The notes beneath the pieces were generated by a model. The model had not been told where the DNA came from. It ran no database searches and saw only the letters and a program-made list of their open reading frames with translations. A stretch of 57,406 nt of DNA, counting the filler, from Squatina squatina (Eukaryota): the NCBI GenBank assembly GCA_031763465.1. It is 4 parts of 4 records of this genome, joined end to end, with 100 filler letters (N's around TTAATTAATTAA, not from the genome) between each part and the next. Parts side by side here need not be neighbours in the genome. Positions count along the whole stretch, not along the records: positions 1 to 16,503 come from JARFOE010000001.1; 3 more parts are not named here. One strand, written 5' to 3'. This document shows positions 1 to 57,406 of this stretch, piece by piece (the first letter of the stretch is position 1; each line of letters begins with the position of its first letter). Both the position numbers and the translations under genes were made by a program.

Positions 1-19
1 AGAGAAATATTACATCGTA

Positions 20-86
20 GGTCATGAATAGCCGGCACAGACACAATGGGCCGAATGGCCTCCTTCTGTGCAGTAAATTTCGATGA
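20..86 (+). repeat. 3' tail of CR1/HER1-type LINE or its partner SINE
   Basis: atgggccgaatggcctccttctgtgc tail motif, also seen at ~20870 and ~32345. Confidence 0.55.
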
Positions 87-669
87 GTAGAAGAATAATT
101 TATGGATCCATCAGACTCAGGGTGGTCACATCAGTGACCACTCCATATGAAGGATACAATATTCCCGTAGCCATAAGCATTTGTTCCCTTTTTAACTATC
201 ATTTCATAGACACAACCTAGCATTACCATTGAAAATATCATGTTTCATTATAATTTATTTCTCTGCATTTTTGTTTTAAGCTGAAGAACAAATAAAACCT
301 TCCAACAATGCTATTCCTGGACTTTGAAAGAACAAACGGGTACATGGAAATGAATTCTAGCTAAAGATGTTTCCCTATCCACTCATCGCCACCCCCAGCC
401 TCGCACCTCATGCAGAAACAAACACTCAGCATAATGGCTTCATCTCCCACACTCGTCGTCAGGCAGGTCTGGATAGCGCAAAGCTTGCCTTCCTGCCACA
501 TGCTTAGGTTATACACAATCTTAGAGCAGCGGGCAAGTAATGTCGGAATGGTTTGCACCTGTCGGATGGGTAAAACTGCACAAAGTAGTGGCCCTACGGA
601 TGCATCTTCATTGCCAGTGGCAGTATGGGGATCCCTCATTTCAGGGAAAGCACAACACTGAAACCTTAC

Positions 670-783
670 CTTTAGTCAATGTGTGGAAAAATAGTTCTAT
701 TTGTTGACACTTCGGTAAAAGCTTCATCAGCTCGAACTGGAATGGTACACCTCGGATAAAATCATTCTCTCCATCATAATCAC
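670..783 (-). CDS. Unidentified 114-nt symmetric (phase 1-1) exon candidate
   Basis: Acceptor cccttttctctatcaagcAG, donor AAG|GTAAGG; only one open frame (GDYDGENDFIRGVPFQFELMKLLPKCQQIELFFHTLTK); protein not recognised. Confidence 0.4.
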
Positions 784-796
784 CTGCTTGATAGAG

Positions 797-1136
797 AAAA
801 GGGCAGTCAGTTCAGGCCCATTTCTGGATGGGAGTGCTCACACTGGGAAAGCACTTAAATATATACTGGAGGATACCCTAAGCGTCCAGAAGGGAGCAAG
901 GCCAGAGATTCACAAGTTTGTTGTGATGATTACTGACGGTCAGAGTTCAGATGATGTTGTTGCTGGTGCTGAACAGCTGAGACATAATGGGATCACCATA
1001 ATAGTACTGGGAGTGGGGGATGCTCAGGCAACGTCACTTCTGAGAATTGCAGGAAGCCGCAAGTTCATGATTTCTGTTCGCTCTTATGAAGATTTTAAAC
1101 ATTATGAAATCAACTTGGTACGAAAAATATGTGAAG
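797..1136 (+). CDS. VWA2: von Willebrand factor A domain-containing protein 2 (AMACO)-like, partial exon, third VWA domain
   Basis: RAVSSGPFLDG...LSVQKGARP...VVMITDGQSSDD...LRHNGITIIVLGVG...ICE resembles recalled VWA2 (RAISQAPYLGG...TVQRGARP...LRNNGISVLVVGVG); donor GAAG|GTAAG at 1137. Confidence 0.7.
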
Positions 1137-1575
1137 GTAAGCTGCACATATAGCTGTACTTGTACTTTAAAAGTTTAAAAACAGAGTATGATGTTCTATT
1201 TTAACAATGTGGAGGGGGAATATGGGCTGATGTGATGGTTAGCTAAATATGAAAAGCCTCAGCAATCAACAGGGCCTGTGGGTTTTATTTAATCTTGGTC
1301 TATACCTGTTCCTATAATCTCCAATCTCATGGTCATCAAATATTTATTCNNNNNNNNNNNNNNNNNNNNNNNNNNNNNNNNNNNNNNNNNNNNNNNNNNN
1401 NNNNNNNNNNNNNNNNNNNNNNNNNNNNNNNNNNNNNNNNNNNNNNNNNAGGTGAAACCAGGAAGGGGACTTCAAGGTCAGCATCTTACCTTTCCACCTG
1501 AACAGAATGATCTGGTCTTTGTTATTGTTCCATAAAACAAATTGCCTCAAAAGTAACAGAGTTGCCACTTCCTGT

Positions 1576-1872
<297 letters not shown>

Positions 1873-2524
1873 TTAGGGTATGGCATTGTATGAATAAGGA
1901 TGAAAAATACTCAGTCACACTGAGGAAAGTATTTGAAGTAGCTCCCTTTGGAATGTACTGATTAAGCATCAGAGTTTGCAGCAGTGTAAGAATATGAANN
2001 NNNNNNNNNNNNNNNNNNNNNNNNNNNNNNNNNNNNNNNNNNNNNNNNNNNNNNNNNNNNNNNNNNNNNNNNNNNNNNNNNNNNNNNNNNNNNNNNNNGA
2101 TTGACTACCTTTCTCTCAAATAGTCTTGGAGCCTTTACTAGGCCCATAATGGAACTTATGACAGCTCAGAGGTGGTATTGTTTCCACTAGGCCTAAGGAG
2201 ACCATATTGGGTGGGATTCTTGGGACAGCCTAGAAACTCTCCCAGACACACCCCATAAGCAATCTTTAATATGATGAGATGTTGATGGGGAGAGGGTGGA
2301 TGACTTGCTCACAAACCCTTCCCAACTGAACTTTGGGCCAGATCTTAGAAACTCAGTTGTTTCATATCCACCGGGTTGGGTGGTCGATCCTACTTCCGCC
2401 CTCCCACCCCACTGGACTCTCAGGCCCAATGTCTTAGTAAAAATGACCAGAAAATATGTTTGCATTTCCAGAAGAGCAAAGTATAAGCAGATTCCAGTCT
2501 TCGAGTGATACAGAAGGTACTTAC

Positions 2525-2647
2525 CCTATAGAAGGATATGGCTTTCTCTCTGTCCCGGGACCCGTTAAAAAACACATCCCCCGCTGCTTCAAAAACTTCC
2601 ATTGCAAACTCCAACTTTTCTGTGCTCACAGCAGCATCTTGTGCAAC
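2525..2647 (-). CDS. SH3TC1: SH3TC1-like internal exon (123 nt)
   Basis: VAQDAAVSTEKLEFAMEVFEAAGDVFFNGSRDREKAISFYR; donor AGG|GTAAGT. Confidence 0.85.
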
Positions 2648-3149
2648 CTTCATTTTTGTTTTACAAAAAGGTTTATATAAATCAGTATTATTACTCCATG
2701 ATTCTTCTTAAAATCTATATATTTTCACAAGTTTTCTCCTGAAGATACAACTTTTGCTAGTTACAGTGCCGCAGTTGCTGATAGCTCTCCGATTCTCTGC
2801 CAAGTTAGCCAAATGTGATCAAAAACTATTTGACCACAGTGGGCACTGTAGCCAAGGCCTATCCCAACCTCATTGGACATCTAGATATGTGCATTTTCCA
2901 TCAAGATCACTGAATAGTGATCAAGGGTATGAAAACTGGCTGATTTCCCCCCACCCTCTCTAGCCTGGGAAGCTGAGAATGAATCAGTGCTCCAACTGCT
3001 GTGATTTCCAAGAAGCTAACTCAGTGTCGCCCTAGAATTAAAGCAAGAGCTCATCTCATCTGTAATGTACAATTATACACTGGTTGCTGCATTTACTCAT
3101 TAACCCATCAAGGAAGCTTATACTAACTTTTTGGGCAATTCCAAAACAT

Positions 3150-3413
3150 AAAAGCATTGGAAAAATTCTGAGGAATAGGATAAATCTTCATTTAGAAAGA
3201 CACAGATTAATCAGCGAATCTCAAGAAAGTAAAAGCCCATGGGATCCAAGGCAAAGTGGCAAGTTGGATCCAAAATTGGCTCAGACAGAAAGCAAAGGGT
3301 AATGGTCGATGGGTGTTTGTGACCGGAAGGCTGTTTCCAGTGGGGTTCTGCAGGGCTCAGTACTAGGTCCCTTGCTTTTTTGATATATATCAATGATTTG
3401 GACTAGAATGAGG
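3150..3413 (+). mobile_element. CR1-type LINE RT fragment, degenerate
   Basis: HLERHRLISESQ, WIQNWL and SGVLQGSVLGPLLF..YINDLD motifs with deletions. Confidence 0.75.
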
Positions 3414-4010
3414 NNNNNNNNNNNNNNNNNNNNNNNNNNNNNNNNNNNNNNNNNNNNNNNNNNNNNNNNNNNNNNNNNNNNNNNNNNNNNNNNNNNNNNN
3501 NNNNNNNNNNNNNTCATGAAAGCCATTGCTTTTAAATGGGGTGGAACTATAATAATTGGGCAGATCTATAATAATGACCATCTAGCTGTTTTCAGTGAGG
3601 AGCAATGGTGAAGCTGCACAAAAGTCTAAGCAAAGTATGGAGTGGCGCAAGAGCCACATGCCATAATTCTCTGGAACCACTGCACCATAATAACGGCCAA
3701 TGATTATACTGTACTCACTGCCTCCGCAGCAACAGAACCATAANNNNNNNNNNAAATTCCAGCACAAGACCATAAAAGAGAATTATATATATTTTACTTG
3801 GTGAAATAAAATGAGGAATGTGTATGCAAACTGTGCAGTCTTGGGGTGAGGAAGGTAGTGCGACAATTCTGCCCAGTGCTTGATCATTAATAGTGATATC
3901 ATTTCCTCTCATGATAAAATGATAATTACAAACACATCTATTGAAATTAATAACTTCAATTTTGTACAAAGTCTTGGAGACCTTTTGGATCAGCAGATCT
4001 GCTCATTTCA

Positions 4011-4250
<240 letters not shown>

Positions 4251-4649
4251 TCAACTCTGCATGTGAGGCAACAGAGAGATGAGGGTCCCTGCTCTCGGTT
4301 AGCTGCAATGGTCATACATAAACTGATTTGAGTTCAATCTCAAGCCAGTTTCTAATGGGACTTATCCACAGCTCAAAATTGCTCATAATTCAACATAGTC
4401 ACAAAATCATCAGATATGTGCTTCGTCTCTTCAAAATGCATCAACACCACGTTCACGGCAAATTCCCTTGGTGACCGTGGATTCTGGTCATGAACTTTCA
4501 ACTCCTCAAATAGTGTTGTTTCTGCTGCACTTTTGCAGAACAATGCAACNNNNNNNNNNNNNNNNNNNNNNNNNNNNNNNNNNNNNNNNNNNNNNNNNNN
4601 NNNNNNNNNNNNNNNNNNNNNNNNNNNNNNNNNNNNNNNNNNNNNNNNN

Positions 4650-5460
4650 AGCATAATTAGAACCTGAATAAAATGCTCATCAGAGGCAACATTTTGCAGT
4701 TCAGAGAAGAGATGAATGGACTTTAAAAGAAATTGTTCTGAAAGACTATAGGCCTTTGACCAAAGGCAGAGCAAACCAAAATTAGCATTGCTAATAGCTT
4801 GGTTAAATTTCTGTCCTAACTCCACAGAGATTGATAGGGCTCTGTGATAGTTCTTAGCAGCTTCCTTCACATTTCTCAATCTTCTCATGGAGATAGCAAT
4901 CATATTGTAAACAACCCCCTGCTGTACAGGGCAACTCTGAACAGAAGAGGACTCTAGTGTTGTGTTTAAAAAGACAATGGCTTTAGCAGGCTCACTATTC
5001 AGAATGTGCAACCATGCAAGAGAAATAACTGCATCGACCATCTCCTCAGTACTAATGGAGACTTGTGTGTTAATGGCCATTTTCATGTAATGAACTGCTT
5101 TTCCATATATTCCATGCAGTTTATAAATTTCTGATAAGCTGAGGTAAATGGTTCGACTAATGTTGTCCGATTCAAGACTGTTTGTTAAAGAGAGTGCCCA
5201 TTTAAGGTAAGGTGCTACTTGTGTTGGAATCATGGGAGTGACTCTACCCATTCCACAGAGCTTTGAGGCACCTTTCATGACAAAGTTTACACTTTTCAAA
5301 CAATCCATTAAAGTTCTAGTAGGCTGTAAGCAGGAAAGTTTTGCACAGCTTATAGCAAGGTTTGGCAGACATTTTCGATAATACAGTGATCCAAGGGTAA
5401 AATGAAAGTCTAAAGGGGTCCTATTTTCTAACATTATGGCATTTCTCAAAAACTGCAGTC
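4650..5460 (-). CDS. SH3TC1: SH3TC1-like large TPR exon, both ends in gaps
   Basis: Open frame with TPR helices (QQGVVYNMIAISMRR...AAKNYHRALSISVELGQKFNQAISNANFGLLCL). Confidence 0.8.
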
Positions 5461-5651
5461 TTTNNNNNNNNNNNNNNNNNNNNNNNNNNNNNNNNNNNNN
5501 NNNNNNNNNNNNNNNNNNNNNNNNNNNNNNNNNNNNNNNNNNNNNNNNNNNNNNNNNNNNNNNACCATTATACGTCAGTGCTTTATAAAGAATGCGGGAA
5601 ATATTAACGAAAGGTAAACTACAAATAAATCACCTACATCTGTGATGTTCA

Positions 5652-5819
<168 letters not shown>

Positions 5820-7089
5820 CTACAAAGGAATTGATACATAGCAGAATGATAACCTGCACTGAGAGAATGTAATATTCTCAGACCAATCTATATTGGCTTC
5901 AGAAAGCTAAGTTTAAGAGGAAACATAATCAGCATGAAATTACACAAACAGTTTCGATATTATACATAGCTAGGATGCAAGAAAGGGAAAATAATGATGG
6001 AGTAGAGTTTCTGCTTTGGGCAAAATCGGGAAATTGCACAAAAAATGGACTTGAAATCATGCAAACTAGGCCACATTTCACATTTTTGCTAAAATTCATT
6101 TGCATAATTAGAAATGTCTGATTTTCCATGAACCAGTGCATCAGATGGTATAATAAAACATAATATTTTCTTTCTTTTCATTAAAATGCATTTCTTGGTG
6201 TATTTAAGAGTGGTAGTCTGGTGCAGTTTTATTGATACAACTGAAAATGGGTTTATCAGCAAAAGTAAACATTTTTAATAAGGGTGTCCAGTTCTCCACC
6301 TGTGAGTAACCCAATTTAAAATCACTTTAAAAATTACTTTCAAAAGGTAGACTGAACCGTTTAATAGTTTCATTGGTGTACATGAATCAGGTTCTCAGTA
6401 AATTAAATATTTTTTGATTTGAAAAAACTTTTAAAACATGCCTACTAGTGCCTATGCACCGAATAAAATAAACACAATTTGAAGAGCCTTCCTGAGCCAG
6501 CACAATCGGCGGAATCTCGTACATTCGATTGGGAGGGGGTAAGCAGTTTTGTGGACGGGCTTGATACAGGTGAACTGAATCTTGATCCAGCTGAAAAGAT
6601 CGCAGAAAGCACGTGAGTGCTTTTGCACGTAACTCACGTTTAAAATTCCCTGATCTTTTGCGCTGGTTTGGCCAATTCTGTCAGGATTGCATGAATATAA
6701 CTAGCAGAAACAAAAGGAAACAGAAGAGGCACTCAGTTCATCCTTTTTTTTGGCACTAAACTAGCGTTAAATGGGCGATAAGGGCTTAACGCTGATTTTT
6801 GGTGTTAAATTTTGCGCTGCGAAATTCATCCCCCCTTAACGCCGGAGCTGAATCGGCACTAACCCCTTAAGGCTTCAATCGCAAAGTTCAGCGTTAGAAT
6901 GTCTCAATAACATCATCAGTGGGCACAACGCCAAAATGGCCGCCTGCTGTGGAATTCGACAAGGCTACAGTGCCTTAAAATTAGCGGTGACAAGGCCCCG
7001 TTTTTTGGGTGTTGACATGCCTCATCTCAGAACTTTGAGCGCTAATGAAAGCACTGGGACTGGGTTTCATTCTCAATTTNNNNNNNNNN

Positions 7090-7497
7090 TCATCCAACAT
7101 CACATGCATAACCTCAGGCACAGAAGAGATCTTATAGACAGGCAGAGAGCCATGAGGGCAGAGGTAAATAAGGCCAGGGCTGAGGAAGCAGCAGCTCCTC
7201 AACCAGACCAACCACTTGACCTCCCAGAGCCAGCTGCACCACTGGTGGCACAGTCCAGGCCACTGCAGCCTCCTCCTAGAGGGCGGAGGCCAAGCCCACC
7301 TTGAAGGAGGTATGCCCACAGAGTCTACAGGTGTCGATTCAGCTACCTACAAATGACCGACGACCTATGCCTTTGTAGACTGCGTTTCAAAAAGGAAGTC
7401 TTGAATGAACTCTGCCAACTCCTGCAGGCTGACCTCCAGCCTCACACCAGGGCTTCCATTGCTCTCTCTGTGGTGGGCAGGTCGCAGGCCTGAGCTC
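7090..7497 (+). mobile_element. PIF/Harbinger transposase (HARBI1-like) N-terminal remnant
   Basis: RRYAHRVYRCRFSYLQMTDDLCLCRLRFKKEVLNELCQLLQADLQP; in-frame TGA at 7302. Confidence 0.75.
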
Positions 7498-8114
7498 CNN
7501 NNNNNNNNNNNNNNNNNNNNNNNNNNNNNNNNNNNNNNNNNNNNNNNNNNNNNNNNNNNNNNNNNNNNNNNNNNNNNNNNNNNNNNNNNNNNNNNNNNTA
7601 ACGATTTAAAGACTGTGATGAATGCGTTAATGGAAAGATATAGTGGCTATGGCTACTTAGTTAAAAAAAAACTGGGGGGAGCAAGGCAGATTAAGGGCTG
7701 TGGGCAGTTAATTAGAAAAAGAACAGCAGCTGGAAAGCCCTGAAGCTTCTCCTGGAAACACAAGGCAAAGTAAGGAAGTTATTCTCTCCTCCCCCCAGGC
7801 ATTCCAGTCCTCAGCAGATCTCCGTGCAAGTCCGAGCACCAGCTTTTTGGGGAACCAGAGTTTGGGTGCCCCGGGAGAGGACGCTTTTGAAGGTGAAGCA
7901 GGAGAACCAAGAATACCTGTCTCATTTCAGTAATAATGTTGGGTCTGTGCCAACTGCAGGTCCAGGTCCAGCTATGCCCTATTGGGGTTCCCCAGGAAAT
8001 TCCAGGGCTGTGGAGTAGGGACGGAGACCTAACACAATGGGTTTCACATTCCCTAGTCTTCTTTACTACACCTGGTGTGCAGAAAAGTGGAAAATCTTTT
8101 GCACTGTGACTTAC

Positions 8115-8242
8115 GCTAAGGAGGGCTATGACCTCTCCACAGTCATTCTCTAGAATGCAGAGTTTTCCTCTCAGCATGTCCTGTAGCTGTGTGTCGGGAA
8201 GTCCTGTTGTTTGTCTCTTCATGATTAGTTTCAGTAAAATAT
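8115..8242 (-). CDS. SH3TC1: SH3TC1-like N-terminal exon (128 nt)
   Basis: DILLKLIMKRQTTGLPDTQLQDMLRGKLCILENDCGEVIALLS resembles SH3TC1 LQQTLRGQLRLLENDS; acAG acceptor, GTAAGT donor. Confidence 0.8.
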
Positions 8243-11072
8243 CTGTCAAGGAAACAAAGAAATTTATATGTACAAATAGTTTGTATTTGCATTGCTCGTC
8301 ACTCCCATTTTACAGAGGGAATTGTTATATGCAGTCAATTCCTACTAATTGTTTCCTGTTAGACCTAACATGTTATTATGTGACCTTGTCCTGACACCAG
8401 AGTTCTCTAGTGGGGTCAGGAGCAGGCGTCACTGGCACCCACACCCCTGCACTTTCGCTGGTGGAACGGAGCCAAGGAACTTTGGTCCTTATATGTTTTT
8501 TTAAACCCTATTTTGATTTCCTCCATACTCTTTCTGCACCTCATTCATCGCCAAAAAAAGCTTGTCTAGAAAAATAACCTCAGCCTCTTCCTCAAAGCTG
8601 CTCCATAATTCATTTCTGTGGAGCCGAGTGGCTATGAAGGTTTTTTTTTGGCCTTCCTTCTTTCCCCCACCCCCATGGAGTGTTCTGCTGCTACACAATG
8701 ACCTGTGAAGAAAGTAACCAAGCCAAAACAAGCAAAACATGACAACTAAGGGCAGTGAGTTCAAATGTCAGCNNNNNNNNNNNNNNNNNNNNNNNNNNNN
8801 NNNNNNNNNNNNNNNNNNNNNNNNNNNNNNNNNNNNNNNNNNNNNNNNNNNNNNNNNNNNNNNNNNNNNNNNCTGAGCAGTGCTTTGGTCTATGAGAGCA
8901 ACAAGGAGCTGCTTTTTTTCTTTTATTAAGCTGCTGTAGTTTACTCCTTTGGACTATTTGTTTTCAAGCACCACCTTTAGAATCTATTTGAAGTGTGGTT
9001 ATACATTAAGATACTTGTGATACAATACTCACAGCTCATTCAGAGGAACAGCGGAGAGAACTATGAACAAGGTATCTGAAAGGCACTTACATGGATGAAA
9101 GCAATAACTGTTAATGCAATCAAATTTTATAAAACAGGTGATTCGTTTGTCAATTTTTTTACTGTAAAAATTGGTTGGAGTCATGTAGCTACGATGTAGT
9201 TACTGAAAATACTGAGGTGTACTTTAGATAACTAAAGCGCACAGGATACTGAAGCAAATTGACGTGTTTTCAGGTTTGTTACACTTCTTTAAAAAATGTC
9301 AATTTTCGGTTGTTATAGTCCCGCGAAGGACCAGTTACAAATCACACCAGCAGCATTTCGTCTAGGATTCTGTGTGGGTGTGCGTTACATTGCACTGTCG
9401 TTGGGCCCCACCCCTGCAGTTTGTTTCCCTGTAAAAAAAATGCATATTAGTAATTATTTGAGTGACACTCTAGACCACTGTGGAAGTTTGATTAAATCTA
9501 AGTATAGATAGGAACATAGCAATACAATATGCACAGAGACTACTTTTAGACGTTGACACATCTAACATGAGTTCAGCTTTAACATGTGTCTGCTAAATAA
9601 ATCCCTCCCTTTCACACCACATTAAGAATTAATACTGCTGTTACAAAGATGGTGTATTAGTTACATGACATCTTTGCACATCTATAACCTGATACATCCA
9701 AGACAGGAGAATGTCAATTCAAAAGTTTAGATTCAGAGGGGTAGAGTTTTCACGTTGACCGCAATCGGCAATCTGGGCGCAAATTATGCTGGAAATGTCG
9801 CTGGTTTTCTGAAGTGAAGTTTCTGGTCAAACTTATTTGCATAATCTTCCATGAAGTAGTGCAATCAGACAGCATTTTAGAATATAAGTTTTTATTTTTC
9901 CCCTTTTATTAAAGAATATTCCTTGATGCATTATGAGCAGTCAGCTGGTTTGGTTTTATTAATACAGCTGAAAATGGNNNNNNNNNNNNNNNNNNNNNNN
10001 NNNNNNNNNNNNNNNNNNNNNNNNNNNNNNNNNNNNNNNNNNNNNNNNNNNNNNNNNNNNNNNNNNNNNNNNNNNNNATCAAGGGAAACTCCAGAATTTG
10101 GAATAGGTTGGAGAGGGACATCATGACCTATGGCAACATTTTTGGCAGGACAGATATTTCTAATTTCCCAAGTGGTTGCACAGTTATGTTCTACTGATCC
10201 ATGGAGCTTTGTGCAGACTCATCAATGCGCTGCACGTTACGAGTGGCTTGGAATAACTGGAATTGCACACAAGAATGTTGATCGAAGAAATGAATGTCCA
10301 GCCAACTAGAGAGGGATCTCCTTTGCCTAGAATGCCTCTTAGCCCAGTATGATGATATTAATACATTCCTTTTGCCCATCATTAACATTTGTCACAGCCT
10401 GTGTCTACTTGGAGCTGAAAATGTGGTCTTCAGTCAAATGCCCTGAAGGTGTTTGTATTCATCTAGGAGGAGGATGGGGGAGGAAGTTCTATTAATATTA
10501 ACAGCCTGCAATAACACAGCCTGTTTGTCTCGGGGAGCTTCTGCAGTCATATGATCTCTGGCTGCCATTCTTGAACTATCTGGAGGAATATCCAGTAACA
10601 GAGTTTCACTTCTCAGCTGCGGCAAAGCCCACGCTGTAATTGAGTGGGCACCGAAGTATGGGTCGTATGTCTAGATGGATCGGAGACCCACTTAATGGAA
10701 CTGTATATCCGTAACTGACATGACTGAATTGAAATCAACCTCTGCTATGCCTGAAGACACCGGTAGAATACTGCTTCGTAAATATATTTATATTCTACAT
10801 TGATACCATAGGATTTCCATGTGAGGGGAAGAGGTTGTNNNNNNNNNNNNNNNNNNNNNNNNNNNNNNNNNNNNNNNNNNNNNNNNNNNNNNNNNNNNNN
10901 NNNNNNNNNNNNNNNNNNNNNNNNNNNNNNNNNNNNNNGCAAACATGACTTGAATAAGGAGTCTAGTTTTCAGGGATGCCAAACACAATCTGTAGAACAG
11001 CTCTTCAACTTAATGGAAGCAAGCAGGATTGATCAAATCTTCCATTTCAATAACTCCAGAAAGTATGCCTCT

Positions 11073-12521
11073 TTAGATCTGGTACTCTTTTTCTGGACTG
11101 CTTGTGGAAGAACTAAAACCAAGTTTTGCATCCTCCATTTTTTCTGGCACCAGAATAGAATCTTCATCTTCTTCGGTTGTCAATTGATCAAGGATATCAT
11201 ATGCCAGTTTATATATCTCCTCATTTTCATGCAGTTGTAATTGTTCAATCATTTGCAAACCTCCACACTCTTCAATCTGGTTTGTTATCAGTTCTGTCTT
11301 ATCATTTGCTGTATTCAGGATATTACTTAAGCCATCCAGTACTACTATAATTATCTGAGGGTCCAGCAGTGTAAGCAGCCGGCAGAATGGAACTACTACA
11401 TTTTGTTCAATCAGGTAGTTAATCTGATCTTTCCTACCANNNNNNNNNNNNNNNNNNNNNNNNNNNNNNNNNNNNNNNNNNNNNNNNNNNNNNNNNNNNN
11501 NNNNNNNNNNNNNNNNNNNNNNNNNNNNNNNNNNNNNNNCTACCACAATTAGCTAGATTGGCTATGACCCAAGCAGTTTCTTTCTGCGTAGCATAATCCC
11601 CATTTTCCATGAGGTTTACAATCATAGGAACAAGGTTAGCATTAATCACGGCCTGTTCCTGTTGCTGGTTTCCAGCAGTGACATTGGAGAGAAACCATGC
11701 AGCATCCTTATTGAGTTTCACATTAGGATGAGTTAGCAATGCTGGAAAATGAGAAAGAGCTCCGCAGTTCAGGACCGCTTGTGCTTGTTCATCAGTACCA
11801 GTTACAATATTTCCTACGGCTCGCAATGACGCAGTTTGAATATTGGCCTCCTGATGGCTAAAAAAAGGTACCAAATGAGGAACTATTCCTGAATCTAGAA
11901 CCATCTGGATCTGGTCATCTTCAGCATCTGTTATGTAGGACAAGGCCAAAACAGTGTCTATTAAGACATGAATGTCATTGTGATGAACAAGAATACACAT
12001 AGCTGGAAGAATCTCTTGAACAGTTTCCTTTGGCAAGGGAGGGTCTTTCTGACGGCAGAGATTAACAATTACCCATGTGACAGTGCGAAGGAAAGTAAGG
12101 GGGACTGAAGCACTGACAAAAGAAAGCACAGGCTTTATCATTCCTAGACTAATGACATAATCTCTACATTTGGGCCCATCAGCTATTACATTGCCTAAAG
12201 CCAAAAGTGCTTGTTCGCACACATCCTGATGTGGGCAGTTCAACAGTCTTAACAAAAGTGGGACAGCATTTGATTTAATCATAGCCTCTGTGTGTTCTGA
12301 AGGACCATAAGCAATGTTTGCTAAAGCCCACACTGCTTCTAACTGCAATGGAGGATTGTTGTCCTGTTCTAGACAGCGCATAAGAATTGGAAAAATGCCA
12401 GAATTGATTAAATCACCTATTGGAGGAGCATAATCACCGGACACCAACTCTCTAGCAGCTTGCACTCCGCTGAGTTGAATTTCCTGGTTATCACTAGTTG
12501 CATTTTTTACTATTTCTTCTA
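11073..12521 (-). CDS. KPNA4: Intronless divergent importin alpha-3 (KPNA4)-like retrocopy; IBB domain lost in the upstream gap
   Basis: ARM repeats to stop without introns; KPNA4-type [28 protein letters not shown]; flanks of the 11440-11539 gap overlap by 6 nt (ctacca), restoring NCG-RKDQ in frame. Confidence 0.85.
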
Positions 12522-12621
12522 NNNNNNNNNNNNNNNNNNNNNNNNNNNNNNNNNNNNNNNNNNNNNNNNNNNNNNNNNNNNNNNNNNNNNNNNNNNNNNN
12601 NNNNNNNNNNNNNNNNNNNNN

Positions 12622-13295
12622 CTCAGGCCCCCTCCCCAACCTCTTTTTCTGATACATTGATGACTGTATCGGTGCCGTTTCCTGCTTTCGCCCTGAGCTT
12701 GATACTTTCATTCACTTTGCCTCCAATTTCCACTCTTCCCTCACCTTCACATCTCTGACTCTTCCCTTCCCTTCCACGACTTCTCTTTCTCCATTTCTGG
12801 GAATTGGCTCCTCACAAGCATCTACTATAAGCTCACTGACTCCCACAGCTACCTGGACCACACTTCTTCCCACCTTGTTTCCTGTAAAAACTCCATTCNN
12901 NNNNNNNNCTCCGTCTCTGTCGCATCTGTTCTGATGACGCCATGCTTCTGACATGTCTTCCTTTTTCCTCAACCGAGGATTCCCCTCTACTGCGGTGGAC
13001 ATGGCCCTCGATTGTGTCTGTTCTATTTCCCACACCTCTGCCCTCACCCCTTCTCCTCTCTCCCAGAACCACAATAGGGTTCCCCTTGTCCTCACTTTTC
13101 ACCCCACCAGCCTCCATGTTCAATGGATCACCTGCCGCCATTTCCGCCACCTCCAGCGTGATTCCACTACCAAAAACATTTTCCCTCCCCTCCCATTTCA
13201 GGATTCCAAAGGGACCACTCCCTCTGTGACACCCTGGTCTACGCCTCCATCACCCCTACCAACCCCTCCCCTTCCCACTGTCCAGGGCCCCAAAC
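12622..13295 (+). mobile_element. Penelope-like retroelement remnant (RT C-terminal region)
   Basis: IYYKLTDSHSYLDHTSSH, LRLCRICSDD, SSFFLNRGFPST...RVPLVLTFHPTSLH motifs. Confidence 0.75.
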
Positions 13296-13521
13296 NNNNN
13301 NNNNNNNNNNNNNNNNNNNNNNNNNNNNNNNNNNNNNNNNNNNNNNNNNNNNNNNNNNNNNNNNNNNNNNNNNNNNNNNNNNNNNNNNNNNNNNNCGAAT
13401 GATCACTGACATAATGTGTAATGTGTGTATTCTTTATCTGGATAGAGAAAGTAAATAATGTAATTTGCTCCTAACTTACTGCAATATTGACATTCATGGT
13501 TTCCATTCTCTCTCTTAACAG

Positions 13522-13578
13522 AAATAATAATCTGAAAACACTGTTAGCCATTGGAGGTTGGAATTTTGATACCACCAG
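13522..13578 (+). CDS. GH18 chitinase (CHIA/CHIT1-like) 57-nt exon
   Basis: NNNLKTLLAIGGWNFDTT; acceptor ctctcttaacAG, donor CAG|GTAAAA; diagnostic LKTLLAIGGWNF motif. Confidence 0.85.
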
Positions 13579-13982
13579 GTAAAATTTGTAATATTTCCAT
13601 TTTCACAAAGAGATGAAATCTCAAAGTTCAGTGTGTCAAGAGCTGAGAAATATTAATGTTGACATTTCTCTGTTTATCTGGTAAAATGAAATTGAAAATT
13701 TTCAATTATGAAACAGAACTATGGCAACACACACCTAGCTTAAGGAGTTCTCGGTTTCCTATTAGATTTCTCATTTAGTTGCTGAGAAATGTAGGTTGCC
13801 CAGTCAGACAGACAACCCAAAAAATGTGGCCATTTTAGCAGGAATTTAACTCTAAGCCATTGGTTTTCCAACCAGCATCTGCAGGACGGGGAAGTGTGTA
13901 GGTCTGATCCTATGGGACATTTTGAAAAATTACAAATTTTCTTTCATCGAGAAATCTGTATAAACAGTGTGCCAGTGACCGA

Positions 13983-14068
13983 GTGACCAAGGAAACGGGG
14001 AACTACAGATCTGTTAACCTGACATCAGTAGCAGGGAAAATGCTAGAATCTATTATAAAGGATGTGAT
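13983..14068 (+). mobile_element. CR1 LINE RT fragment
   Basis: GNYRSVNLTSVAGKMLESIIKD. Confidence 0.75.
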
Positions 14069-16503
14069 NNNNNNNNNNNNNNNNNNNNNNNNNNNNNNNN
14101 NNNNNNNNNNNNNNNNNNNNNNNNNNNNNNNNNNNNNNNNNNNNNNNNNNNNNNNNNNNNNNNNNNNNACTTCTTTCAACAACTATCATTACCAAAAAAA
14201 ATAACAAATGGTCATTCCTCTCATATGGTTTTAGTGGAATCATTCTGTGTCAAAAATGTAAGTTGTACTGCTTACAAGACACCAGTGACTACATATTAAA
14301 GTAATTAATTGTTTGTGAAGTACTGTGGAATGTGATTGAGAGACACGATGAGGTGCTATATATAAATGCAAGTTCTTTACAATCCCCAATATCAACCAGG
14401 GTCACTGGGGGAGACATCAAATGGAGGTGAGATGTTTCTTTAGGGGAAGGAGGAAGACAGAGGGAGAGTCTGACACACAGATGCATTTCCATGGTATTTG
14501 TATTGGTAGATGCCAGGGGTAAGATCAATTTATTCACCCTCTAAGGAATGGTATATGTCAGAAAAAAATCTAAAAAGAATGAATATTATATAAGCAGGGT
14601 GTGGGAGATTAGAACCAATCGCACTACCAATCCTTATTACCAAATACATTTAAACAATTTTCTTTCTTTACTTGCATCCTTTTTGTTCTGCTCAGAGCTC
14701 ACCTCTGCTGGTATTCATTCCCTGCATACTGGTAGTTACAGCTCCCTGTCAACACACTCCAGCCCTCCATCCACTCTCACACCTAACTATGTTCCTTATT
14801 TTCAAGGTAAGATGCACGTGCTGAGTTTGTCGAGAAGTACCACTCTGTGCCTATCCAAAGAGATAGGGTCTATGCATGTTTGTATAGCAAACTTGATGTC
14901 AGTATATTTTGTCACGAATTAGTGCACACATATCTGGTAACAAATTTTGCATCATAATGCCCTTTTACCACACATAATTAGACAGTTATGTGGCAAACCA
15001 AAGTAGCGTTACAGAGCTGTTTTTCACTATTAGTGCTATGTACATTTAACCTTACAAAATCATATCATGTTTTTAAGTAAGTTTGAGTCATTACTGCAAC
15101 CCACTTTTAANNNNNNNNNNTATTTTTTCTTAATGCATTCAGGTAAATTTGATAAGGCTCCACTCTTTGACATGTGGCCTCATTCAGGCATCAGAGAATT
15201 AAGCACAGAAATCAGTCCACCAAGTTTGCAGCGCACCAGATTTTCCAAATTTACCCTATTGTTAATTGTTTCCAAATTAGCTGTAGGAAAGACCAGTTGA
15301 TACCTCTGCTGGTCATTATTTGCTTTGAAGAATCTGATTGATTTGTTCCAGACGTTTGTAACATGCTGGGCATGATTTTATAATTGCAGTGTGCAGCGGT
15401 GCTAATATATTGAGGTTTGCACTTTTTTCCACCACCAATGCAACATGGCATAAGTCTTTCATTACATAATGGTGAGATTAATACCAGCTGTAGCGACAAG
15501 TCATGTTCTGCATATAAATCAAAGGAAAATACAGGGAAGGGGGTGGAGGTAATAAAACGATAAAATCAAACTATTGCACAATTAACATAAGAACGCAGAT
15601 AAGACCATAAAGGAAAAGAGGAACAGGGCATTTTATAGATACAGGAGGTATTGTTGAGGATTTTAAAAGGCCCTAAATCCTGAGAAGGCTGTGATAATCA
15701 ATCCCAGAAGCACAGCAGGCTCCATTGGGAGCCAAAAGGAAAGAATGTACCTGGATCATTGAACTCTTTTCAAGCCTTTGTTCTGCCCTTGGAGCTACAC
15801 GTCACCACTCCAATTATTGGTCCTTCTATTAGGGTGGGTGTCATTAATGCATATTTACAGGTGCCTATATGTATATGCCTTTTCCCGTAAGAATTGGGAT
15901 GGTTTTTTTCATCGTAACTTCTGTGCCAGCAGAACAGGACTTCTGGAATTTAGGCCCAGTGGCCTTTATAAATGGTAAGGTACAACACCTGTAAAACTGC
16001 TCAGCACTTCAGATGCACCACTCACAAAGCATATGTGAACTATAATGGTGTAAACATGCAGCAGTAAGAAATTTATTAGCACTGCATCACAGGAAAGAAT
16101 GTTGCAAAAAATAGATTAAAACATGCCCATGAGTGCTCAGGTCTGTGAATGACAATGAATATAAGAGATGTTAATAACAGCACTACTAACACATTGGCTT
16201 AATTTAATATGGAAGTACTTGGCCTTGGGTCATCCTTCAAAAATCAGAAAATTAAATTGAAGTGTGCATCCATCATTTATGCTTTAAAAATTATGGAATA
16301 AATCTTAGTCCCTCAAGCAGGTTGAAATCTCACTTACCAAAACATAAATTTGTCATTAAGCAGTAATGCGATGAAGATGCAATGACTTTGCAGTCTTTTT
16401 CATTTTTTTCCGACTATTTACAGAATGCTATTGATGAGAACATAATAATTTGCCCTTGTATTAATAGCTGACATCAAGGCAGTCGTGATTGTCTTTGTGT
16501 GTC

Positions 16504-16603
16504 NNNNNNNNNNNNNNNNNNNNNNNNNNNNNNNNNNNNNNNNNNNNTTAATTAATTAANNNNNNNNNNNNNNNNNNNNNNNNNNNNNNNNNNNNNNNNN
16601 NNN
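16504..16603. other. Artificial scaffold linker N44-TTAATTAATTAA-N44
   Basis: Six-frame-stop 12-mer at 16548-16559 inside Ns. Confidence 0.95.
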
Positions 16604-17585
16604 CCCATATCCTCTCCCTACAAGATAATAGCTTTGTACTCTCGAAACTACATTTATCAATTTAATAATTTATAAAAAAGATGCAAGAAATGGGGTATCT
16701 GCTCATTCTGATTGTCACCATAAATCACACCTTATGTTTTATAATGCACAAAATGAGCACAAGTTTTCCTTCTCCTTAACAGTTTAGTTAAGCAGTGGGT
16801 TGGAGCACAGCTCCAGCAATTCTGCTTCAGGACTTGGACCACAAGGTATACCTTTTAAAAAAAAAAGACGGGCATGGACACACCAGATTGCCTAATTTGA
16901 GCACGGTTCTCCCGAGCAAATCAGGCCTGGTGTTAAAATGGCACAGGGCCTTTTTTGTGAGCTCAGACGTTTAACAAGTCTTAAGAATTGTGCTGAATCC
17001 AGCACAACTTCCAAAGCTGCCTGACCAACAACGGTGAATGGATGCAAGAGCCAAAAACAACCACTATGTCCACCTGCAACCATGTCTTCCGTTTCTCCTG
17101 CGAGATTGCTGGTAAATTGGCAGAGCATCACTTAAGACTACTCTCACATACAAAAGCAGCCTGCAGCAACAGCATTTTCAGACTTTAACAATTCGGGAGG
17201 AAATTTCAACACAAGCCAATGTTATGAAAACATGGTTTACATTTCTTTTAAACACTGAAAATCCCTACAGTGGAGATTGTATTCCAAACTTAATCCAAAA
17301 TTTGAGGGGTTTCAAGGAGGAAAATATTTTGTATTAAGTATCAATATTAATTCAATAGTTTTACTGTTTTAAAATGGGGTCCAAAATTAACGCCTACAGT
17401 TAACAAAAATTTGCACTTGATTTTAAAACATTGCATTAACTAAACTACCAATCAACTGTTTTAGCTCATGTGGAAAATTTATTTTCCCTCACTAGCAAAA
17501 TAATGCTAGTGACCAGAAAATGTTAATTTTGTACCCTTTAAAAAAAGGTGGCAAGGGAATAGAATCTCAAAGATTCTGTACTTAC

Positions 17586-18024
17586 TTCTCTGCCTCGACC
17601 TCTTCCTCCTTGTCCTCCCAGAATCGAAAGGGATCCGCCTCCATACTCGTTGCCAGCATAAGCAAGCATTCCCCTCCCCCGAGAGCCTACAGATGAAGGC
17701 TTCGAAAGGAGTGAAGAAAAGCTGCTGTAGGAAGAGTAACTTCCTCTTCCTGTTTCCGAATCAGCCCACACCCTAGGCATTGAGCTTGAATGTGTGTAGG
17801 TGTCATCCCAGTTAGACCTGCCATTATCATATAATCGGCTCTGGCTTCTACCTTCATAAGGGTCAAGGTATTGATCACCGAAATTCCTGTAGGAGCTCTC
17901 GGATCGATCAGGATAGCTATCCCCAAAGCGACTTCGTCCTGGTTCATGTAAATCGTAGCCAGATCTATACAGATCACGGCCATCCAGAGCAGACCTGGAG
18001 TCATGCGACTCATAAGGTCCAAAC
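17586..18024 (-). CDS. ZNF326: ZNF326 (DBIRD subunit, AKAP95 family) internal exon
   Basis: RFGPYESHDSRSALDGRDLYRSGY...YSSYSSFSS...VGSRGRG...GRGRGR; ttccAG acceptor, GTAAGT donor; LRRC8 neighbours as at human 1p22. Confidence 0.88.
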
Positions 18025-18874
18025 CTGGAAAAATTGCACAGTAAGGAAACCGGTAAAGTTACCAGTGAAATACAATAAAAACCAGAACAAAACACTGTTT
18101 ACCTGCTAAAAAGGGTTCAAATATTCATTCCCTTTTTCGTAGGTACATATTCTTGTTCACGTATGTATAAATTATATACAGCATTAGTTAAAATAGTTAA
18201 ATGTGCTATGAAAATAAGTTTTCAAACTCAACAAAAGGTAACATTTTTACCATACATGATTTAAGAAAAATGTTAACAATTAATACATGCCAATATAGGT
18301 TTAAGATTTACAACAGTTCTTTTATGTTGCATTTTTCCTGCATAGGTAGAAGTTCTTTTTGTATTGAAACTATTAGTCAATACACAATTACTGTAGTCAG
18401 AATTAAATGTAGACTACCTCATGGAAGTTGCTACTTTACTGTATTTTTTTTAAATAAATGAGCACGAAAACTTATTTGCAGTAATAAAGTTAAAGCATTT
18501 CACTAAAATGTTAAAACCTACCTAGAATATGAAAGCATATTCACAGTTAGCAACAATCATAAGCAGCTAACCTTTATAATTCTGTCTGAACTACTTATAC
18601 AAAGTTATGCAAAAAATTAATAAAATGTTATCTTTAAAAATCACATTTTTTGAACAAGTGTCCAGAAAGCATTTTTCTTTTTATGCAACAGTAGCAATGT
18701 TAACCCAATTAGTTTTCATATCCACAGCTATTTAGCATGGAGATTGCCGACAGTCTTGCCTCTGAATAGGGTTANNNNNNNNNNNNNNNNNNNNNNNNNN
18801 NNNNNNNNNNNNNNNNNNNNNNNNNNNNNNNNNNNNNNNNNNNNNNNNNNNNNNNNNNNNNNNNNNNNNNNNNN

Positions 18875-20004
18875 AATCAGATGCAGTAAAAATGCAAAAT
18901 CATTCTTCACATCCGGAATGTCATCAATCCCAGTTTCTTCTCTAACATATGCAAACGAGTATTCCTTAAGTTTAAAGTAGAAGATCCAGTACAATGTGTA
19001 GATGCAGGTTATACAATAAATGAAAATGACTACTACATACACGATGGACAACATCCTGAATAACCTCCAAAGACCATGGATGCAGAAAAATTCTGTGAAG
19101 CCTGTGATATGAATTTTATCTACACAGTGGACAATATGTTTCATTTGAGGAATCCGAGTTACAAAATAGGCTAGAACAAGAATTGTTTGAACAGAACGTA
19201 GAACAGTTTGCCTTATGTACATCCTATAAAGAATATGACCTTCTTCAGTGTGAAGACGAAACTTTTTGACTTTTTCAAACAATGCTTTTGCTTGTTCTCC
19301 CTCCTTTTTATCCAGGATTTTTACTGCAGCATGACCATAAACACCACCTCCAACAGTTTTAAAAGTCTTAGATGGAGGCTTGCACAATGATGCTTGTGCT
19401 TCAGTCTCACATAGTCTGTCATTTCTGGTTTCATTTTGTCCCAATAAAAAGGTGGTATCAGAAGATTGCTGTAGGTTTAAAGAGCAAGATACAGATGGTT
19501 CAGTTGATAAAACTGTTCGTTGTGGAATCTGCAGATCCGAATCCTCATAAACAGTTTCTGAAAGTGCCTTAGTAGTCCATTGAGAATCTAAACATTTTCC
19601 AAGGATTGATATAAAATGTTCAATTTTGGAACTTGTTCCTGGAAATTTGAACCAGAAGTTACTGCTTANNNNNNNNNNNNNNNNNNNNNNNNNNNNNNNN
19701 NNNNNNNNNNNNNNNNNNNNNNNNNNNNNNNNNNNNNNNNNNNNNNNNNNNNNNNNNNNNNNNNNNNNAAAAATATAAGTGTGTGAATGATAGCTATGTA
19801 CGGAAAATACTTTGAATACCACTGAATTGCATGGTCATAACAATATTGATCCATTAAATTGTACTGTTCGCGGTCCAAATCGGTCTTAAATCCAGAATCA
19901 AAACTATTTAGTTTACGACCTTTAAGAGCACTTTTGTTCCACTGCATGGTGGCCATCGAGAAGCCGTCTGGCACAGGGACACAGATTATCTTGTCTGTTG
20001 ATAT
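18875..20004 (-). CDS. Divergent LRRC8 paralog, coding exon 2 (EL1 to IL2; LRRs lost in gap)
   Basis: ISTDKIICVP...DLDREQYNLMDQYCYD...SSNFWFKFPGTSSKIEHFISILGKC...LDKKEGEQAKALFEKVKKFR...IPDVKNDFAFLLHLI; acceptor aaacAG; internal gap 19669-19768. Confidence 0.9.
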
Positions 20005-20558
20005 CTGTTTAAATACAACAGATAAAAAAAAATGCCATTTCATTTAACTCTGAACTAGTATTCAACAATTTTGCACATGCAGTTTTTTTTATTATGTTGC
20101 CAATACAATAAATGAACAAGAAAAGAAAATCGAAAACATGTGAGGCTGAACTTTATTCCAATATGCCTCTGGGTGTCCTTTTCTCTCTGTGTTTCAGGGC
20201 ATTATGAATGTTATCCTGTTTTTTTCTGATATGTGCTGCATTCTATGCTTGCTTGTTGATGTATTTTGCCTCAATTTAAACTATTTCAATGCAAATTGGT
20301 CACTTTTGACATAAATTGTGATTCAATTCCAACTATAGTAATTAGTTTGGCCCTGAAATTACATTGTGCAATACGAGTGGACAAGTGTTTAATGCATTCC
20401 TCTGAAATTCCTCTCTCCTATTCCTCTAATGATTTCTTTCATCACACAGTCACAGCAGATGTCTGGTGCTCTCTCTAGGCTGTCCATCTCAGGGGAAGAA
20501 TTCAATGCTGCTGCAGCAACTGCAGGGGTCAAGGCAGTTATTCGGTGTCTGTAACAAT

Positions 20559-21357
20559 GGGCCTGAAATTGCGATCGGAGGCTCCCTGGGAGACATTGCA
20601 AAAGCAGATTATGGGGCTGTACCTCGTAAGCCTGCATATCCAGCATTTGCGATCTGTCCAGAAACGTCTGGTAAAACCTAGAANNNNNNNNNNNNNNNNN
20701 NNNNNNNNNNNNNNNNNNNNNNNNNNNNNNNNNNNNNNNNNNNNNNNNNNNNNNNNNNNNNNNNNNNNNNNNNNNNNNNNNNNAATCAAGGGTTATGGGG
20801 AGAAGGCGGGGAGGTGGACTTGAGAAATGTCGGATCAGCCATGATCCAATTGAATGGCGGCGCGGGCTCAACGGGCCGAATGGCCTACTCCTGCTTCTAC
20901 TTCTTCTGGTCTTATCTGCTCAGTTATACCATCATAAGAAATATTTAAAAATTTTAATTCAAAAAAATTAATGGGACATTACTTTAAAATCATGTTTGTA
21001 TTATTTATCTCCTTTTTATTAAATTTTAATGTTAGAATAGTTTTTTAAATGTTTTGGGATGTGTTTGTGTTATTTTTCATCTTTTTTGAACTTATGACAG
21101 TTCTTGACAGATCGCTGAGAATTGTCAAAAGTTCAATGAAAGATACACCTACCTGATTGTCTGGGGCCTCTCATGTGACCTCTCCAGCCTCTTAGGTCGA
21201 CTTGCCCGGGAAACTAGGGAGCACCGCTCAGAATCTCCAACTCGGGGGCTGAAGATCGCAAACTCCCGTGGATCCAGGACCCTTGGGTAAGTACGTAGAG
21301 TAAATTGCAATCGGAGGCATCCGCACGCAGGAAGCCTCCGATCACAATTTCAGGGCC
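20559..21357. mobile_element. Non-autonomous DNA transposon (MITE, probably Harbinger-related) termini
   Basis: Inverted ends gggcctgaaattgcgatcggaggct / agcctccgatcacaatttcagggcc; a gap lies between, so these may be two copies; same family at 47420-47570. Confidence 0.6.
20784..20912 (+). repeat. CR1/HER1 LINE 3' end
   Basis: atcaagggttatggggagaaggcggg...gatcagccatgatc...gggccgaatggcctactcctgct. Confidence 0.7.
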
Positions 21358-21622
21358 GTTAACTTGGTTTCGATCTCCACAGACCTGCTGAGTATTTCCC
21401 ACATTTTCTGTTTTTATTTCAGATTTCCAGCACCTATTTAAAAAATATTTTTCTATTTAAAAAAAAAACTGTCACTTGCTGTGAAACAGCATTATATTGA
21501 AAGTCATTCTGATTGACTGAATATAACAATTAAAAAATTCTGGTTAGAATGGACACTTGGTAAACCAGATAAATCAGCAACACAGATCAGTCCATTGTGT
21601 GTGAATACAAACCATGTGTTAC

Positions 21623-21760
21623 CTGCAATGTCCCTCCAAAAACTGCTACCATAAGCATCAGAATAGTTAAATAATCTGTGAAAACATCCCACCATGGTTT
21701 TAGGATTTTAAATGTAGCTCGTTGGTCTCCAAAGTATTTCAGCTCAACCACTGAAAACAT
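21623..21760 (-). CDS. Divergent LRRC8 paralog, coding exon 1 (N-terminus + TM1; not in ORF track)
   Basis: [46 protein letters not shown]; acceptor 2 nt before ATG, donor CAG|GTAAC, phase 0 matches the exon at 20004. Confidence 0.9.
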
Positions 21761-24700
21761 ATCTAAAAAACAAAAAGAGATTACTATTTATATAAATCAC
21801 TGCCACCAGACATTTCATTACAAGTCTAATTATGTTATTTTCACCTTGTACAGATCATGTAAGGTCATGTTGTGAACACTGTGCTGCTTTGCGGACCTAC
21901 TTTNNNNNNNNNNNNNNNNNNNNNNNNNNNNNNNNNNNNNNNNNNNNNNNNNNNNNNNNNNNNNNNNNNNNNNNNNNNNNNNNNNNNNNNNNNNNNNNNN
22001 NNNTTCTCGTATGTACTGAAAACGTGAGGATATCTTTTCCCTGCTAGAAGAGATCTTTGACTGAGTGAATCATTTGGTATAATTTCAGGTCTCAAATTGG
22101 CAAGTCAGAGCCAAACATGACGTATATTGGAGGACAGCCAAGGTGCATCCCAGAGCAACCCCATTCACTTACACAGAAACCTGGGCGTCTGCAGATTGAT
22201 TCAGAGTTTGCCAAGCAGGGTGGACGGGGAAGTTGCCAGTAGTCATGTTTTCTCCCCCCCCTCTGGTTCACCCACAGATTGGTGTCAAGACGAGTATGAA
22301 GTGCGACGTCTATAAAACTGAACATAGACACTGAATGGGACATGCGTTGTGACGCATCCTCATTATTTATTGTCAGCAGATTTTCTGGGTACAATTATCT
22401 GCCAGGCTGAAGACATGGCAATAGGTACATTCGAATTATTTAGGTGAGTAGCACACGTGGAGGAGTGCCTTGTGCTGAAATTGGTCCCCTTGGCCCTTCC
22501 TTCTTTAAAAGCAGCTACCAAGCAAGTTAACAAAAAACAATTACTTTGAAGTAAGTTTGTTTTATTTAGAAAAAGCTGAAATTGGTGCTAGGAGCTAGAT
22601 ATTGGCACATTCTGTACGCTAAATTCACACAGTTTAGAGCCCAAAACTCAACTCTCTATAGAAATACAAACAGGTAATGTGGTGTGATACCACAGAGACA
22701 CAAAATGCGGGTTTATGCAAACTTCTGATCTTAACTGTGCTATTAAGGAGAGGAGCCAAGCTGCCTGGAGGGAGATAAAGTTAATTGGGTGCACAGGTGT
22801 GTGACACCAGAGGGACAAAGGAAGGGAATCAGAGGTGAGAGATCAGTGAGTGTGAGAGGCTGGTGTTCATGGACTGTGGGCACAAGGTTGGAGAGGGCTA
22901 ACATCCACATACAGCATTGGCCAAGCCACTTACTTTATGTACTTGAGGTGTAGAATGAAGCCTTTGATCTAGTGAGGCTCTTTGCCTCTGGCACTTTATA
23001 GCCACTGCTCTTTGGTAGAGGGAGAACGTTTAAACACGCAGCTTTGGCTCTGTTTCCTCCATCTTGTAAGGTGGCTGAGAGTCATGCAGGACTAGAGGCA
23101 GCCTTCTCAATGCACATTGTAAATCCAGGTTGCATCTTGCATTGATACTGGGGTGGGGTTAAGACCCTCTTGCCAGATTGAAGTACTTGAGTCTGGGTTG
23201 ACCAACATGAAAGAGACTTGAATTAGTAACAGCCAGCACTACGCTTGGGAGGAAGAAAATGCAGTGTTGGGTGCAGAATCCGCATGTGCCCCCCCTGCTG
23301 TGAGTGAAGTGTCTGGCCACAGATCTGCACCTCCCTCTCTGAGAGTCCGATTGTACAAGAGCAGTAGCTGCGTAGGGAATATGGAACACACAGCTTCTAA
23401 CAGATACTGTGAAACAACTGGCAGCAGAATATTGGGGAATGGCTGGAGTGATTGTGGGGAGTAAACTACTCTCCATCTGCTGCTGCAAGTGTCCAATCAC
23501 CATCTGCAGCCAGTGGGTGTGGAGACAGCCCTTTGATTTCCAGCTGGAGATTGAGAGCATCCCGGGCTCTTCAGTATCAAGGATTTTGATGTCTTGTACC
23601 TGATTGTTATTTTCTGGGGAGGGGAGAAGAACTCCTTTTGCACTTGCCAACCACATTGCTGCTGTAACGAGCTTTCTGTGGCGGGGTGGGTTGGGGAAGT
23701 GTGATCTGATTAGATCTCGGGCAAATAGTCCCATCTACAATTGTAGAAATGATTACTTTGCTGGATCATTTCACCTGAACAGGGAATTCTAAAAATGTAA
23801 CGTGTTTAACTGAAGAAGTCTGGTAAGGCGGTGCGTCAGGGATCTGATGGCCTATAGTTAAGCCTCTAAATAGGTCACATCAGTTGTCGGAGCAAATATT
23901 CATCTGTCCAGCTGGGATGAGTGCAAGTCGTCTTTGGCTTTTTAATTTTTATTATCACTTAAAGGGAAATATTCATCTGGCCGTGCAAGTGGAGTGAAAT
24001 CCAGCAGCCTGGTACAGCCAGTGTCTTACCACATAACCCAGAGGGGTATTGAGGGATTGAACCACAAGAGCTGCCCCCGAATGCATTCGCTCGGATGGCC
24101 CATGGGCTCCCATGGTACAGGCTCCAATAATTCGGACTGCACAGAGATGCAGTCAGTCCCACTGGGTCCTTTTGGATTTTCACTAAATCGGGCATGATTT
24201 CGGGGAATGATTGCCTGCCCAATCTGAATTGTTATCTGCAGACATTCTAATCACTTAACACACAGTACAGAATAACTGGAAACACACCTTCGTATTAAAG
24301 GGGAAATAATGTGAATTTGGGGGAGAGAACCTGTGTAAATCTGGGGTTTGTAACGTGTCTGCCTGTTGGGAACACGGCTAGAGATTTGCTTTGTAATTTT
24401 GTAATTTTTGCTGAAATTTCTGTTGAATTAACTAACTTCCTCCAGTGAGGGTTGAAAATTACTGCAGCCTAAAGCTGAATTTCCAGAGTTACCCCACGGA
24501 GCAACACCGAAGGGAATGAATCCTATTTGCTGTTCCCACTGGTGACTTTCCCCGTGCTTTAATGTGTCCCATAGAAACTGCTCTAGATAATGAGTAGAAT
24601 GCAATTTAAAATCAACAGCTTTGGGCATGACTGACTGGAGGTTAAATGGCTATAGTTAAACCAATTCCGAGAGTCTTCCCATTTGAAGCTTGAATGTAAA

Positions 24701-25478
24701 ATGGCAACCAGCACAGTTGTCAAACACAACCCGCAGTCACTGGCACAGCGTTGTAGGGCTGGCTCACTGCGGGACACGGGGGAACGCGGCAGGAGCGCAC
24801 TTGGGGGGAAATTTAAACGAGCCCGCCCGTCAGGAAACTGGCTGGATCGGGTTCAGCGCCTGTTTTACGCCCTGCCATTGGCCATTGAAGTTGGTGGAGA
24901 GCAGTATTGGGCGGACTGTAAACCGCAGTTCCACCCGATTCCTTGGGTTCCCCGCCCGGCCAGGTTAGGTTAAAATCACCCTCTTGGCTCAGGATTAGCG
25001 CACGACAAACTGTCACTCGGGGAGGTGTCGGATGGGCCTAAAAGGCGGTGAGCTGTTCCTTGACAGGAGCCAGCACATTCAGGAGAAGGGGACGCAGCCA
25101 GCGATTGCCACGATGTGCCAGAGACTGGTTTTGTATCAAGGCATAGATTCCTTGTGTGGATGAACCGGGATCACAGTTACCTCCCTACCCTATAACTTTG
25201 CAGAATCCTGCATTCCTCTGAACGGTGACTGTCAGTCCTNNNNNNNNNNNNNNNNNNNNNNNNNNNNNNNNNNNNNNNNNNNNNNNNNNNNNNNNNNNNN
25301 NNNNNNNNNNNNNNNNNNNNNNNNNNNNNNNNNNNNNNNAAAAACTAGCATCACCTTTATCTAGTTTTTAAAACAGTTGCCATGTTTAAGTACCTTGATC
25401 TAGTTTATACATTTTTTCCAGTTAACAAGCAAACAAACATTCAGTTCCAAAGCTGCTACATATGCTTTGCTCAATACT

Positions 25479-25890
25479 TTATATTCCTGCGCCAAAAGTT
25501 GAATTTGAGTTAAAGTCTTGATTAAAGAGGTCTTTAACATCAGGGGGCAGTGTGTCAAAGAGGTGATCTTCAACGACAAGCCCGCTTTTCTTCAGAAGGC
25601 GACAGTGGCCTAACTCTGCTGGGAGTCGGTCCAGGCAGTTCCCCTTCACCTCGAGCTGCGTGAGCTGCACAAGGTGACCAACCTTTTCTGAAATGGAAGT
25701 GATGCAGTTTTGCCCTACATTCAAAACCCTCAACTTTGTGCATTTAAAAACCTGCTTTGGCAAAATTTCCACTCTGTTTCCTGTAACTGCGAAATACTGT
25801 AAATTCTGGAGAGATGTGATTTCCGCTGGAATGATGACGATGGAATTGTGACTTACATCCAGGTATCTGAGCTTCTGTAAAGTGAAGAGA
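25479..25890 (-). CDS. LRRC8D: LRRC8D C-terminal LRR part
   Basis: LFTLQKLRYLDVSHN...KGNCLDRLPAELGHCRLLKKSGLVVEDHLFDTLP...GAGI stop. Confidence 0.9.
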
Positions 25891-26069
25891 NNNNNNNNNN
25901 NNNNNNNNNNNNNNNNNNNNNNNNNNNNNNNNNNNNNNNNNNNNNNNNNNNNNNNNNNNNNNNNNNNNNNNNNNNNNNNNNNNNNNNNNNACCTGCTGAG
26001 TTTTTCCAGCAATTTTTGTTTGTATTCTAGATTCCAGCATCCGCAGTATTTCGCTTTTGTATTACTTGC

Positions 26070-26392
26070 CTTTATATGTCACCTTTCACAACCTCAGGAC
26101 ATTCCAAAGTGCTTTCCAGCCAATTAAGTACTTTTTGAAGTGAAGGAACAGTTGTAACACAGCAGCCAATTTGTACACAGCAAGGTCCCACAAACAGCAA
26201 TGCAGTAATAACTGGCCCATCTGCCTTTGTTGTTGGTCGAGAGATAAAAAATTGGCCAGGACACCAGGGTGAACGCCCCTGCTCTTCGTCAAAATAGTGC
26301 CATGGGATCTCTTGCATCCATCTGAGAGGCCTTGGTTTAATGTCTCATCCAAAAGATGGCACCTCCAACAGTGCAGCGCTCCCTCAGTAATT
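26070..26392 (-). repeat. DeuSINE (SacSINE1/AmnSINE1-type Deu domain)
   Basis: Reverse strand reads ctgagggagcgctgcactgttggaggtgcc...gatcccatggcactattt...gaagagcagggg...ttgctgtttgtgggaccttgctgtg...cttcaaaaagtacttaattggctg; partial copies at ~14210-14380, 34310-34480, 43610-43780. Confidence 0.8.
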
Positions 26393-26826
26393 TCTCAGTA
26401 AATTTAGCCGTAATTTCTATGTGGCTCGGTGTCAAATTTTTGTCTTACAACACTCCTGCGAAGGAGCCTTAGGAAATTTTATTACATTAAAGGCGCTATA
26501 TAAATACAAGTTGTTGTTGTTGACCCTAGCTGAAGCTTATCAGAACATAAGCCTGTTCTGTCATTCAATTCATTAAGATCATGCCTGACCTGTACCTCAA
26601 CTCCATTTGCCTGCCTTTTTTCCATGTACCTTGATAGCCTTACCGAACAAAAATATATCAATCTCCGTCGTGAACTTTTCAGTTGACTCAATTGGAGTGC
26701 TACAATTGGTCTCTGTACCCGTGGGCTATAGCGGGGGAATATCAGCCAGGGTTCCAGCTCCTAATCACTGCTTAGCAACCTTGGTTGGAAAGTATATTTG
26801 TGTGTGCGATGGGCGAGAACAGGATC

Positions 26827-28427
26827 AGACTTGATCAGGCTGATGGATGAAGGGATGGTGATGATTTTGTTGTGCCATAATTTCAGGCACGTCAAGCGCT
26901 TCAGGTGTTGAAAACTGATCACCTCTTCAATTGTGCGAATGTTGTTGGATTTCAAGTCCAGCTCCTGCAGGTTAGTTAAGCTGAAAATGGCGTGCGGAAT
27001 CCGTTCCAGCTCGCAGTTCTGCAGCTCCAGCTCAGTTAGATTGATCATCTTCTTCAAGCTGTTCAGCACTAAAAGTTTAGTTCCATCATTGTGAACCAGT
27101 AGCGCGGTGAGATGGGGCGCAACGTCAGTGATGTTTGAAGGAACTTTGGTCAGATTACGCTTGAGGTGCAAGATCTTTAGGTGTTTCAGTTCGCGCAGCG
27201 ACTCTAGAGCTATCATCTTATTGTTTTCAGAGTTCAGATTACCAACTAGGTACAGTTCACGCAGGTTTTTAAGCACATAGACCCAGTTGGGGATTTCTGC
27301 AACGTCAGTAAACTTGATGTGCAGATACCTAAGGTGGTCCCGGAGGAAGCTGAAGGCAGTTTGTTCCACTTTAGCTGGGCAATGGTAAAGGTGCAGTTCC
27401 TGAAGATTAGTCATTTGGGAAATTTTGGCTGGAATCTTCGCCTCAGGAATCAGCTCTAACTTCAGCACCTCAAGCTCGGTCATGTCGAACACAGCGTCGG
27501 GCACCCCGGAAAGCATGAAGAGGTGCAGCTCCTGCTTGTCTTGAGGATTCCGAGAGACGTGCTGCTTGAGTTTCTCGTAAGTCCACTCGTGGTTCAAACT
27601 GAGCTCCCGCAGTTTGTTTTCACTCACCTCCGACAGAAAGACCCCAAAGCGCTTTGAGTAAAGTTGGTCATATTGATCAACCATGTGCAGCAGAAATGCA
27701 AAGTCATTTTTAACATCTGGAATGTCACTAAAGCTACTTTCTTCACGGACCTTTTCAAATGAGTATTCCTTTAAGGGCCGCCTGAACAGCCAAAACAAAG
27801 TATATATGCAAACCAGTCCATAAACGCATATGAGTGCAATGTAACTAATTAGTAATTTTCGCAGCATAAAAGCCATGTTGTGAGTACAATAAAATTGAGT
27901 ATACCCAGTCAAATGCTCTATGTCTGGTCTGCAGACATGATCAAAACTTATAGAAGTCACAAAAGTAAGCGTATAACATAAAATAAACATTAATTTCACT
28001 GTCTTTATGACTGTCTGGACAACATAGAGTTTATATATCAAATCACTGTCTTCTACATGGGCACGGAACTTACGAACTTTTTCAAAGAGGGCTTTGGCCT
28101 GCTCGCCATCTTTCTTGTCTAAAATAGTCATGCTCGGAACCTCAATGACAGGCTTCTCAGCCGAAAATTTAGGTCCAGTCCTTGATATCATAGGTGTGCT
28201 GGAGCTCGGGCTTTCTTCTTCGCTGCCAGTCGATAAATGCTTTGCCACAGAGGTCTTAAAGCGTTGCTTGTTCTCCTCAGAGTCCTCGCACGCAGTTTCA
28301 GAGAGTGCTTTTGTGGTCCACGGAGACTCGAAACACTTTCCCAATATAGAAACAAAATGTTCGATCTTTGAACTGGTCTTGGGGTACTTGAACCAGAAAT
28401 TGCTACTGACCATGAGGATGAGTGTAT
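26827..28427 (-). CDS. LRRC8D: LRRC8D main coding region (TM2 to LRRs)
   Basis: SSNFWFKYPKTSSKIEHFVSILGKCFESPWTTKALSETACEDSEENKQR...FSAEKPVIEVPSMTILDKKDGEQAKALFEKVRKFRAHVEDSDLIYKLY are LRRC8D-specific. Confidence 0.93.
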
Positions 28428-29220
28428 NNNNNNNNNNNNNNNNNNNNNNNNNNNNNNNNNNNNNNNNNNNNNNNNNNNNNNNNNNNNNNNNNNNNNNNNN
28501 NNNNNNNNNNNNNNNNNNNNNNNNNNNCATTAAAATGAGCAAATACATCCTTCATACATATGGGCTATTATGTTTACTTTATCCTTATACTGTTTTGAAT
28601 ATACAGATAAATACAATAGGAGTCAATTAAACAACTATTAAGTGCGGTGCTGAAACATAATTATGTATGATACTGCTATTTGAAATATAATTTACTCATA
28701 CAAAGTATCGCAGTTCACACATTCAGCCTTGTAATACTGTACATCAAGAAAATACAATATAGTAATTTGTACAGTGTGATAAAAATTGACATTAAAAAAA
28801 TAAAAAGGCAATTTAGTTCTAAAATCAGTAGTGGACACACAGATATCACAAACAGATGTCGAACAATTAAAATAATGACTTTGAATTACAATAACAGGGT
28901 TTTTCTCATTTGCGGATCATTTGGAATTCCAGGCAAAATAAAGTACACAAACCCTCCTAGCCTACAAGAAACCACAAATAATTACTGTTTTGTTTGCTGT
29001 AATGAGTAAGTGCAGAAGTGAGTGATGATAATATTTTGAACACAAGGAGGCCCTCATGCAGTTGAATTAGTATTAAATCCAATTCACATTGCAGGAGTGA
29101 CTCAGCAAGCAGTGAGTAGATCTCATGTCAACATTTCCACTAGAAATACTGAACCGAGTCTCTGTGATATGAATGTATGTTTCTTTGGATGCATTTACAG
29201 GACAGGTTTAGCATTGAGGC

Positions 29221-29320
29221 NNNNNNNNNNNNNNNNNNNNNNNNNNNNNNNNNNNNNNNNNNNNTTAATTAATTAANNNNNNNNNNNNNNNNNNNNNNNN
29301 NNNNNNNNNNNNNNNNNNNN
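29221..29320. other. Artificial scaffold linker
   Basis: TTAATTAATTAA at 29265-29276 within Ns. Confidence 0.95.
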
Positions 29321-30139
29321 CAAATGTGTGCCTATTAACAGTTGGGTTGACACTGCCCCAAGATTATTTTAGAATCTTTATGGTTAGCAGACTTCGTTGG
29401 CTAATTCTAATCCAGTGAATGTTAAGACAGTCTGTTCGAGTTTCTGCTCATCTCCCCAAGTTATATCAGCGCACTCCGGATGGAATCGGACAAACCAGTG
29501 GAAAACATCAAAACCACTTGCACTCATGTTTTCCTCTATCTTATAAATGGGTTCAAGATTCAAGTGGCCCAGCCCATAAAAATGGCCACCCCCCCACCAG
29601 ATTGAAATTGAGATTCTGCTGATTGCACTGGTTTGGAAAGGCTCTTCAAAATGCACCCATTTCCTTAGGTGCACAGACACTAGTAGGCACGTTTGAAAAC
29701 TTCTTATGTCAAGAAATGCTACATTGAACCAGTAAATAGTATAGCTTTTTACATTATTTTCAGTGATTTTAAATCAAATTACTCACAGATGGAGGACTGG
29801 ACACCCTTATTAAAAGTTTTATTTTTGCTGATAAACTCATTTTCAACTGCAGCAATAAAACTGCACCAGGCTACCATCCAGGGAATACTTTTTAATGGAA
29901 AGCAAAAAATGATTACAGTCTATCATGCTGCCCAATTGTATTAGTTCATGGACAATTATAAGTTTGTGATTATGCAAATGAAATGTAACCAAACTAGCAC
30001 AATTTAAAGCACATTGTGAATTTCCTGATTGCGGCCAAAGCGGAAGTTCTACTTCAGTGTGCTTATCGACTGCATCTGCTAGTTCCCCTTCTAATCTATT
30101 CAAAAGCTCTGCATCTCTCCCCCCTCCTGTTTAGCTCAC

Positions 30140-30305
30140 CTGAATTCCAGATCCAGGGCCTGGCGCAAACATCTTAGTGCCAATCATTTTGGACAGGTTT
30201 CTCGGTTGGCTCCAGGTCCTTCCATCATCCTGGCTCTCAATCAGGAGTGTGCTGGAAACATTACAATGATAGTGGTGGGCACACATTGTGTACATGATCA
30301 AAATG
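30140..30305 (-). CDS. NEU1: Sialidase-1 partial exon
   Basis: [51 protein letters not shown]: Asp-box SxDxGxTW plus [10 protein letters not shown]; donor CAG|GTGAG. Confidence 0.9.
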
Positions 30306-30732
30306 NNNNNNNNNNNNNNNNNNNNNNNNNNNNNNNNNNNNNNNNNNNNNNNNNNNNNNNNNNNNNNNNNNNNNNNNNNNNNNNNNNNNNNNNNNNNNNN
30401 NNNNNCCCCCTTCTCCCTTTCCCTTCCCCCTGCTGTCTCTCTCCCCCCTCCCGTCTCTCTCACCTCCCGCGCTCTCTCCCCTCCCACTGCTGCAGCACTG
30501 ATCTGGGGTCGAAAGGGACATAAATCAACTCCCAGGCATAAACCCTCAAGCGAAGCAGATTCCATAAACACAACCCGGAGTCTAACTGGGCACTTTAACT
30601 GTAAATAGAAGCATAGAAAAAATACAGCACAGAAGGGGGCCATTTGGCCTATCATGTCTGTGTCGTAAAGAGTTTGAATTAATTACAGGACAAAACTAAA
30701 TCACTGACTGTGTTATTTTAACCTCCCCCCAG

Positions 30733-30941
30733 CCCAGCCTCTCTGACCCTGGATCCGAACACAGCCCAACACCGGCTCATCTTGTCCGAGGACAGGACCA
30801 GAGTAAGACTCGGAGACAAACGGCAGACGCTCCCTAACATCCCGGAGAGATTTGATCGCAGTTACTGTGTCTTGGGATCGGAGGGATTCATATCAGGGAG
30901 ACACTAATGGGAAGTGGAGGTGGGGAACAAGACTGAGACAC
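30733..30941 (+). pseudogene. B30.2 (PRY-SPRY) exon of a TRIM/butyrophilin-like gene, disrupted
   Basis: [24 protein letters not shown]...[19 protein letters not shown]; TAA at 30905-30907 replaces Tyr; one base short after the acceptor compared with the two intact paralogs. Confidence 0.8.
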
Positions 30942-31574
30942 NNNNNNNNNNNNNNNNNNNNNNNNNNNNNNNNNNNNNNNNNNNNNNNNNNNNNNNNNNN
31001 NNNNNNNNNNNNNNNNNNNNNNNNNNNNNNNNNNNNNNNNNTGTTTATAGACAAGGTATTTTGTTTACTGCCACAATACTTTGAAGGGGACCAAGTATTT
31101 TGGCACATTAATATTTTGATTGAGGATCTTGTCCAGAAGAGCATTCCTGTAATCCCAGTTGGCCAGGATGTTGGAGGGTGGCTGCTTGTTTCTAATGAGG
31201 AAAATCAATTAAGTTTAAAAAAATATTTTGAACCCAGTGTGCAATATATCGAAACATCTATTGTGCCTGAAATGGTCAAACTGTCCAAACCCAGAAGACC
31301 ATGTAGTCCTCATCATCAACTCAGATAATCTTGTCTTTTCTTTGGTTTTAAAGATTGGTATTGTTCAACTGATCACTGTTCTCTGTCAGACAGGATTTCA
31401 AAGCAAGTGTTTGTTCTTGAAAGGAACTAATATTTTGGTTTCTCTTACCACGGAGTACTTTGATATGCTTATGCATTTGCTACAAAGGCTCTTCTGTTTT
31501 TGTTGAGGAACAGCACGGGTGTGTGGGGTGGGGGGAGCCTGGGGAATGGCTTGGCATGGTGGGGAATGGAAAGA

Positions 31575-32390
31575 CTTCAAGAAGACAGAGACTGGCTGGT
31601 GGAATGGGCAGACACATGGCAGATGAAATTTAACACAGAGAAGTGTTAGGTGATACATTTTGTTTGGATGAATGAGACCATACAGACTAAATGGTACAAT
31701 TCTAAAGGGGGTGCAAGAACAGAGAGACCTTGAAGATGGCAGGACAGGTTAAAAAAGCAGTTAATACAGCATACGGAATCCTGGCCTTTATAAAATAGAG
31801 GCATAGAGTCCAAAAGCAAGGAAGTTATGCTAAACCTGTATAAAACACTGGTTCAGCCCTTTAGCACTGGGCTCCGCACTTTAGGAAGGTTTTGGAGAGG
31901 GTACGGAAGAGACTTACTTGAATGGTTCCAGGGATGAGGGACTTCAGTCACATGGATAGACTGGAGAAGCTGGGGTTGTTCTCCTTTGGAGCAGAAAAAT
32001 GTTCAGAGTAGATGTGATGGAGGTGTTTAGAATCATGAAGAGTTTTGATAGAGCAAATAAAGAGAAGCTGTTTCCAATGGCTGAAGGGTCGATAACCACA
32101 GGGCACAGATTTGAGACGATTGGTAAGAGAGGCGACATGAGGAAAAAGTTTTTTAAGCAACAAGTGGTTGTAATTTGGAATGCACTGCCCAATAGGGTGG
32201 TGGATACAGATTCAATAACAGACTTCCAAAGTGAATTGAATAAATATTTGAAGGATAAAAAATTGCAGGGCTACAGCGAAAGGGCGAGGGTGGGGAGTGG
32301 ATTAACTGGATTGCTCTTCGAAAGAGCTGGCAGAGACTCGATGAACCGAATGGCCTCCTTCTGTGCTGTAACCATTCTATGATTCTATGA
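31575..32390 (+). mobile_element. CR1/HER1 LINE 3' portion, degenerate
   Basis: WADTWQMKFNTEKC, IESKSKEVMLNLYKTLV, EVFRIMKSFDRANKEKLFP; ends in (attctatg)n tail. Confidence 0.85.
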
Positions 32391-32879
32391 TAAAGGGGCT
32401 CGGTAGAGGCAGCTGAGCAGATCTTTGTGATAAAAATGGTCCATGAGCTCCTCACACTGCTGTTAGAGGTGAGGTTGGAAACGGTAAGGGAGCGGTTTAA
32501 GGACAGAGTAGTGAGAAAAGAAGTGGGGGTTATCTTTGCTCTCCAGATTGACTCTGATATAGTAGGTGGTTTTAGCAAAAGAAATTAAGGTGCAAAAGCG
32601 CTGGACTTGACCCAGTCAGATTTGGTGATGGGGGGTTAAACCAGTTGTGCACCAGGGACGTTCAAGTCTGTATCACTTGGGTTTTAGTAAACGAATTCTC
32701 TCAGATTCCGAAACTACTGAACCCGCTCTCAGATTCCCAATCAATGATTCTCTATCTGAATTGTAGGTTGTAAACGAGTCAACTTCCCTCCCGTATCTGG
32801 AATCACTTCCCATGAAATGTACTGACTGGGAACCAATGTACAATAATCCGAAAGAATCATTTCATGTTATTAAAATATT

Positions 32880-32965
32880 TTTATTAATTTCCTTCCATCA
32901 GCTCAGTGGTAAATAATAATAAATAATATAAATAATAAATACATAAATACATATATTTAAATAAC
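32880..32965 (-). promoter_or_regulatory. AU-rich element cluster and poly(A) signal in the TNF-like 3' UTR
   Basis: Minus strand tatttatgtatttattatttatattatttattattattta (includes TTATTTATT), then AATAAA at 32885-32880; same contig as the TNF-like stop at 33812. Confidence 0.75.
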
Positions 32966-33811
32966 AACTTGAATCTGTCTGAAACATCCTCAATCTGACA
33001 GTATTTAAGCAGCTGATAAACATCTTTAAAACAGACGTCCTATTTTTACATAAAGCGAATCTTTTTGTCAATCTGCCACAATTAATATTCAGCAGTCAAA
33101 CACTCTAGATTCTTTATTTTGGGGCAATTTTCCTTGTGTTTGTAGAATATTCTTCCTTCTTTTTCATTGGTTAAATGTTGACCAATCACGCTCTAGAAAA
33201 GCTGACCAATCGCTTTGTCGAGGTAGAAGGCCAGTTGCCTGCCGGGAGCTTGGCTGGCCTTCATCGCCAAACAGGAAGCTCAAGGCTTTCCATGAACATT
33301 GTCACTAAAGGTCCACGGAGATATCAGAGAAATATTAGAACACAACTCGATGGCAAGGCGGAGCCCATACTCTTCAAAGACCAATAACTGGTCACACGGG
33401 ATAACCAGTCTGAATATCAGACCTCATACCCCACTTGTTCACTCTTAGCATTGTCTAATTACTCGCTCCCTGAGGAGTACCAGTTTAAATAACATTAATA
33501 ACAATAAATACCGATTAAATATGAATTAAATTAAGGAGATGCACAGAGTCCCTCCGATCAGTGCTGTGCGTGAACCTGGAATGGCAGAGGTGAAAGGGCA
33601 CTGTGATAACCCAGCACACGACCCAATCCTCCAACCTGAACACATTGGGTATTTTCTGTCTCTACAAGTCTTTAAATAAAATGGGGGAGAGATTAAACTC
33701 GTTGTCCACTTCGTGCCGGATAGGACAATGTACCCTGAACAGTTTCCACTGTATTTCAATTTTAAATTCTCGATCAGTCATCATGGTGCACTATTCACTA
33801 GAAGGAACTCC

Positions 33812-34202
33812 TCACAAGGCAAATATTCCAAAGAAGCTCTTTCCTTGGGCAGCGTCTACATGTCCCACTGCCTCCTTGCTCACCCTGGAGAAGATCTGAT
33901 CTCCTGCATCAAACTCAAATACGGCCCCCTGGTAGGAGGTCTTGTACCAGGGCCCTGCGTGTTGGCCGTACTGACAGGCGGATTTGGTGGCTTTCAGTAG
34001 TAAGGCTTCCTCCGGATAGCTGGGCGAGAGCTTGGCGAGTTCGTGGCTCAGATAGATGGTCTTACCCTGGCAGCCACTGCTGTAGAAGACCACCTGGGTG
34101 TAGACAAAGTACTGACCGGGGGTCTTGATGATGAAACTGTTGTCCCTGAACTCCACCCCCTGGGCAAAGGTGGAGTCCGCTACATTCTGCCAAATCACGT
34201 TC
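33812..34202 (-). CDS. TNF/LT-alpha-like ligand, copy 1, last exon (TNF homology domain)
   Basis: VIWQN...GVEFRDNSFIIKTPGQYFVYTQVVF...LLKATKSAC...WYKTSYQGAVFEFDAGDQIFS...GKSFFGIFAL stop. Confidence 0.9.
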
Positions 34203-34636
34203 NNNNNNNNNNNNNNNNNNNNNNNNNNNNNNNNNNNNNNNNNNNNNNNNNNNNNNNNNNNNNNNNNNNNNNNNNNNNNNNNNNNNNNNNNNNNNNNNNN
34301 NNAAAAAAAAATTAACCTGGTCATGACCACATTGCTGTTTGTGGGATCTTGCTGTGCGCAAATTGGCGTTTTACGATTTTACAACAGTGACTGCGCATGA
34401 AAAATTGCTGTAAAGCGCTTGATGATGCCCTGAGGTTATGAAAAACCCTCTCTTTATATATAAATTGCAAGTTTGTTCTTTAAGACTGTTCACAGGACCC
34501 TTAAAGCCAGCACAGATGCTAACTTCCACCCCTAACCAGCCTGGGCTGGATTTGACCCGAGCTTCCAGAGGCCCAACCCACCGGTCTTTACAAATCATTG
34601 CACTCTGCTGGCCAACAACAACAACAAAAACATTCC

Positions 34637-34861
34637 TCACAAAGCAAATATTCCAAAGAAGGTCTTGCCTTCTTTAGTGTCCAAGTATTTGACCACCTTC
34701 TCGGTAACACTGGAGAAGATCCTGTCGCCGGCCTCAAACTCAAAGATGGCGCCCTGGTAGGAGGTCTTGTACCAGGGGTCGTCGTGCCGACCGTTGTGGC
34801 AGACCGACTTGGTGGCCTTGAGTAGGATGGTCTCCTCCGGGTAGGCCAAGGAGAGCTTGTG
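34637..34861 (-). CDS. TNF/LT-alpha-like ligand, copy 2, partial last exon
   Basis: YPEETILLKATKSVCHNGRHDDPWYKTSYQGAIFEFEAGDRIFS...GKTFFGIFAL stop; close to but distinct from copy 1, with a different 3' flank. Confidence 0.88.
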   Translation of the reverse strand, partial: HKLSLAYPEETILLKATKSVCHNGRHDDPWYKTSYQGAIFEFEAGDRIFSSVTEKVVKYLDTKEGKTFFGIFAL

Positions 34862-34961
34862 NNNNNNNNNNNNNNNNNNNNNNNNNNNNNNNNNNNNNNN
34901 NNNNNNNNNNNNNNNNNNNNNNNNNNNNNNNNNNNNNNNNNNNNNNNNNNNNNNNNNNNNN

Positions 34962-36980
34962 GACACTGTAAACACAGCGGGAAGATTCCCTCTGGTCTCT
35001 GTGTGTTAGTGACACTGTAAACATAGCGGGAAGATTCCCTCTGGTCTGTGTGTGTCTTAGTGACACTGTACACACAGCAGGAAGTTTCCATCTGGCCTGT
35101 GTATGTGTTAGTGACACTGTAAACACAGCGGTAAGATTCCATCTGGTCTGTGTGTGTGTTAGTGACACTGTAAACACAGCGGTAAGATTCCATCTGGTCT
35201 GTGTGTGTGTTAGTGACACTGTAAACTCAGCGGGAAGATTCCCTCTGGTTTGGTGTGTCTTCGTGACACTGTAAACACAGCAGGAGGATATAATCTGGTC
35301 TCTGTGTGTTCCTGCCATTGTAAGCACAGCGGGAAAATTACATTTGGTCTGTGTGTGCGTTATTGAGTGTAAACACAGTGGGAAGGTTCCCTCTGTTCTG
35401 TGTGTTAGTGAAACTGTAAACACAGTGGGAAGATTCATCTGGTCTGTGTGTGCATTATTGACACTCTAAACACAGTGGGAAGATTCCCTCTGGTCTCTCT
35501 GTCTGTTACTGACACTGTAAACACAGCGGGAAGATTCCATCTGGTCTGTGTGTGTTAGTGACACTGTAAACACAGCGGGAAGATTCCATCTGGTGTGTGT
35601 GTGTGTTAGTCACACTGTAAACACAGCGGGAAGGTTCCCTATGATCTGTGTGTGTGTTAGTGACACTGTAAACTCAGTGGGAAGATTCCCTCTGCTCTGT
35701 GTGTGTCTTCGTGACACTGTAAACACAGCGGGAGGATTCGCTCTGGTCCCTGTGTGTTCGTGCCATTGTAAACACAGCGGGAAGGTTCCCTATGGTCTGT
35801 GTGTTAGTGACACTGTAAACACAGTGGGAAGATTCCCTCTGGTCTGTATATGCGTTATTGACACTGTAAACACAGCGGGAAGATTCCCTCTGTTGTCTGT
35901 GTGATTGTGCCACTGTAAACACAGCGGGAAGATTCCCTCTGGTCTCTGTGTGTTAGAGACACTGTAAACACAGCGGGAAGATTCCCTCTCGTCTGTGTGT
36001 GTGTTATTGACACTGTAAACACAGCGGGAAGATTCCCTCTGGTCTCTGTGTGTTAGTGACACTGTAAACATAGCGGGAAGATTCCATCTGGTCTCTGTGT
36101 GAGTGACACTGTAAACATAGCGGGAAGATTCCCTCTGGTCTCTGTGTGTTAGTGACACTGTAAACATAGCGGGAACATTCCCTCGGGTCTCTGCGTGTGT
36201 TAGTAACACTGTTACCATAGCGGGAAGATTCCCGCTGATCTGTGTATGTTCGTGACACTGTAAACATAGCGGGAAGATTCCCTCTGGTCTGTGTGTGTGA
36301 GTGACACTGTAAACATAGCAGGAAGATTCCCTCTGGTCTCTGTGTGTATTAGTGACACTGTAAACATAGCGGGAAGATTCCCTCTGGTCTTTGCGTTTTA
36401 GTGACACGGTGAACATGGCGGGAAGATTCCCTCTGGTCTCTGTGTGTTAGTGATAATATAAACATAGTGGGAAGATTCCCTCTGGTCTGTGTGTGTTCGG
36501 GACACGGAAAACAAAGCGGGAAGAATCCCTCTGGTCTCTGTGTGTTAGTGACACTGTAAATATAGCGGGAATATTCCCTCTGGTCTCTGTGTGTGTTATT
36601 GACACTGTAAACCTAGCGGGAAGATTCCCTCTGGTCTGTGTGTGTTAGTGACACTGTAAACATAGAGGGAAGATTCCCTCTGGTCTGTGTGTGTTAGTGA
36701 CACAGAACACATTGCGGGAAGATTCCCTCTGGTCTCTGTGTGTTAGTGACACTGTAAACACAGCGGGAAGAATCCCTCTGGTCTGTGTGTATGAGTTACA
36801 CTGTAAACATAGCGGGAAGAATCCCGCTGGTCTGTTTGTGTGAGTGACACTTTAAACATAGCGGGAAGATTCCCTCTGGTCTCTGTGTGTGTTAGTGACA
36901 CTGTAAACATAGCGGGAAGATTCCCTCTGGTCTCTGTGTGTGTTAGTGACACTGTAAACATAGCGGGAAGATTCCCTCTG
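34962..36980. repeat. Minisatellite, ~49-51 bp unit, ~40 copies
   Basis: Consensus gacactgtaaaca(c/t)agcgggaagattccctctggtctctgtgtgttagt; length varies in the (TG)n part; both ends in gaps. Confidence 0.95.
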
Positions 36981-37080
36981 NNNNNNNNNNNNNNNNNNNN
37001 NNNNNNNNNNNNNNNNNNNNNNNNNNNNNNNNNNNNNNNNNNNNNNNNNNNNNNNNNNNNNNNNNNNNNNNNNNNNNNNN

Positions 37081-37400
37081 GAGGGTGGTGTACCAGGTGC
37101 CTCGGTTGTGGTTCTTGCCGCACACGGTCTCAGTGCCGGCCAGCAGCAGCAGGGGCTCGGGGTAGGAGTCGTGCTTGCGGTACACCCAGTTGTACAGTGT
37201 GACTGGCTGGTTCTTGCACTCGCTGCCCCTGAAGCCCACCTGACAGTAGACATAGTACAGGCCACGTCGGGGGATGACCAGTGAGTGGCCCAGGTACTTC
37301 ACCGAGTCCTTGGTGAAGGCCAGCCCTCGCACCGACTCCCACTCCAGAGTCTGGTGAGACCCAGCACCTGGACCGCTCTCCAGGGAATGGTGATATATTC
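37081..37400 (-). CDS. LTB: Lymphotoxin-beta-like, partial last exon
   Basis: LEWESVRGLAF...GLYYVYCQVGFRG...VTL...LLLAGTETV...WYTTL parallels recalled LTB GLYYLYCLVGYRG...LLLEGAETV...WYTSV; acceptor ctctcgctgcAG, phase 1. Confidence 0.72.
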
Positions 37401-37489
37401 CTGCAGCGAGAGAGAAGGGGGAAATACTAGATAAGATCAATGAGCAAATGCTTTATGCTTGAAAGGTGCAGACAAACTACATCCTCAAT

Positions 37490-38016
37490 GACCCAATCCT
37501 CACACACTTCCTGTAGTCCCCAATCCTCACTGATCTACTGTGGGCCCTATTCCTCACTCACTTCCTGTAGGCCCCAATCCTCACTCACTTCCTGTGGGCC
37601 TCAATTCTCACTGACTTACTGTGGGCCTCAATTCTCACTGACTTACTGTGGGCCCCAATCCTCACTTACTTCCTGTAGGCCCCAATCCTCACTCACTTCC
37701 TGTGGGCCTCAATCCTCATTGACTTCTTGTGGGCCCCAATCCTCACTCATTTCCTGTAGGCACCAATCTTCACTCATTTCCTGTGGGCCCCAATCCTCAC
37801 TTCCTGTAGGCACCAATCTTCACTCATCTCCTGTGGGCCTCAATCCTCACTCACTTCTTGTGGGCCCCAATCCTCACTGACTTCTTGTGGGCCTCAATCC
37901 TCACTCACTTCTTGTGGGCCCCAATCCTCACTGACTTCTTGTGGGCCCCAATCCTCACTCACTTCTTGTGGGCCCCAATCCTCACTCACTTCTTGTGGGC
38001 CCGAATCCTCACTGAC
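37490..38016. repeat. Minisatellite, 27-bp unit, ~19 copies, in the LTB-like intron
   Basis: Consensus ccccaatcctcactcacttc(c/t)tgtggg. Confidence 0.93.
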
Positions 38017-38975
38017 ACGGGATGACATTCTACATTAATGGATCCCTATTTTATTTTGGATCGGCGAAATCCTGCCAATCGCTGCTGGATTGGCGACTTG
38101 GAGAGGACTCATTCCCGGCAAGGATTCCTGTGTAGTCCCGAGGACGTTCCTTGTTTGCCCTGGGTTGGGTTCTCTGCCTGGTGTCACTACACCTGTGCGC
38201 TGAGATTATGCCTGGAGCAGGGGAAGGCTGTCAAAATGAGTGCTGCGTATCCGCAGTGAAAATGCCGCTCTCGAAGCTGGAACAAACCACTTGACCGCGT
38301 GTGCGGAGCCAGGTACGGTGTGGCGTTGTGTTGACAGTGGGACCAGCGGTTATGTGGTTAACAGGACGTGTGAGGGCACTGGAGCTGGAACCAAGCTACT
38401 TCCCGCTGTGTACTGCTTACTGCCACATAGACCAGGGTATCCTCAGCTCCTTTCTAATAAACAGGAACTCCATGTTTCTCTTTGTTTATATGGCCTCATG
38501 TACGTGTGACTGTGAGCCTGGCTTTCTAACCAAGCCCCAGTCATTCAGATAGTGAAACCCTCCTGTTTTATGGGGGTTTGAGCTATGAGATCTAATTACC
38601 GATAAGATGTGCAGCCGGCTTCTCACTGTCGCTCATTTCCCACGACTCTTTGCTCCCACCACTTCCCTCTGTAATAGAATAAGCACAACATTGTTCCTTT
38701 TAACAGTGGGCTGCACACAGGGGCCAGATCCCAACAGGTAGCGGCGCAGCTGCGCTCAATGTACGTAACCTGCCAATTTTGCGCTGTTGGCAGAGGTATT
38801 AATCATTTAAAACGGGTGAAACGTTGCATTAAGAGAGCACAGAGAGACGCCTTTCTAAACAAGTGAACCAGTTTTNNNNNNNNNNNNNNNNNNNNNNNNN
38901 NNNNNNNNNNNNNNNNNNNNNNNNNNNNNNNNNNNNNNNNNNNNNNNNNNNNNNNNNNNNNNNNNNNNNNNNNNN

Positions 38976-39357
38976 GGAGAGGAAGGTGGTCATCCCAGAG
39001 GTCCGGATCGAGAAGGAGTACAGCCTGAGTGTGGACACCCTGCACCAGCTGGCCGGCGACAGCTTCGACGAGTCCGACATGGACAAGAGCTGCGACAGCC
39101 TGGCACCCGGTGGCCGGGACGTGGGCTACCGTCTGGGCGTGGAGGACCTGGGCCTGTGGCGCACCTGCAGCGACGGCAACCTGGCGCGGGACGGCGAAAC
39201 GCGGGACTTCATCTCCAGCAGCCAGCTGAAGAGCAAGCAGAAGACGGAGAGCGGCTGGAGCCTGCCCTCACCCAAGACGCTGAGGAAGGAGCGGGCGTTG
39301 GCGAGGGTAACCGCTGCCAAGGAACACCTGCGCTCCATCTTCAGTGGATCCCGCAAG
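38976..39357 (+). CDS. Unidentified GC-rich coding exon (5' end in gap)
   Basis: ~127 open codons with strong G/C third-position bias; donor AAG|GTAGGG; protein not recognised. Confidence 0.65.
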
Positions 39358-39524
39358 GTAGGGAGCAGAGCCCCGGTCGTTCTATGTTAAGCGAAGCGGT
39401 GAGAAACTAAAAGGGCCTTTTCTCCCCAGAAAAAAAGAGTTGACCCATTGGAGATCTTCAAAATGAAGAAGGGATTCAGACTGGATAGACGTAGCAAATT
39501 GGTTACCACTTGCTGCCTGTATCC

Positions 39525-39938
39525 GATTCCTGTTCACCCTTCACCCCTGTGCTCGCTGACCTACATTGACTCCCGGTCCAGCAACGCCTCGATTTTAAAT
39601 TTCTCATCCTTGTTTTCAAATCCCTCCATGGCCCCACCCCTCCCGATCTCTGTAATCTCCTCCAGCCCCACAACCCCCCGAGATCTCTGGGCTCCTCTAA
39701 TTCTGCCCTCTTGAGCATCCCTGATTATAATCGCTCCACCATTGGTGGCCGTGCCTTCAGGTGCCTGGGCCCTAAGCTCTGGAATTCCCTCCCTAAACCC
39801 CTCCCCCTCTCCACCACTCTTTCCACCTTTAAGACGCTCCTGGAAACCTACCCCTTTGGCCAAGCTTGTCCTAATATCTTCTCCTGTGGCTCGGTGCCAC
39901 ATTTTGTTTGATAATCGCTCCTGTGAAGCACCCTGGGA
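39525..39938 (+). mobile_element. L2/CR1-clade LINE 3' end
   Basis: TPVLADLH*LPVQQRLDF...LVFKSLHG and RSTIGGRAFRCLGPKLWNSLP; inverted copy at ~41300-41548. Confidence 0.8.
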
Positions 39939-40108
39939 CNNNNNNNNNNNNNNNNNNNNNNNNNNNNNNNNNNNNNNNNNNNNNNNNNNNNNNNNNNNNN
40001 NNNNNNNNNNNNNNNNNNNNNNNNNNNNNNNNNNNNNNNGGTGCTTAGATAACCATTCTGTGGTTAAATAATTCAAACCTCTCTCTTCTTTTCCCCTCTC
40101 CCATCCAG

Positions 40109-40653
40109 CTCCAACTTGTCTGACTCTGGATCCTAAGACAGCACACTCCTGGCTCATCCTGTCTGATGACCTGACCAGCGTAAGATACGGAGACAAAGGA
40201 CAGCTGCTCCCTGAGACGCCAGAAAGGTTCTACCCATGCGTGTGTGTCCTGGCGTCTGAGGGGTTCACATCAGGGAAGCACTACTGGGAGGTCGAGGTGG
40301 GAGACAGTGCTGAGTGGGATCTCGGGGTGGTGGCGGAGTCCATCAACAGGAAGGGAGACATCACTGCAATGCCAGAGGCTGGCTACTGGATTGTCTGGCT
40401 GAGAAGGAGCGAATATAAGGCTGGTACATTGCCTCGTACCCGTCTGGCTGTGAGTGTGAAACCCAGGATGATCGGGGTGTACCTGGACTATGAAGAGGGA
40501 CAGGTGTCGTTTTACAATGCGGAAAATATGTCCCATCTCCACACTTTTGTTGACATCTTCACTGAGAGACTCTTTCCCTTCTTCAGCCCTTGTTTGAATG
40601 GCCATGGGAGAGCCACAGAACCACTAAAGATCTGCTCTGCTAAAGGTCATTAA
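40109..40653 (+). CDS. B30.2 (PRY-SPRY) terminal exon, TRIM39/RFP/butyrophilin-like
   Basis: [15 protein letters not shown]...GKHYWEVEVG...[16 protein letters not shown]...LFPFFSP; intact from acceptor catccAG to TAA. Confidence 0.9.
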
Positions 40654-40791
40654 CTGTAAAACGTCAGTTTTCATGCATCTTGCTTTCCCCCNNNNNNNNN
40701 NNNNNNNNNNNNNNNNNNNNNNNNNNNNNNNNNNNNNNNNNNNNNNNNNNNNNNNNNNNNNNNNNNNNNNNNNNNNNNNNNNNNNNNNNNN

Positions 40792-41183
40792 GCCCTCATA
40801 GTCCAGGTACACCCCGATCCTCCGGGGCCTCACGCTCGGCCTGAGGCGGGTGCGGGGCAGAGAGCCAGCCTTGTAATCATTGCCATTTCTCAGCCACACT
40901 ATCCAATATCCAGCCTGCGGAATGGCCGTGATATCCCCTTTCCTGTTGATGGACTCCTTCACCACTCCCACGTCCCACTCGGCACTCTCGCCCACTCCCA
41001 CCTCCCAGTAATGCCTTCCCGACGCAAATCCTTCTGAACCCAGGACGCAGAGAGAGGGGTTGAACCTTTCCGGGGTGTCGGGCAGCTGCTGTTGCTTGTT
41101 TGCATATCTGACGCTGGTCAGGTCTTCCGATATGATAAGCCAGGAGTGGGCCGTCTTGGGGTTCAGGGTCACCGAGGCCGGAA
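40792..41183 (-). CDS. Second B30.2 exon, close paralog, truncated by gap
   Basis: [26 protein letters not shown]...[19 protein letters not shown]...IGVYLDYEG; acceptor ctttgccAG. Confidence 0.88.
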
Positions 41184-41648
41184 CTGGCAAAGAGAAAAAA
41201 AACGAGAAAATAAGCAGTTAGTACAGCTATACCTTAATTTATCCAAACACTAAAATGGTTTTAATTGTTAAAGATTACATTCCATTCTACAACAACTTCT
41301 ATTTAAATATAGCACCTTTAACATACTAAAATATCCCACGGCATTATAAAACAAAATTTGACACCAAGACACATAGTGAGGTACTAGGGCAGATGACCAA
41401 AAGAGGCAGGTTTGAAGGAGCATCTTAAAAGAAGGAGAGGCAGAGGCAACGGAAGGCATGGCCACCAGTGGTGGTGTGATTATAATCAAGGCAGCAGCAT
41501 TAGAGGAGCGCAGATATCGCGGGGAGAGGGGGCTGAAGAGGATTACAGNNNNNNNNNNNNNNNNNNNNNNNNNNNNNNNNNNNNNNNNNNNNNNNNNNNN
41601 NNNNNNNNNNNNNNNNNNNNNNNNNNNNNNNNNNNNNNNNNNNNNNNN

Positions 41649-42274
41649 TCCCAGACCCTGTGGGTATTTATCGGTGATTATTGGTGTTATCGGGGTGGGA
41701 TTTTCCCAGACCCTGCGGGTATTTATCGGTGATTATTGGTGTTATCGGGGTGGGATTTTCCCAGATCCTGCGTGTATTTATCGGTGATTATTGGTGTTAT
41801 CGGGGTGGGATTTTCCCAGACCCTGTGGGTATTTATCGGTAATTATTGGTGTTATCGGGGTGGGATTTTCCCAGAATCTGCGGGTATTTATCGGTGATTA
41901 TTGGTGTTATCAGGGTGGATTTTCCCAGATCCTGCGTGTATTTATCGGTGAGTATTGGTGTTATCGGGGTGGGATTTTCCCAGATCCTGCGGGTATTTAT
42001 CGGTGGTTATTGGTGTTATCGGGGTGGGATTTTCTCAGGCCCTGCGCGTATTTATCGGTGGTTATTGGTGTTATCGGGATGGTATTTTCCCAGAACCTGC
42101 GGGTATTTATCGGTGATTATTGGTGTTATCAGGGTGGGATTTTCTCAGACTCTGCGGGTATTTATCGGTGATTATTGGTGTTATCGGGGTGGGATTTTCC
42201 CAGACCCTGTGGGTATTTATCGGTGATTATTGGTGTTATCGGGGTGGGATTTTCCCAGACCCTGCGGGTATTTA
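41649..42274. repeat. Minisatellite, 55-bp unit, ~11 copies, CpG-rich
   Basis: Consensus tcccagaccctgcgggtatttatcggtgattattggtgttatcggggtgggattt; both ends in gaps. Confidence 0.95.
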
Positions 42275-42703
42275 NNNNNNNNNNNNNNNNNNNNNNNNNN
42301 NNNNNNNNNNNNNNNNNNNNNNNNNNNNNNNNNNNNNNNNNNNNNNNNNNNNNNNNNNNNNNNNNNNNNNNNNNAATACAGCCTTCTTGGTGCTCAACAC
42401 TGGCTCTCAGTTGGCATTAGGGAAAGGGTGATTTTGGGGCCTGGGTACTTATTCAGCCAAAATCTCAAATGGAAGTTGATCTGACAATTGTGTATTTTAA
42501 CAGAAAACTGACTGAAGTAAAATCTAATGAGTTACGCATACAAGTATATATTTATTAGAAAAAGACAGGTCTCTTCTAATAATAGAGAGCTGTTTAATAA
42601 TTGGTGTCAGGAATCTAACAGTGTTACCCACCTGTATTAATCACCGTTAGCATATTTCTACATATTCAATACTGCAGTGACCCAATGTACTTTCCCACAT
42701 TTA

Positions 42704-42781
42704 TTAAGGGTAAATCTTCTGGCGCTCTGGGAGAGTTCGCTTCACTCTGAACCAGGAGATAAAGGCCAGTGTTGGATCATT
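42704..42781 (-). CDS. Candidate terminal exon, unidentified
   Basis: Acceptor cttcttgcttatcctAG; NDPTLAFISWFRVKRTLPERQKIYP stop; the stop overlaps AATAAA. Confidence 0.25.
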   Translation of the reverse strand, partial: NDPTLAFISWFRVKRTLPERQKIYP

Positions 42782-43483
42782 CTAGGATAAGCAAGAAGTA
42801 TGTTAGAAATAGAAAAAACGACTTAAATCAAGGGTGTAAATTATACCTTTTCTGCATTTCCAGAAATTTCTGTGAGACAAGAACAATTATTACTGTTTGT
42901 GTTTAGAGAACATTTTATCACAAAAAGAAAAGCAATGAAATGGACACCACAGACAAGTACATTCCAAATATGGAAAGTTATTGGACTGCCTCTACCTGTC
43001 CTCACTGTACTGTGAGTTACTCCACAACATTACAACTAACTCGACTGCACAACTCACAGAGCTACAATCCAATTGTCAAAACCTGAAAAGTCTCAAGTTA
43101 TTAGAATTAAAATATTTTTAAAAGACAAGTCACTTTCATCTATTTAAGTTGTAACTTGCATGTATCCTTTGCTCAACGGAGATGAATCTGTGAATCTATA
43201 CCAGTGTTGTCCAATTGAAGTGGCTGACTAGCCACAGGTGTGACCAGAGAGACACCACTTTAGCCACAGGCACTAATTTCAGTCGAAAACACCTCACACA
43301 CATACAATATAGGTACTTCACGTGTATATTTACTGGGCAAACATCTATCACCAATCAAGGAAGTAAAGCAACAATCACAAAACATTTTGGACGTTCAATC
43401 CCACTACACCTCCATTCCCCACCAGGATGGCCTGAGGGCGCTCTGCTTCTTCCTTGAACAGAGACCCAACCTGTCCCCATCCA

Positions 43484-43583
43484 NNNNNNNNNNNNNNNNN
43501 NNNNNNNNNNNNNNNNNNNNNNNNNNNTTAATTAATTAANNNNNNNNNNNNNNNNNNNNNNNNNNNNNNNNNNNNNNNNNNNN
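43484..43583. other. Artificial scaffold linker
   Basis: TTAATTAATTAA at 43528-43539 within Ns. Confidence 0.95.
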
Positions 43584-44279
43584 GATACAAATGGCTTAAC
43601 GGTTATCGCTTTTTGGCTGATGTAAAGAACTGCCTGTTTTAAACATGGCTGTTTTAAGTGGTGGGGACTGTATCTGAAAACTTGCCTGCAGAGCAAGTGA
43701 CTACCCTTCAAAAGTACTTAATTGTATATGAAGCATTTTGAAACGTAGAGATGTTGTAGCATTATATAAATGCAAGTATTTTCTTAATCAATCTTGAAGT
43801 TTAAAATTGCGAAATGGAATAGGAAATTCTGCTTGACCCCGTTTTTATTCCAGTATGTGCTTCCAAGATCCTTCCCTTTTTGTCTCCTATCAGTGAGTGA
43901 GATCCAGTTCTCCCAATGTTGTTCATCACCAGGGAACATTGCTGGTGGGGAGGGCTAATCTGGCCTCGTATTCTAGAGACCAGCCGTGGAGAAGCAGCTG
44001 CATTAGGGTGGGGGAGGTTGTAGATGGGAAGCAGACTGCAGGGATCTTTAGTGGGGAAAAATAACAAACTCTTGGTACAGTTGTGTGGCCTCAAAAGGAA
44101 GCTAGAAAAAGCTGTCAAACTATACATGCAATGCATATAATCATCCAGACATCCAATTTTAGTTCTTGCTGTCCTATGCCATTATTGTTTTGAATTGGGA
44201 GGTGTAAATGAACATTTGTTTACTTAAATGTTGCAATTCGAAGTCAACTTTTTTTTAAAAAAAGAACTCTTCTCTCCAG

Positions 44280-44336
44280 ATACAGATAAGTGCTCCCAAT
44301 CCCGATGACCCTGAGGACTTCCCAGCTCTTGCTTGA
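44280..44336 (+). CDS. HABP4: HABP4 last coding exon (not in ORF track)
   Basis: Acceptor ctcttctctccAG; IQISAPNPDDPEDFPALA stop matches HABP4 APNPDDPEDFPAL; convergent with CDC14B as at human 9q22; AATAAA at 45083-45088. Confidence 0.85.
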   Translation: MQISAPNPDDPEDFPALA

Positions 44337-45664
44337 AGCAGTATTGAAGTTTTGTAGCTGGCACCAGTCTTGAAGTTTTGGCACATTGAGATGAGGCTTT
44401 TTGCTTCAGTTGTAACACTGACTACAAGGAGTGGCATTTCGCTCGCAACTACTGAAATTGGACTTTTCTGTTCACTACTGGGTGTGAATAGACCTCGCTC
44501 AGTGTTTATGTGGATGAAAGATGGTTGGAATATGACATACTACTGAGTTTTCAGCACCTCCCTTTGTGCTTAATTGTGTAATATTGGCATATGTCTTAAA
44601 CTGCTGAAGAGAAAGAGGTATATTTGATGTTTAAAAAAAAAAACAATGCTATATATTAAAAATATTGAATGGTTTGCTTGAATTGTAATGGTTTCCTGAA
44701 AAAGCACACGGGTAAGAGAATGCAGCTTATATTCTGACTGACAAGATGGTTCTACCATTTGGTTAACTGTAAATTTTGAAGTATTGCAGGCATGTTACAG
44801 AAATGGCCGCCTTTGGTGCCTACCCAGTAGAAGTAGCTGCAATTGCATCCTTGAAGCCATTTTGAACATAATGTGCACATGTCCTTGAACTTGAAGAGTT
44901 GTTTATTAGATCACAAATTTAAAAAACACACAAAACCAAAAAGACTTGCTTTGATTTCCCTCCTCCCCGTGTCAGTTTTTGGAAGCCAAGTGTTAAATTT
45001 GTGAAGTTTGGGCTAACTTATGTAATGGGGAAAGACTGCGTATTTTGCCTTTTTAGTAAATATGATTGTGAAAACTTGATGGAATAAATGCAGACTTGTT
45101 AAAAGTTAGTTCTCTCTTCCTCGTAGTTAATCTCTTCCCAAGCTACCAAAATCTCTTCTCAAAGATTGTTGCACATTATGAAGTTGCAGAGTTGAAATCC
45201 AGTATCTAATGTATAATGATTGATGTTGATCACTGTACTTTAAACAGCAGAGAGGGGATTCTAACTGTGTTTCTTTTAACTATACAGGAGTGGAGGAAAA
45301 TATAATTCGAGTATACCAGGCACAATGGCTACTTTTTTGCAAGAACAAAAACCTTCAGATTTTTTGTTTTACAGATGAGTTGTACATCTGTGTTGGGGGG
45401 TGGGGGCAGGGTAACTGGGCAGAATCTAAATGCTTCTCCGTTGGAATGGAAAGATTTGTATTTGCTTCTGTGCATCTCCCAGTTGCTGGCTTGAGTTGTC
45501 TTTGCAGATGTGTGGCAACAGGTTGCCTGTCTGATACTTAAACTGGCAGAGTGTGACCCATTTGAGGAAAAGAAAAATTACTTTCTTCTCCTCCCCTGCA
45601 CTATGTACATATTAAACAGTATGCTATAGCCAGAGCTAAGCGATCCCACAACCAACAGATCAGA

Positions 45665-46144
45665 TCAAAGTTGTGAATGGTGATGGACAATTAAACAACT
45701 AATGGGAGAAGGAGGTTGCTCGCCATCCTCCACGATGTATGAGCTGAGCACGTGAGTGAATAAGACCAGGCTGAAGCATTTGCAACCATATTCATCCAGA
45801 AGTGTTGAGTGGATAAACCATCTCTGCCTCCTCCTGAGGTCCCCACCATTACAGAAGCCTGCCTTCAACCAATTTGATTCACTCCACGTGATGAACGGCT
45901 GACCGCACTGAACATAGCAAAGGCTATGGCCCTGTCAATTTCCTGGCTGTAGTGCTGAAGACTGGCATCTACCCACCAAAGTGGAAAATTGCCCAGGTAT
46001 ATTCTGTCCACAAAAAGCAGGACAAATACAATCTGGCCATTAGCACCTGATCAGCAAAGTGATGGCAGATGCCGTTGGCGGTACCATCAAGCAGCCCTTA
46101 GCTGCTCACCGATGCTCAGTTTGGGTTCCACCAGGACTGCACGG
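45665..46144 (+). mobile_element. Degenerate LINE RT fragment
   Basis: TGIYPPKWKIAQVYSVHKKQDK motif preceding the RT domain. Confidence 0.6.
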
Positions 46145-46244
46145 NNNNNNNNNNNNNNNNNNNNNNNNNNNNNNNNNNNNNNNNNNNNNNNNNNNNNNNN
46201 NNNNNNNNNNNNNNNNNNNNNNNNNNNNNNNNNNNNNNNNNNNN

Positions 46245-46312
46245 CCCTTGTTCTAGACTCCCCAGCCAGGGGAAACATCCTCCCTGCATCTACCCTGTCG
46301 AGCCCTGTCAAA
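46245..46312 (-). mobile_element. CR1 LINE C-terminal fragment
   Basis: LTGLDRVDAGRMFPLAGESRTR. Confidence 0.7.
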
Positions 46313-46614
46313 CAGATCAGTGACTTTGATCTGCTCTTCGAATTTTCACCTCCACTCTCCAGAAGTGCATTTACTTTGCTCACCAACAGGCCCCGTGGCC
46401 TGCAAACTCCCTGTGGTGATTTGTGGTCACAACATAAGTCTATGTTCCATTACTGAATGCACAAACTCCTAAAACCCCAACTCGTTGCCGATGTAAAATT
46501 TATTTTCCCTGCAGCAATGCAGGATGCAGTTCAAGCAGATATCAGGTAAATAACATTCACTAAATAGTGTTTAACATCCCTCAACATTTTCATTCAGTAT
46601 GGCATGGTACTCAC

Positions 46615-46753
46615 TCGTCTAAAAAGTGCTGCTGAGGTCCTATAATTGATCCTGGTCTACATATTCTGATCCAGGCAATGGCTTCCGCTGCTGTTAGTTT
46701 GTAGTGCTTCATGATATAACATGCTATTAGAGTACCAGTTCGGCCTAAGCCAG
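46615..46753 (-). CDS. CDC14B: CDC14B catalytic-domain exon (139 nt)
   Basis: [46 protein letters not shown]; atAG acceptor, GTGAGT donor. Confidence 0.9.
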
Positions 46754-47419
46754 CTATATTTCAAAAATATGCAGAGTCATTTCTCTTATGTCTGAAAACT
46801 TTAAAATGTGGTAAAATATACAGAACTATGCTAAAGGGAGTTCACTGGAAAACAAATAGAATGCATAATTTACTGAACAAAAAAGTGTATACTTCCAGTG
46901 TTTCCATTAAAAACTGGAGGATAGAATAGAAATTCTATTACTGGAAGCAACCAAGCTCCCTCCTATTTGCCCTCCCCTCACGCTTTGCATGCCCACCCCC
47001 CNNNNNNNNNNNNNNNNNNNNNNNNNNNNNNNNNNNNNNNNNNNNNNNNNNNNNNNNNNNNNNNNNNNNNNNNNNNNNNNNNNNNNNNNNNNNNNNNNNN
47101 NAAACAACACAAACATCACAAAACATTTTAAAAACCATTTTAGCATTAAAATGTAATAAAAAGGAGATAAATAACAATTTTTTTTTAAATTTAAAAAGTA
47201 ATCTTTTAAAATGTTTAAAAACACACTTGCCTTACTTGTTTTAAAGTAATGACCCAGTAATTTTTTTGAATTAAATTTTTTTTTTAAAACTTGTCTTACG
47301 ATGTTAAAACCAAGCAGATATGCTAGGTTTTAACAAGCGTAAGAAATTTCAAGAGATCCCTAGCACAAAACTTTGCAAAAATATCACAAAGCTCTGTGCT
47401 GGGGATGGGCTTCGCCACC

Positions 47420-47570
47420 TCAGTGTTGGATCTGTCCAGAAGTTTCTGGTCAGATCGCAAATGCTGGATATGCGGGCTTACGACTGACAGCCCCATAACC
47501 AGCTTTTGTGATGTCTCCCTGGGTGCGTGGGAACATCGTTCCCACCCGGGGACATCGCAATTTCAGGCCC
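47420..47570 (-). mobile_element. MITE terminus, same family as 20559
   Basis: Reverse strand gggcctgaaattgcgat...gggagacatcacaaaagctggttatggggctgtc..cgtaagcccgcatatccagcatttgcgatctgaccagaaac aligns with 20559-20680. Confidence 0.7.
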
Positions 47571-47640
47571 AATATGAGCATCCCACAGTACTTCTCCAGG
47601 ATGACTATACATCTATACAAAGGAATTAAATAACACTTAC

Positions 47641-47733
47641 CGAAAAGGACCCAATAAGGACAGCTGCATTTGCCTGTTTCTTCTGATCACAACCTGTATA
47701 GTGAACTATTTTCTTCCTTCCCATGGTAAATGA
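47641..47733 (-). CDS. CDC14B: CDC14B coding exon 4 (93 nt)
   Basis: [31 protein letters not shown]; gtAG acceptor, GTAAGT donor. Confidence 0.88.
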
Positions 47734-49906
47734 CTACAACGAAAACAAAGTGATCACATTGCAACTAAAAGTTACTGAGCTAAACAACAGAAGTTATTTC
47801 TAATTAGAAAAAGTGCTAGGAACACATTGGGTTCATGCCGACAATGTATTTTTACGATCTTGCTGAAAACAAACTTGCCTGCTTTTCAACAATTTAGTCA
47901 ATCTTCCATGGTGTTGCACACAGCAATTCAAGTGTAGTCTACAGGTATAAAGGAGCTAGGAGGGTGGAGGATAATTGGACCAGGGAGTGCAATTCAGTCC
48001 CCATCTTAAAGTCACATATTCGCTCCTTATTTTTATATTGCACTATAAATTTGTATGTCTACATTTATAATGGAAAATGTCCATGCAAACTTCTGCATAA
48101 TTACACCCTCCCATCAGTGGTGGCACTGCAGTACCTACACGAGAGCATCATTACAGTGTGACAAGTTAAAATAAGTAGGTTTCCATTGAAAACTGGAATT
48201 AATAATAGAAAAGTCAACAGATGTGCACAGGCCTAAGATTTTTTTTCAAATGCATTAAAAGTTGAGCTTCTGTGGCGTTGCATACACTATGATCACTCTC
48301 TCTCTCCGAGTTTTGTCTCCCACTCCTTCCTTCCTCTTCTGCTTCTCTTCCCCTCACTCTTATTCATGCTTCTCACTATTTCTTCTTTCCTTTCAGATGA
48401 GAGATGGTGGGTGGTGTAGCAGGGAAAGGAGGCACCAATAGATGCAAATAGTGGGGAAAGGAGACAACAATAGATACAGATTGGATTTAGGATGGGAGAT
48501 GCTACGAAAATGTGGCCTTCAGTAGCTCCCATCCTAACCCCTCATGCTTCCCTCCATCGCTAATTTGTACATACACACATCAGTTTTGAGCCATCAGCAT
48601 TGGCCTTTTCGAACTGCCAACAAAAAAACTTGAGCTAATTAACTGGCTTAAAAATTACATTTTTAATTTTGAAAATTGAAGTAACATTATAAGAACACAC
48701 TATTGTCTGTCCTTTTCTAAACTNNNNNNNNNNNNNNNNNNNNNNNNNNNNNNNNNNNNNNNNNNNNNNNNNNNNNNNNNNNNNNNNNNNNNNNNNNNNN
48801 NNNNNNNNNNNNNNNNNNNNNNNGTTAAGAAGAAAACAACCCATTCATAGGCATTGAAAATAAGTAATCGATTTCCATTCAGTATCATGCAAAGTATCAT
48901 GTTCCTTATAATGGCAATTTTATTTAGTAAAGTTGGAGAAATCAGTACCTGCTGTTTTTTTTTTTACTTACAGTGTAAGAGGTAGCATACATACAGCTGA
49001 GGTAGGAAAATGTTTGTGCTAAACCTTTATGCATTTTTACCTAATACAGGTTCAAAATAACTTCTGAATTTGTTTCAGGTGGTGAATTTTACAACAATAT
49101 AAGTTTGCAACAGTTTCCCTCCGCGGCCGGGGGGGACTGGAGTGCACCATCACCAGGGATAATAGGCTTTTAGTTTGAGCACTGTTTTATATTTAAGTTT
49201 TAGTTTAAAGTCTAATTAGTTAATCGTGGGTGATTTGGGTAAACTCAAAATAGGAGTTTGCAGCAGTTAGAAGTGTTTAATAAAGCATACTTATGGCAAA
49301 GACATTACAAATGTATGAATACAAAAATCTACAACCAGACCCATACAATAAATTGCAAAAAACAAAAATGAAAGTGCATAAAATCAGCACCACTTCAGGC
49401 TGTGTGTATACACTAAAGCACCAGTCATCCTAAATATGCTTAATTAGGAAGATTTCAAATTCAGAATAAACCCTTAGAAAATAAAAATGTGATCAAAAAC
49501 AATTAAAGATGTAATTCTCAACAAAGTAAATTACTTTTTTTTACAGGAATTGGACTTACAATCTTCAGAAAATATATTTCAAACTGCAAACCCAACCCCT
49601 GCTAGTGTACTGAGTTAAAATACCTAACTCTATGGTTGCTAGGAGAATCTTAGATTGTACTGCAAAACACTGGAGCTACCTCAGGTAATTTTTGGACAAT
49701 TACTACCCAAAGATCAAGAAATTCCTTTTTGGACCACTGCACACAAAGATTTAGCTTGAAAATTTCTACTGGAGAACTCATGGACATGCTCTGTAACTTT
49801 CCTTATTTGTACACTAACCTAGATGATTACACTGAAATATTAGCTCTTTGGTACTCTTGTATTTGTTTAAAAGCACTTTCAGGCCTCAAAAAAAATTTCC
49901 ATTTAC

Positions 49907-49982
49907 CTTTATTTTTTTGTTTAATTTGCAGCAGTATCTGTATAACATGGCCATGTTCAGAGGTCCAAAGTCTGCATAAAAA
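49907..49982 (-). CDS. CDC14B: CDC14B coding exon 3 (76 nt)
   Basis: [25 protein letters not shown]; ttctAG acceptor, AAG|GTAAAT donor. Confidence 0.9.
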
Positions 49983-50460
49983 CTAGAAAACAAATATGAA
50001 TATTCAAAATTGTGGCCGGTAAGACCAGCTGGTCCATCAAGCTTGCCCCACACCATGACGGCTGGTATCATGGCATCCTGACTAAACACTTACTTACACC
50101 CCAACAATGTAAAAAGGGCCAGGTAGGCTCCACTGGGATAAACGTTTTACTAACATGCTGGTTAATCAATGTAACAACAAACCTTAAGCCTCCATACAAA
50201 TGCAGTGGAAAATTGACAGATTATATTACTCCTTCAGTTTAAAAGCAAATGTTCAACACACTTTTGCTATTTAAATAAATCAAAATTTACGTTCATTTTT
50301 AAAGATTAACAAAACAGCGACTCCTTCATCATTAAGAGTTGCTCTGGCAAATCTGGGGGCGATGCTGCGAAGTAAGCAAGACACATTTAAGTTCTAAAAA
50401 CATTTTAAAGAGGCTTACAGGAAATTAAAAATTGGGGGAAAGGCACTAAAACAAACTCAC

Positions 50461-50551
50461 TTTTCATATACAAGTTCTTCATCAACGCTAAAATAGTGTG
50501 TGCTCGCCGTGTTTTTGGGTTTATGTCGAAGAATAGCGAAATACAGTCGAT
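50461..50551 (-). CDS. CDC14B: CDC14B coding exon 2 (91 nt)
   Basis: [31 protein letters not shown]; tttAG acceptor, GTGAGT donor. Confidence 0.9.
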
Positions 50552-52756
50552 CTAAAACAAACAAAAAGTCGCCTTCTGCCCTAAAACCAAACATATCATT
50601 TTGCCAAAGATTTCATACTATGGCAAAGTGACAACAATGTTGACATGAAACATCATGAATAGCATGAAATGTTTTGTGATGGGACATGTTCGGGATTAGG
50701 GCAGCTAATCTACTGATACACTACATCAATGANNNNNNNNNNNNNNNNNNNNNNNNNNNNNNNNNNNNNNNNNNNNNNNNNNNNNNNNNNNNNNNNNNNN
50801 NNNNNNNNNNNNNNNNNNNNNNNNNNNNNNNNCAGTGAATCACATTTGTCAGCATTAAACTTCATCATTGTTCGGCCCACTCATTCTGTAATTTATGAGC
50901 TGCTCTCTTTGATTCCACTGCCACTCCTAGTTTGGTATCATATGAAAACTTAACTAATGTGCCTTGAGTTTTAGAATCCAAATTATTGATGTAATTTAGA
51001 AATAGTGGTCTGAACACTGGGGCACCCTACTCAGTCCTTCCCCCAAATTTACAACAGATTTACCATGGCAGAATCAGAAATGGCATAGTATAGTCCCCTT
51101 AATCGGACAGTTTTATTCAAATTGTAACCTTGTTATGTTAGCAAATTATGTTTCATGAAGTATGATCAATTTCTTTCTTATGCCCCAATTATTGTAGCAA
51201 ATAGGACCCAAATTAACACATTCTATAGATCCTGGTTACCACTAATAAAATGTACTATTTCTAGGAACTGACTCTTCTGAAACCCATGTCTTTCACAAGT
51301 ATCACAGAACATCAGACGCACCTTGAATTTTCCATCTCTATCATAACATTTGGAGAAATAAGTTTGCATGTGTAACTGCAGAGCAAATGTATGTAGTCCT
51401 TTGCACATACAGTTTTCAAAACTTAATTTTCCTCCCCAATTCGTTACAGATACAGACTGACACTGAACCAGTGAGTGCAGTACAACCATCAGGCCATTGA
51501 TATAAGGGATGGAAGAGTTTTAGCCAGCCACGCAGGCTGTTATTTTCATTGTCTTGGTGGCAAAATCTTTTAGCCTATAAGTGGAGTGTGAGGTATTAGG
51601 ACAAAGAGCTGCAATTTGCAAAACTGCTTTCAAAAAAACTCACTGTCCAAAATAACAATTTATTAAATTATTGTGAATCACATTAAGTCGGGCTATTTCT
51701 ATAAATATGTTAGACTAAAAAACACCATGAAACTATATAATCTAAATATATGTATTAGATGTTTAGTACAGGTTTTCAGATATTTACCAACTAGGAGTCC
51801 TGATGATTAATAAAACATTCAAACTTTGTGACATCATCTGAACCTTTTATTTGGGATTACGATTTTACGGTTACTTCCATTTGCTGTACTGATCATTATA
51901 GAACAGCAGTCTTTGGCGAGATTATCTACTCGTTCACTCAACAGGCACCACTGTATTGATCAAATTATCAAAGGCATTTAATTTTGTTCTCAAACTTTAA
52001 AATAGTACGTAACAGTTCTTTCTTATCACACTTGAAATCACAATTCACTTTAAAATTGTTGTCATTGAATCGCACTGCAGAAAACTTCGGGGCGATGTTT
52101 ATACACACGTAACAACTGATGGCATTCACACACATCACGATGCATGTGTGCTCTGAAAATGCAGGGTGATAAGAATGGCGCACAGCTCTGCTTACATCTT
52201 TCCTTCACCGAAACGGTGATAATTGATGACAATCCTTTTTTTAGCACCAATTATAAATAGCACGGCGCCTAATGAGCCAAACGTTTACAAGACTAACTCT
52301 TCATGAGTTGGACTCATTAGTTAGATTTACAAAAAAAATCGCTTCCTTGGCAACATAAATAAAACAAATGACTGCTATACCCACACACAATTCTCAACTG
52401 CCTTGTAGTCCATCTCACTGTTTTCATGCTCGCATCTGGTAATATGCCAACCATTGTCCGGTGAAATACAGTAGAAAGTGCATGTTTTTAAAAATATATA
52501 TTTTTTTGACCTTTGATTTTTGCTTTTCAAATCACTGTCTCCCCATCTACAGTAAGTGTCCGCTTAATATTTAAATAATAATTAGTGGGGGGGGGGGTCA
52601 ACAAAAATAAAAATGGTTGAAGCAGTTGCCTTTTCCAGAGAACTGTTGACATTGCCGCACATTTACAGTAATCTGAGTTTAGGAGCCCAGTATTTTCGAC
52701 GCGCCAATAGCTGTTGTCAGTGAGAACGATGCAGCTCCACTTTGTGCCACCCTCAC

Positions 52757-52874
52757 CTTGTACCCTGATGTAAACATCGGTCCCCGCCGCCGCCGGCTGC
52801 TCCTCCTCCGGCTTCTTCCTCACCGAGCGCCGCTTCGATACACACCCTCTGCGCTTCTCGTTTTTCCTTTTCAT
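52757..52874 (-). CDS. CDC14B: CDC14B coding exon 1 with basic NLS/nucleolar leader
   Basis: MKRKNEKRRGCVSKRRSVRKK...DVYIRVQ resembles CDC14B MKRKSERR...DVYLDITD; donor AAG|GTGAGG in phase with exon 2; CpG-rich. Confidence 0.85.
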
Positions 52875-53194
52875 GACGGCCTGAGCCCGGCACCCACCCG
52901 CTTCACATCAGCTGGGGACGGGGACGGGGANNNNNNNNNNNNNNNNNNNNNNNNNNNNNNNNNNNNNNNNNNNNNNNNNNNNNNNNNNNNNNNNNNNNNN
53001 NNNNNNNNNNNNNNNNNNNNNNNNNNNNNNTTTTTTTATTCCAGATTTACTTAATTAACTGAATCTAAATTCCCCAACTGTCTCTGGATCATTAGTCCAG
53101 GCCTAGGGATTATTATTCCAGTAACATAACCACTATGCCACACGTTCCCAGTGTGACTGCTGTCAGGAATCTGGCACAGCCGCAGAGCTGGTCC

Positions 53195-53400
53195 ACAAAG
53201 AGAACCATGCAGCCACCAAAGTATCATCGACCAGTCTGTCAGCGGGCACAAGCAACGCTTCCGCTGCCTGGACCATTTAGATGGAGCTTTGCAGTACAGC
53301 TCTGAACGTATCTCTAGATTTGTGGGAGTGTGCTGCTTGCTACATAACTTTGCGATAATAAGGGACCAGCCTTTACCACTACCTGGGTAGCAAGAATTGG
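53195..53400 (+). mobile_element. PIF/Harbinger transposase C-terminal remnant
   Basis: SIIDQSVSGHKQRFRCLDHLDGALQYSSERISRFVGVCCLLHNFAI. Confidence 0.75.
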
Positions 53401-56184
53401 AGGAGGAGAAGAAAGAGCTGAGCAGCATCGACCACCAGTGCCCCTTGCTACCTGAGCTCTTAGAGAGCAGCTTATCCAAGAGCTCTTCAAAATAGCACAG
53501 AGCAGGGATTCAATCTGATACCTTCTTAGTTTGTATGCCTCAGCTACTCGCTGACTTAACCAATGATGTAATGCTTCATAAGACTATTTCTGACTTTCAC
53601 ACTCTGTAACTTTACTCTTTATATAGTGATGACAAATCATGCCATTAAATCAATCTGGCATCCGCATTACACAGAACCCAGGGAAGGAAAAATGACTCTT
53701 CCCAGCTTTTTGGTCGTAATCCCAGAGTGAAAACGCCAAACCTCTAGAGGTCCATTTAATGAGAGGAACTTCCCAATTATGGCTGCACTCTGTCAAGTTG
53801 TTGACAGAATTGGTGCTCACAGGTGTCAGCTATGATACACGCTGTCGATTAGTTCATGAGTTCAAGAAAGCTATATTATCTGTCAACACCATGACAGCAG
53901 CCACGGAAGGTGTTTCATAAATAGAGATTGTTGTCACTCATTTGTAGGTTTCTAAAGTGTTGTTATGCAAGTTCAGAAGGTAACACTATTTCCCAGAGTG
54001 ACATTGGGGTAAAGATTCAAATTTGAATATTATTTGCCAATATATTAGCGTTGCTTTTAAAGAAATACTGTATTCAGTAAAAAACATATGTATTTACTAT
54101 TTGAAGTAAATTGATTGAGTTCATGATGGAAGTGAGCATGTGTGGTCTGGAAAGAACTCATTCTAGGCCTTTTCCGTCTTTAAATGTGCAGACTTGCTAT
54201 TTGATGTTCGGCACAGAACTATCTGTTCTTCAGTTGGTAAGAATGTGTGTTTCAGTTGCTATCTTATCTCTACATCTGGAACAACAGTCTTCACATGGCC
54301 TCAGGTTTTGTATTACATTGGTAGTGTCCAATGCAGGGAAGGCTTGACTACAGTACAAAACGCTAAACTAAAAATGAGTCCTCGGTCATTTGAATTCTTG
54401 TTTGTTTATACATATTTNNNNNNNNNNNNNNNNNNNNNNNNNNNNNNNNNNNNNNNNNNNNNNNNNNNNNNNNNNNNNNNNNNNNNNNNNNNNNNNNNNN
54501 NNNNNNNNNNNNNNNNNACAGCACATTTATTCAAAGATCTCCTTACATCATACAAACTCACTCAGTAGAAATTGTTGGAAACAATTGTGATCCACCATAA
54601 ATAACTCTAAACGTTTAAGGACATGGACAATTTTTTGAAGCACAATAATGAGATCCATAGAGGAGCTCAGCATTAAGGGAGTTAATTTAACACAAATAAA
54701 TAAAAATACTATTTTACAATACAATTCACTTACCAGAAATAGAAGAAAAATTTGTTCCTCTAACAAAATGATTGTTTCTCGAACTGCAGTGATGCTTATC
54801 TGTTTAGGGACGTAACCAGAATGGGTAGTGGTCAACCTACACGAGCAACATTTCTTTATGTTGTGTCTCCGCCCTGTTTATATGAGAGCTGGTGACAAAG
54901 TCTATTTTGAATAGAGGGCTTGTATCATTCCATGCATTTTGTAGTATAGTATGCGTGATGACATTATAGGCTGTGGGCTCCAGAAGCATCGCCCATGGGG
55001 TGGGATAGTTGCTGGCAGATGTCATTAAACTCCTGCAGGCCAAACATAACTTGGCAGAGATGGAACTGATATTTCTTTGAAAAGCACATCATTCACTTCA
55101 GTGCAGCTTTCATGGGACTTACTCAAATTTGCTTTTGGCCTAACAGGAACTGCAAGTGTGAAATTGCTTGTATAACAATTCATGACGGAATATCGCATTA
55201 CATGGAAACTGGCAGAGAAAATAAATTTGATTCTTGACTTGTGATATCTTCAAGTTAGACTTCAGAACTTAACTGTTAAATGTCATCGGGTCACTCATTA
55301 AAGGACTGCAACAGCATCCTTGCACATGTCAAATTATGTTATAGATTCAAATGCTCCAGTTGATTTGTAGCTATCATTTTAGATCTTATATTTCTATCAC
55401 CATAACACAAGTGAAATGTAATCCACCAAGGAAATTTGGTTTGCAACCAGTTTTCAATTTTACTGTCTTATAAGAAACAGAGATGAAATTTTAAATTATA
55501 TAGGACTACATTTTATTTGTGTAAAAGCTGACTATTCCTGCACTAATTTGTTTTTCTCTTGCAGTTTTCTCCTCTCCGAATGTAGTACTCACATTGGGTA
55601 CAGTTTCGTAGGTCTGAATAGTAACTCAGCTGAGGTCATTCTTCTTGTGTGAGCCCGGACAGTGAATGAGTGTCAGCAGGTTGTTCAACTGTAGAAGGCA
55701 CTTGGGGGGTGAAATTGTCCAGCGCCTCCATGGAGGCGCAATGCAAAATGTTTATGAGAGATTAACGCCTCCAATCAGAGGTGCAATGACGTTGCGAAAT
55801 TGGCTACTTCTGTCCCAGGAGGCGATATCGGGAAGCGCAAAGTGGGCACTTTAGACGCTATTCGCTGAGAGGCCCTACTGGCCCCGGAAGCGCTACGCTA
55901 CCTTTACATTGCATGGGCCTCACAGCGATTGCTGTAGATCACTCTTGAAAGAAGAATGGAGTGCCGAGTGAAGACATCATTGCTGTCTTAAGGACTTCGC
56001 AACAGATTGAAGGCAATCACACCACTCTCTTCAACTTTTTTAAGGAATGGCAAGCAGAAAAGCCTCTAGGGGANNNNNNNNNNNNNNNNNNNNNNNNNNN
56101 NNNNNNNNNNNNNNNNNNNNNNNNNNNNNNNNNNNNNNNNNNNNNNNNNNNNNNNNNNNNNNNNNNNNNNNNNTACAGCACGCA

Positions 56185-56420
56185 ATTAGGAAGGGGGTTG
56201 GAGTACAAGAGTAAGGAAGTTTTACTTCAATTGTACAGGGCTTTGGTGAGACCACACCTGGAATACTGTGTACAGTTTTGGTCTCCTGAACTGAGAAAGG
56301 ATGTGCCTTACAGGCAGTGCAACAAAGGTTCACTAGATTGATTCTGTGTTGAGAGGGCTGCCCTTTGAGGAGAGATTAACCCTATAAAAGAATGAGAGAT
56401 GATCTCATTGAAATATATAG
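56185..56420 (+). mobile_element. CR1 LINE fragment
   Basis: [32 protein letters not shown]. Confidence 0.85.
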
Positions 56421-56945
56421 GGGCCCCAACTGGTGTGGTTTCATGCCAGGGTAGTACCAATTACCCAGGCACGAAATAAGAGGCAAAAATCAACAAAATG
56501 CTGCCTTGGGCCTGGCACCCCGGTGGCATATAGGTCCCGCCGCTGGGGATGCAGTTGGCGGATTTGGAGGCAGCCGCCCCCACGATGCCACTGTCATTGC
56601 CAAGGGCCCTTAAAGGCGCGTGTCCTGCACCGGTGGCCGCCATCTTAAAACATCGGCCGATCGCCCCAAAAGAAACCACACCCCCTTGCCGGCACGTTCT
56701 CTTGCGTGCCGGCATCTTCTTAGCTGATTTCCTTGGTCCCTGGTGGTCCAGTGGGCCCTGGATCCCCTTCGGGAACGCAAGCCTGCAGCCCTTGCCTTTA
56801 AGGCAGGGTGCGGGACCGTGGCTCACACATGCGTGGTTGCACCGGCAGTGAGGCATTAGCGCAACCCGACAGTGACGTGGCATTGGCCGGGTCACCGCTG
56901 GGTCAGCGTTTTAGCGTTGCCGCATTACGCTAACCCGGAATGGTG
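56420..56945. repeat. CpG-rich interspersed element, probably a non-autonomous DNA transposon
   Basis: Abrupt GC/CpG-rich block in AT-rich DNA, no recognisable protein; similar blocks at ~6660-7060, 24800-25050, 55700-55930. Confidence 0.35.
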
Positions 56946-57406
56946 ATTAAGTCACCAAGGCCGCGTTACTGTGTGTTGTTGGTGGCGTGGCACAGTTTGA
57001 GCTATGGAACCCCGAATGCTGCGGCTGGTTTCGGTGCAGCCAATCGTTTTTCTTCCAATCCCTGAATTACATTAATTGTTGGAGTACATGAGTCATACGA
57101 ATACATTTTTACCATAATAATTAATTCACAATATCTGCTGAAGAATGCCTGGGGTTTTGAGCTGAAAATATACTTCAATTTGATTTGTCGCCCATATATT
57201 TTCTACTGTGTTATTTAATTAATTGACGAATATCAATAATTATTTTAATACGACAACTGCCTTAATACGAGCCCTTGCTAAGAAAGCCCTTGTTCCCTCA
57301 CTCCCACAGAGTGTTCCTTTACATGCCAATATCTGAGATCTGAGTAATTCTAACCAGGGGTAAAGCAGAAATCTCTGTCACTCTGTGCAATTTCATGCAT
57401 TTATCA

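Follow-up and report, generated by a model that had tools for sequence, protein, structure and literature searches.

A two-part importin-alpha frame

The window (the whole stretch of 57,406 nucleotides of Squatina squatina DNA, filler included) carries on its minus strand an importin-alpha frame of 446 codons in total, split into two pieces by a gap of 100 N (Table 1). The larger piece, 12519-11542 (-), has 326 codons and no stop, and aligns with residues 74-397 of human importin alpha-3/KPNA4 with an E-value of 7e-163, versus 1e-94 for importins of the alpha-1 types. A further 121 codons lie at 11438-11076 (-), closed by a stop at 11073-11075. A Pfam scan detected Arm and Arm_3 domains, and ten ARM repeats are present, the last of them atypical. 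About 72 N-terminal codons, those of the IBB, are absent from the window, where the larger piece stops at another N gap. We considered the segment 12622-13295 as the missing 5' end and rejected it, as it has neither an importin frame nor a Pfam match; it consists of repeat-like fragments, which we take to resemble a Penelope-type retroelement.

Taken literally, the 100-N gap would put the two coding halves out of frame with each other. The pieces on either side of it share 6 bases, the sole overlap of more than 2 among the 47 gaps of the window. We took contigs from 8 of 23 public runs of relatives (4 DNA and 4 probable RNA, the RNA status of runs X18-X23 being a guess of the software) and aligned them to the stretch. 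Single contigs skip a net 106 bases across the gap in all four DNA runs and in three of the four probable RNA runs. Because contigs of relatives bridge the gap with a net length of -6 bases, we regard it as an assembly artifact, and the same contigs rule out an intron at 11440-11539. The window as a whole is a fragmentary assembly: N runs, 37 of them exactly 100 N long, separate its 48 pieces, which are short and exon-rich. Since at least one 100-N gap is really negative, frame breaks at gaps of this assembly should not be equated with introns or frameshifts. A first-pass annotation of this DNA had described some 450 codons free of introns, stops and frameshifts: the frame is indeed open and intronless, but its 446 codons come in two pieces around 100 N.

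Table 1. Features of the probable retrogene and its surroundings (window coordinates; residue numbers are those of KPNA4, with importin alpha-1 numbers in parentheses)
Feature	Position	Strand	Remark
Main coding piece, ARM repeats 1-8, KPNA4 74-399	11540..12521	-	326 codons from 12519; 5' end truncated at N gap
C-terminal coding piece, ARM 9-10 and acidic tail	11073..11439	-	stop codon 11073-11075; Arm_3 E 8e-17
100-N assembly gap, not an intron	11440..11539	.	real size -6 bases
3' flank, likely 3' UTR	10939..11072	-	spanned by probable RNA contigs of relatives
SH3TC1 exon, same scaffold, outside the gene	4652..5461	-	serves as synteny anchor
S144Y (S149), rim of P2/P3 pocket	12307..12309	-	Tyr in 15/15 copies
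W179L (W184), Trp between P3 and P5 pockets	12202..12204	-	Leu in 15/15
D187 (D192), P2 lysine pocket	12178..12180	-	kept in 15/15
N219T (N228), P3 contact	12082..12084	-	Thr in 15/15
W264L (W273), ladder Trp of ARM5, between major and minor site	11947..11949	-	Leu in 15/15
T319A (T328), minor-site P1' contact	11782..11784	-	Ala in 15/15
E345D (E354), minor-site contact	11704..11706	-	Asp in 15/15

Origin and age of the KPNA4 copy

In each of the four DNA runs, which represent four organisms, one contig of 2371-5593 bases spans the locus from the 3' flank to position 12521. These contigs extend 586-3903 bases past the 5' edge and carry non-coding flanks. From codon 74 to the stop, the frame is continuous in genomic DNA and the introns of the parent are absent (4/4 DNA runs). 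Other contigs of the same runs match exon-sized parts only, with GT/AG ends at four internal positions: an acceptor before codon 257, a donor and an acceptor at 301/302, a boundary near 344/345, and a donor after 379 preceded by the KPNA4-type Leu-Asp-Lys; these splice positions are read from loose contig ends. Because exon-sized contigs with splice-like ends occur in the same DNA runs, an intron-bearing KPNA4 has been retained beside the copy, and chimaera KPNA4 proteins are also on record. The multi-exon nature of the parent, as stated earlier, is borne out by exon-intron contigs and by a spliced form in the runs of relatives.

The intron-free copy of KPNA4 likely arose by retroposition. We considered that it might instead be a DNA-level duplicate that lost its introns, an assembly or cDNA artifact, or a pseudogene. 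The 134 flanking bases show neither a poly-A tail nor a target-site duplication, and no AATAAA; such scars are not expected to survive at the age proposed below. That no scars are visible, and that the window is a fragmentary assembly, would both suit a non-retroposed origin. Against it, four organisms have genomic contigs, the longest of 5593 bases, that carry the frame uninterrupted together with non-coding flanks; no fewer than four intron positions are missing at once; and the frame is open in 14 species. The artifact and pseudogene readings are largely refuted, and we find this group of explanations hardly credible.

A protein search returned shark and ray entries as best matches, at 81-89% identity, with all KPNA4 proteins at about 71%. 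A cluster look-up yielded full-length orthologs of 515-519 amino acids from eight sharks, five batoids and Callorhinchus, 14 named species in all. The IBB is present in all 14 in our alignment, and PF01749 scores above its cut-off in both of the two proteins scanned. The intact 5' end whose recovery had been suggested is therefore found in the orthologs, though not in the copy of the window, and the search for orthologous copies in other chondrichthyans, suggested at the same time, finds them in sharks, batoids and the chimaera. A recent or lineage-specific retrocopy is ruled out by this taxon range. Database entries such as XP_041054750.1, XP_048455094.1, XP_051888620.1 and XP_042191932.1, named 'importin subunit alpha-3-like', are the same gene; these names are automatic and do not mark a separate paralog, a retrocopy or a groove variant.

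In a tree of 36 rows under LG+G4, the window protein and its 14 orthologs form one clade (SH-aLRT 100) inside KPNA4 (100), with the chimaera branching first, then batoids, then sharks. A second tree under LG+C20, with 26 rows after leaving out 10 near-duplicates, gives the same grouping, again with SH-aLRT 100. Both models place the clade with KPNA4 and apart from KPNA3 and the alpha-4-like proteins, in agreement with the parentage first proposed. These trees come from a quick search with SH-aLRT as the measure of support, and both omit two skate-like rows as well as one alternative chimaera model. The stem branch of the clade measures 0.31 changes per site under LG+G4 and 0.37 under LG+C20; most KPNA4 end branches lie between 0.002 and 0.06.

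Cartilaginous fishes also have a distinct 'importin alpha-4-like' paralog, sister to KPNA3 (P0113, P0136, P0139, P0147 in our protein set). Counting KPNA3, KPNA4, the retrogene and the alpha-4-like gene, they have four genes of the alpha-3 subfamily. The UniRef entry V9KI83 from Callorhinchus (P0080) looks chimeric: its N-terminal part is close to alpha-4-like, while its C-terminal part is identical to chimaera KPNA4.

SH3TC1 offers a synteny anchor. Several of its exons lie at 1579-5461 (-) in the window, with best matches to Pristiophorus (90%) and Heptranchias (86%). In 9 of the 14 species the contig with SH3TC1 has exactly the same length as the contig with the retrogene, and in Chiloscyllium punctatum the locus tags of the two genes are two apart. 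Among the frames of at least 35 amino acids in 1-16503, inspection by eye revealed no ABLIM2 exon. The two records lie on different short contigs in Scyliorhinus torazame, and no SH3TC1 record was among the matches listed for S. canicula, Pristis and Hypanus. Synteny in Callorhinchus is ambiguous: one record is 10-13 accession numbers from an SH3TC1-like record, and in the second pair the contigs differ. The clade, the taxon range and the SH3TC1 synteny fit one insertion event that preceded the chimaera-elasmobranch split of about 410-420 million years ago; an earlier origin, preceding the divergence from bony fishes and followed by loss in them, is conceivable. The gene is old and class-wide, common to sharks, batoids and the chimaera, and older than the first-pass annotation had assumed.

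Changes in the signal-binding groove

According to PMC2929220, the seven human importin-alphas share an almost perfectly conserved signal-binding surface. The two Trp-to-Leu changes noted at first sight are real: their TTG codons lie at 12204-12202 and 11949-11947, on KPNA4 W179 and W264, and the alignment offsets agree with their assignment to W184 and W273 of alpha-1, and the other residue changes listed with them are present as described. The Trp/Asn ladder is incomplete, as both residues are Leu in all 15 copies while W137, W222, W348, W390 and the ladder Asn residues are kept. This is a variant inside the importin-alpha family, not outside it.

Beyond the changes of Table 1, G186A/S, T146P/S and R103Y/N are also replaced in all copies. 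Kept in 15/15 are W137, N141, G145, T150, N183, D187, W222 and N226, as well as R229, R306, N310, W348, N352, E387, W390 and N394. The statement that the binding-site anchors are preserved therefore holds for the major-site Asp and for the minor-site Trp and Glu, but not for the minor site as a whole, where T319A and E345D are fixed in 15/15. Of the 329 columns that are near-invariant in 21 canonical rows of the alpha-3 subfamily, 48 are lost in every copy and 164 remain invariant.

In alpha-1 numbering, a bound signal contacts N188, N228, W184, S149 and W231 through its P3 lysine, and D192, G150 and T155 through its P2 lysine (PMC12375970); W184 separates the P3 and P5 pockets (PMC3946659), and T328 binds P1' (PMC3946659; PMC4474859). 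Setting these published contacts against the residues of the 15 copies, three of five P3 contacts are replaced and the P2 anchor has been preserved. A W184R/W231R mutant is reported to lose major-site binding, its Kd rising from 2.1 to about 690 uM (PMC4548243); this double Arg change is harsher than the single Leu of the retrogene.

Among diverse importin-alpha representatives, the W179 position is Trp in 136 of 146 and the W264 position in 137 of 150, and the groove combination of the retrogene occurs in none of the 150. N219T is common elsewhere, with Thr in 22/150. Two distant representatives (P0365 and P0449) have Leu at W179, a residue other than Trp at W264 and Ala at T319, changes that are possibly convergent.

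The fixed changes show no clear excess of groove residues (7/32, versus 45/306 invariant columns, p 0.17); enrichment is borderline at best, with p values of 0.04, 0.10 and 0.08 at three conservation thresholds. Of the amino acid differences from KPNA4, 77 of 79 are within one base change, which counts against re-specification, since early drift would give the same. One may thus hypothesize a functional but largely redundant importin, whose groove drifted in a relaxed phase after retroposition and was then compensated (for instance, by Tyr144 for Trp179), whose cargo overlaps that of the parent, and whose expression pattern or dosage would be the reason for its retention. Besides the missing significant enrichment and the mostly single-base changes, such a history would accord with the retention of the P2 pocket, the Asn ladder, W137, W222 and the KRR motif, and with an evolution faster than that of KPNA4 that persists in the crown: chimaera and white shark retrogene proteins are identical at 354 of 516 positions, chimaera and marsupial KPNA4 at 479 of 511. 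However, positions 144, 179, 219, 264, 319 and 345 hold the same amino acid in 15/15 copies while the remaining protein varies, and the 4 columns lost among the 38 with at least 90% conservation are all groove residues. On balance we regard redundancy as unlikely.

The IBB of the orthologs has a KRR motif, which fills P2-P4 and is unchanged in 14/14 full-length copies; this fits an unaltered binding site as well as it fits constraint from importin-beta. The last Arg of the RxxR motif is Gln in the same 14 copies (RRQQ). The RxxR arginines are given as at least 95.7% conserved in all families and are tied to autoinhibition (bioRxiv 2021.10.25.465662). A model of the white shark ortholog superposes on importin alpha-3 with a target TM of 0.95-0.97 and an rmsd of 1.5-2.1, so that its predicted fold is that of a normal importin alpha-3. 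The AlphaFold models of the white shark ortholog and of KPNA4 both leave the IBB undocked, with pLDDT <50, and are for this reason uninformative on autoinhibition.

Loss of the central major-site Trp and of the minor P1' contact, together with a broken RxxR and a retained IBB, could also describe a non-transporting regulator or decoy. Such a protein would bind little cargo in addition to importin-beta and the export factor, and would damp classical import or serve, possibly in germ cells, as a scaffold in the nucleus. KPNA7 is a precedent, as it shows that loss of classical signal binding and residence in the nucleus are open to a divergent importin-alpha (PMC2929220). Yet 25 of the 32 listed signal-contact residues are not lost and 22 are invariant in the 15 copies, including the acidic anchors D187 and E387, a conservation needless for a pure decoy unless it serves autoinhibition or export. 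We consider a decoy distinctly improbable.

Constraint, transcription and possible role

The open frame is under purifying selection, with a long stem followed by constraint. Out of 175 differences in all, the tool selected 40 for listing; after dropping one in the flank, the 39 listed coding differences comprise 22 synonymous and 17 non-synonymous changes. On this subset, pN/pS is 0.22-0.32 depending on the transition weight, with p from 4e-6 to 3e-4 versus neutrality. Over 860 bases aligned without a gap, a spliced contig of the parent type shows 161 differences. A rough dN/dS to the parent, in which KPNA4 of other species stands in for the parent protein, is 0.22-0.35 and covers both lineages; since KPNA4 barely changes, the value of the copy itself is likely higher. 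The suggestion of a retrogene under selection is upheld by both estimates.

The retrogene is likely transcribed in relatives. Its contigs occur in three of the four probable RNA runs (X18, X19, X20; two organisms, two studies) alongside the spliced parent, and the fourth, X21, contains the spliced parent only, which is no sign of silence or of tissue restriction. DNA run X17 covers the flanks at 10189-10785 and 9198-9734, and X19, which comes from the same sample, does not. It is this co-occurrence with the spliced parent, and the silent flank in a DNA/RNA pair, that argue for transcription.

The long stem branch may also evoke host-virus or meiotic-drive conflict, as proposed for importin retrogenes in Drosophila (PMC8645118), and several viral proteins have been solved bound to importin alpha-3. 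Recurrent turnover is not what we observe, however: each species has one stable ortholog, pN/pS is near 0.2-0.3, groove residues are invariant, and most of the fly duplicates are without an IBB (PMC8645118). A product of such conflict therefore seems very improbable.

We think it fairly probable that the gene is a specialized nuclear-import adaptor with a changed cargo preference, an old copy of KPNA4 likely derived by retroposition. The same pocket changes in every species checked make a different cargo set likely, and from these sequences we infer that cargo specificity may be altered. More tentatively, and with less confidence than for the adaptor role itself, we propose that the rebuilt P3/P5 pockets read a non-classical NLS code, a lysine anchor with non-basic residues, in a dedicated cargo, and that this extra importin-alpha predates the chimaera-shark split. 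Reverse transcription of a KPNA4 mRNA and its insertion near SH3TC1 would predate the divergence of chimaeras from elasmobranchs. The protein would still bind importin-beta through its IBB, and would anchor the P2 lysine and the backbone of the signal as usual (G145, T150, D187, N141, N183 and N226 being kept). Because the cation-pi cage for basic P3/P5 residues would be replaced (W179L, S144Y, N219T), classical K(K/R)x(K/R) signals would be bound weakly. Signals with non-basic P3/P5 residues, or minor-site-led signals, would be favored, and loss of the last RxxR Arg would weaken autoinhibition.

The parent gene, human KPNA4/importin alpha-3 (PDB 5TBK, 6BVV, 6WX8, 4UAE), is 71-72% identical over the ARM region and shares the IBB, ARM and Arm_3 domains with the retrogene family. 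Unlike KPNA4, the retrogene is without introns in the part seen, lies beside SH3TC1 and evolves faster, and S144Y, W179L, N219T, W264L, T319A, E345D and the change from RxxR to RRQQ are fixed in it. KPNA7/importin alpha-8 is likewise an importin-alpha of vertebrates that has diverged, and both altered signal binding and weak autoinhibition are reported for it, but it keeps the signal-binding residues (PMC2929220); it may serve as the nearest functional analogy. RNA-mediated importin-alpha duplicates that evolve faster than their parent are also known in Drosophila (alphaKap2A-H, alphaKap4-7). These fly retrogenes are described as recurrent, turning over, testis-enriched and mostly IBB-less (PMC8645118), whereas the shark gene is a single old copy with an IBB, stable across a vertebrate class.

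No paper on the retrogene was among the literature matches listed, in a search to which subscription journals and supplements are external. How importin-alpha paralogs choose different cargo is an open question, and two ladder Trp and most of a P3 pocket, swapped and then fixed, offer a natural test of the residues that set specificity. In sharks, rays and chimaeras this fixation has lasted more than 400 million years. The vertebrate importin inventory gains a class-wide gene that had been masked by 'alpha-3-like' names, and, if our reading is true, the most conserved surface in the importin-alpha family would have been re-specified in nature.

Elsewhere in the window, we observed a VWA-domain exon at 719-1150 (+) by Pfam, and a short open frame at 13520-13579 (+), which presumably resembles a family-18 chitinase exon. 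Two LRRC8-like genes, as we take them to be by eye, lie in fragments at 18728-20043 and 25479-28551. The segment 29321-43483 is one scaffold, whose frames were read by eye: we take it to include a sialidase-like exon at about 30131-30305, three TNF-family-like frames (33812-34378, 34637-35005 and 36943-37452) and B30.2/PRY-SPRY-like frames at 40072-41217, a content presumably reminiscent of an MHC class III region.

Follow-up and report, generated by a model that had tools for sequence, protein, structure and literature searches.

The LRRC8 gene that lies between LRRC8D and ZNF326 in Squatina squatina very probably belongs to a fourth deep lineage of the LRRC8 family, beside A/B, C/E and D, as judged from the trees described below. 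We use F and G as working labels, F for the gene copy in our window (the whole stretch of DNA analysed, 57,406 nucleotides), which belongs to a B/C/D cluster, and G for its sister copy, which belongs to an E cluster; by sequence, the lineage appears to consist of these two jawed-vertebrate copies and a lamprey member. VRAC work assumes five subunits, A to E, and a fourth deep lineage would add more: F and G bear on what makes an LRRC8 subunit obligatory or accessory, and the Arg copy F and the Val/Leu copy G would make a natural pair for studying the role of the filter residue in heteromers. By analogy, we favour a role for F as an accessory subunit that joins LRRC8A in anion channels activated by swelling, its Arg keeping A/F channels chloride-selective, and give this reading a probability of roughly 0.5. 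The initial annotation had proposed a sixth LRRC8 lineage lost in mammals; the extra lineage stands, with no member found in mammals, but it is larger than proposed, being a deep lineage with two copies and a lamprey member.

Structure of the F gene in the window

The source scaffold (16604-29220) is broken by 100-N gaps, and the window is a chain of short scaffolds in which the F gene, on the minus strand, is spread over three contigs with 100-N gaps between them. LRRC8D, the F gene and ZNF326 follow each other in this order, all on the minus strand, with the following features:

21623..21760, minus strand: F exon 1, first coding exon, M1-Q46 (N-terminus and TM1; 46 aa, ending ...GTLQ)
20005..21622, minus strand: F intron, phase 0, GT..AG, with a 100-N gap (20684-20783) and repeat fragments inside; spliced out in the X3 and X5 contigs
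19769..20004, minus strand: F exon 2, 5' piece (EL1 strand, short EL1 with a W-N-x-S sequon, EL1 helix, TM2)
19870..19872, minus strand: F Arg91 codon, CGC, in DLDREQYN; corresponds to LRRC8A R103, and the predicted EL1 helix starts on it
19849..19851, minus strand: F Asp98 codon, equivalent to LRRC8A D110; goes with the Arg across the family
19669..19768, no strand: 100-N assembly gap, real size 2 bases, frame kept; bridged in 4/4 runs
18875..19668, minus strand: F exon 2, 3' piece, residues 127-390 (IL1, TM3, EL2, TM4, start of IL2); 95% identical to row P0001
19322..19552, minus strand: F IL1 loop, long and variable, without the LRRC8A D182-E206 segment; pLDDT <50 at 163-244
18974..19234, minus strand: F TM3-EL2-TM4, with the signature H-C..TG..F-C-x-H-G-L-W-R common to G and lamprey
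25488..28425, minus strand: neighbouring LRRC8D, two pieces; groups with D in the trees
17580..18026, minus strand: neighbouring ZNF326 exon; 96% to Carcharodon ZNF326 (P0134)

The gene was followed in assembled contigs from sequencing runs that we presume to be RNA (none is on record as RNA, and shares were all <0.2). A contig of 2337 letters from a relative (run X3) joins F exon 1 to exon 2 across 20005-21622 (GT..AG), crosses 19669-19768 with 2 letters, in frame, and extends 1137 letters past 18875; the same splice was found in run X5, from another study, confirming that the two exons belong to the same gene. Of 40 differences between F and X3, the 37 tabulated comprise 25 silent and 12 replacement changes (pN/pS 0.13), and F is a real, spliced gene under purifying selection. 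There is an AG acceptor at 21763-21764, 2 nt ahead of the F ATG, and the X3 contig carries 29 unmatched letters beyond this acceptor, 5' of the ATG; a non-coding exon upstream of coding exon 1 is therefore likely. The gene described initially as having two exons between LRRC8D and ZNF326 thus keeps its order, coding exons and GT-AG intron, and is two-exon only in its coding part. The Arg codon and the motif CLDSQW were both present as first described.

The LRR half of F is absent from the window, since the 3' piece of exon 2 ends at a gap ahead of the LRR domain. Disruption of this part had been raised as an argument against the gene; the LRR domain is intact in full-length orthologs, and that of this individual lies outside the window. 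The joins at 28428-28527 and 18775-18874 look homology-made, with the LRRC8D exon abutting an unrelated contig and the F gene jumping into non-coding DNA, and distances within the window are therefore not real. Elsewhere in the window we found what we take to be intronless importin-alpha-like reading frames, possibly a retrocopy (11073-12711), a row of several TNF-family-like exons among simple tandem repeats (33812-37452), two PRY-SPRY (TRIM-like) exons in tandem (40072-41217), and fragments like a VWA domain, an SH3TC-type TPR region and a sialidase (719-1153, 4373-5629 and 30131-30682).

Range, phylogeny and gene clusters of the lineage

The best match of F, among 1011 passing of 1515 candidates, was an 819-aa 'LRRC8C-like' protein of Carcharodon (XP_041064204.1; 95% identical), which has the same N-terminus (residues 1-46 are 100% identical), together with the Arg motif and a complete LRR domain. 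In the ortholog P0001, PF12534 and LRR families mark a pannexin-like four-helix domain and, after it, an LRR domain. Of the 15 members listed from the 46 of the F ortholog cluster, 12 are the F gene in 12 sharks and rays, and the remaining three are ZNF326, drawn in by a fused gene model which, in an independent assembly, places F immediately ahead of ZNF326; the accession numbers of the two genes are also adjacent in Cetorhinus and Chiloscyllium plagiosum. F is 91.5-93% identical between sharks and rays, and LRRC8A in sharks is 96% conserved.

It had been suggested that the gene may already be annotated as LRRC8C- or E-like, and this was the case for RefSeq 'LRRC8C-like' models by ZNF326 in 12 sharks and rays. 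The lineage is public under the borrowed RefSeq names 'LRRC8C-like', 'LRRC8A-like' and 'LRRC8E-like' (XP_041064204.1, XP_041033272.1, which is shark G, XP_078543347.1 and XP_075918320.1); the automatic names of F and G members are taken from A, C, D or E, none flagging the lineage as separate, and in the ESM Atlas all clusters retrieved were LRRC8 ones, automatically named. The LRRC8/VRAC literature covered did not describe the lineage; outside this literature lies the main 2012 phylogeny (Abascal and Zardoya), maybe with extra fish paralogs; 'LRRC8F', 'LRRC8C-like', LRRC8 in elasmobranchs and lamprey germline VRAC returned no literature, and the chimaera G accession is absent from the accession table in PMC4316641. 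The sequences are already public, and within this partial coverage the separate status of the lineage appears to be new.

The taxonomic range was surveyed using a profile of 15 F and G proteins, considering the best 120 of 1149 passing matches (7549 candidates). Of these 120, 32 are F or G (34 above a score gap, minus two in which other paralogs are fused). Their sources are chondrichthyans, coelacanth, sturgeon and amphibians; teleosts, gar, bichir, reptiles, birds and mammals contribute none. We found F in sharks, rays, newts and frogs, and G in sharks, rays, chimaera, coelacanth, sturgeon and amphibians. Loss of the lineage in mammals, birds, reptiles and teleosts may have occurred, for which this absence is weak evidence because the best 120 also miss the lamprey members and one frog F model. 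The lamprey member is multiplied, with many near-identical full-length models on small Petromyzon marinus scaffolds (19 in the cluster; at least 15; clusters P0032 and P0047) and several copies of the lineage on a single contig in Lampetra and Lethenteron; these copies are possibly germline-restricted DNA or haplotype duplicates.

Phylogenies were built from an alignment of 87 LRRC8 rows (787 columns kept), using FastTree on all 87 and IQ-TREE on 45 of them (LG+F+G4, a site-homogeneous model, with at most 70 search iterations and SH-aLRT/UFBoot supports). The trees are unrooted and without an outgroup, because no invertebrate LRRC8 was recognised among the best 150 rows of a 50%-representative search. 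Both methods agree on four groups, A+B, C+E, D and F+G+lamprey. In the 45-row IQ-TREE analysis, support is 100/100 for A+B and 99.2/100 for C+E (both with hagfish), 99.9/100 for D with two D-like paralogs and F outside, 100/100 for F+G+lamprey, 93.5/97 for F+G, 90/90 for F and 98.1/99 for G. AU tests rejected F forced with C (p 3e-102), A (p 1e-70), B (p 2e-43), E (p 2e-37) or A+B (range over all five, 2e-37 to 3e-102). In addition, Carcharodon has separate A, B (P0458), C (P0171), E (P0175) and G genes besides F, with E on another chromosome, and we thereby exclude that F is a misplaced 1:1 ortholog of A, B, C or E (AU p<1e-36). Amphibian F with G (AU p 0.24) and the F/G lineage as sister of D (AU p 0.32) were not rejected; moving the coelacanth gene, which groups with G, into F was rejected (p 0.003). 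The lamprey branch is long; the N-terminal and membrane-body trees join it to F/G (0.99), and the LRR-only tree does not. The lamprey protein has the EL1 W-N-x-T and EL2 H-C..C-x-H-G-L-W-R signatures in common with the lineage.

F had first been described as an LRRC8A-type N-terminus on an LRRC8C-like body, a mosaic that the regional identities and regional trees rule out. The N-terminus resembles A no more than it does C: residues 1-20 are identical to shark A at 9/20 positions, C at 8/20, E at 9/20 and G at 11/20, and exon 1 to A at 31/46, C at 28/46, G at 29/46 and newt F at 36/46. The TM3-EL2-TM4 region is identical to G at 51/87 positions, lamprey at 36/87, C at 32/87 and A at 27/87 (range for A to E, 27-33/87). 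F lies with G in each of the N-terminal, membrane-body and LRR trees; the exon-1 tree (46 columns) is poorly resolved, and F does not lie with A there. Bit scores against solved structures in the PDB (C 856, A 848, D 820) leave F about equidistant. Glu6, given initially as an LRRC8A feature, is present in F, but all of A, B, C, D, E and G have it in jawed vertebrates.

Gene clusters were judged from shared records and accession order. On this basis, B, C, F and ZNF326 are on one Carcharodon chromosome, and a second carries E and G. Discoglossus, Pseudophryne, Mixophyes and Rhinophrynus each have B and F on a single contig, as Ranitomeya variabilis has E and G. One D-type gene is next to A in carpet sharks and another is with E in Polypterus. 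An ancestral tandem array (A/B, C/E, D, F/G) may have been multiplied by early vertebrate genome duplication, a model that fits sharks and frogs but is contradicted by the coelacanth, where the G-grouped gene (P0006/P0149; Leu/Asn) sits on a contig with coelacanth B and C. In Lissotriton, F and G are apparently on the same record, which may reflect split chromosomes.

Our survey also identified other LRRC8 paralogs. The D-type gene directly next to LRRC8A in carpet sharks is a third D-type paralog, found as consecutive models on one scaffold (P0239 cluster, P0395, P0557), and is an unnamed subunit. A second, with Tyr at the filter, lies beside LRRC8E in Polypterus, is fused to LRRC8E in a rattlesnake model, and was seen in bichir, bowfin, perch, lungfish and snake (P0112, P0236, P0243, P0246, P0003 second half). 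LRRC8E is present in sharks (P0114, P0175; E clade 96.8/99), although PMC4316641 reported no LRRC8E in shark. Additional fast-evolving genes, C-like in anchovy and A-like in sole, were also seen (P0237, P0391, P0242), and P0497, labelled LRRC8B in Pimephales, groups with A. Sharks are likely to hold up to eight subunit types (A to E, F, G and the D-type gene beside A), and recordings from skates and amphibians would then have to be read otherwise, as possibly involving more subunit types than in mammals.

Channel landmarks and the probable role of F

All 12 F rows have Arg at the position equivalent to 103, and G has mostly Val or Leu at this filter position. This Arg had been taken as an LRRC8A mark; it is indeed at the R103 position, but is not diagnostic, since LRRC8B also has a filter Arg (R99; PMC12182595, Table 1). 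Among 401 proteins passing a motif filter, whose kinship reduces the count to two or three events, a basic residue at 103 and an acidic residue at 110 were concordant in 397 (144 with both, 253 with neither); A, B and F have the pair, and C, D, E, G and lamprey do not. No structural role for D110 is stated in the passages of LRRC8 literature consulted. We considered gene conversion of the EL1 helix from the neighbouring B gene as the source of the Arg/Asp pair in F, but the N-terminal tree holds F with G and lamprey (0.992).

As first described, EL1 is short and lacks the extra cysteine pair of LRRC8A: F has 38 residues from the first Cys to the Arg, versus 50-55 in most non-teleost A and C, and one EL1 Cys versus three in A and B, with no equivalents of C57 and C65, which we take to be a disulfide pair in LRRC8A. 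Kept in F are the equivalents of four conserved extracellular Cys (C54, C113, C295 and C310) and of E6, T44, K51, K98/D100 and K235, as well as a basic residue at 8. The structure predicted for a full F ortholog from a 71-row alignment (mean pLDDT 78.5) shows four membrane helices, a three-strand extracellular sheet, an EL1 helix at 91-104 starting at Arg91, and an LRR domain, and resembles the chains of LRRC8A and C (TM-score 0.74 to 7xzh_A). By sequence and in the predicted model, F orthologs keep the LRRC8 family architecture of a four-helix domain plus LRR.

The initial annotation also raised partial substitution of F for LRRC8A. According to published work, non-A subunits stay intracellular unless A is present (PMC6363415), LRRC8A D182-E206 is the minimal IL1 segment freeing C and E from A, and normal gating of A requires a non-A EL1 (both PMC6028502). 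No match to D182-E206 was found in F loops, 4/4 being at shuffle level (120-469 of 500 shuffles as high, versus 0/500 for shark and sardine A). F is thus without this 25-residue segment, and replacement of LRRC8A by F is therefore unlikely, with partial substitution not supported. The IL1 loop is conserved between sharks and rays at 84-87% in F, 97% in A and 73-79% in G; its variable part is dissimilar between shark and amphibian F, unlike A loops across vertebrates. This test speaks only to the sequence of A; a signal specific to F could lie in its own loop, which is kept fairly well between sharks and rays.

The mechanism that we favour rests wholly on analogy with human A to E. F would need LRRC8A to reach the membrane, would co-assemble with it and would set anion selectivity, its Arg making the outer filter fully basic and favouring chloride over neutral organic solutes; G, with Val or Leu, would make the filter wider, in the manner of C and E. 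We propose this because non-A subunits need A, because conduction is normal and anion selectivity high in the all-Arg channel A/C(L105R), which has six Arg (PMC12182595), and because LRRC8B is without reported transport beyond inorganic ions, neutral osmolytes depending on LRRC8D (PMC6451053). Counting against it, A/B, the nearest filter analogue, gives little or no current, and R103 is not the sole selectivity element (PMC12182595). Skate hepatocyte VRAC is described as unusually cation-permeable, the opposite of the A/F prediction, and F would therefore not dominate there. A special link to urea/TMAO/taurine osmoconforming fish, as suggested initially, fell away: the Arg copy is also in newts and frogs, G is in sturgeons and the lineage is in lampreys, which does not support an osmoconformer-specific gene, and an Arg filter predicts less passage of organic solutes.

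A clearly less probable reading is that F joins LRRC8A but, like LRRC8B, forms weak or silent channels, acting as a brake or modulator of VRAC. The low current of A/B, the basic-103/acidic-110 pair common to F, A and B, and the shared gene cluster of F and B are consistent with it, but six Arg do not prevent normal conduction in A/C(L105R), and the additional EL1 Cys pair of A and B is missing from F, whose EL1 is G-like, when A needs a non-A EL1 for normal gating.

We regard it as unlikely that F is a second core subunit, reaching the membrane alone or carrying C, D, E or G in LRRC8A-independent channels. The Arg/Asp pair, E6, K8 and T44 are as in A, the IL1 start (SETVYE) is nearer that of A (SETVVE) than that of C (SEVSGE), and conservation is strong, IL1 loop included; against this stand the missing D182-E206 match, the unlike shark and amphibian loops, the retention of a 96%-conserved A in sharks, and the absence of F from amniotes and teleosts among the best 120 of 1149 matches. 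An unlikely extension, marginally less probable still, would combine four LRRC8 lineages in the first vertebrates with F as a second core subunit, giving LRRC8A-independent channels in sharks, rays and amphibians; if true, the sole obligatory role of A in mammals would have arisen by loss of a whole lineage.

Equally unlikely as the second-core-subunit reading is one in which F forms a channel that responds to a different trigger or sits elsewhere, in an organelle or a single tissue (gill, rectal gland or gonad, for instance), outside ordinary volume regulation. Its divergent TM3-EL2-TM4, at 27-33/87 to A to E, its long separate history and the amplification of the lamprey member would suit such a role, but every VRAC pore and assembly landmark checked is kept in F. 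Finally, the homology-stitched scaffold, false-length gaps and missing LRR half might suggest an assembly artefact, a pseudogene, or a displaced or mosaic copy of A, B, C or E. This reading is highly improbable and already refuted for the lineage by the single contig covering all three pieces, the full-length orthologs in 12 species, the AU rejections, the three regional trees with F+G and the pN/pS of 0.13; only the LRR part of this individual could still be broken.

Comparison with the named LRRC8 subunits

The LRRC8D group has an aromatic filter residue, and F has Arg and lies outside that group. LRRC8C and LRRC8E are about 50% identical to F, with LRRC8C its best PDB match (856 bits); LRRC8C and F have a single EL1 Cys in common, and neither C/E nor F has the A-type IL1 segment. 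The first coding exon of human LRRC8C and LRRC8E also ends at Q46. However, C and E have Leu/Asn at 103/110 (LRRC8C Leu or Ile at the filter) where F has Arg/Asp, the F IL1 loop is ~25 residues longer, its TM3-EL2-TM4 is of its own type (32/87 to C), and a grouping with either is rejected. LRRC8A and F have the filter Arg, D110, T44 and K235 in common (848 bits in the PDB), but F is without the C57-C65 pair, D182-E206 and the longer EL1 of LRRC8A, and this grouping is likewise rejected. LRRC8B is the least similar paralog (43-45% identical to F), has three EL1 Cys and is rejected as a grouping partner, but no other named accessory subunit has a basic residue at the filter, and LRRC8B belongs to the same gene cluster as F.
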